Of a stretch of DNA of 64,000 bases, positions 1 through 64,000 are shown piece by piece. Positions within the stretch are counted from its first letter, which is position 1, and the number at the start of each line of letters is the position of its first letter. The notes beneath the pieces were generated by a model, which was not told the DNA's origin, searched no databases, and saw only the letters and a list, made by a program, of their open reading frames with translations. Origin of the DNA: an uncultured bacterium (GTDB lineage: Bacteria; Verrucomicrobiota; Kiritimatiellia; CAIKKV01; CAIYGI01). A program made the translations under genes and the position numbers. The stretch spans positions 1,784-65,783 of the forward strand of contig CAIYGI010000112.1 in NCBI GenBank assembly GCA_903925685.1, given 5' to 3'.

Positions 1-281
1 TTACATAGCGCGGACGAATCCGTCCGCCGCAGTGCCGGCAGCGCGCGCGCAAGGCCAGCCAGCTTACGATCGGCAGATTGTCGTGCCAGGCGATCGGGGC
101 CTGGCAGCGGGGACAGTGCGAACGCGGACGGACGATCGAGCGGTTGCGTGGAATCCGGTACACGCAAACGTTCAGAAAACTGCCGATGCAGGCGCCGAAC
201 GCAAAAACGATCGCGTCGAGGTAAATGCGCAGCGCCGTCGGCAATACGTCTGGAGTGGGCATGATTAATCTTCTTTCAGTT

Positions 282-953
282 TCAGACCCAGCCGGAGGCG
301 GGGGTGGCGTGCGGTGCGGGCAGGACAAGCACGGGATGGAAGATGTCGCGGCGGCCGGTGAAACGCAGCCGCGCCACGCCCGTTTCAAGAAATTCGAAAC
401 GCGCCAGAGGAAAAGGAGGCAAACCCAGCAAATGCGCCAGCAGCACGGCCAGCGAACCGCCATGGGCGAAGACCGCCACGCCCAGCTCGCGCGCGCCGGG
501 ATCGAGCATGAAGCCGCCCATGCGGGCATGTATTCCCAGCGCGGCCAGATCGTCCAGGAACGGCGGAATGACCCGTCCGTAAAATTCAAAACAGCCCTCG
601 CCCAGCTCCGTTTTCCAGGTCCTCTCGGCGTAGCGCTCGCGATCGCGGGCCATCAATTCCGCGACCTGCTCCGCGCTACCCGTCCGCATCGCCAGCGTAG
701 GTTCCCACTCCTGCAGATATTCGCGCGCCTGGATCGGCACCCCGCGGCCCGCCAGCGCCAGCTCGGCGGTTTGCAGCGCCCGCCCAAAAGGCGAACTGAA
801 AGCCACGTCCACACGCACGTCTCGCAGCGCCTCCGCCAAGGCGCGCGCCTGGGGCAGACCCGCATCCTCCGAGAGAAAGCCCTGCACGGGCTGCGCCGGA
901 CGCAGATAAGCATCTCCGGCCTTGCGGCCATGGCGGATCAAGAGCAATTCCAT
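282..953 (-). CDS. histidine phosphatase family protein (phosphoglycerate-mutase-like)
   Basis: Minus-strand ORF. The true start is probably the internal ATG giving [13 protein letters not shown], the RHG catalytic motif of the histidine phosphatase superfamily. It lies 20 nt downstream of the stop of the AceK-like gene, so an operon is likely. Confidence 0.6.
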
Positions 954-972
954 CGCGTTCTCCAGCGTGAAC

Positions 973-2934
973 TCAACGCACCACCATCTGCCCGCGAATC
1001 CGCTCCACCAGCGCCGCGGCATCGGCATGATCGAGACGCTCCAATACCTTTTCCCAGCGGTACGAAAAACTCCCCTGTTCATCCCGCCGACGGTGCTTGA
1101 AAAGCGAATCGAAGGCCCGCCGGCGCTTGCGATATTCCGCCTGCGTTTTTTCCAGGCGCGCCCGCAAGGCCCCCAGATAGGCCTCGGCAAACGCCTTGGG
1201 ATCGGGCGTAAAGGCCGCGCGCCGGTTCATCGGCTGGGCATAGGCCGCCGCGGATTGCTCCAACGGCGCGCGGAAGTTGATGAAGGTCCCGGTCTGGTCG
1301 GCCACCACGATCGCCGCCGGCAGGTCGTTGCGATCGAGCACCACAATTTCGTCGCCGCGGTCGAAGAGCACGTTCTCGTCGGCATCCATCCGGCCCACAA
1401 TCAGATTCGAGGCCGCGGCCTCGCCCAGCAGCGCCGCCAGCGGCAACGCGAAGCGGGCGTCGCGAAAACGCGTCAGGGGAATCTTGTCGCTCGCAATGCC
1501 TTCAATGTAGTCGCGCTCGAAATAGGTCATCCAGAGCATCCGCCCCAGGCAATCCTGTCTCAAGCCATGGTAGCGTTCGGTGATCCGCTGCGTGATCAGG
1601 CGGGAAGGCAGGCTCATGCCGAGCTGACGGCAGCCCAGGCGCCGGTCGAGCACGTAGTCGGTGTATTCCTCCGTCTCCAGGATCGCCGCCAGCAGGTCCT
1701 TGTTCTCCTCCAGGTGCTCCTGGATGCCCCACTTTTGCATGCGCGCAATGCGCACGGTCGGTTTCTCGACGCCGCGCCGCTTGACTTCCGCCAGGTAGTT
1801 GTTGCGGCGCCCGGGCGCGTCGAGGCGCTGGGTAATCATGTTGGACACGCGTCCGATGTTGACGTGCTCGATGTCGCCAAATTCGCGTATGTAATTGAAT
1901 ATAAAGCCCTTGGTGCGCGTATCGCAGAGCGCCTGCAGTTCGCGGTCGCCGGGATTGCGATCCAGTTCGTCGAACACGGGATCGAACATCAGTTCGCCGT
2001 CCTCGATGCGGCCGCCGGGCAGCCACTCGATTTGCATGTAAAATTCGCGGCTCAGGCCATGCAGCAGCTCCTCGTCCACCGTCTCGTCGCCGCAGGTAAG
2101 CAAAATCGTCGCCATGCGGTTGCGCCACGCCAGGTTGTCCACCCCGTCCTCGCGCAACTCCGCGGGCACAGCCCGGTTAAACTTGTCCCTCAACTCCCGA
2201 TAGGCCGCCCGCAGCGCCGCTTCGTCGAGCGCCACCAGGTCCAACCCCGCCAGATCCGCGGCGCCAAAAGCCGGCGCGCCAAGGAAAAAATCCACTTCCG
2301 GGTGACCGATCCGGTTGCGCCGGGCCGCATACTCCTGAATCTCGCGTATCTGCGCCCGCAACCTTCCGTCCGGCAGCATATCGAGCGCCGAAAACTCGCC
2401 GCAGGTGAGCCAGCGCGTGCCCGCCAGTTTGTTGTAGTAGTAAACCGTCGCGCCGCCGATGCTGATCCGCGCGGCGTTGATCATGGCGTTCAGTTCAGCC
2501 GGCGACCGCGGCATGGCGCTCATGCGCCAGCACTCGCCCCGCGCCCGCAGCGCCTGGCGAACCACCTCGTTGCGCACATGCAGAAAACGTATGCGGGCCT
2601 TGGATACGATCTCCTGCAGCAGTTCGTCCGCCTGAAAAGCCAGCGCCATGGCGTCCGGATCGGGACGGATCAGGATCGTTCGAGCCTCCATGATCAAATC
2701 CACGGCATCGCGATGAATCTCCGCCTGTTCTTCCTCCGTGAGCGGCGGCTGACCAGCCTGCGCCCGTTCGGCATTGAGACTTTCGATATACCACATGCGC
2801 TGGAAAGCGTGGATGCCCGGCAGGGTAACCAGGGCCGGGCCGCGCAGAAAAAGGGTGGCAATGCGCGACTTGAGCAGCCCCTGCTCGTCCCGTTCCAAAG
2901 GTTGACTCCCGATGATCCGTAAAGTCATGGGCAT
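973..2934 (-). CDS. large conserved protein, isocitrate dehydrogenase kinase/phosphatase (AceK)-like
   Basis: 653-aa ORF. The C-terminal region (EAAASNLIVGRMDADENVLFDRGDEIVVLDRND) aligns from memory with the AceK kinase core ([29 protein letters not shown]). The assignment is tentative. The long antisense ORF 922..2922(+) is rejected. Confidence 0.45.
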   Translation of the reverse strand: MPMTLRIIGSQPLERDEQGLLKSRIATLFLRGPALVTLPGIHAFQRMWYIESLNAERAQAGQPPLTEEEQAEIHRDAVDLIMEARTILIRPDPDAMALAFQADELLQEIVSKARIRFLHVRNEVVRQALRARGECWRMSAMPRSPAELNAMINAARISIGGATVYYYNKLAGTRWLTCGEFSALDMLPDGRLRAQIREIQEYAARRNRIGHPEVDFFLGAPAFGAADLAGLDLVALDEAALRAAYRELRDKFNRAVPAELREDGVDNLAWRNRMATILLTCGDETVDEELLHGLSREFYMQIEWLPGGRIEDGELMFDPVFDELDRNPGDRELQALCDTRTKGFIFNYIREFGDIEHVNIGRVSNMITQRLDAPGRRNNYLAEVKRRGVEKPTVRIARMQKWGIQEHLEENKDLLAAILETEEYTDYVLDRRLGCRQLGMSLPSRLITQRITERYHGLRQDCLGRMLWMTYFERDYIEGIASDKIPLTRFRDARFALPLAALLGEAAASNLIVGRMDADENVLFDRGDEIVVLDRNDLPAAIVVADQTGTFINFRAPLEQSAAAYAQPMNRRAAFTPDPKAFAEAYLGALRARLEKTQAEYRKRRRAFDSLFKHRRRDEQGSFSYRWEKVLERLDHADAAALVERIRGQMVVR

Positions 2935-2967
2935 ATCATAACGTGTGCGGCCTGAATCGGGAAGCCG

Positions 2968-3612
2968 CTATTGCCTCGCGCCCAGCCGGGCTTCCGTCCC
3001 GGCCCACAGGCGGCGCAGGTTTGCGCGGTGGCGTATTACGATCAGGACGCCGATCGCCGACAACGCCACCGTCAGCGCTCCCGGACGCCAGCCCGTCCGC
3101 CACCATTGAAAGAGCGGCACGGCAAGCGCCGCCGTCACGGATCCAAGCGATACGATCCTGCTCAAGGCGAACACCACGGCCCACACCAGCGCCCCAACCG
3201 CAACCGCCGCCGGGGCCAGCCCCAGCAACGCGCCGACACTAGTCGCCACGCCCTTGCCGCCTTTGAAGCGCAGCCAGACCGGCCAATTGTGCCCCGCCAC
3301 CGCCAGTACCGTGAAAAGCACCGCCAACGCATCCGGATCCCACCCCGCGGGCGCACAGCACAGGCGCGGGAAGAACATGACTGGAACGAAGCCCTTGAGC
3401 GCGTCGAGCGCAAAGGTCAGCACGCCCCAGCCCTTGCCCACCGCGCGGAACACGTTGGTGGCGCCGACGTTGCCGCTGCCGACCGTACGGATGTCCACGC
3501 CCTTGATGCGCGCGATCAGGTAGGCGTTTGGAATGGAGCCCAGCAGATAGGCCGCCGCGGCCAGCAGAAACACCGGCAGGAATATGGGCGAGCAAACCGC
3601 CTGACAGGCCAT
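2968..3612 (-). CDS. plsY: glycerol-3-phosphate acyltransferase PlsY
   Basis: 214 aa with AYLLGSIP, GSGNVGATNV and HNWPVWLRFKGGKGVATS motifs. The full length is collinear with E. coli PlsY. Confidence 0.9.
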   Translation of the reverse strand: MACQAVCSPIFLPVFLLAAAAYLLGSIPNAYLIARIKGVDIRTVGSGNVGATNVFRAVGKGWGVLTFALDALKGFVPVMFFPRLCCAPAGWDPDALAVLFTVLAVAGHNWPVWLRFKGGKGVATSVGALLGLAPAAVAVGALVWAVVFALSRIVSLGSVTAALAVPLFQWWRTGWRPGALTVALSAIGVLIVIRHRANLRRLWAGTEARLGARQ

Positions 3613-3619
3613 CTTAGCC

Positions 3620-5455
3620 TCATTTCGCGTGGCGGAGATGCCATAGCATCTGAATGATCATGGCGGCCTGGTTGGCCGTCCAGTAGAGCACCAGGGCCGA
3701 AGGCATGCTGTAGAAAAAGACCAGCATGATCACCGGCATAAAAACCATCATGCGCTGCTGGGCGGGATCGCCGGTCGAGGGCGTGATCTTGGTCTGCCAG
3801 ACCGAAAGCGCCGTCATGATCAGCGGCAAAAAGTTAACGCCGCTCACGATCGGCAGCAGGCCCGGAAACAGATTTTCCGCCTCGCTCAGGTCGTGTATCC
3901 AGAGGAAGTGCGCATGTCGCAATTCCACGGCGCTGCGCAGCACGTTGTAGAGCGCGATAAAAACCGGGATTTGGATCAGGATCGGCAGGCAACCGCTCAT
4001 CGGGTTGACCTTGTTCTTTTTGTAAAGCTCCATCGTCGCCTGTTGAATCTTCTGCGGCTTGTCCCGGAACTTCTCCTTCAGCGCCTTGATCTCGGGCTGT
4101 AGCGCCTGCATGCGTTTCATGCTCTCGGTGCCCTTGTGCGTCAGCGGCCAGAAGATGCCGCGCACGAGCAGCGTCACCAGGATGATCGCCAGGCCGTAAC
4201 TCGGTATCAACGCCACCAGATGATTGAGCAGCCAGAGCAGCGCGATGCAGACCGGCTTGAACCAGCCGAACTCCATGATATCGTCCATGTGAACGCCCAT
4301 GTTCCGCATCGCGGAATAGTCCTTGGGCCCGACGTAGTACTGGCATTGACGTTGCGCCGTCTCGCCCGGCTTGAGCGTCAGCGCGGCGAAGCGCAGGGCC
4401 GCCGAAACGTCGCGCAGCAGCGCCACCTTCGCCCACGAGGCGGGATTTCCGGGCTGCTCGCCCGGCGCGGTCGTGCGCGTCGCGCGCAGGTCCACGCCAA
4501 CGCAGGGCTCGGGTGGCTTGACGATTTGCACGAAGAATTTGTTCTTAACGGCCACCCAGTCGAGATCCTGGTTGATGCGCTCGTTAATGGACAGCGGCAT
4601 CTGGCGCGTGGGAGCAGGTTTGCCCATCGAGCAACCGCCACCGCGCAACGCGGGTTCCTGAAAGAAATCTCCGAGCGCCGGAGTTCCGCCGAAAGTTCCG
4701 CCCGATCCCCAATGACGCGTCTTCTCCCCGCCCACGGAATTCAGGGAATCGATGCCCAGATGCGTAAAACCGCTGATTTCGGTCTCGCCCGCAATGCGTC
4801 CCATCGTCCCCACGCGCAAGCCTGTGGCCGGCAGCGTCACCGCCGTCGCGCCGCGATTTTCGAAGCTGTCGGTCACCTGCACCTGATAGCCCTGTTCCGG
4901 CACGACTATTTCGCGAACCAGTCGCACGCCGCCGGAGACCGCTTCCAGCGTCGCCTTGCGGCCGCCGGGCGCCACGACAATGCTGAAGGCGCTCTGCGCG
5001 TCAAAGCCAGGCAGTTTGTCGTAACTCATGGCCGGCCAGGCGCGGAAATTGAAACTCACCGGCGCGCTGTCACGCTGGTTGGCGGTCGGATAGCGGTCCA
5101 GTTCGGCCGAGCAGATGCCGCCGCCGTGCGAAGTCAACTCCACCCGCAACATTCCATTGGTCAGAACAACATGTGTTTCTTCCGGAAGCACGGACACGGC
5201 ATCCGCCACTGCGGCGTTCGTCGGGGCCGACAGCACAGGCGCTTCCGCCCGGGCCTCCAGCGTCGTCCCGGTCGCGGCGGCGGACGGCACATCCACGCCC
5301 GGCGGGACTGCGGCCGGGGCATTAGTCGCGGCAATCGCGGGACCAGGGACGATCGCCGGCGCCGGGAAAAACTTTTGGGAAATCGGCCCCCAAGCCAGCA
5401 GGGCGGCAAAAAGCAGGACCACGACGGAAATATCGAAAATTGACCAGCGTTTCAT
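3620..5455 (-). CDS. yidC: membrane protein insertase YidC
   Basis: 611 aa. The N-terminal TM segment, large periplasmic domain and C-terminal conserved core (KPVCIALLWLLNHL...LVRGIFWPLTHKG...LYWTANQAAMIIQ) are typical of YidC/Oxa1. Confidence 0.92.
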   Translation of the reverse strand: MKRWSIFDISVVVLLFAALLAWGPISQKFFPAPAIVPGPAIAATNAPAAVPPGVDVPSAAATGTTLEARAEAPVLSAPTNAAVADAVSVLPEETHVVLTNGMLRVELTSHGGGICSAELDRYPTANQRDSAPVSFNFRAWPAMSYDKLPGFDAQSAFSIVVAPGGRKATLEAVSGGVRLVREIVVPEQGYQVQVTDSFENRGATAVTLPATGLRVGTMGRIAGETEISGFTHLGIDSLNSVGGEKTRHWGSGGTFGGTPALGDFFQEPALRGGGCSMGKPAPTRQMPLSINERINQDLDWVAVKNKFFVQIVKPPEPCVGVDLRATRTTAPGEQPGNPASWAKVALLRDVSAALRFAALTLKPGETAQRQCQYYVGPKDYSAMRNMGVHMDDIMEFGWFKPVCIALLWLLNHLVALIPSYGLAIILVTLLVRGIFWPLTHKGTESMKRMQALQPEIKALKEKFRDKPQKIQQATMELYKKNKVNPMSGCLPILIQIPVFIALYNVLRSAVELRHAHFLWIHDLSEAENLFPGLLPIVSGVNFLPLIMTALSVWQTKITPSTGDPAQQRMMVFMPVIMLVFFYSMPSALVLYWTANQAAMIIQMLWHLRHAK

Positions 5456-5514
5456 GACATCGATTCCTTATGTTGCTGGAACTCGGGTTGCTTGTCCTTC
5501 AGTGCTATCAGCCT

Positions 5515-5757
5515 TCAGCCTATCGACCTGGCTTTACTTGCGCGCGGCGGAACGGGGTCCCAGCCGCCGGCATGAAACGGGTGACAGCGGACAATCCGCT
5601 TCAACCCCAGCCATACGCCCCGCGGCGCGCCGTGTGCGCGTATGGCCTCCATCGTATAATGCGAGCATGACGGTTCGAAGCGGCAGCAAGGCCCCAGCAA
5701 CGGCGCCAGCGAAAGCTGGTAGAGACGGATTAGCACCCGCAACAGTCCGGCAATCAC
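5515..5757 (-). CDS. yidD: membrane protein insertion efficiency factor YidD
   Basis: 80 aa (LIRLYQLSLAPLLGPCCRFEPSCSHYTMEAIRAHG), matching the YidD family. It overlaps the rnpA stop by 4 nt. Confidence 0.85.
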   Translation of the reverse strand: MIAGLLRVLIRLYQLSLAPLLGPCCRFEPSCSHYTMEAIRAHGAPRGVWLGLKRIVRCHPFHAGGWDPVPPRASKARSIG

Positions 5758-6158
5758 CGCTCGCCGCCTTCCCGCGCCACCAGCCCCGCGCGCCGCCCCA
5801 GGCGCCGCATTTCATCCACCACCTCGGGCCATGGCGCAAACAACAAATCACGCCGCGCCACGAGGATCAAATCGGCCGCGCCGCGAAAGTGTTCGCGGTT
5901 CAGGCGCCAGGCGGCGCGCAGCCGCCGCTTGGCGCGGGCGCGGGCCACGGCTCCGCCGACTTTACGGCTGGCCACCACGCCGAGGCGCAAGGCGGCGCCC
6001 GGGCCACTGCGGGGATAAAGCACCATCAAACGTCCGCGCGTCGCGCGGCCCTGCGCATAGGCATCTTGAAAAAGCGCGCCGGAGCTGATCCGCTGCGCGC
6101 GGCTCAAGCCCAAATCCGGCGTCCGTTCGCGTTTTGCCTTCTCCGCGCCGTCCGCCAC
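5754..6158 (-). CDS. rnpA: ribonuclease P protein component
   Basis: A basic protein immediately downstream of rpmH, in the conserved rpmH-rnpA-yidD-yidC order. The start may lie internal to the ORF. Confidence 0.75.
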   Translation of the reverse strand: MADGAEKAKRERTPDLGLSRAQRISSGALFQDAYAQGRATRGRLMVLYPRSGPGAALRLGVVASRKVGGAVARARAKRRLRAAWRLNREHFRGAADLILVARRDLLFAPWPEVVDEMRRLGRRAGLVAREGGER

Positions 6159-6181
6159 GGATCCAGTTGGGCTTGCGCCCT

Positions 6182-6316
6182 TTACACCGTCAGGCGTTCG
6201 CGTCCCTTCCGGCGTCGCGCGGACAGAACCCTGCGCCCGTTGTGCGTCGCCATACGCGCCATAAATCCATGTTTGCGCGCCCGTTTCTTGCGCGACGGCT
6301 GATACATCATCTTCAT
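6182..6316 (-). CDS. rpmH: 50S ribosomal protein L34
   Basis: Hand translation of the minus strand gives [44 protein letters not shown] (44 aa). This classic L34 is absent from the ORF track because it is under 60 aa. Confidence 0.9.
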
Positions 6317-6490
6317 AGTGCTTCGCTCTCCTAAAGGCGTTGAATCATACCATCGCCAACCCGCCTGTCAAGGATCAAAACAGGATCAAAACACCATGCA
6401 GTTCTTCAGAAAACCAGAAAACCATCGGGCCTGAGACCGTGTACTTGGACTGGTAGTCCGGAACTGACGCAGAGCGGCGAACCGGAGCGA

Positions 6491-7108
6491 GTGGAGATTG
6501 CCGAGACCGTCGGTGGAGGCCGGGTGGTGCTGCCGATGTTCACGTCCATCGTCAAGGAGCACGTCTCAGGCTGGGAAGGCGAATTCATGCGCCTGCAGGC
6601 GTCCTTCGACAACCCGTGCCCGGCCAATCGAATGCGGGTACAGACCGGTCTTGGCAATGTGATTCGGTACGCGATCGATCAACGCACGGACATGTATCCA
6701 TCGGCTGTGGCCAAACTGCGATGGTTGATCGACGAGGATTGACATGCCCGTCGGGGGCTGGCGGAACTCAGCCGGCAATGCGGCTGCTCGGCCAGTCGGC
6801 TGCGCGTGCTTTTCGAACGGAAATACGGCCAGTCGCCGCAGGTCTACCGGAACAAGCGGCGGATACACATCGCCGCCGACCTGTTGCGTAACAGCGACCA
6901 GCGCATCAAGGAGATCAGCGAACTGATCGGTTGCCGCCATGTCTCGCGCTTTTGCGCCCTGTTCAAGAGCGCCTATGCCATATCCCGTGTGCTGGCAGTT
7001 CACGGGAGGACGGGACACGTCAGCGATGCCATTCAGATTACTGCGCACCAGAGCGGTATAACCGAGCGAGATGGAATCCCCGATGATAAGCACCTTGGGC
7101 AGACTTGA
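6491..7108 (+). pseudogene. AraC-family transcriptional regulator interrupted by an in-frame TGA
   Basis: ORFs 6491..6742 and 6806..7108 share a frame and are separated only by a TGA at 6740-6742. The downstream part (LSRQCGCSASRLRVLFERKYGQSPQVYRNKRRIHIAADLLRNSDQRIKEISELIGCRHVSRFCALFKSAYAI) is a clear AraC-type double HTH. Confidence 0.5.
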
Positions 7109-7234
7109 CGCCTTGCCGGGATTGATGGACGCGTTTGCATCATGCTCATGAAGCTCGCCCTCGACGACACGGGCGCCGGCTACGGCACCGACCAACCCCA
7201 GCAGCATGATCGACGACGCAATGCACTCTTTCAT
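6990..7234 (-). pseudogene. N-terminal remnant of a secreted SGNH/GDSL hydrolase (overlaps the AraC HTH on the opposite strand)
   Basis: The minus ORF 6566..7234 starts with a signal peptide and KVLIIGDSISLGYT (GDSL block I). Its C-terminal half has no SGNH blocks and is antisense to the AraC HTH. It is probably a decayed fragment or a chimeric ORF. Confidence 0.3.
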
Positions 7235-7273
7235 TCCTCCTAAAATTATGCGCCGCTCTCTCCTGGCGGCCTG

Positions 7274-8344
7274 TTAGCGCTGTTCCTGAAGATCGGCGGC
7301 GTCCAGGATGGCGCCGGCCTGGCGCAGGGCCGCCTGCAAGGCCGGCACGTCCACATCCTTGAACCCGCAGCCCGATCTGACTGCCTGACCGGCGGCCTGA
7401 CCGGCGGCCTGGCCCATGGCCATCACCGGCGCCATCAAGCGCAACGGGCCGAGCGCCTCCCACTCCACACTGACGGCCCGGCCCGGGCAGACCAAGTTCG
7501 TGATTGGATGCGGCACCATGATGCGGTATGGGATCGGCGTGTACGGCGGCTTTTCCACGTGCATGGCCCCACCCATGTCCCAGCCGTACGCGCTCAGTCC
7601 GACCGTATCGGGAAACTGACGGTTACCGACAACATCGGCGACGGTCAGCTTGTACTCGCCGACAATGCGCCGGGTTTCCCGCACCCCGAGCATCGGGGCA
7701 ACGGCCTTGACCCGCGCCTTGGAAAAGCCCGGAAAATGCTTCCGCAGCACCCGCAGTAGCGCCAGGTTGGCCGCATGTGCTTTGACGATGCCGGCGGTCA
7801 CGGACGCGCCGTCGGTTCCGGCAATTCCTTCGATGGTGCAGGTGTTGACCATGAACACATCCTTGCCGGTCATCTGCACGCTGACGACTATGTTGTATGG
7901 AAACGGCCATTCGCCGCTGGCTTCCAGCTTCTTGATAAGCTTTTTGAAGCGCGGCTCGTCCTGCGCCTCGATGTATGCGGCCATTAGGAATGGGTCGAAC
8001 GGAATCCCGGCGCCGAGCTGGCCCTGGAACCAACCGTGCGGCTGGTATTTCCGGCCGGGCTCCGGCACAGGCAGGAGCGCGATGCCCTCCCCGACGGCTT
8101 CCTCGGCAAGCTCGCGGAAGATCCCGCCCACGACCCAGCGGCGGCAGTCATTGGCGCGGCCGCCGAGCCAGTGCGAAACGATGCCGGAAGTGCCAGTTCC
8201 GCCCAACTGGGCCTGCGCCTCCACGACCAGCACTTCTAGCCCGGCGCGCTGCGCGGCAAGCGCGGCGGCTATGCCGGCGGGGCCACCGCCGCAGACCACC
8301 GCGTCATAACCCTTCAATATCGGAATGTCTTTGCTCCAATTCAT
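7274..8344 (-). CDS. FAD-dependent oxidoreductase
   Basis: 356 aa with an N-terminal Rossmann dinucleotide motif (YDAVVCGGGPAGIAAALAAQRAGLEVLVVE). This family is common in glycan-degradation loci. Confidence 0.75.
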   Translation of the reverse strand: MNWSKDIPILKGYDAVVCGGGPAGIAAALAAQRAGLEVLVVEAQAQLGGTGTSGIVSHWLGGRANDCRRWVVGGIFRELAEEAVGEGIALLPVPEPGRKYQPHGWFQGQLGAGIPFDPFLMAAYIEAQDEPRFKKLIKKLEASGEWPFPYNIVVSVQMTGKDVFMVNTCTIEGIAGTDGASVTAGIVKAHAANLALLRVLRKHFPGFSKARVKAVAPMLGVRETRRIVGEYKLTVADVVGNRQFPDTVGLSAYGWDMGGAMHVEKPPYTPIPYRIMVPHPITNLVCPGRAVSVEWEALGPLRLMAPVMAMGQAAGQAAGQAVRSGCGFKDVDVPALQAALRQAGAILDAADLQEQR

Positions 8345-8610
8345 GACCGAGTTTTACCCCTTTCGAAACGGCATCGCATCTGCTGCACCGCTTTTTTCAT
8401 GCGTGCCAGGCGCATCGCATAGGCCGTTATCTCCGAAGGGCCGGGCGCGATCTTATCTCCGCCCGGCGCCCGCACGGTCTGCCGTTGCCAGGTGCGGTCC
8501 CATCGCGGGTCAGTCGTCCGCTGGGCCGGTCGGGTCCACGGCCATCGAGCATGTCCCGGTCAAAGCTCCTTTGTGACGCTGAACCCCTTCGACTCCTTCA
8601 ATCAAGGACC

Positions 8611-10932
8611 TCACGACTCCGCAATCAGTTTACCAAACTTTGACGGGACGGCAAAACTCGAAATCCCGGTCGGCGAAAAAGCCGAATGTTCCATGACCTT
8701 GCCTCTGACCCTCTGGCGGCACACGTTGAAATACCAGGGCGCCGCGGCATCCGGCTTCTTTCCCGCAACCCGTTTCCGGCGGTCGAGTCCACCCTCGGGC
8801 GTCTCGCGCGTGGTGGGAATCCGGATTTCCAGGCTCCAGAAATCGGCGCCGCGATAAACGGCGCATTGGGCCTCCGACGCCCACGGCGGATGCCCTCTAT
8901 CCCTGTCAAGATCGATCAGGGCGCCGGCCGCGTTGATCGTAATCTGATAATACGCATGCGACGGAGTCTCCAGGAACAATTCGGCCTCGTCGTCGCTGTA
9001 GATATTTGCGTCGCCATTCTTCGTCGTCGTGACGCTCAGATTGTTCATGTCCGCGTCCGCGCACCGGATCCCAAACACGAGGCTGCCGTCGCTCCACGCG
9101 ACCTGGAATGTGGTCTTGGAGACGGGCGATTTCCCGGTCGCCAGCTCTTTCAACTCATAGACCGACGCGCCTTTCCAGAAAGGCTTGTCCAGGTTGCCGT
9201 CCAGTTTCAGCCCTGCGCCCTTGCGCTCGACGGCCAACGCCTGGGGGGCGCTTTTCCGGATCGCGCTCCATTCTTCCCTGCGTTCTTTGAATTGCGAGAG
9301 ACCATTGACAGCCAGAGCGACGCGCTTGCCGTAGATCGTATCCCCGGCGGCTTTACGAGCTGTGGCCAGCAGTTCCAGGCCTTTATCCAACGATTCTGCG
9401 TTTTTGCCCATGAGCGGATCGGCCGCCTTGGAATAATCCATGAACGCCTTCATCGCATGGGCGGCAGGACCATAGAAGCGGTAGGTGTCCGCCAGGTCTT
9501 CGTAGCGGAAGAGCATGATCAGATCCTGCACGCGGATGGGCGCGGACGCCCCAGCGGCGAGGGTGATCTCGACACGATTCGCTCCCTGCTTGATCGACTC
9601 GCACGGAACCTCAATCTCCAGTTGTCCTTCGCTCCAGACTCCCGTGTTCAAACGCCGGCCATTGAGCGCTACGCTGACGGCGCCGCCGTCCGACACGTTC
9701 CCGGCCTGAACTTGCAGCAAAACCTGCGGGCGAATCACCCCGGCGTTCAGGCCCTTCACGTCTTCTCCAAGATCCAATGGGATTTGCAGTGTTTGGCCGG
9801 GTTTGATTTCTTCCGGTTTGCCGGGGGCGAGGGTTGGTAACTGCTGGAGCCGCTCGCCATCCTTCAGTCCAAAGTGCGGTATTAATCGGTAGCCCAAGGG
9901 GTTGGCATAGTAGACCTTGTCGAGATCCGCCAGGGTCTTGGGATCGCCGAGTTCTCTCCAGAGCGAAAGATACGGTTCGTAACAATTGAACAGGTAAATA
10001 CCATCCACCCCGGCCTGCCAGGCGTTCGCCGCGCGGGCACGGTTGGCCTCGATGCTGTTGCGATTTTTGGCTTCATATCGGTTACACATCTCTGCCCAGG
10101 AATTGTTCAAACACGCATATACGGGCACATCGTGCTGGTGTCCGAGTTGCACCATGTGCGTCCAAGGCTCCAGGAGAAAATCGCCTCCGGCCACCAGCAG
10201 GTCAACCAGATCCTGGTTTAACCAGGCCGAGACATCCAGGCCGATCGCCTGGTCATACGCGAGGGACTCGGATACGCGAACCGCGATGAGGATGGGACGG
10301 GAGCGGCGCGCCCCGATCGTTTCGGTCATCGCGCGAATCCGCCGGAGCAGATCGGTCATCGCATCCAGGTGTTCCTGCCCCAGGGGTTGCCCAAAGGCGT
10401 GCGGCTTGAAAAAGGTCGGGTGCCGAAAAAAATCCAACTCGATGCCGTCGATATCATAGCACTGGCAAACCTGACGGATTTCCTCGAAGGCCCGCTGCCG
10501 GATGGCGGGGTGTCCGTAATCCGCCCCGGACCAACAGCCATACGGAGGATTGTTGTCTTGCGTGTTCAGTAAATATTCCGGATGGTCGCGTTTAAACTGC
10601 GACAAGGGGTGATAGTCACTTTCATCGTGAATGTCATTCATCCTGAACGAACAGAAGATCTCCATCTTTTCCTGGCGGCAGAAATCCGTCATCACGTTCA
10701 TGGGCTCGATCCCATATTCCAGGATATGTGGCGCGCGATCCGTGAACAGACTCACCCGGTTGTAGAAGATGGAATCCACCTGCGATCCGGCCAGCGCTGA
10801 AGTGCGCACATCGAGCAAAGCCTGACGCGACGCTGTAGCTTTGCAGTATTCCTGGTATCCCGCGTCGCAGGCGTCGTTGTTGAAAATGATGCGTCGCTGT
10901 CTCCTGGCTGCCTGCTTGCGCTGTTCTTTCAT
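8611..10932 (-). CDS. putative glycoside-hydrolase-like TIM-barrel protein with C-terminal CBM9-like carbohydrate-binding domain
   Basis: 773 aa. The N-terminus (RIIFNNDACD...RMNDIHDE...DGIELDFFRH) resembles GH-like families. The C-terminus (KLDGNLDKPFWKGASVYEL...TFQVAWSDGSLVFGIRCADADM...WSLEIRIP) resembles CBM9-like domains. Confidence 0.6.
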   Translation of the reverse strand: MKEQRKQAARRQRRIIFNNDACDAGYQEYCKATASRQALLDVRTSALAGSQVDSIFYNRVSLFTDRAPHILEYGIEPMNVMTDFCRQEKMEIFCSFRMNDIHDESDYHPLSQFKRDHPEYLLNTQDNNPPYGCWSGADYGHPAIRQRAFEEIRQVCQCYDIDGIELDFFRHPTFFKPHAFGQPLGQEHLDAMTDLLRRIRAMTETIGARRSRPILIAVRVSESLAYDQAIGLDVSAWLNQDLVDLLVAGGDFLLEPWTHMVQLGHQHDVPVYACLNNSWAEMCNRYEAKNRNSIEANRARAANAWQAGVDGIYLFNCYEPYLSLWRELGDPKTLADLDKVYYANPLGYRLIPHFGLKDGERLQQLPTLAPGKPEEIKPGQTLQIPLDLGEDVKGLNAGVIRPQVLLQVQAGNVSDGGAVSVALNGRRLNTGVWSEGQLEIEVPCESIKQGANRVEITLAAGASAPIRVQDLIMLFRYEDLADTYRFYGPAAHAMKAFMDYSKAADPLMGKNAESLDKGLELLATARKAAGDTIYGKRVALAVNGLSQFKERREEWSAIRKSAPQALAVERKGAGLKLDGNLDKPFWKGASVYELKELATGKSPVSKTTFQVAWSDGSLVFGIRCADADMNNLSVTTTKNGDANIYSDDEAELFLETPSHAYYQITINAAGALIDLDRDRGHPPWASEAQCAVYRGADFWSLEIRIPTTRETPEGGLDRRKRVAGKKPDAAAPWYFNVCRQRVRGKVMEHSAFSPTGISSFAVPSKFGKLIAES

Positions 10933-10953
10933 CTCGTAATTCCTCCTGTTGGT

Positions 10954-11271
10954 CTATTCATATTGTGTTCGCAAGCGGTTCGTTTTCAGCCGCGATCCAC
11001 GGACCAGCGTTCCGCGTTTTCCAACAATTCCTGCGCCTCGTCTTCCGATTTCGCAGAGGTCTCGATCAAGGGTGAACCGGTAATTACGGTCCTCCTTGTC
11101 GAGCTTGAGGTTTTGGAACTCGATGTCTTCTCCCAATAGAATGGGATCCCACCAACCGGTCTTCCAATCCAGTGAGGTTGGACATCCCAGAAAGGTCGGG
11201 ATGCATTTATGGCCGGGATAACCTCCATGCCAGACCGGCAAAGCTTCGCCGCCATAAAACGTGCGAAACAT
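10954..11271 (-). CDS. hypothetical small protein
   Basis: A 105-aa ORF between the DUF1080 and GH-like genes, co-oriented with both. No motif was recognised. The overlapping alternative-frame ORF 10986..11276 is rejected. Confidence 0.3.
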   Translation of the reverse strand: MFRTFYGGEALPVWHGGYPGHKCIPTFLGCPTSLDWKTGWWDPILLGEDIEFQNLKLDKEDRNYRFTLDRDLCEIGRRGAGIVGKRGTLVRGSRLKTNRLRTQYE

Positions 11272-11318
11272 TTCATATTCCCGTCGGGCGCTGATCCAGT
11301 CGAGTTTGCATTCGAGTT

Positions 11319-12020
11319 TCAGATGAATCGATCCGTGTCGTCCAAGCGCTTGATGTACACCTTTACATTGCGCACCTTGGCGTTGGATCCGAAATGGAAT
11401 CCGACCCGGTTGTAATCGTTGAAGGCAACGAACGGCGAGGCATCCTTGTATTCCACGATCAACTTGTCATCCACGAAAAACCGCACTTCTCCCTGGTTAT
11501 TCTCGGCGACAATCCGATGCACGGCGCCGGGAACGATTAGGGGGGCCAGGTGCGGACCGGCGCCGACATCCTTGCCATCCCGCACGATCCTGTTGCTTGC
11601 GTTCGTCAACCCGCCGAGCCGGAAAACATATCCGCCCGTCCAGGGAGGCCGTTCGTATTTGTCCGGGGGCCGGACATGCATCAACACGTCGAGATCCGGA
11701 CCGCTCCCCTTCGGCTGGGCCGCGATTTCCACCTCGCACTCGATGCGGGTGAACCCCCAGGAATCGTCGGGGAATCCGCGGGTGGAAAGGATGCACCCGC
11801 TGCCCTGCAGCGCGCCGTCTTTGAGCGACCAGTTGCCTTGATACGTCTTCCAGTCATCGCCCAGGTCTGACCGTTTGAAGTCATCGCTGAAATGCAGTTT
11901 CCACCCGGCCTTCTCCGCCGGGACAGGCCCGGCTTTCCGGCCAACATCGCTTGCCGGGGAAAGACCACCGGCAAACGCGAAATGACATACAGGCAACAAC
12001 AAAGCAACGGCGTACTTCAT
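11319..12020 (-). CDS. DUF1080 (3-keto-disaccharide hydrolase-like) domain protein, secreted
   Basis: 233 aa with a signal peptide. HFSDDFKRSDLGDDWKTYQGNWSLKDGALQG and the C-terminal VRNVKVYIKRL match the DUF1080/LamG-like jelly-roll family. Confidence 0.65.
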   Translation of the reverse strand: MKYAVALLLPVCHFAFAGGLSPASDVGRKAGPVPAEKAGWKLHFSDDFKRSDLGDDWKTYQGNWSLKDGALQGSGCILSTRGFPDDSWGFTRIECEVEIAAQPKGSGPDLDVLMHVRPPDKYERPPWTGGYVFRLGGLTNASNRIVRDGKDVGAGPHLAPLIVPGAVHRIVAENNQGEVRFFVDDKLIVEYKDASPFVAFNDYNRVGFHFGSNAKVRNVKVYIKRLDDTDRFI

Positions 12021-12095
12021 CCGCTCCTCCTGGAAACGAATCTCATCGTCATGTCTATTCCCTGCCTGACTTGGCTGGTTGGAGACTTGCTCTGA

Positions 12096-14063
12096 TCACA
12101 GCTTATTCGGGTCCAGCCCGGCCTGCTGACCAGCACTTATCCTCATATAGTTCGTGGATTGCGCGGCAACAATATCCCTCAACTTCGTTAAATTCTCGCG
12201 CAGTCTGTCGGCGATCTTGGTGTCCTGCTTCTTGCTTGCCTCATACTGCTCTCTCAACTCCATCGTCTCGACAAAAAGACGCGTGAAATCGAGGCCGACG
12301 CGCACATGCGCCATCCTCTTCCGGTAGATTTCCGGCTGCTTGGCCAGCACGGTATCCGCCTCGTCCAGCAGGCCGGCGGCGCGTTTGAAGAACGCTTCAT
12401 CGTAGGCATTCCAAAACGCCAGATTGCCATCGATCTTCCGGTTGCGCGTCTCCTCCATCAGGGTCCAGTACGCCTTCAACTGCCCGGCGGCCGGCCCGAA
12501 GCCGCGCCGGTAATAGTCGTCGAGGATCTTGTACCCGTCCTGATCCGGGTTCCAGACCAGATGTGCCAGCAGGTAATATAGCGGACCCTGCGTCGGCCAG
12601 GAATTTTCGAAGATTGAGAGGGCTATCCCGGTGCAATTGTTCTTTACGACATGGCGCAAGCTTTCCATGACCCGCCCGAAAGGCACGTCGGGAAGACCAT
12701 AATAGGAGCCGCCGGCGCCGGGCATGTTGGGGCGCCACCACAGATTCGCGCCGGTCGCCGCCCAGTCGGCGAATTGCTGCGACCACGTTGTGCCCACTTG
12801 TGAATATTTATCCTTCTCACCCATTTCCGCGAACCAGTTGGGGGCAAACGAGACGATCACATTGTCGTCCGGCTTGTTCTTGAGCGGCGCCGGCGTGCTC
12901 GGACCATAGGCGAGCATGACCACTTTGTAGTCCTTGTCCGGATAGCGTTCCCGCAACTTTCGCGCCAGGTTATTCGCGAATCGCGTCTGCCGGTCGCTCA
13001 TCGCGACGTAATTCGTGCGACACGTATTCCAGACCAGGAAGCGTTTTTCCGCCTCGGGCGCATCCCAGGCCTTGCAGTTCGTGCAGACACAATATCCGGC
13101 CAAGCACCCGTCCGCGACCCCCCCTCGGAACAGGGTACGGGTAGGATCATCCTTGAGCTGCTCCTCCACGTCTTTCAGCCAGTAGTCCCAAACCGCCGGG
13201 TTGGACTTGCACACCTTGGGATAGGCCTGCCAGCCGCGCGTGCCGTCGGGTTGGAGGGCGAAATACTCCGGGTGCGTCTCGTGAAGTTTCCAATCCAAGG
13301 GCCAGTGCCCATCGGGGACATAAATCCTGTACGAGCAGTTTGCCGAGTCCAACAGCATGCGCTGCAAGCGCGACCAGTCCGAGGAAAGGACGCCCCGTGG
13401 GTCCGTCGGTGTTGCCCAGTCTAAAACACTGTACCTCAATCGAATCTTGGGATGGTAGCGATATTCGAATGGCGCAAAGGCGATCTTTTCCTTCCGGATA
13501 ATGTCCTCGCCAGTCTCGCCAGGCCAGAGCCAGCGCACGTCCAGATAATCCTGGATAAAAGTGTACACCGCATTGACCGTGCCGTATTCCTGCTGCCAGC
13601 CCTTGATCGGCCGGTCCCCTCGGCCCTTCACCACCATGTGATGGGGATCCCAGCGATCCCGCCCGGCGATGACCAGGTGGTGTGCATTGGCGGCGATGAG
13701 GATCTCTTCCGGGTTCTTGAAATCGAAATCCGTTTTCGGGAAGAGCTCCTTGAGTTTGGGCTGGAATCCGACCCAGATCGCGCGCTCCGGCACGGGATCG
13801 GGCATGCCTTCGATGACCTTCGGCTTGACGCCGCCGACCTTCTCGATATAGGCGGCCAGTTCGTCCGCCGCCTTGCGGGTCATCGGCGGAGCGTTCGAAA
13901 AGACGATGATCGGCGCCAGGCTCGCCCCCTTCGCCACCAGGGTCAGCGGCGCCGCCCGAACTTCGGAGTCCTTCTGATTCACCTTTTCCTGCGCCTCCGT
14001 GCACCCGGCGGCCACCACGAGCAGCGCCGCGCCGATCCCACATATTGCCATTCCATGTCTCAT
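12096..14063 (-). CDS. DUF4838-like putative glycoside hydrolase lipoprotein
   Basis: 655 aa with a lipoprotein-type signal (LLVVAAGC). The large conserved body resembles the DUF4838/GH20-like family common in Verrucomicrobia, Planctomycetes and Bacteroidetes. Confidence 0.55.
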   Translation of the reverse strand: MRHGMAICGIGAALLVVAAGCTEAQEKVNQKDSEVRAAPLTLVAKGASLAPIIVFSNAPPMTRKAADELAAYIEKVGGVKPKVIEGMPDPVPERAIWVGFQPKLKELFPKTDFDFKNPEEILIAANAHHLVIAGRDRWDPHHMVVKGRGDRPIKGWQQEYGTVNAVYTFIQDYLDVRWLWPGETGEDIIRKEKIAFAPFEYRYHPKIRLRYSVLDWATPTDPRGVLSSDWSRLQRMLLDSANCSYRIYVPDGHWPLDWKLHETHPEYFALQPDGTRGWQAYPKVCKSNPAVWDYWLKDVEEQLKDDPTRTLFRGGVADGCLAGYCVCTNCKAWDAPEAEKRFLVWNTCRTNYVAMSDRQTRFANNLARKLRERYPDKDYKVVMLAYGPSTPAPLKNKPDDNVIVSFAPNWFAEMGEKDKYSQVGTTWSQQFADWAATGANLWWRPNMPGAGGSYYGLPDVPFGRVMESLRHVVKNNCTGIALSIFENSWPTQGPLYYLLAHLVWNPDQDGYKILDDYYRRGFGPAAGQLKAYWTLMEETRNRKIDGNLAFWNAYDEAFFKRAAGLLDEADTVLAKQPEIYRKRMAHVRVGLDFTRLFVETMELREQYEASKKQDTKIADRLRENLTKLRDIVAAQSTNYMRISAGQQAGLDPNKL

Positions 14064-14100
14064 CGCGCTTCTCCTTTAGTGAATCAACCGCCCTCAAAAC

Positions 14101-14290
14101 CTAACAAAACGAAGCGCTTGCAAAACCTCCTGCGTCGGTTTTGCAAGTGCAGCTTCCCGGACGACACGGAGGTCGTCCCTCCAAATTCGCGGTGCGCCTC
14201 CTGCGTTGCTTCCCACCTTCAGATAACGATTCGCAGATGCGTCCCACCTCTGTTGCGATGGGATAAAGCGGCGGGACGCCGCTTCCACTT
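14101..14290 (-). repeat. copy 1 of a repeated structured intergenic element (core about 95 nt), possible ncRNA or MITE-like element
   Basis: About 95 nt are about 90 % identical to 44575..44665(+) (GCATCTGCGAATCG.TATCTG.AGGTGG.AAGCAACGCAG.AGGCGCA.CGCG.AT.TGGAGGGACGACCTCCGTGTCGTCCG). It contains a GACGAC-CTCCGT-GTCGTC hairpin. Its 3' part (toward the DUF4838 start) is a hairpin plus a U-run, TTGCAAAACC-GACGCAGGA-GGTTTTGCAA GCGCTTCGTTTTGTT. Confidence 0.7.
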
Positions 14291-14315
14291 TGCAGAATCA
14301 CGCCTTAATCTGAGA

Positions 14316-14415
14316 CACTTAGTCCCCACCCTTAGTCGGTTACACTTAGTCGTACCACTTAGTCGATTAAGTGTAAGCGACTAAGCGTAACCGACTAAGT
14401 GTGCCGACTAAGAGT
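14316..14415. repeat. about 100-bp imperfect palindrome built from four direct CTTAGTC(G/C) units followed by three inverted CGACTAAG units
   Basis: cacttagtcc..cttagtcgg..cttagtcg..cttagtcg [attaagtgtaag] cgactaag..cgactaag..cgactaag. It is intergenic, downstream of the beta-helix gene. Confidence 0.8.
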
Positions 14416-14421
14416 GCAATC

Positions 14422-15777
14422 TTACCGGATAATGAACATCGTGCCTCTGGTCACGTATTCGTAGCAGCCCATATCCACGATGCCGGAGACGGGGTCCTTG
14501 CGCCGCTGGCCGTCCAAATCCGTCGCGCCATTCATCCAGTCCTGGTTCGTTCCGGTGTTGATGCAGGGCGACGGGGCTTGCAAATGGAAATCCTGCTTCG
14601 CAAAATTCACGAAGTTCGGCGAATTGGTCACGATGATGCCGCCAAAAACACAGTTGGCTATAGCTATATTGTTCGTGAGCAAGCAGGAGTTGGTACAAGA
14701 ACTGCTGGTGGTGGTCCCGTAGTTTACTATGTCGCTGACAGCGCCATTAACCAAATTGGAACGCATGATCGTATTCCAGATATTGAAGAAGGTTGCTGCT
14801 TGGGCACGCACATGGATGCCGGCGCCAAGTACCGCAGAGTTGCTGACGATGGTGCAATTATAAAGTCCTGCACTAGAAGCGCTATTGGCTAAGACGATCC
14901 CTCCACCCCTCTCTCCACTATAGTTATTATAAATCAGGCAATTCCGTACCTGCGCAAGGCTTGTACCCTGCTCAAAGGAAATGCCGCCGCCACCATTCCC
15001 GAAGGCGGTAGAGAGGGCACGATTGCCGCTGACAATACAGTTTTGGATAATGTTCGTCATGCCTCGTCCGCAGTGAATACCACCGCCAGGTCCTGCGGCC
15101 GAATTACCACTTATAAGACAGTTACTGATTATCAAAAGTGAGGCGCCCCCGGAGCCGTACGAGTTAAAATATATTCCCCCTCCCGACCCCGATGGCGCAC
15201 TATTACTGCTGAACGTACAGCCCTTTATGGTGTATTTCACGCCAGGGGAGGCTAAAAACGGATAACACAGCCCGCCCCCGTAAGCTCCTGCCGAAGCGTT
15301 ACCACTGACCACGCAGTTACTCAAATTCCCGGAGAAGTTTGCAATGGGCGAGATATAAATGCCGCCGCCGCTGGTGGATGACCAGCAATTGGAAACGGTA
15401 ATACCACCTATGTTGTATGGGTAAGTCACGAGCACGGGATAAATCGCAATGCCCCGATTGGTGTTGGAGCCGTCAATGCTCACGCTGGCCGGATTGCCGT
15501 TGGAACTGACCAGCGTGATCGGTTTGCTGATAGTCACCACGTTGGTGAGGGTGGCGTTGGTGGTATAATGCCCGGCGCCGATCAGCACCGTGTCGCCAGC
15601 GCTGGCCTGGTCGACCGCTTCCTGGATGTTGCTGGCCGCGCTGTCCCAGGTGGTGAAGGCCCCGCTGGGCGTCTGGCCGTTCTGCGCCACGTAATGCGTG
15701 TCGATCGCGGCCCGCACAGAGTTCGCCGCGCCACAGACCATCAGAACCACGAGAACTGACTGCACGATCGTCTTCAT
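14422..15777 (-). CDS. secreted right-handed parallel beta-helix repeat protein (pectate-lyase-fold)
   Basis: The start is at the internal Met (MKTIVQSVLVVLMVCGAANSVRA signal peptide). It has many Gly/Ser/Asn-rich PbH1-like repeats (GGGIYI.., NCxxSGNSA..). Confidence 0.7.
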   Translation of the reverse strand: MKTIVQSVLVVLMVCGAANSVRAAIDTHYVAQNGQTPSGAFTTWDSAASNIQEAVDQASAGDTVLIGAGHYTTNATLTNVVTISKPITLVSSNGNPASVSIDGSNTNRGIAIYPVLVTYPYNIGGITVSNCWSSTSGGGIYISPIANFSGNLSNCVVSGNASAGAYGGGLCYPFLASPGVKYTIKGCTFSSNSAPSGSGGGIYFNSYGSGGASLLIISNCLISGNSAAGPGGGIHCGRGMTNIIQNCIVSGNRALSTAFGNGGGGISFEQGTSLAQVRNCLIYNNYSGERGGGIVLANSASSAGLYNCTIVSNSAVLGAGIHVRAQAATFFNIWNTIMRSNLVNGAVSDIVNYGTTTSSSCTNSCLLTNNIAIANCVFGGIIVTNSPNFVNFAKQDFHLQAPSPCINTGTNQDWMNGATDLDGQRRKDPVSGIVDMGCYEYVTRGTMFIIR

Positions 15778-15894
15778 ATCATCTCCTTTGCCTAATTGTG
15801 AGCCTTTTGCACAACTGCATGGCTCTTTTCCGTTTCCGATCCCTTGCCTCATCGAATACCGAATACAGCCAAGGCCAAGCCATTCGCTCTAAGA

Positions 15895-15965
15895 CATTAC
15901 CTGATTAATCGATTAATCGATTTTACTTGATTAGGCAATTATACTTGATTAATCGATTTCATTTT
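15895..15965. promoter_or_regulatory. operator-like palindromes TTAATCGATTAA (two to three copies) in the divergent promoter between the beta-helix gene and the AraR-like regulator
   Basis: ctgATTAATCGATTAATCGATttt at 15901-15924 and cttgATTAATCGATttc at 15944-15960, in an AT-rich patch 50-110 nt upstream of the regulator start. Confidence 0.55.
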
Positions 15966-16013
15966 TGATATTATCACGCGCTGGCAGATTGTCAACAGGG
16001 AAAAAATCAGACA

Positions 16014-17204
16014 ATGAAGTCCCAAAAACCAGTCGTGAACAAAAGCGCCTCTTGCAGCAATCCGGTTAGAAAGCTTGGCAAAGGCGCACGCATTCCCATC
16101 GATGTTCCGAAGCTGGCAGGTGTCCCGAAATATGCCTGGCTTCAAGGCAAACTGCTCGAAGAGATCCGCAGCGGGCGCTGTCGAGTCGGCGACCGCCTAT
16201 GCACGGAGAAGGAGTTGATTGTCCGCTACCATTTGAGCATCTCCACCATCGCGCGTGCATTGCGTGAGCTTGAATCGCAGGGGTATGTACGGCGAAAGCA
16301 AGGCCTCGGCACGATCGTCAACAGCGTCCACCCCACCGTCAATCAAGCGACCGCCTCTGGCATGGCGACACTCCTGGTATGCGGCATAGTGAACGATGCC
16401 GCCCCTGATTACAGCAATGTCAACTGGTTTATAGCGCACGAGTTTGTTCGCGGCCTGGTCAACACGTTTGAAGGACGTGTTAGACTGGTGAAGCCCACCG
16501 GACTGTTTGCGCAGTTGGACGCGTTGCCGCCCCAATCCAGGGCGGTCGTCATATATGATGGCGCCTTCGATCTAGTGCGACGGCTCGAAGAAGAACACAT
16601 TCCGCACTGCATCATTGACCGGCACACAAACACCACCGACTGCCGTCCGAACACGATCTCGTTCGACCGCATGCGCGGTATTTACGACGGGATGACGTAT
16701 CTGATCAAGAATCTTAGGCATTGTGACATCGCGCTGGTGACCACAGATGCCGGTTTAAACCACGAGAACAGAATCGCCGGCTACCAGATCAGCCTGCGCG
16801 CATTCGGTATTCCCTACCGCCCAGAGCTGGAAGTATTCGCTCCTCCGGGTGGCAGCCAGGAATCTGGCGAAGCCGCCATCCGTGAATTATTGGGGCGCCG
16901 TATCCCCTTTACCGCGGTCTTTGTGGACACTGACATCAAGGCGCTCGGCGCCATAAGGGCCTTGAAACAGGCCGGACTTGCAGTGCCAGGCGACGTTTCT
17001 ATTTTAGGCTTTGACGATGTTCCCGGGGGAGATCGGGCCGATCCGCCACTTACCACCATCCGGGTGCCTCATTTCGAATGCGGGGTAGAGGCCATCCGCC
17101 TCTTGGATGAACGCCTGAGGACGGGAAATGATGTGCCAGGCCGTATTTTAAACACGCGACTGGTTGTGCGACAATCCTGCGGCATGGCAAAGAAAGTTGT
17201 ATAA
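16014..17204 (+). CDS. GntR-family HTH / LacI-type sugar-binding-domain transcriptional regulator (AraR-like)
   Basis: The N-terminal wHTH (KYAWLQGKLLEEIRSGRCRVGDRLCTEKELIVRYHLSISTIARALRELESQGYVRRKQGLGTIV) is GntR-type. The C-terminal about 270 aa are periplasmic-binding-protein-like (LacI/GalR), the architecture of B. subtilis AraR. Confidence 0.75.
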   Translation: MKSQKPVVNKSASCSNPVRKLGKGARIPIDVPKLAGVPKYAWLQGKLLEEIRSGRCRVGDRLCTEKELIVRYHLSISTIARALRELESQGYVRRKQGLGTIVNSVHPTVNQATASGMATLLVCGIVNDAAPDYSNVNWFIAHEFVRGLVNTFEGRVRLVKPTGLFAQLDALPPQSRAVVIYDGAFDLVRRLEEEHIPHCIIDRHTNTTDCRPNTISFDRMRGIYDGMTYLIKNLRHCDIALVTTDAGLNHENRIAGYQISLRAFGIPYRPELEVFAPPGGSQESGEAAIRELLGRRIPFTAVFVDTDIKALGAIRALKQAGLAVPGDVSILGFDDVPGGDRADPPLTTIRVPHFECGVEAIRLLDERLRTGNDVPGRILNTRLVVRQSCGMAKKVV

Positions 17205-17261
17205 GCGGATAAGAAATCGTTTTTCTGTCGGTGCGGTCACACTGCCGCCGCCGGCTGAACG

Positions 17262-18024
17262 TTAGAACCGGTAGTTCATCACGCGGGACATTTCCTCGAT
17301 GACGGCGACTGCATTGGCGACGGGGGTTTCCTCAGGAAGCGGCTTGGCGGTTTCCATGAGATAACCGCCGCCTTGACAGAGGACTTCAACGGCTTCACGC
17401 ACTTCCGCGCGCGCCTCTTCCGGCGTGCCTAAGACGATGCGGCCTTGCGTGCCAATGCCTCCCCGAAAAGTCAGATGCCTCCCGAATTCCCTCTTGATCT
17501 TCCTGATGTCCATCGCCTCGGGTTGGAGCGGATGGAAAACCTGCAGGCCAATGTCCACGAAATCCCCCATGATCTCCGTGTTATCGCCACAGGAATGATG
17601 CCCGACCACCTTGCCGGCGGAGCGAACCTTCGCATATAGTTGCGCGAGACGCGGTTTGAAGAATGTCGTGAAAATCCCGCGGCTGATCATCAAGCCCCGC
17701 TGCGCGCCGAAGTCATCGCCAAACACAACACCGTCAATGGGCAACGGCAGAATTTTGTCAAGCGCGTCCATGTGCATTTGCAGGAGGAGATCGAGCGCGG
17801 CATGCGCAAACCGGGGCTCCAGAAGGTAGTCCATCAATATCTGTTCGAGCCCTCGCAGGACCCAAAGCCGTTCTCCAAGGCACGTCGTAAACTGATAGAA
17901 AATGAAGGCGTCCGGGCGGAGTTTCCGTGCGGCAGCGATCCTGTCGATGTCCGCCTGGGTCACAAGGTCGATTTGCGGGATGCGTTCGACATCGGGGTCC
18001 TTCATGGGCGGGTTGACAAACATG
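17262..18024 (-). CDS. uroporphyrinogen-decarboxylase (URO-D) family protein; start uncertain (ORF extends to 18356)
   Basis: The C-terminal 250 aa (DGVVFGDDFGAQRGLMISRGIFTTFFKPRL..VVGHHSCGDNTEIMGDFVDIGLQVFHPLQP..GGIGTQ) match the URO-D/MtaA-like family. The 5' part of the ORF overlaps the 14-bp tandem repeats, so the true start is probably at or below 18024. Confidence 0.55.
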
Positions 18025-18160
18025 AATCCGCCGCTGAGCCTCTTGCGCAGTCGCGCGTAAGCTTCCAACTTATGCCCTTCGTTTTCTGCGCGATACCATG
18101 CCGCGTTGAAAACGACGAAGATAGTGGCGCAAAGATAATCTCCCTTGTCTATTCCCTTAT

Positions 18161-18202
18161 CTGTCGCAATTGTTCTGTCGCAATTGTTCTGTCGCAATTG
18201 TT
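18161..18202. repeat. three perfect tandem copies of the 14-bp unit CTGTCGCAATTGTT
   Basis: ctgtcgcaattgtt x3, each with the CAATTG palindrome. It lies in the divergent promoter between the UroD-like gene and the xylose-isomerase-like gene. Confidence 0.85.
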
Positions 18203-18316
18203 CTTGCATTACGACCACTGGCACGCCATTCTGCTGTCTCAATAAGCAACGCGCCGACAACGCATCGAGTCGCCATTTTTCGCGGAAGCAACGAAACGAA
18301 CAAAAGGAAATCCACC

Positions 18317-19294
18317 GTGAAATTCTCAGTGATTCTTGGCAATCTCGGAAACACATGCGACCGGTTTGTCTCGACAGGGTACAAGGAACAGCCTTCGAAA
18401 GAGGAGATGGTGCGGCAGGCGGCCTCGATTCCGGGCGTATCGGCCGTTGAACTCGTCGGCAGTTGGGATATCACGGAGAAGAACGCCGCGCAGATGCGGC
18501 GTATGCTGGACGATAACGGCTTGACGTGTTCGTGCATCATTCCTGACCTGTTCGCGAACAAGATATGGGCGCAGGGATCCCTGTCATCCCGGCAGCCTGC
18601 CATTCGCAAGAAGGCCGTGGAGTGTGTCAAGCAGGTCGTTGACATGTGTGGCGGGCTCGGCTGTAAGACAATCAACCTGTGGCCCGGCCAGGATGGGTAT
18701 GACTATTGTTTCCAGGACCATTTTGCGCAAGCGCGCGATCATCTTGTGGAGAGCGTCAAAATATGCGCCGAATACGCCCCGTCTTTGTCGTTTGCGCTTG
18801 AATATAAGTGCAAAGAGCCGCGCACTCATTCATACCTCGCCCGCGCCGCGGACACACTGTTGCTTGCAATGGAGACCGAATGTCCGAACGTGGGTGTCAC
18901 CATTGACACGGGTCACGCCATGGCGGCCGGCGAGAACATGGCGGAGGCGGCCTCGCTCCTGCTAAGGGCCGGGAAGCTGTTTCACCTGCACTTCAACGAC
19001 AACTATCGTGCCTGGGATGATGACATGATCGTCGGCAGCGTGCACTTCATCGAATACGCCGAACTCTTGTACTGGCTGAACCGGCTCGGGTACAAAGGAT
19101 GGTACTCAATGGATCAGTATCCATACCGCGAAGAAGCCCAGGGCGCCTTGAATGCCAGCGTACGGTTTATCGAAGGGCTGTGGGCCAAAATGCAGATGCT
19201 GGGGCTCGACAGATTCGACAAAGTGATTGCAGGCGGAAATGCCGTCGAAATGAGCGCGCTGGTGCGCGAGATGATTGGCATGAACAATAAATGA
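18317..19294 (+). CDS. xylose-isomerase-like TIM-barrel sugar isomerase
   Basis: A GTG start at 18317 is preceded by AAGGAAA. KFSV..G...DRF, INLWPGQDGYDY, LEYKCKEPRTHSY and KLFHLHFNDN parallel the XylA motifs RFSVAYWHTF, WGGREGY, EPKPKEP and FHIDLN (from memory). The track ORF starts further upstream at a TTG inside the tandem repeat. Confidence 0.65.
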   Translation: MKFSVILGNLGNTCDRFVSTGYKEQPSKEEMVRQAASIPGVSAVELVGSWDITEKNAAQMRRMLDDNGLTCSCIIPDLFANKIWAQGSLSSRQPAIRKKAVECVKQVVDMCGGLGCKTINLWPGQDGYDYCFQDHFAQARDHLVESVKICAEYAPSLSFALEYKCKEPRTHSYLARAADTLLLAMETECPNVGVTIDTGHAMAAGENMAEAASLLLRAGKLFHLHFNDNYRAWDDDMIVGSVHFIEYAELLYWLNRLGYKGWYSMDQYPYREEAQGALNASVRFIEGLWAKMQMLGLDRFDKVIAGGNAVEMSALVREMIGMNNK

Positions 19295-19307
19295 GGAATT
19301 CTGACCC

Positions 19308-20414
19308 ATGATTGAGATTCTAACAACAGGCATCGTTTACAAGAACCCCAAGCCCCATGTACGGAGCGTTCATGCGTATTTTCCGTCCGTGGCCGTCATG
19401 GATAACGGCGAGATGCTGGCAACATTCGCGCTCGGAGAGGCTTTTGAGGCCGCCAATTGCAGACTGAACGTTGCGCGCTCCAAGGACATGGGGGAGACGT
19501 GGGCGCTTGAAGGCCCTGTGTATCCGGGAACGAAGAGGCGACTCACCAGCGATTACGGACGTGTGACCGCCGTTGCAGGCGGAGCAGCGGTCATTTTAAT
19601 GATGCGGCATGACCGGGCCGGGCATTCGGACGAAGGCCTGGGCAATCCGGAGACGATCGGAACTGTTCCGACGGAATGTCTGCTCGTTCGCTCCAAGGAT
19701 TACGGCCGCACATGGTCTAAACCGGCGGCCATGAAACATTCCCTCCCGCAAACCCCCTACGAGATATGTTGTCCAATCACGCCGCTCAAGGATGGCCGAT
19801 GGATCGTTCCCTCTTCCACGTGGCCGACGTGGGAGGGCGCCTGTCCCAACGGGCTGAAACTGATCGCCTTCGTATCCAGGAACCGGGGCCGCACTTGGCC
19901 CGAGCACTGGGACGTGATGAAAGACCCAAAGCAGGAAATCTTCTACTGGGAGTCAAAGATCGTCGAGCTGCAAGACGGCCGGCTGCTTGCCGTTGCCTGG
20001 GCATACAATCGCGCCACGGCAAAGGACCTGCCAAATCAATATGCGCTTTCCAGCGATGGCGGAGCGACATGGTCGCAGCCTATGTCCATGGGATTGCATG
20101 GACAGACGCTCGCGCCCTTCATTCTCGACGACGGACGCGTTCTGTGCGTTTATCGCAGAATGGATCAGCCGGGGCTGTGGGCCGTGATGTCTCGCCTTGA
20201 TGGCGATCGGTGGGTGAATGAGGAGCACACGCCCCTGTGGGGCGCGCAGGCGCAAAGCCTGACTTCGACGAGCACCAACATGATAAAGAACTTCAACGTC
20301 CTGCGTTTCGGCGCGCCCTGCATAGCAAAGCTGCCGGATGGGACGATTTTTGCAGCTTTCTGGTGCTACGAAGATTGCATATCGGTCATACGCTGGTACA
20401 AGCTGAAAGCATAA
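19308..20414 (+). CDS. BNR-repeat (sialidase-like, GH33-like) protein
   Basis: 368 aa with several Asp-box repeats (SKDYGRTWS, SRNRGRTW, SSDGGATWS). Confidence 0.7.
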   Translation: MIEILTTGIVYKNPKPHVRSVHAYFPSVAVMDNGEMLATFALGEAFEAANCRLNVARSKDMGETWALEGPVYPGTKRRLTSDYGRVTAVAGGAAVILMMRHDRAGHSDEGLGNPETIGTVPTECLLVRSKDYGRTWSKPAAMKHSLPQTPYEICCPITPLKDGRWIVPSSTWPTWEGACPNGLKLIAFVSRNRGRTWPEHWDVMKDPKQEIFYWESKIVELQDGRLLAVAWAYNRATAKDLPNQYALSSDGGATWSQPMSMGLHGQTLAPFILDDGRVLCVYRRMDQPGLWAVMSRLDGDRWVNEEHTPLWGAQAQSLTSTSTNMIKNFNVLRFGAPCIAKLPDGTIFAAFWCYEDCISVIRWYKLKA

Positions 20415-20452
20415 GCATCACCCGATCGCAGACTGCGAAGGAGGCGCATGAC

Positions 20453-21622
20453 ATGAATACCCTGAAAACGTATGCCCCGCTGTATGCGCGGACGCTGCGC
20501 GACGACGTCATCCCGTTCTGGGTCCGCCACTGTCCGGACCGCGAGCAAGGGGCGTATTTCTCATGCCTGGACCGCGACGGCTCAGTATACGACACCACCA
20601 AATTCATGTGGGTGCAGTGGCGCATCGTCTGGATGCTGTGCGATCTATACAACAAACTGGAGCGGCGCGAGGAATGGCTGGAGTTGGCGGAGAACGGCCT
20701 GCGCTTTCTGATGAAGCACGGCCGCGACGAGCAGGGGCGTTACTACTTCGCCCTGGCGCGGGACGGGCGGCCGATGACCGCGCCGTATTCGGTCTTCTCC
20801 GAGTGCTTCGCGGTCATGGGCTGCGCGGCATACTTTCGGGCGTCCGGAGACGCCGCTGCGCGGGAGGAGGCGTTGCGCGCTTTCCGCGGCTATGCAGCCC
20901 GCGAGGACCGGCCCAAGGGCGAATGGACCAAGGAACTGCCCGGCGGCCCCGTCATGCGCAGTCTCGGGTTCTACATGATGAAGGTGAACCTGCAAGCGGT
21001 GCTGGAAGAGAACCTGGGGATAGCCGACTACCGCGACGATCTCTTGCGCACGGCGGAATTCGTACTCGACCGGTTTTGGAATCCCGAGTTGCGAGTGCTC
21101 TTCGAGAACGTACCGGATGCCGGCGGATTCGATCTCGCCTCCATGGCGGGACGGCACCTCAATCCCGGCCACGCCGTGGAGGCGATGTGGTTCATCATGA
21201 ACACCGCCGCCAAGGCCGGACGCCAGGACCTGGTGAATCGCGCCGCCGATGTGGTGTTGGCGGAGTTGGAGTTCGGCTGGGATCGGGAGCACGGCGGCAT
21301 CTTCTACTTCATGGACGCCCTTGGCAAACCGCACGTGGAACTGCAGTGGGACATGAAACTGTGGTGGGTCTGCAACGAGGCGCTGCTGGCGGTTGCTTTG
21401 GCGCACCGGCTTACCGGGCGCGTGGAATTTGCGGACTGGTTCCGCCGGCTGCATGACTGGACTTGGGCGCTCTTTCCCGACCCGAAATACGGCGAATGGT
21501 TCGGTTACCTGAACCGGCAAGGCGAGCCCACCCACTTCCTTAAGGGCGGCAAATGGAAGGGCTTCTTCCACCTCCCCCGCATGCTGCTGCTGATGCCGGA
21601 ATTCCTCGGCGAGGAAACCTAA
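20453..21622 (+). CDS. N-acylglucosamine 2-epimerase (AGE) family protein
   Basis: The start at MNTLKTY is preceded by GGAGG. HLNPGHAVEAMWF and GGIFYFMDALGKP are typical of the AGE/cellobiose-2-epimerase (alpha/alpha)6 barrel family. Confidence 0.75.
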   Translation: MNTLKTYAPLYARTLRDDVIPFWVRHCPDREQGAYFSCLDRDGSVYDTTKFMWVQWRIVWMLCDLYNKLERREEWLELAENGLRFLMKHGRDEQGRYYFALARDGRPMTAPYSVFSECFAVMGCAAYFRASGDAAAREEALRAFRGYAAREDRPKGEWTKELPGGPVMRSLGFYMMKVNLQAVLEENLGIADYRDDLLRTAEFVLDRFWNPELRVLFENVPDAGGFDLASMAGRHLNPGHAVEAMWFIMNTAAKAGRQDLVNRAADVVLAELEFGWDREHGGIFYFMDALGKPHVELQWDMKLWWVCNEALLAVALAHRLTGRVEFADWFRRLHDWTWALFPDPKYGEWFGYLNRQGEPTHFLKGGKWKGFFHLPRMLLLMPEFLGEET

Positions 21623-21747
21623 ATATATTGCCGCAGGCTCTCGCCCGCCATGATCCAGCCGCTTCCCGGCCGTTTATTCAGCCTCATAGAGATGGTTCAA
21701 TGCGTCACTGAAGCATTACGGCTTGAACACCGCGGCAACCCACGCGG

Positions 21748-22848
21748 TCACCGTCTGGCGGCGCGTTCCGAGACCCAGTGCTGAATATCGCGCTGCACCT
21801 TGGCCCATTGGGCGGCGTTGGTGCGATCGTTCAGGAAGCGGTCGTAAAAGCCGAACAAGGCGCCCTGGAAAGTGTCCAGCGCCAGTACGCGCTCCTGAAA
21901 CCGGCTCAGCGCGTCAAGTTTGTCCTTCTCGGGCAGGCGCACGCCGCGGAAGGCGAAAGTGTCGGCATCCACCGTGGCCTGCCATTGTTCGTCGCCTCGC
22001 GCCATGGTTATGCGCGCGCGCTTGAGTTTCTTGCCGCTCAGCAGCGCCGCCTTGGCTTCGGTGCTCAGTTCCGGACAACCGTGCCTGACCACGGCCTCGT
22101 GAGCGCCGCTACCTTCCAGCACGAAGGTCAGCGGACCCTCCACGACGACGCCGAACTGGCCGAGGTCGCCAAACTTGGCGAGCCCGCCGCGGGCCTCGCT
22201 GAAGTACCACAGCCAGGTCAGAAATTCCTGGCCGATGCTGTCGCCCGATTCCTCATCGTGGCATTCCGGCGAGAAACTTGTCGGCGTGAGGGTGCGCACG
22301 TCAATCTGCCGCCGCCGCGCGGCAACCGTGACGGGATCGGCTGGAATCGGTCCCTGTCCGACCGCCTGGCGCAGGCCGATCGAGAAGGCATCCACCTGTT
22401 TGTCATTGACCGCCTCGGCGTACAGGAAGCGCTCGCCGCGGCGATGCACCAGCGTCATGCCCTTGAGTTCAGGCGGCATTTGCGGCAGCAGACGTTCGGC
22501 CGTCTCGCGGCGGATCTCGGTGCGCGTCTTGCGGTCCAGCGAATCCTGCCCGCCCGCCTGCAGGCGGGCCAGTTCCTCCATGCGGCACTCGGCGCGCAGC
22601 AGCGCCTCGGGAATCTTGCGCTGCGCGCTCATCAGCGTCATACGCAGGAAGCCGGCGTAGAGCGCCGTGTTCTCGTTGATCTGGCGATCCAGCAGATGCC
22701 GGCCGCTGACCCAGCCATGGATCTCCCCATGGCCCAGCGTATCGATCGGCGGCGCTGCCTGGGCCGCGAAACGCTCAATGATGTTGCCGGGCAAAGTTTC
22801 GGTCAGGTAGAAGATACGAAACGAGACGCCGCCGCTTTCAAATGACAC
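21748..22848 (-). CDS. rdgC: recombination-associated protein RdgC
   Basis: 366 aa. The N-terminus (FRIFYL) and overall pattern resemble E. coli RdgC (recalled from memory). Confidence 0.6.
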   Translation of the reverse strand: MSFESGGVSFRIFYLTETLPGNIIERFAAQAAPPIDTLGHGEIHGWVSGRHLLDRQINENTALYAGFLRMTLMSAQRKIPEALLRAECRMEELARLQAGGQDSLDRKTRTEIRRETAERLLPQMPPELKGMTLVHRRGERFLYAEAVNDKQVDAFSIGLRQAVGQGPIPADPVTVAARRRQIDVRTLTPTSFSPECHDEESGDSIGQEFLTWLWYFSEARGGLAKFGDLGQFGVVVEGPLTFVLEGSGAHEAVVRHGCPELSTEAKAALLSGKKLKRARITMARGDEQWQATVDADTFAFRGVRLPEKDKLDALSRFQERVLALDTFQGALFGFYDRFLNDRTNAAQWAKVQRDIQHWVSERAARR

Positions 22849-22859
22849 TATTGATTCTC

Positions 22860-23871
22860 CTAAGCAATCAAAACTTCCGCAATCTGGACCGCGTTCAGCG
22901 CCGCGCCCTTCCAGATGTTGTCGCCGGCCACAAAAAGCGCCAGCCCGTTTTTCACGCTCGCATCGCGCCGGATGCGGCCCACCAGCACCTCGTACCTGCC
23001 CGAGCAGTCCATCGGCATCGGGTAGAGATTGCGCTGCATGTCGTCCGCGACGATCACGCCCGGCGTTCCCGCCAGCAGCGCGCGGGCTTCGTCCGGACCG
23101 AGCGGCCGTTCGAACTCGACGTTCAAGGCCTCGCTATGGCCGTTGAAGACCGGCACGCGCACGCAGGTTGCGCAGACGCGGATGGCGTCGTCGCCCAGGA
23201 TCTTGCGCGTCTCGTTGCGCATCTTGATTTCCTCGGTGGTCTCGCCGGAATCGTCCTTCACGCTGCCGATGGACGGCAGCAGATTGAAGAGGATCTGGTG
23301 GGGATAGACCTTGTGCTCGACCGGACGGCCGGCCACCCAGGCGCGCGCCTGCTCCTCCAGCTCGCGAATCGCCGGCGCCCCCGTGCCCGAGACCGCCTGG
23401 TAGGTGGCGGCCACGATCCTCTGGATACGCGCCGCCTTGTGCAGCGGGGCCAGCGGCAGCAGCGCCATGATCGTGCTGCAGTTCGGATTGGCGATCAACC
23501 CCTGGTGCCCCCGCAGCGCTTCCGGGTTGATTTCGGGAATCACCAGCGGCACACGCGGATCCATGCGGAAATCGTCGCCGTTATCGATCACGACCGCGCC
23601 ACGCTTGACGGCCTCCCATCCCAGCGTTTGCGAGGCGCCCTTGGCGCCCTCGGTGCCCGCGAAAAACGCGAAGTCCACGCCGTCGAAGGCCTCGGGCGCC
23701 GCGACTTTCACCGGGTAGGTTTCGCCGTCGATCGTCTCCGTCCGCTCGCTGCGGGCCAGGATGGTCAGCGACTTGACGGGGAATTTCCGCCGGCGCAGCA
23801 GGCGCACCATCTCGGCGCCGACCGCGCCAATGCCCACGACACAAACGTTGTATGCTTTCATGCTCCCCGTC
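22860..23871 (-). CDS. asd: aspartate-semialdehyde dehydrogenase
   Basis: 337 aa from the internal ATG at 23871 (MKAYNVCVVGIGAVGAEM... NPNCSTI... active-site Cys). The longer 580-aa track ORF is a high-GC upstream extension. Confidence 0.9.
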
Positions 23872-23875
23872 CGCC

Positions 23876-24943
23876 TTACAGGCTTTCGGCCACGAGATCG
23901 CCGACCTGGGTGGTGCTGTAGCCCATGCGGCCCGCGGCGATGCTCTTCAGCTTGTGCGCGGTCAGTTCCATCACGGACTTCTCGATCGCCGCCGCGGCCG
24001 CCTTCTCTCCGAGCTGATCCAGCATCATCATGCCGGCGCAAATCGCCGCCAGCGGATTGATCACGTTCTGTCCGGTGTACTTGGGCGCCGAGCCGCCGAT
24101 CGGCTCGAACATGCTGACTCCGCCGGGGGCCGGGTTCAGGTTGCCGCCCGCCGCGATGCCCATGCCGCCCTGCGTCATGGCAGCCAGGTCGGTGATGATG
24201 TCGCCAAAGAGGTTGCCGGTGACGATCACGTCGAACCACTCGGGATTCTTGATCATCCACATGCAGGTCGCGTCCACATGATAGTACTCGCGCTTGATGT
24301 CCGGGAAGTCGCGCGCGCCCATTTCGTGGAAGGCGCGATCCCACAGGTCGTACACAAAGGTCAGCACGTTGGTCTTGCCGCAGAGCGCCAGCGTGCGCTT
24401 CTTGCCGCGCGCCCGCGCCAGCTCGAAGGCGAAGCGCAGAGCGCGGTCCACCTGGAAGCGGCTGTAGACCGCCGCCTGCACGGCCACTTCGTGCGGCGTG
24501 TCCTTCATTGTGAAACCGCCGGCGCCGGTATACATGTCGCCGGTGTTCTCGCGCACGACGACGTAATCGATGTCGGCCGGGCCCTTGTTCTTGAGCGGAC
24601 ACTCGACGCCCGGATACAGCTTCACGGGCCGCAGGTTGATGTACTGGTCGAGATCGAAGCGCAACTTGAGCAGAATGCCCTTCTCGAGAATGCCCGGCTT
24701 CACGTCCGGGTGCCCGATCGCGCCGAGGTAAATCGCGTTGAACTTGCGCAAATCTTCCACCGCCGTCGCCGGCAGAACCTCGCCGGTGCGCAGATAGCGC
24801 GCGCCGCCGAAATCGAAATCCGTCAGATCCAGCTTGAAGCCGAACTTGGCCGCCGCCGCCTTCAGCACCTTGACGCCTTCACGGACCACTTCCGGTCCCG
24901 TGCCATCCCCGCCAATCACCGCGATTTTATAACTCTTGCTCAT
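23876..24943 (-). CDS. 3-isopropylmalate dehydrogenase family (LeuB/tartrate DH-like) protein
   Basis: 355 aa of the isocitrate/isopropylmalate dehydrogenase superfamily (KIAVIGGDGTGPEV, GSAPKYTGQNVINPLAAI). Confidence 0.8.
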   Translation of the reverse strand: MSKSYKIAVIGGDGTGPEVVREGVKVLKAAAAKFGFKLDLTDFDFGGARYLRTGEVLPATAVEDLRKFNAIYLGAIGHPDVKPGILEKGILLKLRFDLDQYINLRPVKLYPGVECPLKNKGPADIDYVVVRENTGDMYTGAGGFTMKDTPHEVAVQAAVYSRFQVDRALRFAFELARARGKKRTLALCGKTNVLTFVYDLWDRAFHEMGARDFPDIKREYYHVDATCMWMIKNPEWFDVIVTGNLFGDIITDLAAMTQGGMGIAAGGNLNPAPGGVSMFEPIGGSAPKYTGQNVINPLAAICAGMMMLDQLGEKAAAAAIEKSVMELTAHKLKSIAAGRMGYSTTQVGDLVAESL

Positions 24944-24967
24944 GTTGTGGCTTTCTTCTCCGCATGC

Positions 24968-25012
24968 TTGCGTTTCGCGGGCGCATCCCAGCGCGCCCGC
25001 AAGCGGAGCATC
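24968..25012 (-). promoter_or_regulatory. GC-rich stem-loop in the 5' leader of the leuB-family gene
   Basis: gcttgcgtttcgcgggcgc-ATCCCAG-cgcgcccgcaagc. The stem is about 15 bp and ends about 25 nt upstream of the start codon on the transcribed strand. No U-tract follows. Confidence 0.35.
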
Positions 25013-25136
25013 ATATACCCAAGCCCCGCCCCCTCGTCCAGTAAATCGTCAGGGTGTCAAGCGAAACCGGGAATTGACTTCCGTTTTGCGGCATGTTACG
25101 CGATTGGCACAGCGTGCCATGCACGAAGGATAACGC

Positions 25137-26072
25137 ATGCATCTTCCAGACGGGTTCGTCAATCTCCCAACAGCCATCACGACCGCCGCCTGCGCGGCGG
25201 GCGGGATCGCGTTGGCGCTGCGGCGGCTGCGCGCCCTGCCGCCGCGGCGGGTGCCGCTGCTGGGACTGGCTGCGGCCTTTCTTTTCGCCGCGCAGATGCT
25301 GAACTTTCCCATTGCGGGCGGCACTTCGGGGCATCTGATCGGCGCCGCGCTGGCCGTGACGCTGCTCGGACTCGATGCGGCGATCGTGGTCATGACAACC
25401 GTGCTCCTGCTTCAGGCCTTGCTCTTTAACGACGGCGGTCTGGCCGCCCTGGGGGCCAATCTGCTCAACATGGCGGTCGTCGCCCCGCTGGCAGCATGGT
25501 GTGTCCTGCGTCCCATCGTGCGCCTCGGCGGCGGCGGACTGCGCAACCGCCTGCTGGCCTGCGCCTTCGCGGCCTGGTGTTCCGTCGTGGCCGCCGCGCT
25601 CGTCTGCGCCCTGGAACTGACCGCCTCCGGCGTTGCGCCGTGGCGGATTGTCCTGCCGGCCATGGGCGGCATCCATATGCTGATCGGACTCGTGGAGGGA
25701 GCGATCACCGCGCTGGTCGTGGCGGCCGTCTGGCGCCTGCGTCCGGACCTGGCCCAGTCGTCCGCGCCGACGCCGTCCTACGGAGCGCTGGCTGGGTGGG
25801 GACTGCTGGTCGCGCTCGGGCTGGCGGTCTTGATCGCCCCTTGGGCCTGCCCCTGGCCCGACGGACTGGAAGCCGTGGCCACCCGGCTGGGCTTCGAGAG
25901 CCGCGCCGCCACGCAACCGCTCTGGCATGGCCCGCTGCCGGACTATACGCTGCCCGGCCTGCGTTCCAAATTCGCGGCCGCCATGCTGGCCGGCGCCACC
26001 GGGTGCCTGACGGCCTTCGCCGCCGCCTGGTGGATCGCCCGCGCGCTCACGCGTTCCGGCGAAACACGCTGA
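25137..26072 (+). CDS. ECF-transporter substrate-capture subunit CbiM/NikM with C-terminal PDGLE domain (Co/Ni uptake)
   Basis: It starts with MHLPDGF. It has multiple TM segments, and the C-terminus has PWPDGLE. No cbiQ/cbiO genes are adjacent. Confidence 0.75.
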   Translation: MHLPDGFVNLPTAITTAACAAGGIALALRRLRALPPRRVPLLGLAAAFLFAAQMLNFPIAGGTSGHLIGAALAVTLLGLDAAIVVMTTVLLLQALLFNDGGLAALGANLLNMAVVAPLAAWCVLRPIVRLGGGGLRNRLLACAFAAWCSVVAAALVCALELTASGVAPWRIVLPAMGGIHMLIGLVEGAITALVVAAVWRLRPDLAQSSAPTPSYGALAGWGLLVALGLAVLIAPWACPWPDGLEAVATRLGFESRAATQPLWHGPLPDYTLPGLRSKFAAAMLAGATGCLTAFAAAWWIARALTRSGETR

Positions 26073-27282
26073 GCGATTCGAAGTGCGCCGTGCGGGGGAA
26101 CATGTCGGCCAGTTGCGCCGATTCGATCCGGTAGCCCGCCGCCGCCAGGCGCGCGGCGTCGCGCGCCATCGTGTCCGGCGCGCAGGAAATGTACAAAATC
26201 GCCGACGGTCGCGCGCGCGCCAGCTCTTCGCAGACGCCGGTTTCGAAGCCTCCGCGCGGAGGATCCACGATCAAGGTCGTCTCCGCGGCAACGCCGGCGT
26301 CCGCAATCGTCCGCAAAGCCTGCCGCGCGGAACCAGCCGTCCACTTCACCTGCACACCCAGCCGCCCGGCGTTATGCTCCGCCGCGGCGAGCGCCGCTTC
26401 GTCCACTTCCACGCCCGTCACCTGCGGCACGCCGGCCGACGCCGCGGCCAGGGCGAAAACGCCGACGCCACAGTAAAGATCCAGCACCCGCGCCGGACGT
26501 TCCGCCGCGATGCGTGTCCGCACGGCTGTCATAAGCAGGTCGGCCACCGGCGAATTCACCTGGTAGAAACTGCCGCGCGGCACGGAAAGCGGGCCCAGCG
26601 CCGATCGTTCGACCAGCCATGATGCGCGTTCCGGCGCCGCGCCACGCCACCAGTTCGCGCCGTCGTGTTCGGTCCAGCGCAGCGTCAAATCCGTGTCGCG
26701 GCGCAGCCCTTTCAAGAATCCCGGCTGCGCGCGCAGTTCCGCGAGGCGGAGATTGATCGGCGCCACCGCCAGCGGACAGGCCGGAACATCCAGCACCGTC
26801 TTGTTGTCGTCCATCACATAACCGAGCGCGGCCGTGCCATTCTCGAATTGGGAATGCAGCACCAGTTTGTTGCGATACCCAAGCGGCGCCGGGGCGGCCA
26901 GCGGCGCCACCGGCGGCGGCGCGCCAGGAACCGCCGCCAGCATCGCCGCAAACTGGCGCTGTTTGGCCTCCAGTTCGGCGGCGTAGGTCGCATGCTGATA
27001 GCGGCAGCCGGAGCAGGCGGCCGGCGGACAAGGCGTCCGGCCGGCCGGTTGCAGGGCCAACGGACATGCGGTCGCGATGCGGTCGCGCGACGGCGCGAGC
27101 ACTTCGATCAGGCGCGCGGTGTCGTACTGGCGATGCGACGCGGTCACCCGCGCCAGCACGCGTTCGCCCGGCAGGGCGCCGGCGACGAAACAGACCTTCC
27201 CGTCCGCCGCCCGCGCCAGCCCGGCGCCGCCATAAGCGATTTCGGCAATCTCCAATTCCAACGGTTTTTCGCAGGCAGACAT
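26047..27282 (-). CDS. 23S rRNA (uracil-C5)-methyltransferase RlmD/RumA family (TRAM + Fe-S + SAM MTase)
   Basis: A TRAM-like N-terminus, a Cys cluster (CPLAL..C..C.GCRYQH) and the MTase motif LDLYCGVGVFALAAA. The start was chosen at the internal Met (MSACEKPLELEI). Confidence 0.75.
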   Translation of the reverse strand: MSACEKPLELEIAEIAYGGAGLARAADGKVCFVAGALPGERVLARVTASHRQYDTARLIEVLAPSRDRIATACPLALQPAGRTPCPPAACSGCRYQHATYAAELEAKQRQFAAMLAAVPGAPPPVAPLAAPAPLGYRNKLVLHSQFENGTAALGYVMDDNKTVLDVPACPLAVAPINLRLAELRAQPGFLKGLRRDTDLTLRWTEHDGANWWRGAAPERASWLVERSALGPLSVPRGSFYQVNSPVADLLMTAVRTRIAAERPARVLDLYCGVGVFALAAASAGVPQVTGVEVDEAALAAAEHNAGRLGVQVKWTAGSARQALRTIADAGVAAETTLIVDPPRGGFETGVCEELARARPSAILYISCAPDTMARDAARLAAAGYRIESAQLADMFPRTAHFESLSVFRRNA

Positions 27283-27286
27283 GTCT

Positions 27287-27544
27287 TTATGCAGTTTTGT
27301 TTTCCGCGACGACCATATGGCCGCGTCGGGAAGCCGTACCCGCGCCGATCCCCTCGACAATCACCTGATGGAGCGATTCGGCGTCACCGAAGCGCTTCAC
27401 TGCGTCAAGAACCTCGATCCCTACGAGTCGTCCATCCCGGTCATACTCAACGGCAATCTCCTCGCCAAGGGGCTTAGTCGTCACCGTGGTCTCGCGAAAA
27501 ACGATACTGAGCGCGTCAACTTCCGGATCGTAACTGATTTTCAT
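27287..27544 (-). CDS. DUF2283 domain protein
   Basis: MKISYDPEVDALSIVF... is the typical DUF2283 N-terminus. It is often the partner of DUF4258 in toxin-antitoxin-like pairs, but here it stands alone beside the RM gene. Confidence 0.6.
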   Translation of the reverse strand: MKISYDPEVDALSIVFRETTVTTKPLGEEIAVEYDRDGRLVGIEVLDAVKRFGDAESLHQVIVEGIGAGTASRRGHMVVAENKTA

Positions 27545-27563
27545 ACGGCTAATCGGATCGGTT

Positions 27564-30500
27564 TCATGGATGTTCTCCGTTCTCCTGCACAATCCCGATT
27601 TCCTCATCTGTCAGGCCGTAAAGCGCGTAGACCAGACGGTCAACCTCGCGGTTCGCCGCGTGAATCTGGCGGTCAAGCGCTTCCTTGTCGGGCGGGGACT
27701 TCGCGACGGCAACCTGCTTACGCAAACTCATGATCTGGTCCACCAGGTTGTGGAGGATGGCAGATGCGCCTCCTGTCGGGATGGCGATGGGCATTTGTTC
27801 GATGTATTGCTTGTTAAGCGCGATGTACCCGCCGCGAAATGGTGTACTGATCGACCGAAGGAAACGGCTCAACAAACTCGAATTGAGTATCCCGAGTAGG
27901 CAGTAGTAGTCGATGGTTGCATCTTCGCGAAGCGTAATCCCGTAGCCGCCTCCTCCACCCCCGCCACTTCCGACAAAAAAGTAGCGTCCTTCAAGGTCCG
28001 GCGCAAAGCAACTGCCCGTCGCAATGGAAGGAACAAGCAACTTGGGAAGAGGCATTTTGGTGTGGTTCTTTTTGTAAACATATCCGTACCATTGCAGCCC
28101 CAGCTTGCCTTTGTTTCGCCCAGACAACCGCGCCTTGCATTCAGTTAGATAAGCCCAAGTCAGAGGAAATCGTTGAGCGTAAGCATCTGAAGGAATCAGC
28201 GCGGACTTTCCTGATCGAGTCTCATAAGGAAAGACAAGTAGTTTGGAAACATCAGACAAGAAGTAACGCCGAATATTGAGCGAACCCTTTAGAAATGGCT
28301 TCAAATGAGCGCTCTCGAACCAATGCTCTCGGCCAGTGTGCTTTGACGAGCAAAGGACTCTGCCTTTGTCACGTTTCGCTTCCTCAAGAATGAAGACATC
28401 GTCGGCATCTGTCTGAAGCCCGACAAATAGGTCGGCGATATCGCCAAGTTTTACCGGCCACTTATTGAGGGCGTTAAAGACCTTCGCCGTCGCTCCGACC
28501 GCGAAATTCCATTCTTTCGAGGTGATAACCCGGGCTGGGATGCGTCCCTCGGCTCCTGTCGTCGTGGTCTTTCTGCCTTTGGCGCGATACAATGCCGCCG
28601 CTTCATGGACAAGCATGGGAAACACATCTGTTCTCTTTCGACCTGCGGGTTCCAATTGTTCCATGCGCCATGCGTCAAGGTCATCAACCTTTACATAATG
28701 GCACTCATCTATGCCCGCTTTATGGAGGAATAGCAGGCACGTATAAGTCGTAGCCCCTGCGAACACCTGTTGATCTCCGAAATGAACGACGTGGGCAAGG
28801 TGTCTGCCGCCGGCAATGATCCCGCGCAAGGCTTCGCCGTACTGCGCATTGAAAAACTTGTGCGGCAAAATGAAGCCCAGCCGCCCGGATTTGTTCAAGA
28901 GACTCAGCGCCTTCTCGACGAAGACAACGTAAATGTCATAGTTCCCGGCCGCTGCCGACCGGTAGAGCGACTTGTAAAGCTCGACCTCGGCTGGCGCCCA
29001 TTCCTTCATCATCTGAATGCGGATGTACGGCGGATTGCCGATGATTGCATCGAAGCCTGGTAGAACGCGCTCGCCGAGCGGCGGTTTCGGCGAAACCGCC
29101 CTACCAAACACTTCTGGAAACGCTTGCGGCCCGTCGAAAACATTGATGCGGTAGCGGTCTTCCTCCGGGAGCAAGGAAAGTTGCTGGTGCCTGTAGGCAT
29201 CCGATCCGATAAGGGAGTTTCCGCATTTGATGTTGCTGCCGAGGTCCGGCAAGGCGCGTTGGTGGAACAGTTCAAACTGCTTCGTGATACTCTCTTGGGA
29301 TTCGCCTTCCAGCACTTTCAAGAGCAGCGAAAGTTTCGTCACCTCGACGGCTTGCGCGTCGATGTCCACGCCGAAAATGTTGTTGAGAAGGATTCGCTTT
29401 CTCTCGTCGGTGGTCAGGCGGAAGCAAGGTTTCAGGTGTCGGGTGTCAGGTGTCAGACCAATACCGGCGATTTCGTATAGACAAGGGTTCCGTCCTTTCA
29501 TCCAGGATCCTGGATCATGTTCGGTGTAGTACTGCAAATGCCAGTCCAGCAGTAACTGATAGGCGCCCAGCAGGAACGAGCCCGAACCGCAGGCCGGGTC
29601 GAGAATCTTCAACTTGGCCGCCTGCTTCGGCGTCCCTACTTCCAGTAATTTGCCGACCGTGTTCTTGACGATGTAATCCACGATATAGGTCGGGGTGTAA
29701 TAGACGCCACCCGCCTTGCGGACTTCCGGCTTTTCCTCAACCTTGGCCTGATGCCCGGCGGTCAGCCGGATTACCTTGCCTAGGAAGCGCTCGTAAACCT
29801 GGCCGAGAATGTCGGCGGACAAAACGGAAAACTCGTAGGGGCTTTCCGGGTAGTAGAGATTGGCGAGAATATCGTGCAAAACCTTGTCGTCAAGGTTCAA
29901 CTTCAGGGTCAACTCGTCCGGCGCTTCGGGCCGGTCCTTTTCGCGCTGAAAATGGAACAAACCAGAGTTGTAACGATCATCAGCCTGTTGGAAGAACTCG
30001 CAGAGCCGGGGGTAGACCCGCTCGCCGTTGCGAAGCGTCATCAGCCGCCCGTAAGGTTCAATGCCACGATCTTCACAGATACGCAGGAAGATGATCCTGT
30101 CAATGGTGCACTGAACGGAGAAGTTCAGTTCCCGTTGCGACAAGTCAGGATTCCGCAAAGCGATGGTCCGGGCGAGAAGGTCACGCCAGCGTTCAATTTC
30201 CTCAAGAAATGCCTCGTCCACACTGGTAGTTCCGTGCTTGCCTTTGGCGCCTTCGGCGAACTTGTCGAACGAGCCTTTCAGCACGGCTTCGCGGGAGAAG
30301 ATCGCGGCAATCTCGTCCCACTTCTCGGCGTACTGCCCGGAAGTCAGATACATGACGCGACCGACCGCCGCCGAATCGTTCTTGCAGGGTTTGACGCGGC
30401 AGTCATAGACGGCGAACTCACCGAAGTCAGTCAAGATGCTCAAAGGGAGTTTCGCCGACCAGCCATAACGCCGGAGTTGGTAAGCCGGGTGCGGGGAGTC

Positions 30501-30797
30501 TTTGATGTTCACGGACGGCTTCTTGCATTCGACAAAAAACTTACGCGCGCCGCCGATTCGGAAGCAAGAATCCGGGGCCTCCGTCGCGCCCCCGATCTTC
30601 AAGGCTTGCTCGTGAATCACGTCCTTGTAAGCTTCGGCGTAACCTTGCTCGTTGTGTACGTCCCAGCCCAGCGCTTTGAAAAACGGATCAATGAACTCGA
30701 CCCGGATTTCCGTCTCCTTGTACTGGCCGGACTCGTACGCTTCGCGTTGTGCGTCGTAGCGTTCAAGCAGCCGTTCGATCTCTTGCGGAACAGCCAT
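27564..30797 (-). CDS. Type IIG / PglX-like bifunctional restriction-modification enzyme (N-terminal nuclease-like region + gamma-class N6-adenine DNA methyltransferase + C-terminal specificity region)
   Basis: 1077 aa from MAVPQEIERLL, with GAGG at -12 and a TATAAT about 36 nt upstream. MTase motif I is DPACGSGSFLLGAY and motif IV is IIGNPPYIRIQ. The N-terminus (EIRVEFIDPFFKALGWDV) is typical of Type IIG/IIL and BREX PglX enzymes. The gene is visibly more AT-rich than its flanks. Confidence 0.8.
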   Translation of the reverse strand: MAVPQEIERLLERYDAQREAYESGQYKETEIRVEFIDPFFKALGWDVHNEQGYAEAYKDVIHEQALKIGGATEAPDSCFRIGGARKFFVECKKPSVNIKDSPHPAYQLRRYGWSAKLPLSILTDFGEFAVYDCRVKPCKNDSAAVGRVMYLTSGQYAEKWDEIAAIFSREAVLKGSFDKFAEGAKGKHGTTSVDEAFLEEIERWRDLLARTIALRNPDLSQRELNFSVQCTIDRIIFLRICEDRGIEPYGRLMTLRNGERVYPRLCEFFQQADDRYNSGLFHFQREKDRPEAPDELTLKLNLDDKVLHDILANLYYPESPYEFSVLSADILGQVYERFLGKVIRLTAGHQAKVEEKPEVRKAGGVYYTPTYIVDYIVKNTVGKLLEVGTPKQAAKLKILDPACGSGSFLLGAYQLLLDWHLQYYTEHDPGSWMKGRNPCLYEIAGIGLTPDTRHLKPCFRLTTDERKRILLNNIFGVDIDAQAVEVTKLSLLLKVLEGESQESITKQFELFHQRALPDLGSNIKCGNSLIGSDAYRHQQLSLLPEEDRYRINVFDGPQAFPEVFGRAVSPKPPLGERVLPGFDAIIGNPPYIRIQMMKEWAPAEVELYKSLYRSAAAGNYDIYVVFVEKALSLLNKSGRLGFILPHKFFNAQYGEALRGIIAGGRHLAHVVHFGDQQVFAGATTYTCLLFLHKAGIDECHYVKVDDLDAWRMEQLEPAGRKRTDVFPMLVHEAAALYRAKGRKTTTTGAEGRIPARVITSKEWNFAVGATAKVFNALNKWPVKLGDIADLFVGLQTDADDVFILEEAKRDKGRVLCSSKHTGREHWFESAHLKPFLKGSLNIRRYFLSDVSKLLVFPYETRSGKSALIPSDAYAQRFPLTWAYLTECKARLSGRNKGKLGLQWYGYVYKKNHTKMPLPKLLVPSIATGSCFAPDLEGRYFFVGSGGGGGGGYGITLREDATIDYYCLLGILNSSLLSRFLRSISTPFRGGYIALNKQYIEQMPIAIPTGGASAILHNLVDQIMSLRKQVAVAKSPPDKEALDRQIHAANREVDRLVYALYGLTDEEIGIVQENGEHP

Positions 30798-30835
30798 TTC
30801 TACCTCGTGAATCTGAAGGGGCATTATAACGCATA

Positions 30836-32092
30836 TTACTCGGGCAACCAGCCGCGGCGGATGGCGTCTTCGATCATGGCGGAGGCGAAGGCCCAGAGCG
30901 GCGCGGCGCCTTCTTCCATGTGGCGGTTGCGCGCCCGCACCTGGGCCGCCTTGACGCCGTGATCGCGCCAGGCCACGCCGCCGGTGGCGTAGTTGTGCAT
31001 GATCGGCTGCAGGCGGTCGAGCGCCGCCGCGAAACGGGCCTCGGGCGTTTCCCGCGCCTCGAACTCGTCCCACAGCGCCCGCATGGCAACGGCCTGATCC
31101 GGCGGCAGCATCGCAAACAAACGCGCCGCCGCCCGCTGTTCGCGAGCGGGCTTCTCGACGTTGCCGCGCTCGTCGTAGCAGTAGGTATCGCCCGCGTCGA
31201 TTTCCACGATGTCGTGGACCAGCGCCATGCGGATCACCCGCCCGAGGTCGAGTTGCACCGGCGCATGCTCCGACAGCAGCGCGGCCATCAGCGCCAGGTG
31301 CCAGGAATGCTCGGCGTCGTTCTCGTAACGTGAGCCGTCGGTCAGCCAGGTCCGGCGCACAATCTGCTTGAGCTTGTCCGCCTCGGCCACGAAGGCCATC
31401 TGCCGCGCCAGCCGCGCGTTGCCCGCCGCGGGCAGTTCCGCCGGCGGTTCCTCGACGGCCACGCCGCGGGCGCGTTCGATCCAGCGCAGCAGTTCGCGCG
31501 CCACGGCGCGCTTGCTGCCCAGCGGCAAGGGCTGCGGCGGCGCGCCCGGCGCCAGCAGCACCACGCGATTCGTGTCAACATCGAAGCCGGCGTCGGGCTG
31601 GGTCACATCGTTGGCGACCATCAGATCGAGGCCCTTCTCCGCCAGCTTGCGCGCCGCCTCTTCCAGCATGTGGTCGGTCTCCGCGGCAAAACCCACGAAA
31701 GTCCGCGCGCCTTTGAGGGGCTTGATCGTCTTGAGGATGTCCGGTGTGGCCTCCAGCTCGAACGCCGGATGCGCGCCGCCTTTTTTCCGTTTCACCGCCG
31801 CGCACTGCACCGGCCGCCAGTCGGCTACCGCCGCCGCCATCACCAACGCCTCGCAGGCCGGCAGCGCCGCCCGCACGGCGGACAGCATCTCCTCCGCCGA
31901 GGTTACCCGCAGCAGCGTCACGCCACCCGGCGCAAGCAGCGCCGTGGGCCCGGAGACCAGCGTCACGGCATGGCCGCGCCGCGCCGCCTCGGCGGCCACG
32001 GCGTAGCCCATCTTGCCGGACGAGCGGTTGCTCAGAAAACGCACGGGATCCCAGAATTCACGCGTCGGCCCGGCTGTGACAAGCAAATGCAT
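30836..32092 (-). CDS. coaB: phosphopantothenate-cysteine ligase (CoaB domain) fused to a C-terminal HD-domain phosphohydrolase (YfbR-like)
   Basis: The N-terminal about 225 aa (LLVTAGPTREFWDPVRFLSNRSSGKMGYAVAAEAARRGHAVTLVSGP...FVGFAAETDH...LDLMVANDV) are collinear with the CoaB half of E. coli Dfp. The C-terminal about 190 aa carry HD motifs (ENDAEHSWHLALMA, LVHDIVEIDAGDT). No CoaC flavoprotein domain is present. Confidence 0.75.
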   Translation of the reverse strand: MHLLVTAGPTREFWDPVRFLSNRSSGKMGYAVAAEAARRGHAVTLVSGPTALLAPGGVTLLRVTSAEEMLSAVRAALPACEALVMAAAVADWRPVQCAAVKRKKGGAHPAFELEATPDILKTIKPLKGARTFVGFAAETDHMLEEAARKLAEKGLDLMVANDVTQPDAGFDVDTNRVVLLAPGAPPQPLPLGSKRAVARELLRWIERARGVAVEEPPAELPAAGNARLARQMAFVAEADKLKQIVRRTWLTDGSRYENDAEHSWHLALMAALLSEHAPVQLDLGRVIRMALVHDIVEIDAGDTYCYDERGNVEKPAREQRAAARLFAMLPPDQAVAMRALWDEFEARETPEARFAAALDRLQPIMHNYATGGVAWRDHGVKAAQVRARNRHMEEGAAPLWAFASAMIEDAIRRGWLPE

Positions 32093-32139
32093 GGGATGTT
32101 ACTCGGGACAATCTTTGTATATGCAGTCAAGCGCGCCGT

Positions 32140-33045
32140 TCAGCTTTTTGCCCGACGTTTCATTTCGTCGTCCATGGCGGCGATCTTGGCGCGCACGACC
32201 GGTTCGGCCTCGTCGTAGATCGCGCGGATTTCCGGGTCGGTGAAGCGGTAGGTCCGCTCCTCGAAGCTGGTGGTCGAGAGTCGGTCGAAAAGCCGCTGCC
32301 GGGCCTGCGCCAGGTCCTTGCCGTAGATGTGGTAGGAGTCGGCGTGCCAAGTCAGCCGCGCCAGCCGCACCGGCCGTCCGCGGCGGCGCGCCACTTCGGC
32401 GGCCACAATCTGCTGGTTGAACTGGATGAAGCCGAACATGTTCATGAAGTTCGCGCCCCAGGCGTCGTTGCTGCGGAAGCGCACGTTGCAGTTGAGCCAG
32501 CCGGTGCCGGTCTCGTCGTCCATGATGCGATACCAAAGCGACTGCAGGCAGGGGGGATCGTAACAGTCGAGGTCGGTGTTCGGCATCCAGGTGATCATCT
32601 GCGCCTGCCGCGTAAATGGTTGCTGAACCAGCTTGGCGATCACCGCCTCGACTTGGTCAACCTTGAATGGTCCCGTTTCGACCTGCCCGCCGTCGCGCTT
32701 CTCGCGCCAGACGCCGTAATTCGCCAGCCGTCCGTGGTAGGTGTACTCCCAGCGAGTGTCGGCGGGATCGTTCTGGCACCTGACCCAGTGGTCCTTGACG
32801 CCCTGCAATTCCATCACATATTCGCGCAGGTCTTCGATGCCGCCGGGGAAGGCCTTGTGAATCATGGGCTCGGCCAGCGGGTCCTCGACGGTGATGTCCA
32901 TCGTCGCGTCCAGGCTCAGCGGATCGCCGGGCTTGTCGTATTGCGTGGCAAAGCGCCCGCCGTGTTCGTTGAGCGCCAGCAACGCCCGTTCGTAGGCCTG
33001 CGCCAGCGACTGTCCGCTCACATGCAAAACCGGTATGCTCTTCAT
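32140..33045 (-). CDS. divergent thymidylate-synthase-fold protein (ThyA-like)
   Basis: 301 aa. It aligns with E. coli ThyA: VDQVEAVIAKLVQQPFTRQ with IDQITTVLNQLKNDPDSRR, PPCLQSLWYRI with APCHAFFQFYV (catalytic Cys), CNVRFRSNDAWGANFMN with CQLYQRSCDVFLGLPFN (the Asp and Asn are conserved), and HADSYHIYGKD with TGGDTHLYSNH. The N-terminal third is divergent. Confidence 0.6.
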   Translation of the reverse strand: MKSIPVLHVSGQSLAQAYERALLALNEHGGRFATQYDKPGDPLSLDATMDITVEDPLAEPMIHKAFPGGIEDLREYVMELQGVKDHWVRCQNDPADTRWEYTYHGRLANYGVWREKRDGGQVETGPFKVDQVEAVIAKLVQQPFTRQAQMITWMPNTDLDCYDPPCLQSLWYRIMDDETGTGWLNCNVRFRSNDAWGANFMNMFGFIQFNQQIVAAEVARRRGRPVRLARLTWHADSYHIYGKDLAQARQRLFDRLSTTSFEERTYRFTDPEIRAIYDEAEPVVRAKIAAMDDEMKRRAKS

Positions 33046-34373
33046 GTTTGGTCTCCCTCTCCCGCCGCTTCCGCCAGCATTTGTTCCACCGCCGCCACGC
33101 TGCGCGCCAGGGCGCCGCGCTTTTTCGCAACCAGCTCCGCCGCGCGCGCGCCCAGCGCGGCGCGTTCCGCCGGATCGTCCAGCAACCGCCCCACCGACTC
33201 CGCCAGTTCACGCGCCGACGCCACACGCAGCAGCGCGCGCGCCGCATCGAACTCAAACGCGATTTCCGGAAAATTTTCCAGATGCGGTCCCGTCAATATC
33301 GCCTGGCGCTCGACCGCCGGTTCGATGATGTTCTGCCCGCCGATCTGCGTCAGGCTCTTGCCGACAAACACCACCGTCGCCGCCGCGTAGTATCCACGCA
33401 ACTCGCCGGTTGTGTCCACCAGCAGAATATCGGGCGCCGCCGCGCCGGCCCCGGCCTCCGGCCAGGCCGCCATCTCTTTCTTGCAGCGGACCGTAAACCC
33501 GGCGGCCGCGATCGAGCCCAGCACTTCCGCGCGACGTTCGGCGTGGCGCGGCACGAGCACCAGACGCAGCGCCGGAAACCGCGGCCGCAGCGCGCGCAAG
33601 GCGTCGAGCAGCGCCTGCTCCTCGCCGGCCCAGGTCGAGCCGCCCACCAGCACCGGCACGCCGGCCGGCCAGCCCAGGCGCGCCAACGACGCGCGCGCGG
33701 CGGCAACGGCGGCGGGAGTCACGGGCGCAAGATCGTATTTGAGCGATCCCGCCAGCACGACGCGCCCCGCGGGGACGCCGAGGTCGCGCCAGCGCGCCGC
33801 ATCGTCCGCCGTCTGCACCAGGATCAGCCGCAACCCCTCCGCCGCGCGCCGCACGAAGGAACGCAGCCAGCGGTAGCCGCGATGCGAGCGGGCGGAGATG
33901 CGGCCGTTGACGATGGCCACGGGTATCCCGCGCGCCGCGCACTGGCGCAGCATGTTCGGCCAAAACTCGCCCTCGGTGAGAATCAGGGCCGCGGGTCGGA
34001 TCGCGTCGAGCGCCCGCCGCACGACTGCCGGAAAGTCTGCCGGGTAGTAGATCAGCACATCGCCCGCTTCCACGATTTCTTCGGCCGTGCGATGGCCGGT
34101 GGAACTGGTCGTGCTGAGCACGAAGGATGAAGCGGGATGGCGCATGCGCCAGGCGTTCATGAACTGCTTGGCGACGAAGACTTCGCCCACACTCACGGCA
34201 TGGATCCAAATCCGCCGCCGCGATCCGAGAGCCGCGCGCACGTCGGGCGCGTAATGCCCGAGACGCTGACCGAAGTCCCGACGATAACCGCCGCGCCGCC
34301 GCATGTGCAGCAGGAACTTGGGCAGCATCAACAGATACGCGAACGTAAACAGCAGGTTATAGACGAACCACAT
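33042..34373 (-). CDS. waaA: 3-deoxy-D-manno-octulosonic acid (Kdo) transferase
   Basis: The start is at the internal ATG 34373 (MWFVYNLLFTFAYLLMLP...RGGYRRDFGQRLG). The GT30 family body matches WaaA. The stop overlaps the ThyA-like start by 4 nt. Confidence 0.8.
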   Translation of the reverse strand: MWFVYNLLFTFAYLLMLPKFLLHMRRRGGYRRDFGQRLGHYAPDVRAALGSRRRIWIHAVSVGEVFVAKQFMNAWRMRHPASSFVLSTTSSTGHRTAEEIVEAGDVLIYYPADFPAVVRRALDAIRPAALILTEGEFWPNMLRQCAARGIPVAIVNGRISARSHRGYRWLRSFVRRAAEGLRLILVQTADDAARWRDLGVPAGRVVLAGSLKYDLAPVTPAAVAAARASLARLGWPAGVPVLVGGSTWAGEEQALLDALRALRPRFPALRLVLVPRHAERRAEVLGSIAAAGFTVRCKKEMAAWPEAGAGAAAPDILLVDTTGELRGYYAAATVVFVGKSLTQIGGQNIIEPAVERQAILTGPHLENFPEIAFEFDAARALLRVASARELAESVGRLLDDPAERAALGARAAELVAKKRGALARSVAAVEQMLAEAAGEGDQT

Positions 34374-34461
34374 GTCGCTGCTTCCCAAAGCGGCGTTCCG
34401 AAACACTCCGCCTGATTTTTTCGATGACTGTCCGGCTTGCGCCGGACGGCAATGCCGCAGG

Positions 34462-35193
34462 CTAAATCCCCGTGGCCAGACGGACCGCCAACCGCTCGGG
34501 CAAACCGGCGGCCCGGATATGCCGCTGGGCGCTGGCGACATCGTAGACCACGCGCCGTAATTCCACCACGCGCCCCGCCAGATCGTAAAGTCCGTACGAG
34601 GCCCGCGGATCTCCGTCGCGAGGCTGCCCGACACTGCCCACATTGATGAAATACTTTTTGCCGAGGGTGATGATCACCCGCAGCGTGTTGAGCCGCGCAA
34701 CCGTGCCGCTTTTTTCGAAAATCACCGGCTGGTGCGTATGGCCGTGGAAACACACCGAGGTGCTCTGATAACTGAAGCTGGATTCGGCTTCCAACTCGTC
34801 GAACACATAGCCCCACTTCTCGGGCATGTCGAGCGTGCTGTGAACCAGCAGGAAACCGTTCACCATGCGTTTCATGCTCAATGCGCGCAGGAAGGCGATG
34901 TTGTCCTCGCCGATCTGCATCCGGGTCCAGTCCACGACATTGGCCGCCAAGGGGTGGAAATCGCGCGCCAATTCGTCGTGCGCCACATAGTGATCGTGAT
35001 TGCCGCGCACGCATATCACGCCCAATTCCCGCACGCGTTGCAGGGTTTCCGCCGGGTTGGCGTTGTATCCCACCAGATCGCCGACGCACACGTAATCGGT
35101 CGCCCCCTGCTCCTTGGCATCCGCCAATACCGCGGTCAGTGCCTCCAAATTTCCGTGAATATCTCCTAATATCGCGTATCGCTTCCCCGCCAT
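34462..35193 (-). CDS. metallophosphoesterase (calcineurin-like, YfcE/MJ0936 family)
   Basis: AILGDIHGN, VCVGDLVGYN, GNHD and GHTH motifs. Confidence 0.8.
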   Translation of the reverse strand: MAGKRYAILGDIHGNLEALTAVLADAKEQGATDYVCVGDLVGYNANPAETLQRVRELGVICVRGNHDHYVAHDELARDFHPLAANVVDWTRMQIGEDNIAFLRALSMKRMVNGFLLVHSTLDMPEKWGYVFDELEAESSFSYQSTSVCFHGHTHQPVIFEKSGTVARLNTLRVIITLGKKYFINVGSVGQPRDGDPRASYGLYDLAGRVVELRRVVYDVASAQRHIRAAGLPERLAVRLATGI

Positions 35194-35212
35194 GAAAAAC
35201 TCACGCCCCTTC

Positions 35213-35890
35213 CTAAACCTTCAAAATGGCCGCCGCGACGGCCAGATCCTCCGAAAAGGTGATTTTGATGTTAGCCCAGCTCGAAGGCACCAGGTGTACC
35301 GCCTCGCCGGACCGCTCGATCAATGAGGCCTCGTCCGTCATCGCCGCCAGGCGCTTGTCCAGCGCCAGATAGGCTTTCCTCAATGCCTTGCAGTAAAATG
35401 TCTGCGGCGTCTGCACCGCCCAGAGCTTGCTGCGGTCCACCGTGCGCGCCACCAGGGTGCCGTGTTCAACTTCCTTGAGCGTATCGACCACCTTGACCGC
35501 CGCCACCCCCGAACCGCTGCGTTTGGCAGACTGCACCGTCTTGGCGATCAATTCCGGCGTCACACACGGACGGCTCCCGTCATGCACCGCCACCAGCAGC
35601 ACATCGTCCCCCAGCGCTTCGAGCCCGAGCAGCACCGACGCCTGGCGAGTTGCGCCGCCGGCCACCACCTTTGCCACCTTGGACAAACCGAACATCCGCA
35701 CCAGCCCGATCGCCGATTCGACGCGTTCCTTGCGCACCACCACAACCACCCGGTTGATCTCCGGGCACTTCTCGAAGGCAAGCAGCGACCACGCCAGGAC
35801 GGGACGTCCGCCCAGCGACAAAAAGGCCTTGTCGACACCAGCCCCCATCCGTTCGCTTTTGCCAGCAGCTACAATCACAGCGCCTACCAT
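35213..35890 (-). CDS. ispD: 2-C-methyl-D-erythritol 4-phosphate cytidylyltransferase
   Basis: 225 aa: AVIVAAGKSERMG, VVVVV, HDGSRP, VQTPQTF. Confidence 0.9.
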   Translation of the reverse strand: MVGAVIVAAGKSERMGAGVDKAFLSLGGRPVLAWSLLAFEKCPEINRVVVVVRKERVESAIGLVRMFGLSKVAKVVAGGATRQASVLLGLEALGDDVLLVAVHDGSRPCVTPELIAKTVQSAKRSGSGVAAVKVVDTLKEVEHGTLVARTVDRSKLWAVQTPQTFYCKALRKAYLALDKRLAAMTDEASLIERSGEAVHLVPSSWANIKITFSEDLAVAAAILKV

Positions 35891-36017
35891 GGGCGTCTCC
35901 CGGGCCGTACGAATTGCGCGATGAAACCCGATCCGTTTTCACGTTTGGCCTTAACGTACGAACCCTAAGGAACTTTGTACTCGCTGTCAGGCATCGGGTC
36001 AAGCTAGAATTCAAAAC

Positions 36018-36620
36018 ATGCCCTTGATTCTGGCCTCTCAGTCCACCGCGCGCGCGGCGTTGCTAACCGCCGCCGGCTATGCGTTCGTCCAGGAAGCGTC
36101 GGGGGGTTTGGAGCCGCCCGCCGCTCCCGGCGAGTCTTGGGAAACCCATCTGCAAACCCTGGCCGCGGCCAAGGCCCGAGCCGTGGCCGCCCGCCATTCC
36201 AATGACTGGGTGCTGGGCGCCGACACGGCGCTCTGGTTCGAAGGCGCCTGTCTTGGCAAGGCCGCCACCGCCGCCGCGGCCGAGGCCATGTTGATCCGGC
36301 TGGCCGGGCGCAAGCACACCATCGCCACGGCTGTCTGCCTGATCGCCCCCGCCGCGAAAGGCTCCGTCGCGCGCGCGCGGCGCCAGGGAATCGCCCGCGC
36401 CACGATCGAGTTGCGCGCCTGGTGCCCGTCCAAAATCCACCGCTATGTTTCCGCCGCGCGCCCGTTCGACTGCGCCGGCGCCTACGCCCTGCAGGGCGGC
36501 GGAGCATCCATCGTCGCCGCCATCCGCGGCGATCCCTCCACCGTCATCGGCCTGCCGCTCACGCTCGTCGAACGCCTCCTGCAGGAGGCGGGCTTCCCGC
36601 GCGACATGACAATCGCCTGA
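36018..36620 (+). CDS. maf: Maf-like nucleoside triphosphate pyrophosphatase
   Basis: The N-terminus LILASQSTARAALL and the length (200 aa) match the Maf/YhdE family. Confidence 0.7.
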   Translation: MPLILASQSTARAALLTAAGYAFVQEASGGLEPPAAPGESWETHLQTLAAAKARAVAARHSNDWVLGADTALWFEGACLGKAATAAAAEAMLIRLAGRKHTIATAVCLIAPAAKGSVARARRQGIARATIELRAWCPSKIHRYVSAARPFDCAGAYALQGGGASIVAAIRGDPSTVIGLPLTLVERLLQEAGFPRDMTIA

Positions 36621-36634
36621 CACTGAACACCCCA

Positions 36635-37390
36635 ATGAGCCGCATCCGCATACTGGTCGCCGAGGATGACCGTCATATCCGGCAGGGACTGCTCGACACG
36701 CTCGACGGCGAGGGTTACGAGGCGCTGGGCGCGGCGGATGGGGACGAGGCGCTGCGGCTCTTCCAGACGCAGCGGGCCGACCTGGTGCTGCTGGACATCA
36801 TGATGCCCGGCCGCAGCGGCTTCGATGTCTGCCGCGAAATCCGCCGCCGCGACACGCACACGCCGATTCTGATGCTGACCGCCAAGAACGAGGAGATCGA
36901 CAAGGTGCTCGGCCTCCAACTCGGCGCCGACGATTACCTCACCAAGCCCTTCGGCGTCCACGAGCTGCTGGCGCGCGTCGCGGCGCTGCTGCGCCGCTGC
37001 CGGCGCGGTGACGCGGCGGCGGCGGATGGCGGCGCCAAAGCTGACAAACTGCCGGATGTCTTAACGATGGGCGCCGCCGAAATACACCGCAAAACCTACA
37101 CGATCCGGCGCGGCCGCCAGACGGCCTCCGTCACGGCCCAGGAAATGCGGGTCATCGAAGCGCTGGCGCGCCATCCCGACGAAGTGCTCAGTCGCGACCG
37201 CCTGCTGAATGAAGCCTGGGGCGTGGACTACGCCGGCACAACGCGCACGCTCGATCAGCACATCGCGCAGTTGCGCAAAAAAATCGAGTCCGACCCCGCC
37301 GATCCGCGGATCATTGTCACCGTGCATGGCGTGGGATACATTTACCGTTTGACGACTGTTGGCCATGCGCCGCGAATGCATCCGGAGTGA
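36635..37390 (+). CDS. OmpR-family response regulator (receiver + winged helix)
   Basis: MSRIRILVAEDD...DLVLLDIMMPGRSGFDVCREIR...TPILMLTAKNEE...LGADDYLTKPF, and the C-terminal wHTH ends IIVTVHGVGYIYRL. No histidine kinase is adjacent. Its 3' end carries one copy of the 41-bp repeat that flanks the inserted TA cassette. Confidence 0.85.
   Translation: MSRIRILVAEDDRHIRQGLLDTLDGEGYEALGAADGDEALRLFQTQRADLVLLDIMMPGRSGFDVCREIRRRDTHTPILMLTAKNEEIDKVLGLQLGADDYLTKPFGVHELLARVAALLRRCRRGDAAAADGGAKADKLPDVLTMGAAEIHRKTYTIRRGRQTASVTAQEMRVIEALARHPDEVLSRDRLLNEAWGVDYAGTTRTLDQHIAQLRKKIESDPADPRIIVTVHGVGYIYRLTTVGHAPRMHPE
37307..37347. repeat. left copy of a 41-bp imperfect direct repeat flanking the AbiEii cassette
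   Basis: cggatcattgtcaccgtgcatggcgtgggatacatttaccg (encodes RIIVTVHGVGYIYR of the response regulator). Confidence 0.8.
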
Positions 37391-38157
37391 AAAACCAGCA
37401 ACCCGGCGGCCAACGCAGACGGGATGGTTTCGACGGTTCCAGTGAACAGACGACCAGCCGCATCCAGAACGCAACATCCGATGGCATCTTCCGGCAACAC
37501 GGCAACCGTGCTCTCCGCATCGTTTAACAATATCCGCCATTTCGCGCCCAGCGCAACCGGATCGGGCGCAGTTCCGTCAAAGGCCAGCGTTTCGATTTCC
37601 TCGCGCGAATAGTGGGCGGAGCGTCTGGCTTGCTCCAAAATGAAAGCCGGGGTCAACCCCGGATCCTTGCCGCACGCCGCCCAGACCAAGAAACCGAACG
37701 GCTGCAATTTTTCGTGGCAGGTGATCGCATCGATCCAATCCCGGACCTCAACACGCCCGACCAGCGCCAGCACTTTGTTGGTGGCCAAATCGAACGGGTG
37801 CAGGGCCAATCCGAAGTCAGGGTGTTCAATCAGAGGAAAAAAACGATACGCGCTGTCCTGCACCCACTGGAGCAATACCCCGTCACGTCCTCTGGTAATT
37901 TCCGCCTCCACAAAGGTGGCGTATTCCCTCATCGCATTGACCTCAAACCCGTTTCTCTCAAGGGTGATCCGGTCGGCCCTCCAAGCCGCAAGCAACGCAT
38001 CCTTGGTATCGTGGAATAAATCGACATCGTACGACCGTCGCGCCGCCGTCAGCAATTCGTTGAGTGCCGCCCCGCCGGCGACGTACTGCTCCCCGCGCGC
38101 CATGCGCTCGTTCGCCAAAGTTCTGCAAACCGCTCTCTGGTATTCGGTTAGAGACAT
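37342..38157 (-). CDS. nucleotidyltransferase toxin, AbiEii/MenT (DUF1814) family
   Basis: 271 aa. The N-terminus QYVAGGAALNELLTAARRSYDVDLFHD matches the DUF1814 GG...S.D[LI]DF motif. The gene overlaps the response-regulator 3' end convergently. Confidence 0.7.
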   Translation of the reverse strand: MSLTEYQRAVCRTLANERMARGEQYVAGGAALNELLTAARRSYDVDLFHDTKDALLAAWRADRITLERNGFEVNAMREYATFVEAEITRGRDGVLLQWVQDSAYRFFPLIEHPDFGLALHPFDLATNKVLALVGRVEVRDWIDAITCHEKLQPFGFLVWAACGKDPGLTPAFILEQARRSAHYSREEIETLAFDGTAPDPVALGAKWRILLNDAESTVAVLPEDAIGCCVLDAAGRLFTGTVETIPSALAAGLLVFHSGCIRGAWPTVVKR

Positions 38158-38417
38158 TTCATCAACTTCCTGACCGTCACATAGGTTTGCCGGTCCCCGT
38201 GCTTCTCAAGCAACTTGGCGCAACGGATCAAGTCATCGTCGGTCCGCGGAACGAAGTCCTGCCGCAGAAACCATCCGCAAAACAAACGGTTCCTCGCCCA
38301 CAATTTGCTGACTTGTTCACGCATGACCGGTGTGAGTTCCATGTCATAACCTCTTTCAAAGCCGATTCTACCTAATCGCCATTCGCTTGTCAGCATCGGA
38401 TCATTGTCACCATGCAT
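38148..38417 (-). CDS. small protein upstream of AbiEii-like toxin, putative cognate antitoxin
   Basis: An 89-aa ORF overlapping the toxin start by 10 nt. Its first seven codons (MHGDNDP) are encoded by the reverse complement of the duplicated response-regulator 3' end, so the real start may be the internal Met (MLTSEWRL...). No confident family call. Confidence 0.35.
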   Translation of the reverse strand: MHGDNDPMLTSEWRLGRIGFERGYDMELTPVMREQVSKLWARNRLFCGWFLRQDFVPRTDDDLIRCAKLLEKHGDRQTYVTVRKLMKCL

Positions 38418-38437
38418 GGCGTAGACTATATTTACCG
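38397..38437. repeat. right copy of the 41-bp imperfect direct repeat (a remnant second copy of the response-regulator 3' end)
   Basis: cggatcattgtcaccatgcatggcgtagactatatttaccg. In the response-regulator frame it reads RIIVTMHGVDYIYRKGSKR-stop, and the stop overlaps the ATG of the A2M gene. Confidence 0.8.
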
Positions 38438-38452
38438 AAAGGGGTCAAAGCG

Positions 38453-41400
38453 ATGAACACAACGAAACGTCTGGTAAAAACTCCGCGGATATATCCCATC
38501 GCGCCCGCCCTGGCGGCCTGCGCCGCGCTGTTATGCCTTTTGGCAGGCGTCCAGACGGCGGCGGCCAGCGTGGTTGAGTCGGAAACCGTGGCCGGCGATT
38601 ATGCCGGTCTCAAAGCGCAGGCCGAAGCGTATTACGCCCAACATTCCTACGCCCTGGCGCGCGATGCCTATCTGCTCGCCACCAATCTCGCTCCCTCCGC
38701 GCCCGAACGGCGTTGGACGTCCTTCCGCATCGCCGACACCCGCTGGCGCGCGCAGGCCGGCAGCAAGACCGCCGACGCCACGGCCTTCGAACAGGCGCAA
38801 CGCGAACTGGACGCCCTGGTGCGCGACGTGAGCCGGGTCGAGGACCGCGACCGCGTCTGGGCCGAGGCTCAGGAATCGCTGGGCGATTTTTCCTGGACCC
38901 GCCGCGATGGACGCGACTGGAATGCGGCCTGGCCGCGCTATGCGCAGGCGCTCGACTGGCGGGCCGGACAGACGAACAGCGCCGCCAACCGCGCGCGCTA
39001 CCTGGAAATCGTCTGGAAAGCCGCCGATAACGGACAGGACGACCCTTACTATCGTTACGGCTGGCACGGCAACGCCGTTCCGACGCCCATCCTGGCGAAC
39101 GCGGTAAAAGTGGCCCAGGACGAGACCGCCCGCGCCCATGCGCACTATTTGATTGCCATGCAGTTCATGCGCGGCAGCGACAACGACCAGCGCGCGCGGG
39201 TGCCGGATGAATTGGCAGCCGCCCAGACGCCGGGCAAAAGCTGTCCTTGGTACGACGATGCGCTCTTCCATGAAGCCGAGTGGCTGGAAAACAACGGCCG
39301 CGTCACGCTCGACGACGACGGCAACTGGCAGCAGAAACCGGACTACGGTGGCGCCGTCAAACTCTACCGGCGACTGCTCAAGGAATTCGCCAAGGGTGAG
39401 TCGCGCTATGTTGAGGAGGCACGCGCGCATCTCGACAACCTCGTCAACCCGCGGTTAGGCGTAGCCGTCGGATCCGTCTTCCTGCCAGGCTCGGAGGTCC
39501 AGTTCCAGTTCAGCAGCCGCAATCTGCCCGACGTGCGCTTCAGCCTTCAGCATGTTGCGCTGCCCGAAGCCGTACGCTTCGCGGCCGGGGACAATTCGCT
39601 GCAGGAATGGACGCGCCATATTCCAACCGGCGGCGAGATCGTCACCAACTGGAGCCGCGCCACCAACGACAAGGGCGGGCACGTCCCGTTCAACGAAACC
39701 GTGCGCCTGGAAGCTCCGCTCGCGCCCGGCGCCTACCTGCTCGAAGCCCGCTCCGGCACCAACAGCGCGCGTGACGTAATCATCGTCAGCGATATCACGC
39801 TCGTGACAAAATGCAGCGGGCGGCAGATCGTGGTCTATGCCTGCGATGCGCTTTCCGGCGTTCCCGTGCCCAACCTGGCCCTGCGCTTGTGGATGCGTTA
39901 CACGCAGGAGCGGCAGTCGCGCTTCGAGTCGCGCGACGGGGTGACCGGCGAGGACGGCTTGGCGAAGTTCGACATCAGCCGCAACCGTGACAGCCGCGAC
40001 AATACATTCCTGATCCTCGCCCAGTCCGGCGACCGCCAGGCCTTCACCTTTGCAGGGAGTTCCTGGTATTCCCCCACCCCGGACGCCTGGAAACTCTACG
40101 CGTTCACCGACCGTCCCGCCTACCGGCCGGGCGACGAAGTGAAGTGGAAACTGATTGCCAGGCAAACCTCCCAGGAGGGCGCCTTCCTCACCCCCGCCAA
40201 TCAACCACTGCACTACCGCATCCACGATCCTCGCGGGCAGACCTTGCGGGAGGCGGACTTCACCACCTCATCCTTCGGCAGTTACTCCGGCAGTTTCACG
40301 ATGGCCTCCAATCAGCCGCTCGGCGAATACACGATCGAGTTCTGGACCGGCCCCGGCCAGGCCGCGCACATCGGCCAAGCCGCGCTTTTCCGCATGGAGG
40401 AGTATAAACTTCCCGAATTCCGCGTCACCGTCCGTACACCGGAGGAAAACGGCCGGCGGCGGACTTTCCGCCTGGGCGACACCGTATCGGCCGAGATCCA
40501 GTGCGAACTCTATGCCGGCGGTCCGGTGGCCAACGCCGCCTGCGAGGTGCTGGTTCGCCAGCGCCCCTTCTTCCGTTATTGGCGGCGTCCCCATGACTTC
40601 GACTGGTACTACGCCGACATGCAGCCGAATTTCAACCGCGGCTTCAACGAGGGCGCCATCGTGAAGCGCGAAACGCTGCGCACCGACGCCCAGGGGCGCG
40701 CGCAGATCGCCTTCGACACGCCTAGCGATGGCGGGCAGGATCTGGAGTACAGCTTCGAGGCGCGCGTCACCGACGCCTCGCGCCGCGAGATCGCCGGCGC
40801 CGGAGTCGTCCGCGTCACGCGCCAGCGTTACTACGCCAACCTTGAACCCGACCACCAGCTCTACCGTCCGCAGGACCGCGTGCGCATTAGCGTCAGCGCC
40901 GGCGACGCCAACGAACAAGCCGTGCAGGTCGCGGGCGTCATCAAGGTCCAGCGCAGCCGCTGGGTCGAGGTCTGGCGCTCGCCGGAGGGACGCGAGGTTA
41001 CCGGCACAGCCCTGCGCGATGCGCGGCGCGCCTGCGCAATCTTCCCCCCCACCCCGGCGCCCGGCAAACCGGGCTGGGCGCAACTGCGCTGCGGCTTCGA
41101 ATCGGAACCCGTGCTCGAACATCCGCTCAACCTCGACAGCCAGGGCAAGGCGGAGTGTACCTTCACGCCCGAGCGCGAGGGTTACTACCGCGTCAGCTGG
41201 CGCGGCAAACAAAAGGGCGAACCGGCGGTAAGCGCCGAGTGTACCGTCTGGGTCGCCACTGAGGCCAGCGCCGACCTGGGCTACCGCAAGGGCGGATTGC
41301 AGATCGTCGCCGACCGCGACACCTTCCGCGAAGGCCAGACGGCGCCGATCATGCTATCGGCCCCCAATGGCGGCTGCCACGTGCTTTTCACCGTCGAGAC

Positions 41401-44365
41401 CGACGAACTGCTCGACGTACAGGTCGTAAAAATGGACGGCGACGTAAAACTGCTGGCGCTGCCGATCCGCGCGCGGCATGTGCCGAACGTCGTGCTCAGC
41501 GCCGCGATGGTCGCCGATCGCGCGCTGTTGACCGATGAGTTGCCCATCGTCGTGCCGCCCGTGCGCAACTTCCTCAATGTAACCGTCGCCGCCGACAAGC
41601 CGCTCTATCAGCCCCGAGAGACCGGCACATTACGTGTCACGGCGCGCGATTGGAATGACCGCCCCGTCGCGGCGGAGGTGGCGCTCTCGCTTTTCGACGA
41701 GTCGGTCACCTATATTCAATCGGAATATGCCGGCGACATCCGGCAGTTCTTCTATGGCGACAAGCGCCCGCACAGCGTGCAAACCAGCAGCAGTTTTCAG
41801 CAACGGCCCTATCTCAAACTGGTGCGCGAGGAAGGGCGGCTGATAGACGTCCGCGAGCAGCGTGCGCACGCCGAACGGCAGTTCAATGATGGAGGAGTTG
41901 GCAACGAGCGAGAGCGGCGCGAAATCGACTCCGACGGTCCAATCAATGGCCGATTGGTTATGCGAGACAAGAAGAATGCGGTGAAAGGCGGGGAAAACTC
42001 AGCCGTCATTGTACGCTCTGACTTCCGCGCCACGGTACTGTGGCAGCCGGCGGTGCTGACCGATGCCAATGGCGAGGCCGTGGTCCCGATCGCCTTCCCC
42101 GACTCGCTGACTGCCTGGCGCGCCAGCGCCCGTGCCGTCACCAGCGGTCAGCAGTTTGGCAACACCAACCTGACCCTGCACACCAAGCTGCCGCTGGTCG
42201 CGCGTCTCCAGACGCCGCGCTTTTTGGTGGCGGGCGACGAGGTGACCATCTCCGCCGTCTTCAACAACCATACCGCTTTGCCCATCAAGGTGCTTCCCGA
42301 ACTCAAGGCCGCCGGCATCACCCTGCGCGGCTGGCTGCGCGGCGGCGAACTGCAGCGCGAGGCGCCGGACGCCGTCGATGTGCCGCCCGAAGGCGAGGCG
42401 CGCGTGGACTGGCGCGCCGCCGCCGAAACTACCGGCGAGGCGCGCCTGGAACTGCGCGCCCGCGCCGGCTCTTACAGCGACGGCATGAGCGCGTCATGTC
42501 CGGTGCTGGAGCATGGCGTTGAAACCACCATCACCCGCTCGGGCCGCGCACTGGGCGATGACGTGCGCCTGCGCTTCGATCTGCCCAAGGCCCGCCGTCC
42601 GAATTCCGCCACGCTGACGGTGCAGGTCACGCCGAGTCTCGCCGTGACGATGCTCGATGCGCTGCCCTATCTGTTGGACTACCCCTATGGCTGCGTCGAA
42701 CAGACCATGAGCCGCTTTCTGCCGGCGGTGATCGTCCGGAAAACGCTCGCCGATCTGGGGCTCAAGCCCGAGGCCGTGGCCGACCGCATCTTTGGCGGCA
42801 TCGAGGCGGCAACCGCGGACAAGACCCATCCGCAAGGCGCGCAAAACATGCAGCGGCTGTCGGCCATCGTCAGCGGCGGACTGACCCGTCTCTACGACTT
42901 CCAGCACGCCGATGGCGCGTGGGCCTGGTGGAAGGAAGGCGACAGCGACCGCTTCATGACCGCCTACGTGGTGTATGGTCTGGCGCTCGCCCGTCAGTCG
43001 GGTGTTGAGGTCAAACCCGGCGTCGCCGAACGCGGCGCGGCCTGGCTGGATAAGGAACTGGTGACGGAGGAGGCCAACCCGGACATGCAGGCATGGATGC
43101 TGCAAGCCCTGGGCGAATGGCAGTGCGCGAACGGCGCCAAAGAACCCAGCGCCTTCCAGAACAAGGCCCTGGATAACGTCTGGACCCAGCGCGACCGTCT
43201 CAACGGCTGCACCCGCGCCCTGGCGGCGCTGGCCGCCAAACGCTTCGGCCGCGCCGATCAGGCCCGCGTGTATGTGGATAATCTGCGCAACGGCATTCAG
43301 GTGGACGACCGGCCCGACCAGTCCATCGTACAAACAGGTGTGCCGCAGAGCAGCACCGGGCAAAGCTACGCCGTCACCGCCACCGCCCACTGGGGCGAGG
43401 ACGGCATAGCCTGGCGCTGGTCCGACGGCGGCGTCGAAGCCACCGCCAACGCCCTGCGCGCCTTGCTGGCGGTGGATCCAAAGCATCCGCTCGTCGCGCC
43501 GACCGTGCAGTGGCTCGTCAAAAACCGCCGCGGTGCGCAGTGGAGCAACACCCGCGACACGGCGCTGGTTGTGCTGGCGCTGAACGATTACCTGCGCGTC
43601 AGCGGCGAACTTGGCGCCAGCGAGTCCTACGAGCTGCGCGTCAACGGCCAGCGCGTGGCCGTGGAACAGATCACGCCCGAGACCGTGCTCAGCGCGCCGG
43701 GCCGTTTCGAGATCGCCCCCGGACTGCTGCGCGACGGCGCGAACGAGGTGCGCATCATGCGCACGGATGCGACCAATGGCGCGCTCTACGTCTCGGTCTG
43801 CGCCAAATTCTTCAGTCTGGAGGAGCCGATCCCGCCGGCGGCCAGCGAGCTTTTCCTGCAGCGCCACTATTACCGCTTCGTCGGCCATCCCAGTCTGCTT
43901 AAGGGCTGGGTCTACGAACGCCAACCGCTGCCCGACCAGGGCGCTGTAACGAGCGGCGAGCGGATTGAAACCGCGCTGACGCTGGAGGTCAAGAATAACG
44001 CCGAGTACCTGATCCTGGAGGATCTCAAGCCCGCCGGACTGGAAGCCGTGGCGCTGCGCAGCGGCGAGGCGCTTGACGCGCGCGAACTGACCAGGGACGG
44101 CGCCGCGCGGGCGCCCGACCGGCGCGAGGCCGGCGACTATACCGGCCGCACCCGCCGCGTGTATCAGGAACTGCGCGACCGTAAGCTGGCGATCTTCATC
44201 GACAAACTCCCGCAGGGCATCTGGGAATTAAGATGCGAAATGCGCGCCGAGACCCCCGGCCGCTTCCACGGCCTGCCCGCACTGGGCCAGGCCATGTATG
44301 TGCCGGAAATCCGCGCCCACACCGCGGAGCAGCGCATTACCGTGGAAGACCGCAGCGAGAAATAG
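38453..44365 (+). CDS. bacterial alpha-2-macroglobulin family protein (thioester-containing)
   Basis: 1970 aa with a signal peptide. It has the MG-domain architecture and the thioester motif YPYGCVEQTMSRF (CxEQ). The start was chosen at MNTTKRL (38453). Confidence 0.85.
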   Translation: MNTTKRLVKTPRIYPIAPALAACAALLCLLAGVQTAAASVVESETVAGDYAGLKAQAEAYYAQHSYALARDAYLLATNLAPSAPERRWTSFRIADTRWRAQAGSKTADATAFEQAQRELDALVRDVSRVEDRDRVWAEAQESLGDFSWTRRDGRDWNAAWPRYAQALDWRAGQTNSAANRARYLEIVWKAADNGQDDPYYRYGWHGNAVPTPILANAVKVAQDETARAHAHYLIAMQFMRGSDNDQRARVPDELAAAQTPGKSCPWYDDALFHEAEWLENNGRVTLDDDGNWQQKPDYGGAVKLYRRLLKEFAKGESRYVEEARAHLDNLVNPRLGVAVGSVFLPGSEVQFQFSSRNLPDVRFSLQHVALPEAVRFAAGDNSLQEWTRHIPTGGEIVTNWSRATNDKGGHVPFNETVRLEAPLAPGAYLLEARSGTNSARDVIIVSDITLVTKCSGRQIVVYACDALSGVPVPNLALRLWMRYTQERQSRFESRDGVTGEDGLAKFDISRNRDSRDNTFLILAQSGDRQAFTFAGSSWYSPTPDAWKLYAFTDRPAYRPGDEVKWKLIARQTSQEGAFLTPANQPLHYRIHDPRGQTLREADFTTSSFGSYSGSFTMASNQPLGEYTIEFWTGPGQAAHIGQAALFRMEEYKLPEFRVTVRTPEENGRRRTFRLGDTVSAEIQCELYAGGPVANAACEVLVRQRPFFRYWRRPHDFDWYYADMQPNFNRGFNEGAIVKRETLRTDAQGRAQIAFDTPSDGGQDLEYSFEARVTDASRREIAGAGVVRVTRQRYYANLEPDHQLYRPQDRVRISVSAGDANEQAVQVAGVIKVQRSRWVEVWRSPEGREVTGTALRDARRACAIFPPTPAPGKPGWAQLRCGFESEPVLEHPLNLDSQGKAECTFTPEREGYYRVSWRGKQKGEPAVSAECTVWVATEASADLGYRKGGLQIVADRDTFREGQTAPIMLSAPNGGCHVLFTVETDELLDVQVVKMDGDVKLLALPIRARHVPNVVLSAAMVADRALLTDELPIVVPPVRNFLNVTVAADKPLYQPRETGTLRVTARDWNDRPVAAEVALSLFDESVTYIQSEYAGDIRQFFYGDKRPHSVQTSSSFQQRPYLKLVREEGRLIDVREQRAHAERQFNDGGVGNERERREIDSDGPINGRLVMRDKKNAVKGGENSAVIVRSDFRATVLWQPAVLTDANGEAVVPIAFPDSLTAWRASARAVTSGQQFGNTNLTLHTKLPLVARLQTPRFLVAGDEVTISAVFNNHTALPIKVLPELKAAGITLRGWLRGGELQREAPDAVDVPPEGEARVDWRAAAETTGEARLELRARAGSYSDGMSASCPVLEHGVETTITRSGRALGDDVRLRFDLPKARRPNSATLTVQVTPSLAVTMLDALPYLLDYPYGCVEQTMSRFLPAVIVRKTLADLGLKPEAVADRIFGGIEAATADKTHPQGAQNMQRLSAIVSGGLTRLYDFQHADGAWAWWKEGDSDRFMTAYVVYGLALARQSGVEVKPGVAERGAAWLDKELVTEEANPDMQAWMLQALGEWQCANGAKEPSAFQNKALDNVWTQRDRLNGCTRALAALAAKRFGRADQARVYVDNLRNGIQVDDRPDQSIVQTGVPQSSTGQSYAVTATAHWGEDGIAWRWSDGGVEATANALRALLAVDPKHPLVAPTVQWLVKNRRGAQWSNTRDTALVVLALNDYLRVSGELGASESYELRVNGQRVAVEQITPETVLSAPGRFEIAPGLLRDGANEVRIMRTDATNGALYVSVCAKFFSLEEPIPPAASELFLQRHYYRFVGHPSLLKGWVYERQPLPDQGAVTSGERIETALTLEVKNNAEYLILEDLKPAGLEAVALRSGEALDARELTRDGAARAPDRREAGDYTGRTRRVYQELRDRKLAIFIDKLPQGIWELRCEMRAETPGRFHGLPALGQAMYVPEIRAHTAEQRITVEDRSEK

Positions 44366-44570
44366 ATTAAAACATGGAGCTTCGTCGAATATCGTTCCGA
44401 CGTTGCATCAGCGAACATTTCGCCTTACGCCCACGCGGCTCGCGAGAACGCTCGCCCTCCCAAAAAACGTCATCGAAGCTATTCGGGAGGGCGATCGTCC
44501 TCGCGAGCCGTGTGGGAAGCGGATGAAAAGGCGGTCCACGAATGGTCCCAGCCTCCGTAGGCGAGAATTG

Positions 44571-44744
44571 GGCGCATCTGCGAATCGGTATCTGCAGGTG
44601 GAAAGCAACGCAGAAGGCGCAGCGCGGATGTGGAGGGACGACCTCCGTGTCGTCCGTGAATCAGCCGGAGTGAGGAACGGACGGGACGGAGCCCGTCCCT
44701 CCAGAAGACAAGGCGCATCCGCAACGATTCGCAGATGCGCCCCG
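44571..44744 (+). repeat. copy 2 of the repeated structured intergenic element, here bounded by 18-bp terminal inverted repeats
   Basis: The left end is GGGCGCATCTGCGAATCG at 44571-44588. The right end is CGATTCGCAGATGCGCCC. Internal hairpins are GACGAC-CTCCGT-GTCGTC and GGGACGG-AGC-CCGTCCC. The core is about 90 % identical to copy 1 at 14101..14290(-). It sits in the A2M-pirin intergenic region. Confidence 0.7.
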
Positions 44745-44802
44745 AGGATTTGGGCACAGAATGGGGGCTTGACTGTTCGGGCAGGCGTTTGGGAAACTTT
44801 AT

Positions 44803-45677
44803 CCATGAGCGCATATCGTTCCATCAAAACCATTCTTGAGCGACGCCCAACCATGGAAGGCGCCGGGGTACGCCTCAAACGCGTATTCAGCAACAACGAA
44901 GTCGAGCTGCTGGACCCGTTTCTGTTGCTCGACGATTTCGGATCCGACAATCCAGCCGACTACGTCGCCGGCTTTCCCTGGCATCCGCATCGTGGCATCG
45001 AAACCGTGACCTACATGCTGGCCGGCGAGGTCGAGCATGGGGACAGCATGGGCAACAAGGGGGTGATCCGTTCCGGCGACATCCAGTGGATGACCGCAGG
45101 CAGCGGAATTATTCACCAGGAAATGCCCCAGGCCTACAAAGGCACGGCGCGCGGTTTCCAGCTCTGGGTCAACCTGCCGGCCAGTGACAAGATGATGGAT
45201 CCGCGCTACCGGGGTGTGACGAGCGACACCGTCGTCGAAGTCAGTCCGCAACCCGGCGTGAAGGTCAAGGTCGTTGCCGGCGCGCTGAACGGCGTCAAGG
45301 GACCGGTGCGCGATGTGATCGCCGATCCGGAGTATTTTGACGTCTCGCTACAGGCAAACACCGCCTTCGAACACGACACGCCGGCCGGGCATACAGTCTT
45401 CGCCTACGTCATCGGCGGCAGCGGCTGGCTGACGCGCGACAAGCAGGATGAATTGACCGACGGCCAACTCGCCCTGATGAACGACGGAGGAAAGATCAAG
45501 GCCACCGCGGGCGGCAACGGCATGCGCTTCCTGCTGGTCTCCGGCAAACCGTTAAAAGAACCCGTCGCGTGGTACGGTCCCATCGTCATGAACACCCAGG
45601 CCGAACTGGACACCGCGTTCGAGGAATTTAACAACGGGACCTTCATCAAGCATCGGCGTATACCCAATGCCAAATAG
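44803..45677 (+). CDS. pirin family protein
   Basis: The start is at the internal ATG 44803 (MSAYRSIKTILERRP...). HPHRGIETVTYML..GE..H.D..G is the pirin cupin motif. Confidence 0.85.
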
Positions 45678-46239
45678 ATGCGAATGGTGCGGCGCCGACC
45701 CTCTGTATATCGAGTATCACGACCGCGAATGGGGCCAGCCGGTTCACGATGACCGCCGCCTTTTTGAGTTTTTGATCCTGGAAGGCGCACAGGCGGGGCT
45801 GAGTTGGCTGACCATCCTCAGGAAACGCGAGAACTATCGCAAGGCCTTCCACGGCTTCGATCCGCAAAAGGTCGCCGCTTATTCGTCGCGGGATGTTCAG
45901 CGACTGCTGTCCGATCCCGGCATTGTGCGCAACCGCCTGAAGATCGGCTCCGCGATCGAAAATGCGCGGGGAGTGCTGAAGATCGTGGAACAATTTGGCT
46001 CTTTAGATGCCTTTATCTGGCGCTATGTCGAATTCAAGCCCATACAGAACGCCTGGCGCTCATTGGCCGAACTGCCCGCCGCGACCGACCTGTCCGACAA
46101 GATGAGCAAAGATCTGAAGCAACGCGGCTTCAACTTCGTCGGTTCGAAAATCTGCTATTCCTTCATGCAAGCCGTCGGCATGGTCAACGACCATGTGATT
46201 GGCTGCTTCAGGCATCGTGAAGTTGGGTACTGTATGTGA
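45667..46239 (+). CDS. tag: DNA-3-methyladenine glycosylase I
   Basis: 190 aa: RCEWCGADPLYIEYHDREWG, FEFLILEGAQAGLSW and C-terminal Cys/His, matching Tag. Confidence 0.9.
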   Translation: MPNRCEWCGADPLYIEYHDREWGQPVHDDRRLFEFLILEGAQAGLSWLTILRKRENYRKAFHGFDPQKVAAYSSRDVQRLLSDPGIVRNRLKIGSAIENARGVLKIVEQFGSLDAFIWRYVEFKPIQNAWRSLAELPAATDLSDKMSKDLKQRGFNFVGSKICYSFMQAVGMVNDHVIGCFRHREVGYCM

Positions 46240-46249
46240 AGCGAAGTAA

Positions 46250-46690
46250 TAGTTTAGCCCATTGAAGAAGAAAGAGGCGGCAGGAGGGTAGCAGCCACGG
46301 TCTCTGGGTGGGTAAACAGTTGAAGAAGGATGGTCAGAGGGTTGAGTTTTTGGATGCTTGCGGTCTGGATGATGCTCATCAGCACCTGATGGTTGGCGAC
46401 GCCATTGTCCGAGCGGTTGCCAAAAGTGATTTTGCGCATGCCCATCGAACCCCGGCGCGGCGCTGGGGGTGAAGGATAGATGAAACAGCTCGTGGAAGAG
46501 GATTCGCATTTTACGATAGGGCACTTTCATCTGAAAATGCATGAAACTGGCCACGCTTTTGGCCACCGGCCCGATGTAACTTCCTGGCAACTCGCCTTCA
46601 CCCACGCCACAAACGACGCTCTGTAGTTCCATGCCTTCTTGACGCCAACGTTGGATGAACGTACGATGATCCTCGGGTGAATCATCATGC
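46250..46690 (-). mobile_element. decayed IS66-family transposase 3' fragment (frameshifted)
   Basis: Minus-strand ORF 46254..46445 (ITFGNRSDNGVANHQVLMSIIQTASIQKLNPLTILLQLFTHPE) matches the conserved C-terminus of IS66 TnpC (GRKNWLF.GS..G...A...SLI.TAK.NG..PYAYL..VL.RLP, from memory). Upstream pieces lie in other frames. The segment is AT-richer and lies between tag and the FGE-domain gene. Confidence 0.5.
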
Positions 46691-48516
46691 GCTTTAATTT
46701 GTATCTGACGCTGCTTGTTGTTGTAGCTGGAAGCTGGTGCGGGGCGGTCACCCGCTCCGAGCTTTCGCCTGCGGCGCGTGAGTTTATCCCGCCCCAGACC
46801 TCTGTGATCAAACTTAAATCCGGCATCACCGTGCATGGCGAAATCCTGCCCGATGAAGCGGGCGCAACCAATAGTCTCGCGATCAAGACCAGTTCCGGCA
46901 CGATCGTCAGCCGGCAGCGCTATCCGAAGAGCGAGGTGCTGGAAGTGCGTCCGGAGAATCTGGAGGAGGTGTTCGCCGACTGTCTCAAACCGCTGGTGCT
47001 GTCCTCCTCGACCAATCTGAGCGCCGCTGCCTACGCGCAAGCCGTGCCAATGTTCGACGAATTTCTCGTCAGATGGACGCAAAGCAAACAGGCGGGGTGG
47101 ATTACGGAACGGCGGGACGCCTTCGCGGCGGAACAAAAGAAGCTGGCGCAAGGCATGGAAAAAATGGACGGCGAATGGATGCCGCCCATCAAGGCCGCCG
47201 TGACCAGGTACAACAACCTGTCGCGCATCCTGTTGAAGGCGCAGGCCCAGTATCCCGGCATTGAAAATCCCGGCTACACCCAAAATCCCGCCGGACGGCA
47301 AAACTTCGAACGCGTCCTGACGGAACGCAAAGCCATCGCCCGCCAACTGCCGTCATTGATGACGGAACGCATCCCGATACTGTTGAAGGAAAAGGATTTC
47401 GACCAGGCGGCCGTCGAGATGGACACCTTTCTGCTGTTCTGGGTCGAGCGGGTGACCCGCAACCGCGCCAACGTCTCGAATCCTGTTTTCGGAGGGGAAG
47501 GCGAGTTTGTCGGCATGGATTTCCAGGTCCTGATGACCATGGAGAAAAAAATCCTGCAGGCCTACCTGAGCGCCAGAAGGGCCGATGAACCGAAGGCGCC
47601 GGCCAACACCGATACCAACATGGTCTACATCCCTGGCGGATATTTTCTCTTCGGCCGCGAGAACGCCACCCCCGCCGATCCCGATTTCCCCATGCGCCTG
47701 ATTTACCTGAAGCCCTACTGGATCGACCGCCATGAGGTCTCGAACGCCGAATACAGGGAATTCGTGAATTACGTGCGCTCGGCCCAGGACTACAGCATGG
47801 AGCATCCCGATGCCTCTCCGCTCAAGGATCACCAGGCCCAGGGATGGAAATCGCCCAACTTGAGCCGGGACCGCCAGCCGGTGGTGGGCGTGGACTGGTT
47901 CGACGCCTACGCCTATGCCCGGTGGAAGGGCAAGCGTTTGCCCACCGAGGCGGAGTGGGAACTGGCGGCCCGCGGTCGGGATGCCCGGCCCTATCCCTGG
48001 GGCGACGCGGCTCCCTCCGCCACGATCGTGAACAATCTCTCGGGACGCAGCTTTTTGGCCGCCGAACTGGACCGACGCGACCCGCCGCCGCCGCCCAGCC
48101 GTTTTTCCTGCAGGCGCGCGGAACCGCGTCCGCCGCGGGTGCTGCCGCAGGAAACCTGGGAGGTGGATCAGTTGCTGGCGCGTGAAGCCGCCGCCGGCCT
48201 CTTCATCGGGCGCGATCCTGTCGTCAGTCCCTTCGGACTCCTGCATGTGGCGGGCAACGCCGCCGAGTGGGTCCAGGATGCCTACGATCCGGCCGCATAT
48301 CTGGTCGTGAAACAAATAAACCCGGCAAACGACGCCAAGGGGCCCGGCCATGTTTTCCGCGGCGGTTCGTATCTCAGCGACGATGCGGAGTTGAAAACGA
48401 CCAGCCGCGGCAATGCCGCCTCGCCCGAGTTGCGCCGTGGTTGCCTGCCCGACGGCCGCCCTGTGATCGGCTTCCGCTGCGTCAGGGATGTCACGGAAAC
48501 GGCGGCTAAACACTGA
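46687..48516 (+). CDS. secreted protein with C-terminal FGE-sulfatase (SUMF1/formylglycine-generating-enzyme-like) domain
   Basis: Signal peptide; unknown N-terminal about 300 aa. The C-terminus (MVYIPGGYFLFG..VSNAEYREFV..PVVGVDWFDAYAYARWKGKRLPTEAEWELAARG..YPWGD..HVFRGGSY) is the FGE-sulfatase fold. Confidence 0.75.
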   Translation: MRFNLYLTLLVVVAGSWCGAVTRSELSPAAREFIPPQTSVIKLKSGITVHGEILPDEAGATNSLAIKTSSGTIVSRQRYPKSEVLEVRPENLEEVFADCLKPLVLSSSTNLSAAAYAQAVPMFDEFLVRWTQSKQAGWITERRDAFAAEQKKLAQGMEKMDGEWMPPIKAAVTRYNNLSRILLKAQAQYPGIENPGYTQNPAGRQNFERVLTERKAIARQLPSLMTERIPILLKEKDFDQAAVEMDTFLLFWVERVTRNRANVSNPVFGGEGEFVGMDFQVLMTMEKKILQAYLSARRADEPKAPANTDTNMVYIPGGYFLFGRENATPADPDFPMRLIYLKPYWIDRHEVSNAEYREFVNYVRSAQDYSMEHPDASPLKDHQAQGWKSPNLSRDRQPVVGVDWFDAYAYARWKGKRLPTEAEWELAARGRDARPYPWGDAAPSATIVNNLSGRSFLAAELDRRDPPPPPSRFSCRRAEPRPPRVLPQETWEVDQLLAREAAAGLFIGRDPVVSPFGLLHVAGNAAEWVQDAYDPAAYLVVKQINPANDAKGPGHVFRGGSYLSDDAELKTTSRGNAASPELRRGCLPDGRPVIGFRCVRDVTETAAKH

Positions 48517-48533
48517 GTCGAAAGGCGTGGATT

Positions 48534-50327
48534 ATGAAAAATCGTCCTGCATCGCTGCACCGCTGTTTAAAAACGGGTCTGGGCCTTGTGTGTCTGGTCG
48601 CCGCCCTGTCCGCCGCGGCCGACGAGTCATATCCCAAGCCCGGCTGGACCAATGCGCCACATCCCCTCGCCAGCGCGCAGGCCGTGCCCGGCGGCGAATT
48701 TAACGTTTACGCGGGACCTTCGCCGAAGAGTCTCAACTATTACCTCGACAACAATTCATTCAGCGCGACTTTTTTTGGGCTGTTGTACGAGACGCTGCTG
48801 ACGCGCCATCCGCTGACGCTGGACGACGAGCCAAATCTGGCCGAACGCTGGACGATTTCCGAAGACCGCAAGACCTTTACTTTTTGGATCGCGCCCAAAG
48901 CCCGCTGGAGCGACGGGCAGCCGGTGACCGCCGAGGATGTGCGTTGGACTTTTCAATCGCTCGTGGATCCGCGCAATCTGACCGGCCCGCACAAGGTCGC
49001 GCTGGAAATCTTTCAACCGCCGGAAGTCCTGGGCCCGCTTTGCATCCGCTTCCGCGCCCGCGAAGTCCACTGGCGCAACCTTTCGGCCATCGGCGGAATG
49101 GCGATCCTGCCGTCCCACGCCATGACCAACCAGGACTTCAACAAGATCAATTTCGAGTTTCCCGTCGTCTCCGGTCCCTACCGCCTGGGCGAGGTCAGGG
49201 AGAACCGCCACGTGCTGGTCGAGCGTCGCGCCGACTGGTGGCAGCGCGGATTGCCCAGCGCCCGCGGAACCGCCAACTTTCAGGGCATCCGCTTCCGTTT
49301 TTTTGCCGAAACCGAAAACGCCTTCGAGGCCTTTCGCAAGGGTGAACTAGACTACATGCCGGTCTACATGGCCCGCCTCTGGGTGAAGGAGACCGTCGGC
49401 GAGCGCTTCGACCGTAACTGGATCGTCAAACAGCGCGTCTTCAACTTCAACCCGATCGGCTTTCAGGGCTTTGCCATGAACCAGCGCCGCGCGCCGTTCG
49501 ACGACCAGCGCGTCCGCCGGGCGCTGGCGCTGCTGCTCAACCGCGAGCGCATGAACGCCACGCTGATGTACAACCAATATTTTCTGCACCGCTCGTATTT
49601 CGAGGATTTGTACGACGCCGCGCATCCCTGCACGAACGCCGCGACCGGATTCGATCCCGCCGCCGCCCTGCGCCTGCTGGCCGAGGCCGGCTGGAAGGCC
49701 AATCCCGCCACCGGCCTGCTGGAAAAGGGCGGGCAGCCGTTCGTCCTGCGTTTTCAAACCAACGGCGGCATGGCCGACAAATTTCTCGCCATCTACGGCG
49801 AAGACCTGCGCAATGCCGGCATCGAGTTGAAGGTGGAGCAGAAAGACGCGGCCTCGTGGACCAAGGACATGGACAGCTTTTCGTTCGATATGACCTGGGC
49901 CTCATGGAGTTCCGGCCTGCTCAAGGATCCCGAAGGCATGTGGTCGTCCAAGGAGGCGGATCGCACGGCAAGCAGCAATATTACCGGCTTCAAAGACCCC
50001 CGCGTGGATGCGCTGATCGAGCGGCAGAAGAGCATCTTCGATGTCAACCGCCGCCACGCCATCGTGCGCGAGATCGATAAGTTGCTGGTCGAACAGTCGC
50101 CCTATATTCTGCTCTGGAACATCAATTGCCGTCGATTGCTCTACTGGAACAAATTCGGCACGCCGCCCACCGTGCTGACGCGTTACGGGGACGAAAGCGA
50201 CGCCTACCTGTTCTGGTGGCTGGACGCCGATTCCGCCGCCGAGCTCAAGGACGCCCAGCAAAACAACCAGCCCCTCCCGCGCCATCCCGCCGAGGTGCGG
50301 TTCGATGAAGTCTTTAAGAAAGGATGA
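48534..50327 (+). CDS. ABC transporter substrate-binding protein, family 5 (oligopeptide/nickel/microcin-type, YejA-like)
   Basis: 597 aa with a signal peptide and SBP_bac_5-like length and pattern. No permease or ATPase genes are adjacent. Confidence 0.65.
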   Translation: MKNRPASLHRCLKTGLGLVCLVAALSAAADESYPKPGWTNAPHPLASAQAVPGGEFNVYAGPSPKSLNYYLDNNSFSATFFGLLYETLLTRHPLTLDDEPNLAERWTISEDRKTFTFWIAPKARWSDGQPVTAEDVRWTFQSLVDPRNLTGPHKVALEIFQPPEVLGPLCIRFRAREVHWRNLSAIGGMAILPSHAMTNQDFNKINFEFPVVSGPYRLGEVRENRHVLVERRADWWQRGLPSARGTANFQGIRFRFFAETENAFEAFRKGELDYMPVYMARLWVKETVGERFDRNWIVKQRVFNFNPIGFQGFAMNQRRAPFDDQRVRRALALLLNRERMNATLMYNQYFLHRSYFEDLYDAAHPCTNAATGFDPAAALRLLAEAGWKANPATGLLEKGGQPFVLRFQTNGGMADKFLAIYGEDLRNAGIELKVEQKDAASWTKDMDSFSFDMTWASWSSGLLKDPEGMWSSKEADRTASSNITGFKDPRVDALIERQKSIFDVNRRHAIVREIDKLLVEQSPYILLWNINCRRLLYWNKFGTPPTVLTRYGDESDAYLFWWLDADSAAELKDAQQNNQPLPRHPAEVRFDEVFKKG

Positions 50328-50429
50328 AGTATGTGGCCGCCGATGGCAGACGATGGGTGAGTACATTCTTCATCCCGAAAGCGAAGAAGAGAATTGCCAG
50401 TAGAATGAATGGATTGGCGAGCAAGTAAA

Positions 50430-50633
50430 TCATGTTTTTCGTGCCTTGTGGTCAGTCTCGGAGATCAGCGCATGATCCTCGACAATTCCGCTGCGGGCTT
50501 GCCATAGTGCACCATGCGCCGAGCAATCATTCGTAGTGCGTCCACATTTGGATGACTTTGACTGTCTTGATGCTGTCCAAGACTTGATACACAAGGCGGT
50601 GTTGAATATTAATGCGCCTTGCTCACCAGTCAA
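50430..50633 (-). pseudogene. possible degraded YoeB/Txe-family toxin remnant
   Basis: A 67-aa ORF overlapping the stop of the YefM-like region by 11 nt. It resembles YoeB weakly at both ends (IFNTALCIKSW with IWSEESWDDYLYW; GALWQARSGIVEDHALIS with SGFWSRRITEEHRLVY) but lacks the middle and C-terminal catalytic parts. Confidence 0.25.
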
Positions 50634-51561
50634 GTTCCTTGTCGCACTTTTCGACCGGCGTTTTCAATCCCTTTATGATGGAGTCCCTCATGCCGGGAAT
50701 GGACGACAGGTACAACGTTGCTTGAATCGCCCTCCAGTCATCTTCCGAGATAAGCACGGCGCTGTGTCGCTTACCCGCGATTTGCAGCGGGGCATGCGAT
50801 TCGGCGACATCGTCAAGAAGGGTGTAGAGATTTGGTCTCGTTCCGAAGGAGCCTTGGCGCAGGAAGGAGAGCGTCAGGGCAATGACCTTTGGGTTGCGCA
50901 TGATGAAGGGGTGGGCGGTGTTCACCGCGGCGAAATCCTTCATGCCAGCCAGTTTTGTCCGCTCCACCGATACTTTGCCGTCGTTGATGCCGGGGATCAG
51001 GGCCGAAAGGATCCAGTTGATGGAACGGGTGCCTGCGATCACGCCGACCTCGACCGGCGGCGCGGGGAGCCGGTTGGGTAGCGAGTTGCCGGCTGTACCG
51101 AGCTGCAGCCCGGCCGGTCCGTTGATCCAGCGAAAGAGTGAAAAGCTCCCAAGTTTGTCCACTACTTCGCTGCCCTGATTGGGCGGGGCCAGCATCACGA
51201 TTCGGCCGGCGTTCTCCAGTCTGTGCGAGGCAAAATATTGCCGCAGCACGATGTTGCCCAGCGAATGCGCCACAAAATGAATCCTGGCCGGCTTCGCGGC
51301 CTGGCATTGGGCAAGCAAGGGGGCCAGATGTTCATCGGCCAGTTGTTGCACGGTATTCTTGCGGGATGGATATTGCATCGAGTGTACGGCGTAGCCGGCG
51401 TCGGTCAAAGCCTTCTGCATGCGCTTCATGCTGCGACTGGTTCGCGCCAAACCGTGCAGCAGCATAACGATTTCCTGGCCCGGCCGCATGCGATTGTCGA
51501 TCGCCGTTTTGGCGGGTGTATGACCGAACATGGTTGCGGCGAGTTTCCTTATGCCAGGCAT
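50623..51561 (-). CDS. alpha/beta hydrolase (lipase-like GxSxG) continuing in frame into a Phd/YefM-type antitoxin-like C-terminal region
   Basis: The N-terminal about 220 aa have VMLLHGLARTS and FVAHSLGN (nucleophile elbow). The last about 90 aa (from the internal ATG, MRNPKVIALTLSFLRQGSFGTRPNLYTLLDDVAESHAPLQIAGKRHSAVLISEDDWRAIQATLYLSSIP...) align with E. coli YefM ([51 protein letters not shown]). No stop codon separates the two parts. Confidence 0.6.
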   Translation of the reverse strand: MPGIRKLAATMFGHTPAKTAIDNRMRPGQEIVMLLHGLARTSRSMKRMQKALTDAGYAVHSMQYPSRKNTVQQLADEHLAPLLAQCQAAKPARIHFVAHSLGNIVLRQYFASHRLENAGRIVMLAPPNQGSEVVDKLGSFSLFRWINGPAGLQLGTAGNSLPNRLPAPPVEVGVIAGTRSINWILSALIPGINDGKVSVERTKLAGMKDFAAVNTAHPFIMRNPKVIALTLSFLRQGSFGTRPNLYTLLDDVAESHAPLQIAGKRHSAVLISEDDWRAIQATLYLSSIPGMRDSIIKGLKTPVEKCDKELDW

Positions 51562-51580
51562 AATCCCAAACTGCGCGATC

Positions 51581-51896
51581 CTAATTTAGTTGATCGAGGA
51601 TTCCGTAAAACTCCTCAAGGGATTTGATGCATCTCTGCATCAGCACCCAGGCGCCCCAGGTTATCAGCAGGATCACGATCGTCCAGATGATTTTATTGCG
51701 CAGGCTGTAGTTCGGGTTGCGCCAGAGGAGCGGGATGGCCAGCGGGCCCACACAGAAAACCGCCGTGATCAACCAGCCGGTCTGAAAATACCAGGGCCGT
51801 CGCGGCTTTTTCAGCAGGAACTGTCCGCAGAACCGGCACAGAACGGCTTCTTCCTGAATTTCTTCCGCGCAAAACGGGCACTTCTTCATTGGCATA
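51581..51896 (-). CDS. small zinc-ribbon membrane protein
   Basis: The start is at [25 protein letters not shown] (CxxC...CxxC), followed by two TM helices. Confidence 0.55.
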
Positions 51897-51944
51897 AGTC
51901 GAGTATAAGGACGAAGCAGGATGAAGAGCAAGTTGCAAAGAACG

Positions 51945-51979
51945 CCACCCTCCACCCTCCACCATCCACCATCAACCTT
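51945..51979 (+). repeat. heptamer tandem array A (CCACCCT x2, CCACCAT x2, CAACCTT)
   Basis: Immediately downstream of the comF stop and about 50 nt upstream of the zinc-ribbon gene. Confidence 0.85.
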
Positions 51980-51983
51980 CTTC

Positions 51984-52703
51984 CTAGCCGCCGCGGGCAA
52001 CCGTGGCGACGAAAACGCGCCAGGCGCCGGCGGCGCGCAAGGCGCGCGCACATTCTCCGACCGTGCTTCCGGTTGTCATCACATCATCCACCAGCAGCAA
52101 CCGCCGCCCTCGCACCCAGCCTGGGTCGGCCACGGCGAAAGCGCCGCGCACGTTTTCGGCGCGCGCGGGGGCGCTGAGGCGGGTTTGCGTGGCAGTTGGG
52201 CGGATGCGGCTCAGCAGGCGCGGCATCAGCGGCAGGCCGCGGCGGCGGGCCAGGTCGGCGGCCAGCAGACGGGACTGGTTGTAGCCGCGCTCGCGTTCGC
52301 GCGCCGGGTAGAGCGGCACGAAGCAAACGGCATCCAACAGTTCGTCGCTGTAATGCGCGCGCACGCAACCTTCCAGAAGTTCGCCGAGGTCTGGGGCCAG
52401 GTGAATGGCGCCCTGGTATTTGAAGGCGTGCAGGAGATCGCGGATCGCGCCGTGGTAGCGGACCGCGGAGCGGGCGCGCTCGAAGGGCGGCGTCTTGTCG
52501 CGGCACCAGCCGCAGACGAACTCCGCCTCGGTCACGCCCTCGGCGGGATCGCCGCAGACGGAGCAGAAGGGCGGCGCGATCAGCGGCAGCCCGGCGACGC
52601 AATCCCAGCAAAGGTGCCCGGCATCCAGTCCCGGCGGCTGTCCGCAGGACGCGCAGGCGCGCGGAAATGCGAGGTCAAGCAATGACCGCCAGAATTGGCG
52701 CAT
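51984..52703 (-). CDS. comF: ComF family protein (phosphoribosyltransferase-type competence protein)
   Basis: An N-terminal double zinc-ribbon (CASCG...CWDC...CSVCG...CGWC) and a C-terminal PRTase motif [14 protein letters not shown]. Confidence 0.85.
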
Positions 52704-52714
52704 GGCAAATTACT

Positions 52715-52751
52715 CGGGTGGATGGTTGAAGGTGGAAGGTGGATGGTGGTA
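52715..52751 (-). repeat. heptamer tandem array B (reverse orientation: CCACCAT CCACCTT CCACCTT CAACCAT CCACCC), ending about 10 nt upstream of the comF start codon
   Basis: Plus strand gggtggatggttgaaggtggaaggtggatggtggtag. It is an inverted partner of array A. Confidence 0.85.
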
Positions 52752-52792
52752 GTTCGTCATGTCCGCAATCAGTGCTGCCAGCTTACGGTCAT

Positions 52793-52856
52793 CTTCCACC
52801 CTCCACCCTCCACCTTCCACCCTCCACCTTCCACCCTTCACCTTCCACCCTTCACA
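52793..52856 (+). repeat. heptamer tandem array C, about nine copies of CCACCYT (CCACCCT/CCACCTT/TCACCTT)
   Basis: ccaccctccaccctccaccttccaccctccaccttccacccttcaccttccacccttcac, between the mtnP stop and the comF promoter. Confidence 0.85.
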
Positions 52857-52864
52857 TGGCACCA

Positions 52865-53752
52865 TTACTTTGCAGGCGATATATAGCGCCCGATCAGCGG
52901 CGCCAGCGACTTCTTGATGGCCGCGGGGATCGCGGCGGGATCGGTCATGATCGCGTATTTCAAGGCCGTCGTGCAAGCGCAGTCGCGCGCCTCCGGCAGG
53001 TTTCGGGCAAGCTCTTCGATGACCTGTTTGCCGAGCCCGACGTTGGCCTGCAAATGTCCCATGATGGCATCCACCGAGACCTCTTTCTCGGCGCGGTGCC
53101 AGCAGTCGAAGTCCGTCACCATGGCCATGGCCTGGTAGCACATCTCCGCCTCGCGGCAGAGTTTGGCTTCAGGCAGACTGGTCATGCCGATCACGTCGAA
53201 ACCGAGCTTGCGGTAGGTGTCCGACTCCGCGCGCGTAGAGAAGGCCGGGCCTTCCATGTTCACGTAGGTGCCGGACGGGAAAAGGCGCGGCGGTTTGTCC
53301 GCCCGCTTAAGCACATCCGCGGCCACGCCGGCCAGCAGTTTGCGGAAACTGTCGCAGCTGGGATCGCCGAACGAGACATGCGCCACGATTCCGCCGCCGA
53401 AAAAGGTATGTTCGCGCGCGGACTTGGTGCGGTCGTAGTACTGATCCGGCAGCACGATGTCGCGCGGCTGCAGGCCCTCGCGCAGACTGCCCACGGCGCT
53501 CACGGAAAGCACCCAGGCGCAGCCGAGTTCCTTCAGCGCGAAGATATTGGCGCGATGGGGAATCTCGTTCGGCAGCAGGCGGTGGCCCTGTCCATGCCGC
53601 GGGAGAAAGTAAAGTTCACGGCCGTGAAGACGTCCGTGCAGCAGCGCGTCGGAGGGCGCGCCGAATGGCGTTTTCACCGTCACCGACTCCACGTTTTTCA
53701 GGCCTTCGAGACGATACAATCCGCTTCCGCCGATAACGCCAAGCTTCATCAT
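52865..53752 (-). CDS. mtnP: S-methyl-5'-thioadenosine phosphorylase
   Basis: The start is at MMKLGVIGGSGLY. The PNP/MTAP family pattern is present (GVIGGSG, MTSLPEAKLCREAEMCY). Confidence 0.85.
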   Translation of the reverse strand: MMKLGVIGGSGLYRLEGLKNVESVTVKTPFGAPSDALLHGRLHGRELYFLPRHGQGHRLLPNEIPHRANIFALKELGCAWVLSVSAVGSLREGLQPRDIVLPDQYYDRTKSAREHTFFGGGIVAHVSFGDPSCDSFRKLLAGVAADVLKRADKPPRLFPSGTYVNMEGPAFSTRAESDTYRKLGFDVIGMTSLPEAKLCREAEMCYQAMAMVTDFDCWHRAEKEVSVDAIMGHLQANVGLGKQVIEELARNLPEARDCACTTALKYAIMTDPAAIPAAIKKSLAPLIGRYISPAK

Positions 53753-53808
53753 ATGCCAGCTCCCCCCCCATATCAGTATTCCCAACAGTCTTCAGCCTTC
53801 AGCCTTAA

Positions 53809-55080
53809 TTACGGTGTTTTCGGTTCGCTTTCCAAGGCATTCAACTGTTCCTCGATGCCCGCCAGTTCGCTGCGCAGCGCCGCCACCTGCCTGGTTACGA
53901 CCGGTTGCGCCGGGACAATTTTCGCCGGGCCCGCCTCGCGCTCCAATTGCATTTCCCGGTATTTCATTTGACGCAGTTGATCCAGGGCGCGCGTGCGCGC
54001 GGCCCCGCTGGACGAATCGGCCCTTTTGGCGACTTTTTGCATCTCCGCGCGGTGCAGGTCAAGGCGCTTCTGCGCTGCCGAACGTTCGACAGGCACACTG
54101 TCATCGGCAGACGCGTGCAGGCTTTTCAACTGCGCCTGGATGGCCGACTGCCTGTCGTGCAATTGACGGATCGCCCGGCCGCGCACAGACTCCTGCTGTG
54201 GCGGCGTAGCGGTGGCGGCGGGCGCGGATGTCGCTTCCGTCTGAACTGTAACCGGCTCGGGTGGCGGTGGAGTTGGAAGGACTGCCGTTTGGGGTGGGGG
54301 TGCGGCCTCCGTCTCGGCGGGGGAAAACTTTGGGCCGATCTGACGCGCCGGCTTGGTCAGGCGTTTCTGAACCGGACGATCCGTCTGATCCGACTGATCC
54401 GACTGATCGGTCCGATCCGGCTGATCGTTGGTTTCCCGGATCACGGGCTTGGGTTTTCCTGGGCAGAGCGGGTTGTTCGGATGGCGGGCGGCCAGCAGCA
54501 CCCGCGCCTTTTCCATTTCCAGGCGGTCCCTGTCGCTCAAAATTGCGAGCAGTTCGCGGTAACCGGCCCAGCGGTCCCATGTCATCTTCTCCGCGCCATA
54601 GAGCACGTCGCCGGCGGCCCATTGCGGCAGGCTGAGCACGGACTGCGGCGATGCGAAATTCCACGGCTCCGCATCGTCGGGCGGCACAAGCGTGGCCAGG
54701 GCGTCGGCGGCGTCTTCGGCTTCGTTGTTGCGGCCCAGGCGCACGAGCACACGCACGGTACGTGTTCCGACTTCACGCACCAGCAGGCCATGGCGCACGG
54801 CCGGCTCCGCCATTTCCCTCAACGCGTTGAGCGCCGCGGTATCGCTTCCCATTGTCATCAAAGCATCCACTTCTGTCAGGCGCGCTTGAAAACCTCGCAG
54901 ACGGAGATAGGTCAGCCCGGTTGCGGCTGCGGCTGCCACGATCACGGCCAGAATGATCCAAGCGAGCGCCTTGACGATGAGGGACGGCGTTCTAGATGGC
55001 AGGTTGCCGCCGGGTGGACTGACCGCCGGCGGCGCGGACTGCGCCGGACGCTTCACGCGAAGTGTGCGAAGCTTGGGCAT
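53809..55080 (-). CDS. membrane-anchored coiled-coil protein with internal DQS/DQT short tandem repeat
   Basis: The start was chosen at MPKLRTL (GGAGG 4 nt upstream). There is one TM helix (IVKALAWIILAVIVAAAAATGL), a Pro-rich linker and a C-terminal coiled coil. DRTDQSDQSDQTDRP is encoded by gatccgactgatccgactgatcgg repeats at about 54375-54420. Confidence 0.45.
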   Translation of the reverse strand: MPKLRTLRVKRPAQSAPPAVSPPGGNLPSRTPSLIVKALAWIILAVIVAAAAATGLTYLRLRGFQARLTEVDALMTMGSDTAALNALREMAEPAVRHGLLVREVGTRTVRVLVRLGRNNEAEDAADALATLVPPDDAEPWNFASPQSVLSLPQWAAGDVLYGAEKMTWDRWAGYRELLAILSDRDRLEMEKARVLLAARHPNNPLCPGKPKPVIRETNDQPDRTDQSDQSDQTDRPVQKRLTKPARQIGPKFSPAETEAAPPPQTAVLPTPPPPEPVTVQTEATSAPAATATPPQQESVRGRAIRQLHDRQSAIQAQLKSLHASADDSVPVERSAAQKRLDLHRAEMQKVAKRADSSSGAARTRALDQLRQMKYREMQLEREAGPAKIVPAQPVVTRQVAALRSELAGIEEQLNALESEPKTP

Positions 55081-55510
55081 TGCCTCCGCCGGGCTTGATT
55101 GTCTGACCCTGTCCGTGGACAAAGGAGGCCGGTTGGGATAAGATGATCCCCGCGGTTTGGAAGATGGCTCGGTCTCTGATTTATTCATAAATGACGGATC
55201 CCGCTGAATGGGCGAAGGGGAAGTATAATGCGACGGGACGTTCGTTGGGTAGAAAAACTTGAGGACGATGTGCGTCGCGAGGTCAGGGTTGGCGTCACGC
55301 AGCGCGGGATTAGCTGGCAATCCTGGCGTTCCGACGTCAAGCGCTGGGATTATTCGATGCTCCCGACGCCGCAGGATTGGACCGCCTTGGAAAGCCGCAT
55401 GGCCGACCGTTACGCCCGCCGCAATGCGCCCTATGCCGACCTCGAGCGGGTTCGAAAAGCCCGGGCCTCGGCCACAGGCGAGGATGCCGCAAAGGCCTAA
55501 AAGGAACCGC

Positions 55511-56266
55511 ATGTCCACCATCAATGCGAAACTTGTCGAACTGCTGGACCGGGTCGCCCATGGACAGGTCTCGCCGGACGACGCCCGCAAGCAGATCGAG
55601 TCCGGCGGCGAGCATCACGTCGGTTACGCGCGTATCGACACCGACCGCCTGCGTCGCTGCGGTCTGCCGGAGGCGATCTTCAGTCCCGGCAAGACCGTCG
55701 GGCAGATCGCGGGTATTTTGCGCGCCATGCGCGAGGCGGGGCAGAACGGCATGGCGACGCGGGTGACCCAGGAACAGGCGGACGCCATCGGCAAGGAGAT
55801 TCCGGAGATTGTCTACCACCCTGACGCGCGCATCGTGACGCTCGACACGGTCCCGCTGCCGGCGCCGGTGGGACTGGTGTCCGTGGTCTGTGCCGGCACC
55901 TCCGATATTCCTGTCGCCGCCGAAGCCGCGCTCACCGCCGAGCGTATGGGCGCGCGCGTCGAAGCGCTCTACGATGTCGGCGTCGCCGGTTTGCACCGCT
56001 TGTTGCGGCATGTGGATGCGCTGCGCGCTTCGCGTGTCGTGGTGGTTGTCGCGGGCATGGAGGGCGCGCTGCCGTCCGTCGTGGGCGGACTGTTGGACCG
56101 TCCGCTGATTGCCGTGCCGACGAGCATCGGCTACGGCGCCGGACAGGGCGGCTTTGCGGCGCTGCTGGCCATGCTCAATTCATGCGTGCCGGGCATTACC
56201 GTCGTCAATATCGACAACGGTTACGGGGCCGGCGTGGCCGCCGCGCTGATCAACCGAAATCAATAA
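55511..56266 (+). CDS. larB: nickel-pincer cofactor biosynthesis protein LarB (PurE-like carboxylase/hydrolase)
   Basis: 251 aa. The N-terminal LarB-specific domain (HVGYARIDTDRLRRCGLPEAIFSPGK) and the C-terminal PurE-like fold (VVCAGTSDIPVAAEAALTAE) are present. No larC/larE/larA genes are in the window. Confidence 0.7.
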   Translation: MSTINAKLVELLDRVAHGQVSPDDARKQIESGGEHHVGYARIDTDRLRRCGLPEAIFSPGKTVGQIAGILRAMREAGQNGMATRVTQEQADAIGKEIPEIVYHPDARIVTLDTVPLPAPVGLVSVVCAGTSDIPVAAEAALTAERMGARVEALYDVGVAGLHRLLRHVDALRASRVVVVVAGMEGALPSVVGGLLDRPLIAVPTSIGYGAGQGGFAALLAMLNSCVPGITVVNIDNGYGAGVAAALINRNQ

Positions 56267-57063
56267 ACGTTTTTCGGTCCGGGAAAGGCGCCGGAGATAA
56301 CCTCGCGCCGGTAGGCGGCGATGGCTTCGCGCATGGCCGCGCCGGTTTCGGCGTAGCGCTTGGACATCCGCGGCGTGTCCTCGGGCGGCGTGAGGCCCAC
56401 CAGATCGTTGAGCACCAGAATCTGACCGTCGCATTGAGCCCCGGCGCCAATGCCGATCGTCGGCGCCGCGCAGGCCTCCGTCAGCGCCGCGCCAAGAGCC
56501 TGCGGGACGCATTCCACGACCACGGCGAAGGCGCCTGCCGCAGACACGGCGCGCGCGTCTTCGATCAGGCTCGCCGCGGCGGGATTAGTGCGTCCCTGAA
56601 CCTTGTACCCGCCCAAAGTCAGCACGCTCTGCGGTGTCAAACCGATATGGCCCAGTACCGGAATACCGTTGGACACCAAGCGGGCGATGGTGGCGGCGCG
56701 AAAAACTCCGCCTTCGATCTTGACTGCGCCCGCCCCGGCTTCCTGCACAAAACGCCCGGCATTGCGCAGCGCCTGTTCGTCGGAAACTTGATACGAAAGA
56801 AACGGCATGTCGGCCACGACCAGCGCCTGTTGCGCGCCGCGCACCACGGCGGCGGTATGATGCAGCATCTGTTCCATGGTAACCGGCAGCGTCGTGTCGT
56901 AGCCCAGTACCGATTGCGCCAGCGAATCGCCGACCAGGATCAGGTGCGCCCCGCCTTCGTCCGCCAGCCGGGCCGTCGCGGCATCGTAAGCCGTCAGGCT
57001 CACGATTCGTTCGTGCCCCTTGAGCGCGCGAATGCGCGCCGCTGTCCAATGCTTGCTTTTCAT
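56260..57063 (-). CDS. panB: 3-methyl-2-oxobutanoate hydroxymethyltransferase
   Basis: The start is at ATG 57063 (MKSKHWTAARIRALKGHERIVSLTAYDAATARLADEGGAHLILVGDSLAQSVLGY...VKIEGG), a canonical PanB. Confidence 0.88.
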   Translation of the reverse strand: MKSKHWTAARIRALKGHERIVSLTAYDAATARLADEGGAHLILVGDSLAQSVLGYDTTLPVTMEQMLHHTAAVVRGAQQALVVADMPFLSYQVSDEQALRNAGRFVQEAGAGAVKIEGGVFRAATIARLVSNGIPVLGHIGLTPQSVLTLGGYKVQGRTNPAAASLIEDARAVSAAGAFAVVVECVPQALGAALTEACAAPTIGIGAGAQCDGQILVLNDLVGLTPPEDTPRMSKRYAETGAAMREAIAAYRREVISGAFPGPKNVY

Positions 57064-57335
57064 AAAGTCATCCAGTCGGGTGTTGTCGAGACGGCGCGCC
57101 GTCGTTGCGTGCGTACTGATGCGTTGCGCGGAAATAGTAAGCCAAAACCCGCCGCAGGCAAAGGAGGAACTGGCCGGGTTCTCAGAGGCGGGAAATCCGC
57201 GCATGTTTCGATCTTGTTGCGAACTAACGCCTTTGTGCTACATTTTCCGCTTTCCGCGGCACATGGCGGCCGGACTTTTGTGGTGACTTGCCGAAAACCT
57301 TCCTGAAAGCGTGGCCATGCGCAAAAAGGTTGAAA

Positions 57336-58427
57336 ATGCCAATGACGCAAAAAAACGACATAGCGAAACTTGACAAGAACTTTGCACCCGTCGAGGTGGC
57401 GAATGATTTGAAGTGGTATGACATCCGTGATCTGGGCATCGAGGGTCAGGGCTGGCGCGACACAGAGGCGCCGTATGACCGGCTGCCCGCGAGAGCCAAA
57501 AGCATTGTCAGACCGCCGGTCTGGGATCTGTCGCAACATTCGTCCGGCCTGTGTGTGCGTTTCATGACCGACTCCCCGTCCATTTCCGCGCGCTGGACGC
57601 TGCGCAGTGCGAGCCTGGCCATGAACCACATGCCGGCCTCGGGCATGAGCGGTTTGGATCTCTACGCGAAACTCAATGGCAAGTGGGTGTGGGCCGGCGT
57701 GGGGGTTCCCAGCGCCCAGGAGAACTGCAGCCTGCTGGGTGGAGCTTATGCGCCCGGCCTGCGCGAGTACATGCTCTACCTGCCGCTGTACAACGGCGTC
57801 ACGTCGGTCATGATCGGGATCGAAACGAAAGCCCGTCTGGCCAAGGCGGCCCCTCTCGCCGGACGTCAGGCCGCCGGTATGGTGGTGTATGGCACGTCCA
57901 TCACCCAGGGTGGCTGTGCCTGTCGTTCCGGCATGGGTTACCCGGAACTGCTGGCCCGTGCGCTGCACTGCAATTCGATCAACCTGGGCTTTTCCGGAAA
58001 CGGGCCGATGGAGATCGAATTGATTCGCCTCATGATCGAGCTGAATCCCGCGGTTTACATCCTGGATTGTCTGCCCAATATGACCCCTGAGCATGTGCGT
58101 AAACGGACCGAACCTGCCGTGTACACCTTGCGTGCGGCCCATCCCGATACTCCGATTGTGCTGGTCGAGAACATTACTTATCAACGAGCCCCCGTCCAGA
58201 CACCCGGCATGGTCGGTCACGAGCGGAAGAACATCGAATTCAAGGCCGCCTGGAAGAATCTGCGCAAGGCCAAGGTGAAGGGCTTGTTCTATGTGTCCGG
58301 CGCGAAGTTGCTGGGCAGCGACAATCTGGGTAGCGTGGATGGAACTCATCCGACGGATGTCGGCTTCATGCGCATCGCCCAGGCGCTGGAATCCGTCGTT
58401 CGGAAAATCATCACGGGCAAGCGCTGA
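57336..58427 (+). CDS. SGNH/GDSL hydrolase family protein with N-terminal accessory domain (sialate-O-acetylesterase-like)
   Basis: VVYGTSITQGGCA..., GFSGNG... and the C-terminal DGTHPTDVG (DxxH catalytic dyad) are present. Confidence 0.6.
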   Translation: MPMTQKNDIAKLDKNFAPVEVANDLKWYDIRDLGIEGQGWRDTEAPYDRLPARAKSIVRPPVWDLSQHSSGLCVRFMTDSPSISARWTLRSASLAMNHMPASGMSGLDLYAKLNGKWVWAGVGVPSAQENCSLLGGAYAPGLREYMLYLPLYNGVTSVMIGIETKARLAKAAPLAGRQAAGMVVYGTSITQGGCACRSGMGYPELLARALHCNSINLGFSGNGPMEIELIRLMIELNPAVYILDCLPNMTPEHVRKRTEPAVYTLRAAHPDTPIVLVENITYQRAPVQTPGMVGHERKNIEFKAAWKNLRKAKVKGLFYVSGAKLLGSDNLGSVDGTHPTDVGFMRIAQALESVVRKIITGKR

Positions 58428-58443
58428 TACGGAACCGTAAGCC

Positions 58444-59397
58444 TCATTGACTGCCAAACCGCGGGGTGAAGATATGGCAGTAGGGCTGTTTGCCCGACCG
58501 CTTGTAGTAATCGCGGTGATAGGCTTCGGCTGGCCAGAAGGCCCCGGCTGGTTCCAGCTTGGTGGCCACTTTGAAGCCCTTGGCCTGTAGTTGAACGATT
58601 AATTTTTCCGCCGTCTCTTTTTGTCCGGGAATGGTATAAAAAATGGCGGAGCGGTACTGGTCGCCAATGTCCGGGCCCTGGCGGTCGAGTTGGACGGGAT
58701 CGTGAATTTCGAAAAAGAGCCTGGCCAGGTTCTCGTAGGTGGTTGCCAGCGGGTCGAAAACGACCTCCACGGCCTCGGCCTGGCCGGTGGTGTGGCTGCA
58801 CACCTGCTTATAGGTGGGATTTTTAGTTCTCCCGCCGGTGTAGCCGACGGTCGTGCGGATCACCCCCTTGGCCTGCTGTAGAAAATATTCCACCCCCCAA
58901 AAACAGCCGCCCGCGAAAATCGCGCGTTCAAACTTGTTGGAGGAATCAGCCAGCGGCACCAGCCGCATGGAAAGCGAATTCACGCAGTGCCGCGTGTCGC
59001 GCGGCGTGATCCTTTCGCCCAGGAAGACATGTCCAAGATGGCCGGCGCAATGGGCGCAAAGAATCTCGGTGCGCTGTCCGTCGGCGTCTGTTTTCCGCAG
59101 CACGGCGCCCGGGACTTCGGCGTCGAAACTCGGCCACCCGCAATCCGAATCGAACTTGTCCTCGGAACGGTACAGGGCCGCACCGCACCGCCGGCAGACA
59201 TAGGTGCCGGGCTCTTTTGTCTTCACGTATTCGCCCGCGAAAGGACGTTCCGTTCCCTTGTTCACGATCACGCGCGTCTCCTCGGGCGTCAATTTGTTCC
59301 AAGTATCGCTCATGTTCGATTCCTTTCCTGCGCCCATCGCCAAGGCAGTCCAGAGCGTCAATACCGCCCCCCCGGTTAACCTGAAGAATTTATTCAT
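58444..59397 (-). CDS. msrAB: bifunctional peptide methionine sulfoxide reductase MsrB/MsrA (secreted)
   Basis: Signal peptide; MsrB zinc motifs (CRRCGAALY...CGWPSF, CAHCAGHLGHVF); MsrA motif GGCFWGVE. Confidence 0.88.
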   Translation of the reverse strand: MNKFFRLTGGAVLTLWTALAMGAGKESNMSDTWNKLTPEETRVIVNKGTERPFAGEYVKTKEPGTYVCRRCGAALYRSEDKFDSDCGWPSFDAEVPGAVLRKTDADGQRTEILCAHCAGHLGHVFLGERITPRDTRHCVNSLSMRLVPLADSSNKFERAIFAGGCFWGVEYFLQQAKGVIRTTVGYTGGRTKNPTYKQVCSHTTGQAEAVEVVFDPLATTYENLARLFFEIHDPVQLDRQGPDIGDQYRSAIFYTIPGQKETAEKLIVQLQAKGFKVATKLEPAGAFWPAEAYHRDYYKRSGKQPYCHIFTPRFGSQ

Positions 59398-59539
59398 GCC
59401 CCACCCCCGTTTTCGTTGCCGGTTAAATATTACTCCTATGCCGGCCCCGTCTCAAGCAGGCACCACCCTTCTTGCTCTTCCCATCCCGGCCTTTGGAGGG
59501 TAGACTGTCGCCTCCGGTTTTAGAAAGGACTATGGCGAA

Positions 59540-61324
59540 ATGCATCCGTATCGAACGCACACCTGCAACGATCTGCGCGCGGCCCAGGCGGGCCAGACGG
59601 TCCGGCTTTCGGGCTGGATTTTCCGCAAGCGCGATCATGGCCAGTTGCTTTTTCTGGATTTGCGCGACCATTACGGCGTCACGCAGGTTGTTATCTACCC
59701 CGACCGCGCCTTTTTCGACGCCTGCCAGAAACTGCACCTGGAGAGCGTCATCACCGTGACCGGCAAGGTCATGGCGCGTTCGGCGGAGACCATCAATCCC
59801 GAGATGACGACCGGGGAGATCGAAGTGGCCGCGGATGATATGTCGGTGCAGGGCGCCGCCGAGGCGCTGCCCTTCGCCGTGGACGACGACACTGCCGGGC
59901 CGGAGGATACCCGCCTGCGCTACCGCTTCCTGGACCTGCGCCGCACGCAGTTGCACCGCAACATCCAGTTGCGCTCGCAGGTGATCGCCAGTCTGCGCCG
60001 CCGCATGCAGGAGCATGGCTTTACGGAGTTCCAGACACCCATCCTGACCGTCAGTTCGCCCGAGGGCGCACGGGACTACCTGGTGCCGAGCCGCATCCAT
60101 CCCGGTCACTTCTACGCGCTGCCGCAGGCGCCCCAGCAGTTTAAGCAGTTGCTGATGGTGGCGGGCTTCGACCGCTATTTTCAAATCGCGCCCTGCTTCC
60201 GCGACGAGGATGCCCGCGCCGACCGCTCGCCGGGCGAGTTTTATCAACTCGACATGGAAATGTCCTTTGTCACGCAGGACGACGTCTTCCTGGTCGTCGA
60301 GGATGTGCTGCACGGTGTCTTCAGCGAGTTCAGCAAGTGGCAGGTGGACGCGGCCCCGTTCCGGCGCATCACCCACGCCGACGCGATGGTCAAGTACGGC
60401 AGCGACAAGCCAGATCTGCGCATTCCGATCGAAATCCGCGATGTGAGCGATTTTTTTCGCGCATCCAAGTTCAACGCCTTCCGCGTGGGGGTGGAAAATG
60501 GCGCCGTGGTGAGGGCGATTCCGGTCAAGAAGATTGCCGACAAGCCGCGCAGTTTCTTCGACAAACTGGGCGAGTACGCCCAGGCCAACGGCGCGAAGGG
60601 GCTGGCCTATCTGGTCTGGGCGGGCGGGCAGGTCAAGGGGCCGATCGTCAAATTCCTCAGTCCCGAAGAACTCCAAACCCTGGCCGCGCAGTGCGGGGTG
60701 GGGGACGGCGACGTGGTTTTTTTCATCTGCGATGCGCCCGCCTTGGCGAGCCGCCTGAGCGGCGACCTGCGGCTCAAGCTCGGACGCGATCTGGACCTGA
60801 TCGAGAAGGATGTCTTCCGCTTCTGCTGGATCGTGGACTTCCCCTTCTTCGAGCGCGACGCGGAAACCCAGGCCATTGCCTTTTCCCACAATCCCTTCTC
60901 GATGCCCCAGGGCGGGCTTGAGGCGTTGAACACCCAGGATCCGCTCGCGATCCGCGCCTTTCAGTACGACATCATCTGCAACGGCGTGGAGCTTTCCAGC
61001 GGCGCGATCCGCAACCACGAACCGGCCGTCATGTACAAGGCCTTCGAACTGGCCGGCTATCCGCGCGAGGAAGTGGACCGGCGCTTTGGCGGCATGATCC
61101 AGGCCTTCAAACTGGGGGCGCCGCCGCACGGCGGCATCGCGCCCGGCGTGGACCGGCTGGTGATGCTGCTCGCCAACGAGACCAACATCCGCGAGGTCAT
61201 CGCCTTCCCCATGAATCAGAAGGCGCAGGATCTGATGATGGGCGCGCCCGGCGAGGTCAGCGAAAAGCAACTGCGCGAACTGCACATCCGCCTGGCGCTG
61301 CCGAAGAAACCCGGCGTGGAGTAA
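59540..61324 (+). CDS. aspS: aspartate--tRNA ligase
   Basis: 594 aa, bacterial-type AspRS. The N-terminus is the OB anticodon-binding fold. Class II motifs are present ([19 protein letters not shown]). Confidence 0.92.
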
Positions 61325-61330
61325 ACGGTC

Positions 61331-61840
61331 ATGCTGCGCATCGGTCAGGGTTACGATATTCACCGCTTCGCGCCCGGGCGCGCGCTGGTCCTGGGCGGGG
61401 TCACGATCCCGCATCCCGCCGGCCTGCTGGGCCACTCCGATGCCGATGTGCTGTGTCACGCCGTGGCCGATGCGCTCCTGGGCGCGCTGGCCGACGGCGA
61501 TATCGGCGTGCATTTTCCCGATCGTGATCCCCGCTGGAAAGACGCCGACAGCATCGAACTGCTGCGCCAGGTGGCGGCGCGGCTGCGCGGGCGCGGCGGC
61601 GTGGTTCAGAATGTGGATGCCACGCTGCTGGCCGAGGCGCCGCGCATCGCCAAGTACGCGTCGGCCATGCGCGCCAACCTCGGCGCCGCCATGGGCATTC
61701 CCGCGGCGCGCGTTTCGGTCAAGGCCACCACCTTGGAAGGCCTGGGCGCGCTGGGCCGCGAAGAGGGCATCGCCGCGCTGGCCGTGGCGCTGGTGGAAGT
61801 TCCCGAGCCGGACGGCGGCAATGGGAGCGTCGCGTCATGA
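61331..61840 (+). CDS. ispF: 2-C-methyl-D-erythritol 2,4-cyclodiphosphate synthase
   Basis: MLRIGQGYDIHRF...GHSDADVLCHAVADALLGA. It overlaps the cysS start by 4 nt. Confidence 0.92.
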   Translation: MLRIGQGYDIHRFAPGRALVLGGVTIPHPAGLLGHSDADVLCHAVADALLGALADGDIGVHFPDRDPRWKDADSIELLRQVAARLRGRGGVVQNVDATLLAEAPRIAKYASAMRANLGAAMGIPAARVSVKATTLEGLGALGREEGIAALAVALVEVPEPDGGNGSVAS

Positions 61841-63228
61841 GGGTCTTTAACTCGCTGACTCAGCGCGTCGAGGAACTGCTCCCGATCGAGCCTGGCCATG
61901 TGCGCTTCTATACCTGCGGCCCGACGGTCTACAATTTTGCCCACATCGGCAACTACCGGGCCTACATTTTCGAGGATCTGCTGCGCCGGACGCTAAAGTA
62001 CTTCGGTCTGCGCGTCACGCAGGTCATGAATCTGACCGATGTGGACGACAAGACCATCCGCGGCGCGCGCGCGGCGGGCACACCGCTCAAAAGTTTCACG
62101 CAGCCCTACCGCGACGCTTTTTTCGCCGACCTGCGGACCCTGGCCATCGAACCCGCGGAGCACTACCCGGCGGCGACCGACCACATACCCGAGATGATCG
62201 CGCTGATCGCGCGCCTGTTCGAGAAGGGTGTCGCCTACCGTTCCGCCGATGGCTCGATCTACTTCCGCATCGCCGCCTTCCCGGAATACGGCAAACTGGC
62301 GCATCTCGACCGCGGCGGACTGCAGGCCGGCGCGCGCGTGGCGCAGGACGAGTACGACAAGGAAAATGCCGCCGATTTTGCGCTCTGGAAGGCCTGGGAC
62401 GAGCAGGACGGCGAGATCGCCTGGGACTCGCCCTGGGGCCGCGGCCGTCCCGGCTGGCACATCGAATGCACGGCCATGAGCATGAAATATCTGGGCGAAA
62501 GTTTTGACCTGCATACCGGTGGGATCGACAACCTCTTCCCGCATCACGAGGACGAACTGGCGCAGGCCGAGGCGGCCACCGGCAAGCCCTTTGTGCGCAC
62601 CTGGATGCACTGCGCGCACCTGGTGGTCGAGGGGCGCAAGATGTCCAAGTCGCTGGGCAACTTTTACACCCTGCGCGACGTCCTGGCGCGCGGTTACAGC
62701 GGTCGCGAAATGCGCCTGGCGCTGATCGGCGCGCACTACCGGCAGTCGCTGGATTTCAGCTTTGTGGCCCTGGACGCGGCGCGCGCCTCCCTGCAGCGCC
62801 TGGACGCCTTCCGCGCGCGCCTGGCCGGTCTGGCCGCCGACAAGGCCGCCGCCGTTCCGCCGCCTTGGGCCGTGCAGGCCGAGACGGCCTTCGGCGTCGC
62901 ACTGGCCGACGATTTGGGCATCGCCGAGGCGCTGGCCGCGCTCTTTACGCTGGTGACGGCCGGCAACCGGGCGCTAGATGCCAACCAGGTCGCCCCCGCG
63001 GACGCGGCGGCGGTCCTGGCGCTGCTGGCGCGCCTGGACGCCGTGCTGGGATTTTTAGAGCCCGAAGCAACCGTGGCGCCGCCAGAGATGCTGGCGCTGC
63101 TGGATGCGCGCCAGGCCGCGCGCAAGTCCAAAAACTGGGCCGAAGCCGACCGCCTGCGCCAGGAAATCGCCGCTCAAGGCTGGGTCATCGAAGACACACC
63201 AAAAGGACCGCGGTTGAAGAAGGGTTGA
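61837..63228 (+). CDS. cysS: cysteine--tRNA ligase
   Basis: YTCGPTVYNFAHIGN (HIGH), KMSKSLGN (KMSKS) and zinc-binding Cys residues. Confidence 0.92.
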   Translation: MRVFNSLTQRVEELLPIEPGHVRFYTCGPTVYNFAHIGNYRAYIFEDLLRRTLKYFGLRVTQVMNLTDVDDKTIRGARAAGTPLKSFTQPYRDAFFADLRTLAIEPAEHYPAATDHIPEMIALIARLFEKGVAYRSADGSIYFRIAAFPEYGKLAHLDRGGLQAGARVAQDEYDKENAADFALWKAWDEQDGEIAWDSPWGRGRPGWHIECTAMSMKYLGESFDLHTGGIDNLFPHHEDELAQAEAATGKPFVRTWMHCAHLVVEGRKMSKSLGNFYTLRDVLARGYSGREMRLALIGAHYRQSLDFSFVALDAARASLQRLDAFRARLAGLAADKAAAVPPPWAVQAETAFGVALADDLGIAEALAALFTLVTAGNRALDANQVAPADAAAVLALLARLDAVLGFLEPEATVAPPEMLALLDARQAARKSKNWAEADRLRQEIAAQGWVIEDTPKGPRLKKG

Positions 63229-63257
63229 GGGTGGTGGTTCACCGCATAGGAGACAAT

Positions 63258-64000
63258 ATGGCCAAACTTAGGCCCAGCGGAGGCTACCGTGATCTGCGCA
63301 GTTTCCAGATTGCGACCATCGTTTACGATGCCACCTATTGGTTTTGCGAACGTTACCTTGAACCGCGCTCGCGCATGAGCGACCAAATGGTGCAGGCTGC
63401 ACGCAGTGGCCGTCAGAATATCGCCGAAGGCAGCCGCGCATCCGCCACCTCGTCCCAAACCGAACTCCGGCTGGTCAACGTGGCCCGCTCCAGCCTGGAG
63501 GAACTGCTGCTCGACTACGAAGATTTTCTGCGGCACCGCCGCCTGCAAAAATGGGCGCCCGATGCCCCCGAAGCGCTGGCCGTCCGGAGCATCGGGCGCA
63601 AGCATCCGTCGGATCCGCCGGATCCGCCCGATCTCACCGACGAACAGCGTTACGCTCTCTACGCCAGGTGGCTTGATCACGATGACCCAGCCATTCGCGC
63701 GAATGCCTTGCTCTGCCTCATCAACCAGGCCAACTACCTGCTCGACAAACAAATAGCGGCGCTGGAAGCGCAATTCATCGAAGAGGGCGGTTACAGCGAA
63801 CAACTGGCCGTGGCGCGGCTGGAAGAGCGCAACCGCAAAAGAAATGCTCATCCGTCGGATCCGCCGGATCGGCCGGATCCCATTCCCGTTTGCCCGAAAT
63901 GCAGCAAACCCATGGCCCTGCGTACCGCCCAAAAAGGCGCGAAAACCGGAAAACAATTCTGGGGCTGCACCGCCTACCCGGAATGCAAAGGTCTGGTGGA
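63258..64000 (+). CDS. four-helix-bundle protein (TIGR02436-like) with C-terminal topoisomerase-type C4 zinc ribbon; 3' end truncated by the window edge
   Basis: Hand translation gives MAKLRPSGGYRDLRSFQIATIVYDATYWFCERYLEPRSRMSDQMVQAARSGRQNIAEGSRAS...SLEELLLDYEDFL (four-helix-bundle family). Then comes an HPSDPPDPPD motif encoded twice by a roughly 25-bp direct repeat, then CPKCSKPMALRTAQKGAKTGKQFWGCTAYPECKG. The ORF is not in the track because it is open-ended. Confidence 0.5.
   Translation, partial: MAKLRPSGGYRDLRSFQIATIVYDATYWFCERYLEPRSRMSDQMVQAARSGRQNIAEGSRASATSSQTELRLVNVARSSLEELLLDYEDFLRHRRLQKWAPDAPEALAVRSIGRKHPSDPPDPPDLTDEQRYALYARWLDHDDPAIRANALLCLINQANYLLDKQIAALEAQFIEEGGYSEQLAVARLEERNRKRNAHPSDPPDRPDPIPVCPKCSKPMALRTAQKGAKTGKQFWGCTAYPECKGLV

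Follow-up and report, generated by a model that had tools for sequence, protein, structure and literature searches.

In most bacteria, CoaB and CoaC are fused as the bifunctional CoaBC; separate coaB and coaC genes are found in streptococci, enterococci and eukaryotes. The CoaB reaction releases CMP. In E. coli, dfp (coaBC) is translationally coupled to the dUTPase gene dut, with a 23-nt overlap, and may be taken as a precedent for a CoaB gene beside a gene of dUMP metabolism, the functional reason for which is not established. Among thymidylate synthases (TS), the archaeal enzymes are barely characterised (PMC9931769). The YfbR/HDDC2 family of HD-domain phosphohydrolases includes a characterised member whose highest activity is towards dCMP, dUMP and dTMP and which supplies TS with dUMP; enzymes of the YfbR type favour deoxynucleotides, and E. 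coli YfbR leaves ribonucleotides unhydrolysed (PMC5098729).

Here we describe a locus from an uncultured Kiritimatiellia bacterium, within an analysed stretch of 64,000 nucleotides (the window), in which coaB also adjoins a probable gene of dUMP metabolism. In this case the partner is a TS-like gene instead of the dUTPase gene, and CoaB is fused to an HD domain instead of CoaC.

Organization of the locus

The locus comprises three tightly linked genes, waaA, the TS-like gene and coaB-HD, all of which are intact open reading frames, as an earlier reading of the sequence alone (the sequence-only reading) had proposed (Table 1). The waaA stop and the TS-like start share the ATGA that forms the 4-nt overlap described in that reading. 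The spacer before coaB-HD was scanned and contains no terminator-like site, and the ATG of a restriction-modification (RM) gene (position 30824) lies 11 nt past the coaB-HD stop. Since the identical gene order was found again on independent metagenome contigs, an assembly or frameshift artefact is ruled out. With GC3 values of 0.81–0.87, waaA, the TS-like gene and coaB-HD are normal resident genes by codon-position GC. The window also contains panB.

Table 1. Positions of the genes, domains and key codons of the locus, numbered along the window.
Feature	Position	Strand	Remarks
waaA (Kdo transferase)	33042..34373	minus	443 aa counted from in-frame ATG; PF04413 6e-58, NF004388 8e-102
TS-like gene	32140..33045	minus	301 aa; PF00303 1.8e-9, residues 125-252
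Cys166 codon of TS-like gene	32548..32550	minus	predicted catalytic nucleophile, aligned with E. coli C146; checked on codons
Asn202 codon of TS-like gene	32440..32442	minus	equivalent to E. coli N177, uracil-versus-cytosine determinant
TS-like/coaB-HD spacer	32093..32139	minus	47 nt
coaB-HD fusion gene	30836..32092	minus	418 aa; PF04127 and PF13023
CoaB (phosphopantothenate-cysteine ligase) domain	31478..32092	minus	fusion residues 1-205
Variable linker of fusion	31400..31477	minus	residues 206-231
HD_3 (YfbR/HDDC2-type) phosphohydrolase domain and stop codon	30836..31399	minus	residues 232-418
Type IIG (Eco57I/MmeI-like) RM gene, context	27564..30824	minus	PF07669 1.2e-41, PF02384, PF20473
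Metallophosphoesterase, context	34462-35193	minus	co-directional, upstream; Pfam families of identical metagenome contig
ispD, context	35213-35890	minus	co-directional, upstream; Pfam families of identical metagenome contig

Family assignment of the TS-like protein

The TS-like protein contains the motifs DPPC166LQ, VRFR191S192ND194 and WGANFMN202, all noted in the sequence-only reading, and profile alignments equate C166, R191, S192, D194 and N202 with C146, R166, S167, D169 and N177 of E. coli ThyA. Equivalents of R126', H207, Y209 and Y94 are likewise present. Across the family, the alignment shows the residues for catalysis and dUMP binding to be conserved; Cys166 is kept in 57 of 58 sequences (alignment A1), and Asn occupies position 202 in 57/58 members, whereas Asp is found there in the phage enzymes specific for cytosine. 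Some family members are interrupted by inteins at the catalytic Cys. In contrast to canonical ThyA of the E. coli and L. casei type, W80 is not kept in the family, members of the PVC clade have Gln instead of R127, and no equivalents were mapped for R21 and E58.

Alignment of the protein with canonical ThyA is confined to the C-terminal two thirds (hhalign, residues 75–248 against 70–216, 18% identity). No canonical TS match was found in the N-terminal third, as the Pfam, PDB-profile and hhalign alignments begin at residues ~75–125, and the closest solved structures are 13–20% identical to the protein. Among the family models, TIGR03283 (methanogen TS; 1.6e-30) gives the best match and is alone in covering the full length, residues 9–246 aligning with model positions 3–199 of 201. 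The N-terminal architecture is common to the TS-like protein and the methanogen-type enzymes, as are the motifs TR(R/Q)A-M-IT, PCL, RS-D, N and H-IY. However, the TS-like protein is bacterial rather than archaeal, is longer by ~90 residues, contains insertions as well as a long C-terminal helix (residues 271–300), and is about 30% identical to the one labelled methanogen-type example. The N-terminal third, described as divergent in the sequence-only reading, would thus appear so because the protein is closer to archaeal (methanogen-type) than to canonical bacterial ThyA.

The protein falls under every curated NCBIfam TS cutoff (106 bits against 174.6 for TIGR03283; 19 bits against 108 for TIGR03284, canonical ThyA). 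The same pattern was obtained for all 68 family members tested, none of which reached the TIGR03283 cutoff. When scored with an HMM of the TS-like family, a methanogen-type TS reached 91 bits, whereas scores of 28–50 bits were obtained with E. coli ThyA and with four phage enzymes, namely three hydroxymethylases and the TS-like protein of Xp12 (pyrimidine-modifying, TS-fold). In a neighbour-joining tree, this methanogen-type TS is the sister of the family, and the phage dUMP/dCMP hydroxymethylases (SPO1 gp29-like, T4 gp42) and MilA cluster away from it. On these comparisons, the family is nearer to methanogen-type ThyA than to the canonical bacterial enzyme.

More than 4,900 homologues were retrieved, the best 120 of them at least 70% identical, and species genomes contain 280 relatives, the best 80 of which are 67–96% identical. 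Verrucomicrobiota, Kiritimatiellia and Lentisphaerae have this family as their standard form, and its occurrence is patchy in Spirochaetaceae, Bacteroidales, Ignavibacteria and Armatimonadetes. The family is very conserved, evolving very slowly, and is not peculiar to this genome. The protein, for which a real but atypical ThyA had been one of two suggestions, proved to be an ordinary member of a ThyA clade typical for the phylum. It is most likely a PVC-type, archaea-like ThyA and the probable cellular thymidylate synthase, with predicted folate use and hydride transfer.

Among the best 80 of the 280 species loci, no neighbour is conserved throughout and no kinase or transferase gene accompanies the TS-like gene; an adjoining DHFR gene was noticed at none of the loci. 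Five Spirochaetaceae loci have the TS-like gene flanked by a purH fragment on one side and, on the other, by glyA (SHMT), which scores over its NCBIfam cutoff. At eight other Verrucomicrobia loci, a HAD hydrolase gene directly precedes the TS-like gene (gap of -4 to 23 nt), and the best matches of its product are YjjG-type pyrimidine nucleotidases, far under the cutoffs. This translational coupling lends some support to the link between a dNMP phosphohydrolase and the TS-fold enzyme at which the sequence-only reading had hinted.

The CoaB-HD fusion and its distribution

The fusion of CoaB to a YfbR-like HD domain, recognised in the sequence-only reading, was borne out by matches to PF04127 (DFP/CoaB; 1.4e-65, residues 2–180) and PF13023 (HD_3; 1.4e-54, residues 238–400). 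Unlike E. coli Dfp/CoaBC, the fusion lacks a CoaC domain and carries the HD domain at its C-terminus. The CoaB domain matches the structures 5int (6e-49) and 1u7u (E. coli CoaB, 7.5e-40) and shares 59–62% identity with the CoaB half of bifunctional CoaBC proteins. Its motifs SN22RSSGKMG, AAVAD91 and K101-x-K-K are all intact and conserved, and in a tree it interleaves with coaC-linked CoaBs, with ordinary branch lengths. By sequence, it therefore has the features of a normal, fully conserved CoaB.

CoaC is indeed missing from the window, as PF02441 matched none of the 46 likely-coding ORFs scanned and tblastn with three CoaC domains found nothing. This had been regarded as an anomaly. However, the 120 best homologues of a Verrucomicrobiota CoaC are all stand-alone proteins of 175–224 aa from the same phyla, CoaBC architecture occurs in only 4/120 best CoaB matches, and Kiritimatiellaeota and Verrucomicrobiota MAGs carry coaC and coaB as adjacent yet separate genes. 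Split coaC/coaB is the rule in this phylum, and a window without CoaC is therefore normal.

The HD domain matches 3kh1 (1.7e-70, 241 bits) and human HDDC2 (2.8e-15), and scores 26.7 bits with the E. coli YfbR equivalog NF003009. Its metal ligands H262, H293-D294 and D359, the H, HD and D of the YfbR/HDDC2 family, occupy invariant columns in 78 aligned fusion and stand-alone sequences, in which the linker has no conserved columns. It differs from this family in its fusion to CoaB, and is a predicted nucleotidase.

Both domains are present in 77 of the 120 best fusion matches (77 protein clusters). Among the best 80 of the 280 species loci, coaB adjoins the TS-like gene in 17 and bears the HD domain in 13 of these, in addition to the window; in all 13, coaB-HD directly follows the TS-like gene, and the flanks vary. 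In a sister clade, four Kiritimatiellia loci have TS-coaB without the HD domain and without a phosphatase downstream. Thus, the lineage-specific features are the shift of coaB to the side of the TS-like gene, away from the coaC and gmk of the ancestral arrangement, and the gain of the YfbR/HDDC2-type HD domain. Only the CoaB-nucleotidase fusion and its pairing with a DNA-precursor enzyme are new, and modestly so, most other oddities of the locus being normal for the phylum.

Functional interpretation

We consider it reasonably probable that the locus unites two housekeeping functions in a lineage-specific arrangement, the cell's TS and a monofunctional CoaB with a nucleotidase domain, next to waaA and the RM gene as chance neighbours. 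The 301-aa protein would be the TS, of a ThyA subfamily standard in PVC groups. Its predicted dUMP-binding residues are R146', R191, S192, D194, N202, H239 and Y241; Cys166 would attack C6 of dUMP, and a methylene unit, most likely donated by 5,10-methylene-tetrahydrofolate, would be transferred to C5 and then reduced to a methyl group. The 418-aa protein would form 4'-phosphopantothenoylcysteine from phosphopantothenate, CTP and cysteine, with CoaC presumably a separate polypeptide encoded elsewhere. From the putative ancestral order yicC-gmk-coaC-coaB, coaB would have been relocated directly downstream of the TS-like gene and would have gained its C-terminal 5'-(deoxy)nucleotidase domain. 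This domain probably acts on the pyrimidine dNMPs dCMP, dUMP and dTMP, and would therefore belong functionally with the TS-like gene, by supplying dUMP or controlling the dTMP/dUMP pool.

It seems improbable that the TS-fold protein instead modifies C5 of pyrimidines in some other way, for example as a dUMP hydroxymethylase, or uses another co-substrate, with the true TS (ThyX or canonical ThyA) encoded elsewhere. The scores under all curated TS cutoffs and the loss of W80 and R127 fit such an enzyme, and the family HMM places phage dUMP hydroxymethylases marginally over E. coli ThyA (50 versus 45 bits). This second suggestion of the sequence-only reading nevertheless lost ground: methanogen-type TS is the nearest labelled relative by a wide margin, the family is cellular, with a single weak match among 50,697 phage records, the TS-like gene lacks the kinase and transferase partners of hypermodification modules, and glyA adjoins it in Spirochaetaceae. 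Phosphatase adjacency alone is no sign of methylation, because phage hydroxymethylases adjoin phosphatases too. More conceivable, though still unlikely, is that the TS-coaB-HD arrangement is a neutral accident, the HD domain either being a chance-fused housekeeping phosphatase or serving CoaB chemistry, in which case it would hydrolyse the CMP that CoaB releases or a phosphorylated pantetheine intermediate. The HD domain is, after all, fused to CoaB and not to TS, the four sister-clade loci do without it, and the TS-coaB link is missing in about 63 of the best 80 (of 280) species loci. Moreover, a toxin-antitoxin pair inserted in the spacer separates the two genes in the relative L004, and stand-alone HD homologues have unrelated neighbours, with no nucleotide-metabolism context. 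On the other hand, the pair persists at 58–64% (fusion) and 72–77% (TS) identity despite changing flanks, the TS-like family is coupled elsewhere to another nucleotidase-like phosphatase, of the unrelated HAD type, and characterised YfbR-type enzymes prefer deoxynucleotides (PMC5098729).

That coaB-HD is a decaying duplicate, with a canonical bifunctional CoaBC elsewhere doing the real work, would accord with the fused form being usual in most bacteria, yet we find it scarcely credible. The CoaB motifs and HD metal ligands are all invariant in the 78 sequences, the architecture is kept in the 77 clusters, the GC3 of 0.87 is typical of a resident gene, and this phylum has split CoaC and CoaB.

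As for the flanks in the favoured two-function arrangement, the view of the locus as an unusual operon with waaA did not hold, as this linkage is restricted to relatives whose TS is at least 89% identical; L004 and L005, which are the closest relatives, are alone in having waaA upstream of the TS-like gene. waaA is an incidental neighbour with no functional tie to the TS-like gene or coaB-HD. The RM gene lies in a low-GC island (GC 0.537), and homology with L004, the closest relative, stops exactly at the coaB-HD stop. On the opposite side, the metallophosphoesterase gene and ispD are collinear in L004.

Family and active site of the TS-like protein

Most of the apparent strangeness of the gene group comprising waaA, the TS-like gene and coaB-HD is typical of the phylum: the TS is an archaea-like ThyA of the form carried by Verrucomicrobiota, Kiritimatiellia and Lentisphaerae (PVC type), and in these bacteria it is normal for CoaB to occur without a fused CoaC. 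Three features are left: a ThyA subfamily that no experiment has touched, a fusion of CoaB with an HD nucleotidase domain, specific to one clade and always placed after the TS gene, and a recurring neighbourhood of TS genes and phosphatases. The three minus-strand ORFs described in the sequence-only reading were recovered at the same positions, and their domain calls were backed by Pfam and NCBIfam.

Positions of the genes and other features in the window and in related loci (L numbers)
Feature	Location	Strand	Description
waaA	window 33042-34373	minus	Glycos_transf_N match
TS-like gene	window 32140-33045	minus	301 aa; weak thymidylate-synthase family match (Pfam)
Gln147 codon	window 32605-32607		in the TS-like gene
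Spacer, TS gene to coaB-HD	window 32093-32139		47 nt
coaB-HD	window 30836-32092	minus	418 aa; PF04127 and PF13023
RM gene	window 27564-30824	minus	type IIG, Eco57I/MmeI-like, in a 0.54-GC island
Segment collinear with L004	window 39223 down to 30836		over 8 kb, ~92-94% nucleotide identity
panB	window 56260-57204		ketopantoate hydroxymethyltransferase
ispD	window 35213-35890		
ispF	window 61331-61840		
1,992-aa ORF	window 38387-44365		gene-like codon-position GC, GC3 0.81
312-aa ORF	window 50623-51561		alpha/beta-hydrolase N-terminus, C-terminal Phd/YefM antitoxin domain
rnpA, yidC, plsY cluster	window 2968-6158		
Toxin-antitoxin insertion	L004 10935-11665		ribbon-helix-helix antitoxin and PIN-like toxin
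Folate-enzyme cluster	L046 8057-12208		Spirochaetaceae example
prfB-like, yicC, gmk, coaC, coaB	L088 2119-6278		separate, co-directional; Kiritimatiellaeota MAG
prfB-like, yicC, gmk, coaC, coaB	L089 460-4640		separate, co-directional; Kiritimatiellaeota MAG

The Pfam match of the TS-like protein is limited to residues 125-252. The protein is not an oddity of a single genome: a large protein database contains more than 4,900 homologues, and a search with one genome for each GTDB species gave 280 relatives, of which the best 80 are 67-96% identical to it. The best 120 database homologues are 70-100% identical and about 295-300 residues long; the named organisms among them are Verrucomicrobia, Kiritimatiellia and Lentisphaerae MAGs. 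Automatic pipelines already label a large number of the entries 'thymidylate synthase'. Beyond the PVC phyla, relatives occur in Spirochaetaceae, Bacteroidales/Prolixibacteraceae, Ignavibacteria and Armatimonadetes MAGs, and the wider family comprises 162 clusters below 1e-30 (50% clustering).

The methanogen-type ThyA model TIGR03283 was the top NCBIfam model for all 68 members tested, with full-length coverage, but none of them reached its cutoff (best E = 2.3e-45; best score 136 bits among the ten members with listed scores), and the window protein scored 106.2 bits against the required 174.55. The canonical ThyA models were missed by a wide distance (TIGR03284, 19.4 bits versus 108.35; PRK01827, 35.6 versus 327), and no curated equivalog model covers the family. 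When a reference panel of labelled sequences from phage records and E. coli was scored with the family HMM, the methanogen-type TS of virus PhiF1 ranked highest (91 bits), followed by the SPO1-like dUMP hydroxymethylase (50 bits), the ct3Et533 pyrimidine hydroxymethylase (49 bits), E. coli ThyA (45 bits), the Lydia dUMP hydroxymethylase (41 bits), the Xp12 enzyme (33 bits) and the T4 dCMP hydroxymethylase (28 bits). In a neighbour-joining tree, too, the family and the methanogen-type TS are sisters, with canonical ThyA and the phage modifiers apart. The divergent N-terminal third was confirmed, in that residues 1-74 could not be aligned to canonical ThyA and the mapping gave no equivalents of E. 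coli R21 and E58; given that the methanogen-type TS is the nearest relative, this region corresponds to an archaeal-type N-terminus.

To our knowledge, no member of the family has been purified or crystallised, and a literature search found no paper on the bacterial family, TIGR03283, MJ0757 or PDB 9iqc. Archaeal ThyA itself forms its own clade and is hardly characterised (PMC9931769; PMC9012536). The AlphaFold model of the TS-like protein (pLDDT 97) adopts the alpha/beta fold of the TS superfamily (PF00303), yet it is distant from anything solved, with Foldseek TM-scores of 0.5-0.6 against solved structures, and PDB profile searches found no solved structure of a close relative.

The active-site motifs named in the sequence-only reading are present, and independent alignments match them to C146, R166, S167, D169 and N177 of E. 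coli ThyA. The catalytic Cys in its P-C motif and the residues that bind the phosphate and the base are in place: C166, R146 (E. coli R126'), R191, S192, D194, H239 and Y241 align and are at least 90% conserved among 58 sequences, and Asn202 and Tyr103 (equivalent to E. coli Y94) are further family-conserved residues. N202, the counterpart of the dUMP-specifying E. coli N177, is Asn in 57 of the 58 family members, whereas the T4 dCMP hydroxymethylase, the Xp12 enzyme and the ct3Et533 pyrimidine hydroxymethylase carry Asp in this column. At position 147, where canonical ThyA has its second phosphate-binding Arg (E. coli R127'), Gln is found in the PVC clade only: all eight of the aligned close homologues of PVC type have Gln, and 45 of 50 sequences from the wider family have Arg. 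E. coli W80 is replaced by Lys84, without a conserved counterpart, while W83 corresponds to the partly conserved Trp87.

Purifying selection on the family is strong across phyla. Its distant members also lie in cellular contexts, and among 50,697 phage records there was a single weak match. Several members of the wider family (P0243, P0244, P0268, P0285, P0293, P0311 and P0323) contain inteins of the Hint/LAGLIDADG kind, several of them at or beside the catalytic Cys; one protein, P0249, carries an RNase H-like domain N-terminal to the TS domain. No neighbour is universally conserved across the species loci. In five Spirochaetaceae loci (L028, L045, L046, L051 and L059), the family gene stands between a purH N-terminal fragment and glyA, whose product, serine hydroxymethyltransferase (SHMT), scored above the NCBIfam cutoff. 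SHMT makes methylene-THF, which TS consumes. No ThyX, second ThyA or DHFR (folA) was found among the 46 likely-coding ORFs scanned in the 64-kb window.

Four points favour a true thymidylate synthase: an archaeal TS, not a hydroxymethylase, as the nearest relative; the uracil-type Asn at position 202; the housekeeping-like behaviour of the family; and the position between a purH fragment and glyA in five Spirochaetaceae loci. The TS-like protein is thus probably the thymidylate synthase of the cell; this is no more than probable because its scores fall below the curated cutoffs and the canonical folate site is only partly conserved. Verrucomicrobiota, Kiritimatiellia and Lentisphaerae, members of an environmentally and medically relevant superphylum, appear to make thymidylate via this archaea-like ThyA. 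Should it be their sole TS, the response of its cofactor site to antifolates and fluoropyrimidines may differ, and the family would offer a tractable bacterial stand-in for archaeal TS, which is poorly studied.

Conservation of the gene order

The stop codon of waaA and the start codon of the TS gene share an ATGA tetranucleotide, and the RM gene starts 11 nt past the coaB-HD stop. The GC3 values of waaA, the TS-like gene and coaB-HD (0.81-0.87) mark them as ordinary resident genes, and the patch containing the RM gene has a GC content of 0.54 versus 0.65-0.67 in the surroundings. The waaA product matched PF04413 (6e-58) and NF004388 (8e-102 over residues 5-435); it is assigned as a putative WaaA at the family level, its NF004388 score of 340.9 bits being below the equivalog cutoff of 438. 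An RNA element regulating the cluster was ruled out, as the window has neither Rfam matches at the gathering thresholds nor tRNA genes. Promoter- and terminator-like sites were no more frequent in it than expected by chance.

Among the best 80 of the 280 species-genome relatives, the fusion directly follows the TS gene in 13 loci, in addition to the window, and a coaB lacking the HD domain follows it in four Kiritimatiellia loci; about 63 loci have neither arrangement. waaA lies upstream of the TS gene in just two of them, the closest relatives, at 89% and 96% TS identity, so its proposed membership in an unusual operon is not supported. One relative, at 64% fusion identity, keeps the TS-fusion pair although the sequence on both sides is unrelated, indicating that the pair forms a two-gene cassette conserved in one clade, with waaA as an incidental bystander.

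The locus of the closest species representative, L004, is collinear with the window as far as coaB-HD, except that a toxin-antitoxin pair is inserted between the TS gene and coaB-HD, which implies that tight co-transcription of the two is not essential. The similarity stops exactly at the coaB-HD stop codon, identifying the RM gene as a strain-specific insertion.

The CoaB and HD domains

Residues 2-180 of the fusion match the CoaB domain (PF04127, 1.4e-65), and PDB CoaB structures were hit at 6e-49 and 7.5e-40. N22, D91 and K101-K104 lie in conserved columns within the SNxSSGKMG, AAVAD and KxKK motifs. The bifunctional CoaBC (Dfp) model TIGR00521 aligned at its positions 188-390 only (183.9 bits versus a cutoff of 219.7), and there was no PF02441 match in coaB-HD. 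In a tree, the domain interleaves with coaC-adjacent CoaBs at ordinary branch lengths. With all of its motifs kept, this is a regular CoaB as opposed to a decayed copy.

The reported absence of CoaC from the window was borne out: the 46 likely-coding ORFs include no CoaC flavoprotein, and tblastn with three CoaC domains was empty, as it was for the 83 related loci. However, the premise of a near-universal CoaC-CoaB fusion fails in this phylum. One Verrucomicrobiota MAG with the TS gene has coaC and coaB as overlapping but separate ORFs, and the best 120 matches to its CoaC are all stand-alone flavoproteins of 175-224 residues, the named organisms being Verrucomicrobia, Kiritimatiellae and Lentisphaerae. 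In Kiritimatiellaeota MAGs, yicC, gmk, coaC and coaB are four separate genes; yicC is also near dfp-dut in E. coli K-12. A stand-alone coaC is therefore expected elsewhere in the source genome, and the presence of panB 24 kb from coaB-HD fits with de novo CoA synthesis.

The distribution of the fusion in databases was profiled, and 77 of the 120 best homologues carry the two-domain architecture (53-89% identity). The lower-ranked matches among these 120 are stand-alone CoaB (~230 residues), stand-alone HD proteins (~230-250 residues) and four bifunctional CoaBC proteins. The fusion is real and lineage-specific; a frameshift artefact was ruled out as its origin, because 77 protein clusters, drawn from independent assemblies, share the architecture. 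Some fusion proteins are now named 'phosphopantothenoylcysteine decarboxylase' or just 'HD hydrolase', names that are wrong or incomplete.

The HD domain (residues 238-400) belongs to the HD_3 (YfbR/HDDC2) family, scoring 184.8 bits with PF13023 against a cutoff of 22.5, and its metal ligands H262, H293-D294 and D359 are invariant. It matched PDB 3kh1 (1.7e-70, 241 bits) and human HDDC2 (59 bits), and scored 26.7 bits with the E. coli YfbR equivalog NF003009 (cutoff 122). A characterised homologue hydrolyses dCMP, dUMP and dTMP best and lies on a route supplying dUMP to thymidylate synthase (PMC5098729). By analogy, we infer that the HD domain would hydrolyse 2'-deoxynucleoside 5'-monophosphates.

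A possible link between thymidylate synthesis and nucleotide dephosphorylation

The suggestion that the HD nucleotidase is tied to the TS-fold enzyme gained some support. In eight other Verrucomicrobia loci (L017, L020, L025, L027, L037, L050, L060 and L061), a HAD-IA hydrolase is encoded immediately upstream of the TS gene and is translationally coupled to it, with gaps of -4 to 23 nt. The best NCBIfam matches of these hydrolases are YjjG-type pyrimidine 5'-nucleotidases, far below the cutoffs; a second, unrelated phosphatase family thus recurs in the TS neighbourhood. In E. coli, the CoaB-containing dfp overlaps dut, the gene of the dUMP-producing dUTPase, by 23 nt. The HAD coupling and the dfp-dut overlap lend some support to the link. 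On the other hand, the sister clade (the four Kiritimatiellia loci) lacks the HD domain and has no phosphatase gene after coaB, and stand-alone HD homologues had no recurring partner in the three neighbourhoods examined. Phage TS-fold pyrimidine modifiers, hydroxymethylases among them, also adjoin phosphatases: Xp12 has a HAD hydrolase there, Lydia a gene labelled 'phosphohydrolase-like' and Adastra one labelled 'phosphatase' (L096, L098 and L099; PV031332.1, PP819608.1 and NC_073033.1). This counts against a specific link, as the adjacency of TS-fold enzymes and phosphatases is a general theme. The HD domain may accordingly be coupled in function to the TS, but this is less likely than not. 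The two unrelated nucleotidase-like phosphatases (HD and HAD), together with the location of CoaB near dUMP genes both here and in E. coli, raise the hypothesis that dNMP dephosphorylation is integral to thymidylate metabolism in these organisms.

It is also conceivable, though very improbable, that the PVC-type TS is a third kind of ThyA-fold thymidylate-forming enzyme, with an archaeal-type cofactor site that uses a non-canonical C1 donor or reductant instead of the methylene-THF/DHF cycle, and that it works in one module together with its own pyrimidine dNMP phosphatase, the HD domain fused to CoaB here and the HAD hydrolase elsewhere. Such a module would link the synthesis of dTMP with recycling at the nucleoside level, and the CTP/CMP turnover of CoaB would tie it to coenzyme A synthesis.

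Elsewhere in the window, ispD and ispF lie 25 kb apart, and the ORF combining hydrolase and antitoxin domains may be a genuine fusion, or ORF extension may have joined two genes.

Follow-up and report, generated by a model that had tools for sequence, protein, structure and literature searches.

AbiE, a type IV toxin–antitoxin (TA) and abortive infection system (AbiEi/AbiEii), and MenAT (DUF1814, PF08843) are bicistronic operons in which the partner gene lies upstream of the toxin gene and overlaps it, and in which the toxin has a Pol-beta-type nucleotidyltransferase fold. In MenAT1 (Rv0078B-Rv0078A) of M. tuberculosis, the DUF1814 toxin is paired with a much shorter, unrelated antitoxin, MenA1, and the DUF1814 motifs are described in the same source (PMC7450476). 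The cassette studied here shares the gene order, the overlap and the fold, and like MenAT1 it combines a DUF1814-type toxin with a short unrelated partner, although this toxin is 271 aa long as compared with about 185–190 aa for MenT1.

Integrase elements enter gene ends carrying a replacement end, as in tRNA-gene islands and in the lambdoid phage 21 and e14 in icd. As in those elements, a duplicated target-gene terminus flanks our insert, with the functional copy adjoining it and a remnant beyond, and one member of the cassette family lies in the 3' half of a tRNA-Glu gene (locus L086; L-numbers denote the compared loci in other assemblies). In contrast to them, no integrase is encoded within or beside the insert, the repeats have no common core, and the targets of the family are many and unrelated (in L075, a gene is split near its 3' end). 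The interrupted regulator does not regain its native C-terminus, and the insert barely exceeds its two ORFs. The length of a target-site duplication is constant for a given transposon (2–15 bp) and is about 14–15 bp in casposons, and CRISPR spacer integration yields one repeat length. The direct repeats flanking the cassette are likewise target-derived, which points to staggered joining to the two strands, but they range in length from 38 bp to over 100 bp and are accompanied by neither a transposase, Cas1 nor terminal inverted repeats. In rhs and cdiA, homologous recombination within a conserved region joins the incoming piece in frame to the gene, which gains a new functional tip. As with the 'orphan' toxin tips of these genes, a module here replaces the resident 3' end and the old end is orphaned downstream, marked by a repeat; the cassette differs in that it is antisense and has no relation to the host gene, and the tail that the regulator has gained is accidental.

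Genes of the cassette

In the window (the whole 64-kb stretch of DNA that was analysed), the plus strand carries a gene for an OmpR-family response regulator of 251 aa (36635–37390; Pfam Response_reg 2e-32 and Trans_reg_C 1e-25, covering residues 163–236) and a gene for a bacterial alpha-2-macroglobulin (A2M) of 1970 aa (38453–44365; Pfam MG2, A2M_BRD, A2M, TED_complement and bMG10). Between them lies an insert of 1049 bp (37348–38396), which carries a predicted promoter, a candidate antitoxin gene and a candidate toxin gene on the minus strand and has a GC content of 52–60%, versus 63–73% in its flanks. As the preliminary description had stated, exactly two conserved minus-strand genes stand between the repeat copies, a 271-aa ORF and a small ORF upstream of it. 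In length the insert exceeds these two ORFs by no more than 48 bp, and its end falls inside the last codons of the toxin. ORF inspection revealed no further conserved ORF and no integrase remnant, a repeat search no terminal inverted repeats, and a search of Rfam no matching family.

The toxin candidate (37342–38157, minus strand; 271 aa) was classified as a divergent AbiEii/MenT-type nucleotidyltransferase based on its homologs and fold. The AbiEii/DUF1814 identity proposed earlier held by these two routes and was not readable from Pfam or NCBIfam, since no model of either matched the protein itself, a further difference from AbiE and MenAT. It has more than 3,700 homologs, PF08843 was matched by 35/42 of its homologs, including most of the close ones, and PADLOC AbiEii gave E-values of 0.005 (residues 24–59) and 0.026 (residues 118–147). 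The AF2 model (pLDDT 88, pTM 0.86) had its best Foldseek matches in MenT4 (6y56; E 1.7e-5), TglT/MenT3 (6j7n) and MenT1 (8an5_B), with TM-scores to the MenT structures of only about 0.5. The protein has a GG...DxD motif and, in the C-terminal half, the invariant residues K128, R135, D140 and D143. By homology, the putative toxin would act as a translation poison that adds nucleotides to the 3' ends of tRNAs.

The antitoxin candidate (38148–38342, minus strand) is a helical protein of 64 aa from an unclassified family of about 109 representative clusters, and its gene overlaps the toxin start by 10 nt. A length of 64 aa was given by the gene callers in six independent assemblies and by all five database homologs; it replaces the 89-aa ORF with a repeat-built start of the preliminary description. 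The longer form, with its start at 38417 within the repeat, is an artefact of taking the longest ORF; in L001, this region and the gene are separated by an insertion of 120 bp. The two genes form a conserved module: in nearly all genome loci listed, the toxin gene is preceded by a small ORF with the motifs of this protein. The 64-aa protein matched no Pfam or NCBIfam model, and its AF2 model (pLDDT 82.7, 3–4 helices) had no significant fold match to any PDB chain, the MenAT1 complex (8an5) included. The protein is unrelated to AbiEi and dissimilar to AbiEi/COG5340-type antitoxins. As a putative antitoxin, it would neutralise the nucleotidyltransferase.

A predicted sigma-70-like promoter of the cassette (CTGACA-17-TAGAAT; 38365–38393, minus strand) starts 3 nt inside the insert edge. 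It has 10/12 matches, in a search that found 3 sites versus 0.4 expected, and the antitoxin ATG is preceded by the SD-like GAAAGAGG.

Insertion at the regulator–A2M junction

The two genes are flanked by a real direct repeat of 41 nt (37307–37347 and 38397–38437, start-to-start spacing 1090), with 36/41 matches (88%, where about 83% had been given before) and with borders that match the insert edges to the base. When the whole 64-kb window was compared with itself, no more than four direct-repeat pairs reached E≤1e-3, and this pair ranked second among them. Of the remaining three, two involve ccaccctccacc-type simple repeats near 52,800.

Copy 1 (37307–37347, plus strand) is functional: RIIVTVHGVGYIYR, which it encodes, forms the end of the DNA-binding domain of the regulator. 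The last two codons of the toxin ORF (R and stop, 37342–37347) sit within this copy. Residues 1–238 of the regulator are native, and its last 13 codons, LTTVGHAPRMHPE followed by a stop (37349–37390), are antisense to the 3' end of the toxin gene, which agrees with the earlier view that the C-terminus had been rebuilt; the insert-free orthologs have 242 aa. Copy 2 (38397–38437, plus strand; RIIVTMHGVDYIYR) is a displaced remnant of the regulator 3' end. In the regulator frame it reads RIIVTMHGVDYIYRKGSKR, and the stop that follows (TGA, 38454–38456) overlaps the A2M ATG (38453–38455), as previously noted. The notion that the original 3' end survives as a remnant is correct for copy 2 and not for the tail KGSKR-stop, which aligns with the A2M leader/RBS cgaaaggggNcNaagcgATG of empty sites.

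Comparison of orthologous regulator–A2M junctions, as suggested in the preliminary description and here all taken from MAGs and metagenome contigs, supported the proposed insertion of a TA module into the regulator gene at its 3' end. In two lineages (L007–L011 and L012), the next gene after the regulator is A2M, in the same orientation, with one 41-nt copy and without the cassette. The regulators at these empty sites have 242 aa and end in YIYRKGSK or YIYRKESK, and a 77-nt spacer leads from their stop to the A2M leader; the filled allele has neither this spacer nor the native tail (KGSK or KESK before the stop). The N-terminal 500 aa of the window A2M are 76% identical to the L007 ortholog. 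In L001, the MAG closest by regulator DNA, the cassette and both 41-nt copies are present. Regulator DNA identity to the window locus was 94.7% for L001, 92.1% for L012 and 87.0% for L007, a pattern that fits one insertion on the branch of the window locus and L001. The same arrangement was found in several independent assemblies (L004–L006), and it is therefore not an assembly artefact.

The duplicated DNA is that of the resident gene. Measured against the empty-site ortholog L012, 1/41 positions are changed in copy 1 and 4/41 in copy 2, from which it follows that both copies derive from resident sequence and that copy 2 is the decaying one. The derived changes of copy 2, a G>D codon and a C>T in the -10 hexamer, recur in copy 2 of L001, and neither copy 1 nor the empty sites have them. 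At repeat position 7 both copies have A in the window and both have G in L001; since the two copies of each genome share their state, the repeat copies do recombine.

Flanking repeats across the cassette family

Locus-specific flanking repeats of 38–109 bp were found at nine or more other independent loci from several phyla, and such duplication probably characterises the way in which cassettes of this family insert. A direct repeat scoring 39 bits or more flanked 12/79 loci, compared with 1/79 in an inverted-repeat control (Fisher p=0.002), and in narrow windows repeats occurred in 7/71 loci versus 2/228 shifted pseudo-cassettes (p=0.0008). Both matches in the shifted control are internal gene repeats or dispersed elements. 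About 85–90% of the family loci have no detectable flanking repeat, and the repeat may for this reason mark some insertions only, or recent ones only.

Each repeat is present in two copies per locus, and the repeats of the family share no common word of 7 nt or more and no common core. They are pieces of local DNA, namely gene ends, a tRNA or intergenic sequence: the 5' ends of a SpoU methylase gene (L022) and an amidohydrolase gene (L060), the 3' end of an HhH-GPD glycosylase gene (L075), the 3' end of a T2SS-F gene, where the repeat ends exactly at the included stop codon (L033), and, in L086, the tRNA-Glu from the anticodon stem-loop to the 3' end. In the tightest cases, at five independent loci, the inserts measure 1049–1197 bp for about 1000 bp of coding sequence, and inserts of the family have neither a recombinase nor conserved termini. 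Cassettes that are 81–87% identical in DNA occupy unrelated contexts and do not share their flanks; four planctomycete genomes have the cassette in the same place, at the HhH-GPD gene's 3' end. The window's site was the only one for which an empty counterpart was retrieved, and the repeats at other loci are for that reason regarded as probable insertion-associated duplications. Long site-specific duplications across the family point to an insertion mode for which no description was found in the literature.

Candidate modes of insertion

Break-and-fill or template-switch insertion is the most economical mechanism, and we assign the explanation as a whole, insertion of a foreign TA cassette with target duplication by either process, a probability of about 0.6. 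A foreign 1.05-kb cassette of two genes was inserted immediately after codon 238 of the OmpR-type regulator gene in the common ancestor of the window organism and MAG GCA_025360745.1, after the split from the lineages with uninterrupted junctions. If the target broke with a wide and variable stagger, or if replication switched template and re-entered behind its departure point, the target stretch would have been copied on both sides of a short captured fragment, with duplication of 41 bp of resident DNA and no element-encoded recombinase taking part; the sequences hold no feature that discriminates between the two. Copy 1 still completes the DNA-binding domain and copy 2 is decaying in front of A2M; TA addiction may protect the insert from deletion between the repeats, which would otherwise erase the cassette.

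That the similarity of 41 nt is coincidental, or that metagenome assembly made the duplication, has a negligible probability. The C-termini of the OmpR family are conserved and a paralogous fragment could mimic a repeat, but this reading is refuted by the rarity of repeats (four pairs in 64 kb, of which this one brackets the insert exactly), by the recurrence of the structure in independent assemblies and in another species-level MAG, where derived mutations are shared, and by the divergence of the copies, whereas assembly artefacts are exact. It is also very improbable that the junction carried the cassette ancestrally and that the lineages of L007 and L012 lost it. Recombination of the 41-bp repeats would regenerate a clean single-copy junction, and an empty site alone therefore gives no polarity; however, the spacer and native tail occur only in empty sites, which cannot derive from the present filled form because it lacks both. 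Furthermore, the identities place the filled sites as a derived clade inside the empty ones, the GC content of the insert is foreign, and the 13-codon tail of the regulator is antisense toxin sequence.

Integration of a circular form and decay of an island are the other candidate processes. In a Campbell-type event, a circle with the cassette and a target piece of 41 bp (elsewhere 38–109 bp) would enter by a single recombination by RecA or a phage-type annealing protein, having arisen when the repeats of an existing insertion recombined, or when the cassette was excised imprecisely from a donor that already had it beside an orthologous gene. The repeats (38–109 bp or more) are long enough for homologous recombination, would be non-identical from the outset if donor and recipient differ, and do recombine with each other, as position 7 indicates; a functional gene copy beside the cassette and a displaced copy beyond, seen in the window, L033 and L075, are the expected topology, and repeated occupation of the HhH-GPD 3' end also fits. 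We nevertheless consider such an event unlikely: the first acquisition of each new target piece is unexplained when similar cassettes have unrelated contexts and at least nine different targets are seen, both window copies look resident (copy 1 by its 1/41 difference from L012), and the native tail of the regulator is not restored. There is little probability that the locus is a decayed integrase-mediated island, in which a larger element entered the regulator gene by site-specific recombination, with the repeats as attL and attR, and deletions then spared only the addictive TA pair. Integrases targeting tRNA or protein-gene ends typically leave duplicated gene-terminal segments beside the insert, and the extent of the L086 repeat is in line with this; TA modules are also frequent cargo of such elements (PMC11062541 is one example). 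Against an island stand the 48 bp beyond the two ORFs and the insert end inside the toxin codons, five independent inserts too tight in length for random decay, the lack of integrase remnants in the insert and of a common att core in the repeats, the many unrelated targets and, again, the regulator's unrestored C-terminus.

The L086 repeat has the classical footprint of a tyrosine integrase, and the L033 and L086 repeats are also compatible with an element-borne target copy; both observations count against break-and-fill or template-switch insertion. A promoter-like TTGTCA-17-TATATT (38404–38432) lies within copy 2 and is directed at A2M. Because the oppositely oriented cassette separates the regulator gene from A2M, copy 2 may now be a putative promoter source for A2M.

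Architecture of the cassette locus and its empty counterparts

On the plus strand, a Maf gene (36018-36620), a gene for a 251-aa OmpR-family response regulator (36635-37390; Response_reg 2e-32, Trans_reg_C 1e-25) and a bacterial alpha-2-macroglobulin (A2M) gene of 1970 aa (ATG at 38453) follow one another. Between the last two lie the minus-strand genes of the cassette: a 271-aa ORF (37342-38157), the toxin candidate, and a small ORF, the antitoxin candidate, which ends at 38148 and overlaps the start of the 271-aa ORF by 10 nt. These are the only two ORFs held by an insert of 1049 bp (37348-38396), whose GC content is 0.52-0.60 versus 0.63-0.73 in both flanks. The insert is bounded by 41-nt direct repeats at 37307-37347 (copy 1) and 38397-38437 (copy 2). 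A repeat search of the window gave 36/41 matches, or 88%, for this pair, rather than the 83% of the preliminary description. Only four direct-repeat pairs were found in the 64-kb self-comparison, and two of the three remaining pairs involve simple-sequence motifs near 52,800. A ComF-like gene (51984-52703, minus strand) lies between simple repeats of the ccaccctccacc type (51945-51980 and 52795-52855), and short-unit intergenic repeats akin to this type occur in related genomes (ccttcagccttcag, aggctgtaggctgt).

Copy 1 codes for RIIVTVHGVGYIYR, the final strands in the DNA-binding domain of the regulator, and contains the final arginine codon and the stop codon of the toxin gene. Beyond it the regulator continues for 13 further codons, LTTVGHAPRMHPE and a stop, which are antisense of the toxin gene's 3' end. 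Read in the regulator frame, copy 2 gives RIIVTMHGVDYIYRKGSKR and then a TGA overlapping the A2M ATG, as had been described.

A search with the regulator protein returned two close orthologs of 242 aa, P0122 (92% identical, ending in YIYRKESK) and P0123 (89% identical, ending in YIYRKGSK). On the contigs of these orthologs (L007-L011 and L012) the A2M gene comes directly after the regulator gene, with a single copy of the 41-nt sequence and no cassette, which is the absence of the insert that the preliminary description had expected of related junctions. The A2M protein at these empty sites shares 76% identity in its 500 N-terminal residues and likewise begins with MNT.... The filled arrangement, including copy 2, was found in L001 (MAG GCA_025360745.1), the closest relative by regulator DNA, whose toxin is 91% identical, and also in independent assemblies of the window's own strain. 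Regulator DNA identity to the window was 94.7% for L001, 92.1% for L012 and 87.0% for L007, and in this order the filled genomes form a derived pair nested among empty-site relatives, consistent with a single insertion on the branch that they share. Against L012, the repeat has one mismatch in copy 1 and four in copy 2, so that both copies come from the resident gene. Since the changes in copy 2 are common to the window and L001, this copy has been decaying since before the split of the two filled lineages. An ancestral cassette is unlikely to have been lost from the empty lineages, because the filled allele has neither the native regulator tail nor the 77-nt spacer of the empty sites. The same spacer shows that KGSKR-stop in copy 2, taken in the preliminary description for the old regulator tail, is the A2M leader and ribosome-binding site (cgaaaggggNcNaagcgATG). 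With these corrections, and with empty sites at hand, its central interpretation of a toxin-antitoxin (TA) module inserted into the 3' end of the regulator gene, leaving a remnant, stands. The insertion in the window duplicated resident target DNA, and the locus gives a direct, base-resolved view before and after one insertion of a very widespread cassette.

Two smaller features of these loci were also observed. The spacer of the empty sites (L007 4121-4197; L012 937-985), which carries aggctgt heptamer repeats, runs from the regulator stop to the A2M ribosome-binding site. It is bracketed by similar sequences of 15-20 nt (tttacagaaaaggatccaaa / tttaacgaaaggggcccaag), so it could itself have arisen as a small insertion; alternatively, the window lineage may have lost it by deletion between the bracketing repeats. 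At repeat position 7 (window 37313 and 38403), both window copies have A and both L001 copies have G, a concerted difference that points to gene conversion within each pair following the lineage split.

A divergent toxin candidate with an unclassified partner

The 271-aa protein had no match in Pfam or NCBIfam, even at E≤10, and PDB sequence searches with the protein or its family profile returned nothing usable. The information on its identity came from PADLOC, from Pfam at the level of homologs and from a fold search only. PADLOC AbiEii gave two weak matches, at residues 24-59 (E=0.005) and 118-147 (E=0.026). The family comprises more than 3,700 homologs, the top 120 of which are 58-91% identical, and 35 of 42 sampled homologs from this identity range matched PF08843 (AbiEii) at E≤0.01 (best 1.4e-7). 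An AlphaFold (AF2) model built on the family alignment reached pLDDT 88 and pTM 0.86. When it was compared with the PDB by Foldseek, the first ranks were taken by MenT4 (6y56; E 1.7e-5, TM 0.51), TglT/MenT3 (6j7n; 9.5e-5) and MenT1 (8an5_B/8an4_B), so the modeled fold is that of MenT1, MenT3 and MenT4, and MenT structures outranked other Pol-beta-fold enzymes. Residues G28, D44, D46, D50 (GG-x14-DVD), K128, R135, R139, D140 and D143 are invariant in the 42 homologs. DUF1814 toxins have been described by four motifs (I-IV), of which I and II are of Pol-beta type (metal and nucleotide binding) and IV is DUF1814-specific (PMC7450476); compared by description, the invariant residues appear to be in line with this scheme. 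On the strength of the homologs' PF08843 matches, the MenT-like fold, the invariant residues and the weak PADLOC matches, we file the protein as a putative, divergent AbiEii/MenT-type nucleotidyltransferase. For the AbiEii/DUF1814 class first proposed, the annotation basis is thereby corrected to the homologs and the fold, as the sequence itself has no Pfam or NCBIfam match. By homology, the toxin candidate would block translation by extending tRNA 3' ends.

The partner, initially read as an 89-aa ORF, is 64 aa long according to the gene callers in all assemblies and to all five database homologs, and an SD-like GAAAGAGG lies upstream of its ATG. In nearly all genome loci listed, the toxin gene is preceded by a small ORF that shares the motifs C-G/L-W-F-L-R ... 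H-G-D-R. A word-indexed homolog search with the small protein gave 5 matches only, and an exhaustive profile search reached about 109 representative clusters. Neither this protein nor six diverse family members matched Pfam or NCBIfam. Its model has three to four helices (pLDDT 82.7); against the PDB, which included the MenAT1 complex (8an5), Foldseek found no match at E≤0.001 (best E 3.7). Antitoxins of the AbiEi / COG5340 type have two domains, an N-terminal winged helix-turn-helix and roughly 200-300 aa. Given the length of 64 aa and the lack of a Pfam or NCBIfam match we reject this identity. Structural similarity to a MenA1-type short antitoxin was not found either, there being no Foldseek match to 8an5. 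The protein to which the preliminary description had looked for AbiEi or MenA relationships therefore matched neither family by Pfam, NCBIfam or fold search, and is neither AbiEi nor demonstrably MenA1-like. Its position and conservation point to an antitoxin role. In the TA module, a divergent representative of a known toxin superfamily is paired with an unclassified protein, and this 64-aa partner defines an antitoxin candidate family that lacks annotation.

Flanking repeats across the cassette family

The family was found in Kiritimatiellia, Lentisphaerae, Verrucomicrobia, Planctomycetes, Acidobacteria, Rokubacteria, Polyangia and Spirochaetes. We sampled 80 loci from species-representative genomes, and the sequence upstream of the small gene was sought downstream of the toxin gene. 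At 12/79 loci such a direct repeat scored at least 39 bits, versus 1/79 in an inverted-orientation control (Fisher p=0.002). With narrow windows, the counts were 7/71 versus 2/228 for pseudo-cassettes shifted by 3-4.5 kb (p=0.0008), and the two control matches (L019 and L087) are repeats of another kind, an internal gene repeat and a REP-like element. Dispersed repetitive elements account for L157 and L109/L110, and similar N-terminal regions in the two flanking ORFs explain the repeat of L063, which is left out of the clear cases; L013 is counted with the window.

The clear cases differ in length, identity and target. Repeats of at least 109 bp (97%), at least 90 bp (96%), 68 bp (100%) and 44 bp (91%) flank the cassettes of L039, L067, L048 and L018, respectively. 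At L022 the repeat (71 bp, 97%) is the 5' coding end of a SpoU-type methylase gene, with the cassette edge now supplying the first eight codons of that gene, and at L033 (98 bp, 87%) it spans the 3'-terminal 32 codons and stop codon of a T2SS-F gene that belongs to a tight operon. The 3' half of a tRNA-Glu is repeated at L086 (49 bp, 100%), the 5' end of an amidohydrolase gene at L060 (43 bp, 84%) and the 3' end of an HhH-GPD glycosylase gene at L075 (50 bp, 82%); the glycosylase gene also adjoins the cassette in three more planctomycete genomes. Further candidates are L136, from the metagenome set, with a 67-bp repeat, and L015, with 82-bp repeats and extra cargo including a Y1 transposase gene. 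This IS200-like gene (Y1_Tnp, E 9e-13; 7067-8104, minus strand) lies with the cassette inside a 2.8-kb repeat-bounded segment.

Each repeat is two-copy within its locus, and repeats from nine loci had no common word of 7 nt or more; they are stretches of local genomic sequence. From one event to another, the duplications differ widely in length. In the tightest cases, inserts of 1049-1197 bp hold about 1000 bp of coding sequence, with 53-153 bp upstream of the small gene and -6 to +71 bp past the toxin stop. Where cassettes with 81-87% DNA identity lie in different contexts, the common stretch runs from the small-gene start to the toxin stop only, and the flanks align no better than shuffled sequence. 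Most family loci have no detectable flanking repeat, and none was found at L093 and L095, the closest cassettes in different contexts (77-80% DNA identity). Among repeat-flanked loci, the comparison of empty and filled sites covers that of the window.

Several single loci are worth recording. At L089 the cassette is convergent to an OmpR-type regulator gene 41% identical to that of the window, a possible second insertion at a regulator 3' end; an 18-nt repeat of the regulator's last codons (YRFDG-stop) lies on both sides (about 5759-5776 / 7016-7033) and is not significant alone. At L023 (around 5980-6870) the cassette sits inside an operon, where it separates leuC from leuD. It lacks its own promoter, its flanks measure about 20 nt per side, and the only repeat is one of 9 bp (TCGAAAGG) that covers the ribosome-binding sites. 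The L048 cassette lies between a VapBC-like pair (3-673) and, as judged by eye, an apparent AbiEi/AbiEii pair (2414-3847), and the locus would be a small cluster of TA modules.

Proposed mode of insertion and possible consequences for the host genes

How chromosomal TA modules spread without recombinases of their own is a long-standing puzzle. A search for conserved termini of the cassette, for inverted repeats and for an att-like core in common found none of them. Site-specific integrative elements have a tyrosine or serine integrase and attL/attR; the 1049-bp insert has no integrase ORF, there is no shared att core, and the targets are unrelated. Insertion sequences, DDE transposons and casposons have a transposase gene, terminal inverted repeats and a short target-site duplication of fixed length. 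The insert has no transposase ORF, none of the 21 repeat pairs found is an inverted repeat at its ends (37348 and 38396), and repeat lengths range from 38 to 109 bp or more. An integron gene cassette has an attC recombination site at its 3' end, for which there is no room because the insert ends 6 nt before the toxin stop; no palindromic element was found at either insert end, and integron cassettes are rejected on space and palindromes. Ordinary transposition, integron recombination and a single site-specific integrase are therefore excluded as the family's vehicle, since resident DNA was duplicated, the duplications vary in length, and a recombinase, terminal inverted repeats and a common core are all absent.

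We favor an insertion coupled to a widely staggered break that would then be filled in, or alternatively a replication template switch returning behind its departure point; the sequences do not tell the two apart. Either process would account for short inserts at arbitrary targets between repeats of variable length. A bias to short captured fragments, combined with selection for a complete module, could produce the tight boundaries; this would fit L023, whose cassette is almost without flanks and has the 9-bp repeat only. Campbell-type integration, in which a circular cassette would bring along a single copy of the repeat, is the chief competing model. It matches the topology as well as the repeat lengths and could pass an existing insertion on to relatives, but offers no way to make the repeat at a new target. 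A decayed integrase island would suit the tRNA case (L086), yet leaves the tightness of the inserts unexplained.

A more far-reaching reading, with a probability of roughly 0.35, is that the cassette family is a minimal mobile element, self-promoted or moved by host or unknown trans-acting machinery, that inserts almost anywhere (gene ends, tRNA, intergenic), makes long, variable target duplications (38 to >100 bp) and is retained by TA addiction although repeat-flanked insertions are intrinsically reversible. A 1-kb insert between repeats of 40-100 bp would be easily deleted, and loss of an addictive module would kill the cell. Lethal repeat-mediated deletion may thus explain why footprints of such insertions are visible in a toxin family and with addictive genes in particular. 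We know of no bacterial element with this signature of almost any target and long, variable duplications. The literature searched on TA cassettes, long target-site duplications and illegitimate recombination did not describe the pattern, and its incomplete coverage makes this weak evidence of novelty; as far as it could tell, long, variable, target-derived flanking duplications across a family are undescribed. They are the part that deserves follow-up. They provide a searchable criterion for recent insertions and a footprint that makes the mechanism testable.

A second, lineage-specific insertion lies nearby. Between the Maf and regulator genes, L001 carries a 3.6-kb block (7527-11200, versus window 36620-36635) encoding a DUF4928 protein, a Dcm-type DNA methylase and Vsr, where the window has 14 nt from the Maf stop to the regulator ATG. 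A 15-nt remnant of the Maf 3' end lies 70 nt upstream of the L001 regulator gene, and the C-terminal tail of Maf differs. No long repeats flank this block, and so there is no sign that every insertion in the lineage makes them.

The window shows a host operon absorbing an insertion, with an accidental 13-residue regulator tail and a remnant that perhaps serves as an A2M promoter. A consensus scan found three promoter-like sites in 1.4 kb versus 0.4 expected, and searches of the region for Rfam families and tRNAs gave no match. The minus-strand site CTGACA-17-TAGAAT, which would drive the cassette, starts 3 nt inside the insert edge. The sigma-70-like TTGTCA-17-TATATT (38404-38432, plus strand) lies inside copy 2 and points at A2M, and copy 1 has a weaker equivalent, TTGTCA-17-TACATT (37314-37342, plus strand). 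The window and L001 have in common the C>T change that betters the -10 hexamer, and the empty-site orthologs lack it. Together with the reversed cassette between the regulator gene and A2M, this suggests that copy 2 may have been exapted as the A2M promoter. In L001, a 120-bp MITE-like element absent from the window (about 5645-5765, equivalent to window 38396/38397; terminal inverted repeats atcctcgcctaaggacgtt ... aacgtcgttaggcgaggat) lies exactly between the promoter-side edge of the cassette and copy 2, and parts the repeat from the small gene.

Follow-up and report, generated by a model that had tools for sequence, protein, structure and literature searches.

A 173-bp palindromic intergenic element in an uncultured Kiritimatiellia bacterium: a probable non-autonomous MITE carrying REP-like hairpins

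Between an alpha-2-macroglobulin (A2M) gene (38387-44365) and a co-directional pirin gene (ATG 44805), the window (the whole 64,000-nt stretch of DNA analysed here) contains a hairpin-rich repeat at 44570-44742, and the question is whether this repeat is a regulatory RNA of the gene that follows it or a small mobile element. A first-pass annotation of the same DNA had offered both readings: a small RNA, leader or attenuator, or a MITE that has partly decayed in one copy. We consider it probable that 44570-44742 (copy A) is a 173-bp non-autonomous MITE with REP-like hairpins, and that a second copy in the window (copy B) and one in a metagenomic contig each consist of just one 87-nt unit from the same family. 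This reading is based on perfect terminal inverted repeats, an abutting 8-bp repeat and the lack of coding capacity, together with a third, near-identical copy in an unrelated context and approximately 390 nt of extra DNA in comparison to a genome that is 92-95% identical.

Anatomy of the repeat and its copies

A repeat search of the 64-kb window returned an inverted pair, 44570-44665(+) and 14244-14149(-), of 96 nt at 89% identity, which is by far the longest in the window (the runners-up are at most 42 nt long or just 71-76% complementary). The repeated core of roughly 95 nt, in two copies about 90% identical, that the first-pass annotation had reported is therefore real, but its second copy, which had been placed at 14290-14190(-), actually lies about 45 nt away, at 14244-14149(-). 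The unit common to the two loci is 87 nt long (44570-44656 and 14244-14158); it starts with GGGCGCATCTGCGAATCG and ends with a 26-nt hairpin, TGGAGGG-N5-CTCCGT-N5'-CCG, and the homology stops directly 3' of this hairpin. The 26-nt terminal motif (TGGAGGGACGNNCTCCGTNNCGTCCG) occurs three times in the window, compared to 0 occurrences expected from shuffles. With three units at two loci within 64 kb and one copy in a metagenome contig, four units are known.

The locus at 44570-44742 had been described as one copy of the core plus extras; it is instead composed of two related units in tail-to-tail inversion, a long one at 44570-44656(+) and a short one at 44742-44678(-). The 18-bp terminal inverted repeats noted previously held up: the left one, GGGCGCATCTGCGAATCG (44570-44587, +), is a perfect reverse complement of the right one (44725-44742, -; CGATTCGCAGATGCGCCC on the plus strand). 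Next to the left terminus is a 43-nt interior 5' module (44588-44630, +), which is lineage-specific, recurs in copy B and in the metagenomic copy, and showed no conserved structure. This is followed by GGAG-tagged hairpin 1 (TGGAGGGACGACCTCCGTGTCGTCCG; 44631-44656, +; an exact match to the motif), with a 7-bp stem and a CTCCGT loop. A 21-nt spacer (44657-44677, +), delimited from the sequence, separates the tails of the two hairpins, and its length is within the 6-52 nt typical of the family's tail-to-tail pairs among the matches listed. GGAG-tagged hairpin 2 (TGGAGGGACGGGCTCCGTCCCGTCCG; 44678-44703, -) matches the motif exactly on the minus strand, and its stem differs from that of hairpin 1 by compensatory changes, AC/GT to GG/CC. 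The 21-nt interior of the short unit (44704-44724, -), also read from the letters, is partly paired with 44624-44630 in the long hairpin fold. At 173 bp the element is under ~300 bp, and the sole ORF that overlaps it is a 43-aa chance frame. The 8-bp flanks CGAGAATT (44562-44569, +) and CGAGGATT (44743-44750, +) directly adjoin the termini and form a candidate target-site duplication; the duplication is imperfect, being identical in 7/8 positions, a match for which we calculated a chance of ~4e-4 with the boundaries fixed.

Copy B (14158-14244, -) is a single 87-nt unit consisting of the left terminus, the 5' module and the hairpin (14158-14183). Its identity is ~91% with 44570-44656 and 98% with the third copy, which resides in metagenome contig L128 among different neighbour genes; the flanks of copy B are unrelated to those of either. 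Both copy B and the L128 copy open with the GGGCGCATCTGCGAATCG 18-mer carrying one substitution, and in L128 both ends of the common unit are sharp. Copy B, which the first-pass annotation had called copy 1, is plausibly a partly decayed MITE. Copy B and the L128 copy have one terminus each and yet a common 3' boundary, which neither independent decay nor a simple truncated MITE explains. Beside copy B is a palindrome, GAAGC-tgca-CTTGCAAAACC / GGTTTTGCAAG-c-GCTTC (14111-14156, -), with a U-rich run next to it (14095-14110). The arms of this palindrome resemble GAGGCTCTTGCAAAAC and GAGGCGCTTGCAGAAC, the termini of hairpin-carrying palindromic elements from other phyla, and it may be part of copy B, a separate element or a terminator.

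Gene context and presence in relatives

If the 87-95-nt core were a cis-regulatory RNA (a leader or attenuator acting in the transcript of the downstream gene) or a small RNA gene, its placement would be expected to follow its genes. As the first-pass annotation had stated, both copies in the window are intergenic and co-oriented with the downstream gene, copy B being located between a 476-aa ORF (14422-15852, minus) and a DUF4838 gene (12096-14063, minus). Indeed, in all three known contexts the long unit lies between co-directional genes and in their orientation, although, with the first orientation taken as given, chance alone would make all three agree with p = 0.25. The downstream genes at the three sites, coding for pirin, the DUF4838 protein and a small antitoxin-like ORF, are unrelated. 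The reported distance of 40-60 nt to the downstream start was only approximately right for pirin, at 62 nt from ATG 44805 (110 nt from the alternative ATG 44853, that of database protein P0001), and failed for the core of copy B, which ends 94 nt before the DUF4838 ATG. The extra hairpin next to copy B ends ~47 nt and the U-rich run ~31 nt before that ATG, and this strong hairpin with its U-rich run, like the extremely stable RNA hairpin that copy A would give, counts in favour of the regulatory reading.

The folding check was divided: 44566-44750 folds at -105.2 kcal/mol (z = -9.2), whereas copy B on its own is no more stable than shuffled sequences (z = +0.56). In a comparison that covered four units only, the 5' module of copy A has a single predicted stem, two pairs of which are broken in copy B without compensation; L128 has identical bases at these pairs, which implies that they are broken there as well. 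The Rfam scan suggested along with the first-pass annotation gave no match: Rfam 15 at gathering scores found no family in the whole window, and relaxed E-values produced just spurious microRNA-like matches to long palindromes in the two intergenic regions. A simple scan of both intergenic regions found no promoter, and a terminator scan of the same regions found none within either element; the sole terminator-like site is within the pirin ORF, on the minus strand. Nor do hairpins across the family favour either orientation relative to genes (20 same vs 24 opposite among the matches listed). With no conserved placement, no compensatory changes in the 5' module and no Rfam match, we regard a leader, attenuator or small RNA as very improbable, and we advise against annotating the conserved core as a riboswitch, leader or small RNA.

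The same sites in relatives argue further against a regulatory RNA. A genome that is 92-95% identical over 36632-46224 with gene order kept (L139; GCA_025360745.1) lacks the element: its A2M-pirin spacer is 49 nt, compared to ~440 nt in the window, so that the two related genomes show an insertion polymorphism at this spacer. The block absent from L139 is ~390 nt and holds at least two elements, and it therefore provides no clean empty site for the 173-bp element alone; the empty site that we predict would read ...GTAGGCGAGRATTTGGGCAC... with a single CGAGRATT. The element is also absent in more distant pirin, DUF4838 and GH38 relatives, including upstream of these genes, and where the encoded proteins are 70-85% identical, the homologues are without any leader. 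Upstream of DUF4838, the window and an 81% relative have non-homologous neighbours, so this site is no clean empty-site test either. These results, along with the termini, the 8-bp flank and the dispersal of the copies, support and sharpen the MITE idea of the first-pass annotation. On the MITE reading, 44570-44742 would be mobile DNA, variable even between close relatives, and of a kind that breaks short-read assemblies; independent assemblies of this locus do break within its palindromes.

A metagenome scan for the terminus plus the hairpin gave 13 matches, 12 of which are chance occurrences in coding DNA, and the same pattern had 0 matches in viral contigs. PLSDB plasmids yielded no match by blastn to the element or to a related composite element. 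When the 5' module was sought in 120 genome loci that carry the hairpin, it was absent from all bar one, L009, with a 16-nt match.

A hairpin family across phyla

The hairpin that closes the 87-nt unit belongs to a family of at least 120 genome loci. The scan pattern fixed the GGAG tag, so all 233 listed instances carry GGAG. Hosts include Verrucomicrobiota, Kiritimatiellia, Lentisphaerota, Planctomycetota, Desulfobacterota and Fermentibacteria, as well as some IMG/VR contigs. Among the matches listed, 91.6% of stem cells are paired vs 66.7% in shuffles, with 142 double changes, and the covariation score of the 7-bp stem is 0.567 vs 0.141. The tag is preceded by T in 76% of the 233 listed instances and the loop is CTCCGT in 200/233; in at least five phyla the TGGAG head, the loop and the closing GG/CC stay the same, in contrast to the five inner stem pairs, which are free to change. 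A rough gene call places 54% of the listed instances between genes, which is an intergenic enrichment. The hairpin is found alone and also inside MITE backbones with unrelated termini (GGGCGCATCTGCG..., GGTAGTGTCC... and GGCTCTTGCAAAAC...), and the same fixed head and loop recur within MITEs of differing ends.

This anatomy recalls the REP/BIME/REPIN elements of the GTAG superfamily, for which RAYT transposases provide the mobility (Nunvar 2010, PMC2817692; Di Nocera 2013, PMC3733652): the unit is 26 nt long and consists of a 4-nt 5' tag that stays unpaired, a GC-rich stem of 7 bp, a loop and a short tail. As in REPs (PMC3733652), inverted pairs far exceed direct ones among the matches listed (82 inverted, of which 44 tail-to-tail and 38 head-to-head, vs 10 direct head-to-tail); the stems of the partners often differ, and some pairs sit inside longer palindromes. 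Convergent gene pairs flank more of the listed intergenic instances than divergent ones (29 vs 14), and wobble mismatches show no strand asymmetry. The hairpin has also inserted in frame in ORFs, a ValRS-like one (L084) and an exosortase-like one (L056), as do the REPs of Opitutus terrae and the RPEs of Rickettsia (PMC3733652). One could accordingly propose that the GGAG hairpins are the active part, and that a RAYT-like HUH tyrosine transposase would recognise them as single-stranded DNA and move them one at a time or as inverted doublets, with the outer inverted repeats either incidental or belonging to the doublet.

We find this proposal unlikely. The 8-bp flanking duplication and 18-bp terminal inverted repeats of 44570-44742 are unlike HUH products; neither feature is expected of HUH single-strand transposition (IS200/IS605, RAYT), and movement of the RAYT/IS200 type would not have made them. 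The tag is GGAG rather than GTAG, GTGG or GYRG, and is absent from the variants catalogued in PMC3733652. Most GTAG REP families in the catalogue are restricted to a species or clade (PMC3733652), whereas the GGAG head and loop recur across phyla. No RAYT was seen flanking the hairpins in the loci examined; the only RAYT there (L056, 5079-5507) has classic GTAGGGCAAGC REPs on its flanks instead of GGAG hairpins, and was the sole match when ten RAYT/TIRYT proteins were compared by tblastn to all loci.

The invariant head, loop and closing pairs around a free inner stem, their presence within MITE backbones of unrelated termini and their occurrence in IMG/VR contigs could alternatively mean that the hairpins are kept by a conserved binding protein, with the MITE as one vehicle. 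REP/BIME binding of gyrase and IHF, or stabilisation of mRNA, would be precedents, and in one variant the opposite-strand RNA loop ACGGAG would act as an ANGGAN hexaloop like CsrA/Rsm sites. The missing orientation bias makes an RNA site that works in one orientation, including one of the CsrA type, unlikely. Furthermore, no protein partner for the hairpin was identified, and a selfish element is a better fit to copies in essential ORFs and to the low copy number (three exact matches in one 888-kb contig, among the matches listed). Selection of the motif by the host is hence improbable in our judgement, though slightly less so than a regulatory RNA.

Whether the hairpin is a known element was addressed in databases and in the literature. 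Rfam returned nothing relevant on 14 loci with related elements, and the hairpin is not among the entries of the GTAG/CGTC catalogue of Di Nocera 2013 or its supplements (PMC3733652). Literature searches on the motif strings retrieved unrelated eukaryotic sequences alone, and those on REPIN/RAYT in PVC phyla found nothing specific. We tentatively suggest, while leaning against it, that the hairpin T-GGAG-GG-N5-CTCCGT-N5'-CC-G defines an uncatalogued cross-phylum superfamily of REP-like elements, which would imply a conserved reader protein. Such a reader could be a new kind of enzyme that moves these elements, or it could be a host factor through which hairpin-carrying MITEs become tolerated or competent for transposition. 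If one protein does read the hairpin, it would link REP-like elements (HUH, single-strand) to DDE-moved MITEs and would help to trace how small repeats spread horizontally in anoxic habitats, among PVC bacteria and their neighbours.

Mobilisation and known counterparts

If 44570-44742 is a MITE, a DDE transposase acting in trans would cut at the terminal inverted repeats, and insertion by an 8-bp staggered cut would generate the 8-bp target-site duplication. The best candidate for this enzyme would be a transposase of the ISL3 family with its gene at another place in the genome, as judged from the GG ends, the 8-bp length of the duplication and the short similarity of the related termini GGCTCTTGCAAAAC and GGCGCTTGCAGAAC to GGCTCTTCG... 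ISL3 insertion sequences such as ISArsp7 have inverted repeats beginning GGCTCTTCG and 8-bp direct repeats (PMC6305408 Table 3), and an ISL3-derived MITE of Microcystis aeruginosa has GGCTCTTCG termini and 8-bp direct repeats (PMC11448079). Like the 173-bp element, ISL3 MITEs are small and gene-free, with terminal inverted repeats that start with GG and 8-bp direct repeats; the REP-like hairpin-pair interior is not described in PMC6305408 or PMC11448079. The first seven bases of the GGCTCTTGCAAAAC termini of related elements are those of the ISL3 inverted repeat, but the window terminus GGGCGCATCTGCGAATCG is just loosely similar to the GGCTCTT... type, and needs two 1-nt gaps to align with GGCGCTTGCAGAAC.

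Neither the window nor ~1.27 Mb of hairpin-related loci contained a transposase with matching ends, and a search of the 1.27 Mb of loci for a full-length IS with GG(C/G)(T/G)C(T/G)T termini gave nothing convincing. An autonomous relative, if of the ISL3 family, would be bounded by GGGCGCATCTGCGAATCG or GGCKCTTGCARAAC. There was also no transposase in the ORFs between distant hairpin pairs: one is nucleotidyltransferase-like, and the others are large ORFs that contain hairpins. Related elements do repeat the arrangement of the window copy. The one at L068 382-482 spans 100 bp: its terminal inverted repeats start with GG, its hairpins form a tail-to-tail pair, and its 8-bp duplication, CATCGAAA, is perfect. 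In L110, L039, L099 and L102 the termini are GGCTCTTGCAAAAC-like, and the 8-bp flanks match in 6-7/8 positions.

The embedded hairpins would constitute a separate conserved module. As single-stranded DNA structures they may be required for the element to move or be maintained, or they may be REP-like elements that have lodged in palindromes. Neighbouring genes would be affected, if at all, as a by-product: a very stable hairpin in read-through RNA could lend stability to the 3' end upstream of it or insulate pirin. Classical bacterial MITEs such as Correia (Neisseria), ERIC and RUP are likewise palindromic, intergenic elements of 100-180 bp that are variably present between close strains and can form long RNA hairpins in read-through transcripts. 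The window element has no sequence similarity to them, and Correia elements, for which promoter, IHF and RNase III functions are documented, duplicate TA and not 8 bp. The Rickettsia RPEs have no sequence relationship to the family and differ from the window copies, which are intergenic, but resemble the hairpin family in that they too insert in frame in protein-coding genes. The hairpin elements mark fast-changing intergenic regions, and they also insert in frame in essential genes, the ValRS-like one being an example.

Structure of the repeat and of the composite element

A window-wide repeat search revealed one inverted pair that stands out, 14149-14244 vs. 44570-44665 (96 nt, 89% complementary), the other inverted pairs in the window being at most 42 nt long or merely 71–76% complementary. 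The core consensus proposed in the first-pass annotation proved correct on direct reading of both regions; its coordinates for the second copy, 14290-14190, were approximately 45 nt too high. Gene positions also confirmed that both copies are intergenic and lie between genes of the same direction: the 44570 locus is preceded by an alpha-2-macroglobulin gene (38387-44365) and followed by a pirin gene (ATG at 44805, or at 44853 in a database entry), and copy B is preceded by a 476-aa ORF (14422-15852, minus strand) and followed by a DUF4838 gene (12096-14063, minus strand).

Scanning metagenome contigs for the terminus plus the hairpin described below yielded 13 matches, 12 of which were chance matches in coding DNA. 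The remaining match, on contig Ga0247841_10096079 (L128), is an 87-nt unit that differs from copy B by 2 changes; it has a GH38 mannosidase gene on one side and a small antitoxin-like ORF on the other. With the two window loci, this makes three unrelated gene contexts, and the boundaries of the unit are identical in each. Three-way alignment of copy A (44570-44656, plus strand), copy B (14244-14158, minus strand) and the L128 copy defined a common unit of 87 nt, which starts with GGGCGCATCTGCGAATCG and ends with the 26-nt hairpin TGGAGGGACGACCTCCGTGTCGTCCG, and at either end of which homology breaks off sharply.

Three matches to the hairpin motif TGGAGGGACGNNCTCCGTNNCGTCCG lie in the window, where none is expected: at 44631-44656 (plus strand), at 14158-14183 (minus strand), and at 44678-44703 (minus strand), the last with compensatory stem changes (AC/GT to GG/CC). 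Reading the minus strand from 44742 to 44678, we found a shorter unit that shares its 18-nt start and its type of hairpin with the long unit, indicating that 44570-44742 consists of two units arranged tail to tail (173 bp in total). The 18-bp terminal inverted repeats noticed earlier are perfect (44570-44587 and 44725-44742). Immediately adjoining them are CGAGAATT (44562-44569) on the left and CGAGGATT (44743-44750) on the right, an 8-bp direct repeat identical at 7/8 positions (chance probability ~4e-4 for fixed boundaries, by our own calculation). The stretch 44566-44750 folds as a single long hairpin (-105.2 kcal/mol; z = -9.2 vs. shuffles).

Copy B is one unit only; it shares its 3' boundary with the L128 copy, and both are without a second terminus. 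Separate from copy B, on its 3' side, is a palindrome (GAAGC..CTTGCAAAACC / GGTTTTGCAAG..GCTTC; 14156-14111) followed by a U-rich run. This TTGCAAAAC palindrome may be a terminator, a part of the unit, or a relative of the cross-phylum elements that is empty. On the other side, between the 476-aa ORF and copy B, 4 + 4 inverted copies of a 13–14-nt unit with CGACTAAGTG form a long hairpin (14315-14415); this decamer is matched 13 times across the window vs. ~2 expected, with 8 of the matches in 14315-14415. An intergenic GGGCGCATCTGCGAAT, the first 16 nt of the element's terminus, is present in a rumen Kiritimatiellae MAG (L009 3618-3633) with no hairpin after it (E ~0.01 in ~0.85 Mb), and may be a relic terminus or a chance match.

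Regulatory RNA or mobile element

The first-pass annotation had offered two readings, a cis-regulatory or small RNA and a MITE. A search of the whole window with Rfam 15 gave no match at gathering scores; matches at relaxed E-values were microRNA-like, fell on palindromes only and were judged meaningless. The 5' module of copy A, the part of the unit before the hairpin, can form a 10-bp stem in the predicted fold. Copy B loses 2 of these pairs without compensation, as would L128, since it has the same bases as copy B at those positions, and the fold of copy B by itself is no more stable than those of shuffles (z = +0.56). Simple scans detected no sigma-70-like promoter in either intergenic region and no terminator inside either element; the one terminator-like site reported falls within the pirin ORF, on its minus strand.

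We then compared homologous genes. The window's pirin with identical upstream DNA is found on short contigs of independent assemblies, whose ends fall inside the palindromes of this locus, and pirins of 70–73% identity lie directly against unrelated upstream genes, without a leader. In contig JANYBP010000033.1 (GCA_025360745.1; L139), DNA is 92–95% identical over window 36632-46224 with the same gene order, and the macroglobulin-pirin spacer is 49 nt vs. ~440 nt in the window. Homology picks up again at CTTGACT, shortly before the pirin start, and the ~390 nt missing from L139 include the element and a neighboring palindrome. We regard this comparison as decisive on gene-linked conservation of the element. 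Where the DUF4838 protein is 81% identical, its gene begins 4 nt past an unrelated upstream gene, and a GH38 gene 85% identical to the neighbor of the L128 copy has a kinase gene 11 nt after it. The comparisons at pirin, DUF4838 and GH38 homologs indicate that the element is not tied to any gene family.

With no Rfam family, an uncompensated stem and no tie to a gene family, the regulatory-RNA or leader reading is not upheld. A very stable RNA hairpin in read-through transcripts could possibly affect the neighboring genes; any such effect would be a side effect of insertion. The MITE reading, in turn, is supported by the terminal inverted repeats, the abutting 8-bp direct repeat, the dispersed unit and the absence of the element in L139. 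The best-supported interpretation makes 44570-44742 a non-autonomous transposon of the MITE type, with copy B and the L128 copy as single units of its family.

Just upstream of the element is a second palindrome (44385-44520), whose two 42-nt arms (44430-44471 / 44475-44516) follow the pattern GGGAGGGCGA.CGT.CTCGCGAGCCG.GTGGG. On its left side, ATCGTTCCGAC..CATTTCGCCTTACGCCCACGCGGC is similar to a ~110-nt palindrome at L139 3668-3800, upstream of the macroglobulin gene and absent at the matching window place; the two appear to represent a further mobile family whose members occupy different sites in the two genomes. Short palindromic repeat arrays differ between the window and L139 at several spacers, as with AGTCAGA/AGCCAGA 7-mers at L139 10860-10960, between the pirin and adenine glycosylase genes, which overlap in the window.

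The GGAG hairpin across phyla

Scanning one genome per species for GGAGGGACGNNCTCCGTNNCGTCC gave at least 120 matching stretches. Hosts among the matches listed were Verrucomicrobiota, Kiritimatiellia, Lentisphaerota, Planctomycetota (including Brocadiaceae), Desulfobacterota (Smithellaceae, Syntrophaceae), Fermentibacteria and unclassified MAGs. The motif was also present in 29 IMG/VR contigs classed as viral (L144, L165, L171 and 26 others), at the same two positions in three related ones; phages or prophages may carry hairpin elements between hosts.

From neighboring copies with other stems we derived the general motif T-GGAG-GG-N5-CTCCGT-N5'-CC-G, with the loop CTCCGT in 200/233 instances among the matches listed. 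In 94 distinct sequences among these matches, picked by head and loop only, the 7-bp stem was paired at 91.6% vs. 66.7% in shuffles, with 142 double changes and a covariation score of 0.567 vs. 0.141; this sample is partly biased, as the search pattern fixed 5/7 stem pairs in seed hits, and the signal is carried by the two free pairs and by independently found neighbor copies.

Hairpin pairs among the matches listed were predominantly inverted (44 tail-to-tail, 38 head-to-head, 10 direct), and 54% of instances were intergenic by a rough gene call. Orientation was 20 same vs. 24 opposite between co-directional genes and even inside ORFs (42 vs. 46), convergent gene pairs outnumbered divergent ones (29 vs. 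14) around intergenic hairpins, and G:T and A:C stem mismatches were equally common (10 vs. 7), all among the matches listed. The hairpin behaves as a strand-symmetric DNA element, not as an oriented RNA signal. Its head and loop remain invariant from phylum to phylum, and in MITE backbones whose termini are unrelated. Some hairpins lie in frame, three in a 1005-aa ValRS-like ORF (L084 ~2600-2720) and a tail-to-tail pair in a 613-aa exosortase-like ORF (L056 6617-6673), adding short peptides such as GGTTSVSS or DDTEVVPP.

Likeness to REPs and to ISL3 elements

The embedded hairpin is one of a REP-like family that spans phyla and carries the tag GGAG. It resembles REPs (anatomy as in PMC3733652, PMC2817692) in its 4-nt tag, short GC-rich stem, tail and inverted heterodimers, but REPs carry GTAG or GTGG as the tag, and the catalogued Opitutus and Rhodopirellula REP families have other sequences. 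No paper in the literature collection searched contains the motif strings. The sole RAYT gene in the examined loci (L056 5079-5507) has classical GTAGGGCAAGC REPs beside it rather than GGAG hairpins. Its product is 34% identical to the Opitutus terrae RAYT; with GTAGGGCAAGC...GCTTGCC REPs on both sides it forms a textbook REP-RAYT unit (L056 4990-5610), in a genome that also has GGAG hairpins.

Many hairpin pairs lie inside longer palindromic elements with termini of their own. A 100-bp element at L068 382-482 has inverted repeats that start with GG, encloses two hairpins tail to tail, and shows a perfect 8-bp duplication, CATCGAAA. Hairpin-carrying elements of 120–180 bp with termini like GAGGCTCTTGCAAAAC or GAGGCGCTTGCAGAAC occur in Verrucomicrobiota, Lentisphaerota, Kiritimatiellia and Smithellaceae. 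Where boundaries can be set at GG (L110, L039, L099, L102), the 8-bp flanks match at 6–7/8 positions (L110: TGTGCAGA/TCTGCAGA). A group II intron with Rfam D1-D4 and domain V-VI matches (L049 4872-6812; Smithellaceae MAG) lies ~2 kb from one hairpin-carrying palindromic element.

ISL3 insertion sequences (PMC6305408 Table 3) and an ISL3-derived MITE (PMC11448079) have inverted repeats starting GGCTCTTCG and 8-bp direct repeats. GG ends and an 8-bp duplication are also features of the window element, but its terminus aligns with GGCGCTTGCAGAAC only with two single-base gaps, and we therefore treat the ISL3 link as a lead, not a result. Judging from end structure only, a DDE transposase with 8-bp staggered cuts would move the element, perhaps one of the ISL3 family. 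The window carries genes of ordinary chromosomal DNA (YidC, PlsY, IspD/F, AspRS, CysRS and PanB) and no transposase gene of any kind; no convincing full-length IS with GG(C/G)(T/G)C(T/G)T ends was found in the examined loci, and plasmid records contained nothing similar to the element or a related composite element.

Elsewhere in the window, the spacer between ComF-like and phosphorylase genes is occupied by inverted arrays (52716-52850 and 51945-51980) built from CCACC(C/T)T 7-mers and their complement. A 1169-aa type IIG restriction-modification enzyme with Eco57I/MmeI-like methylase domains is encoded at 27564-31073, in a patch of lower G+C (0.54 vs. ~0.64), suggesting that this gene was horizontally acquired.
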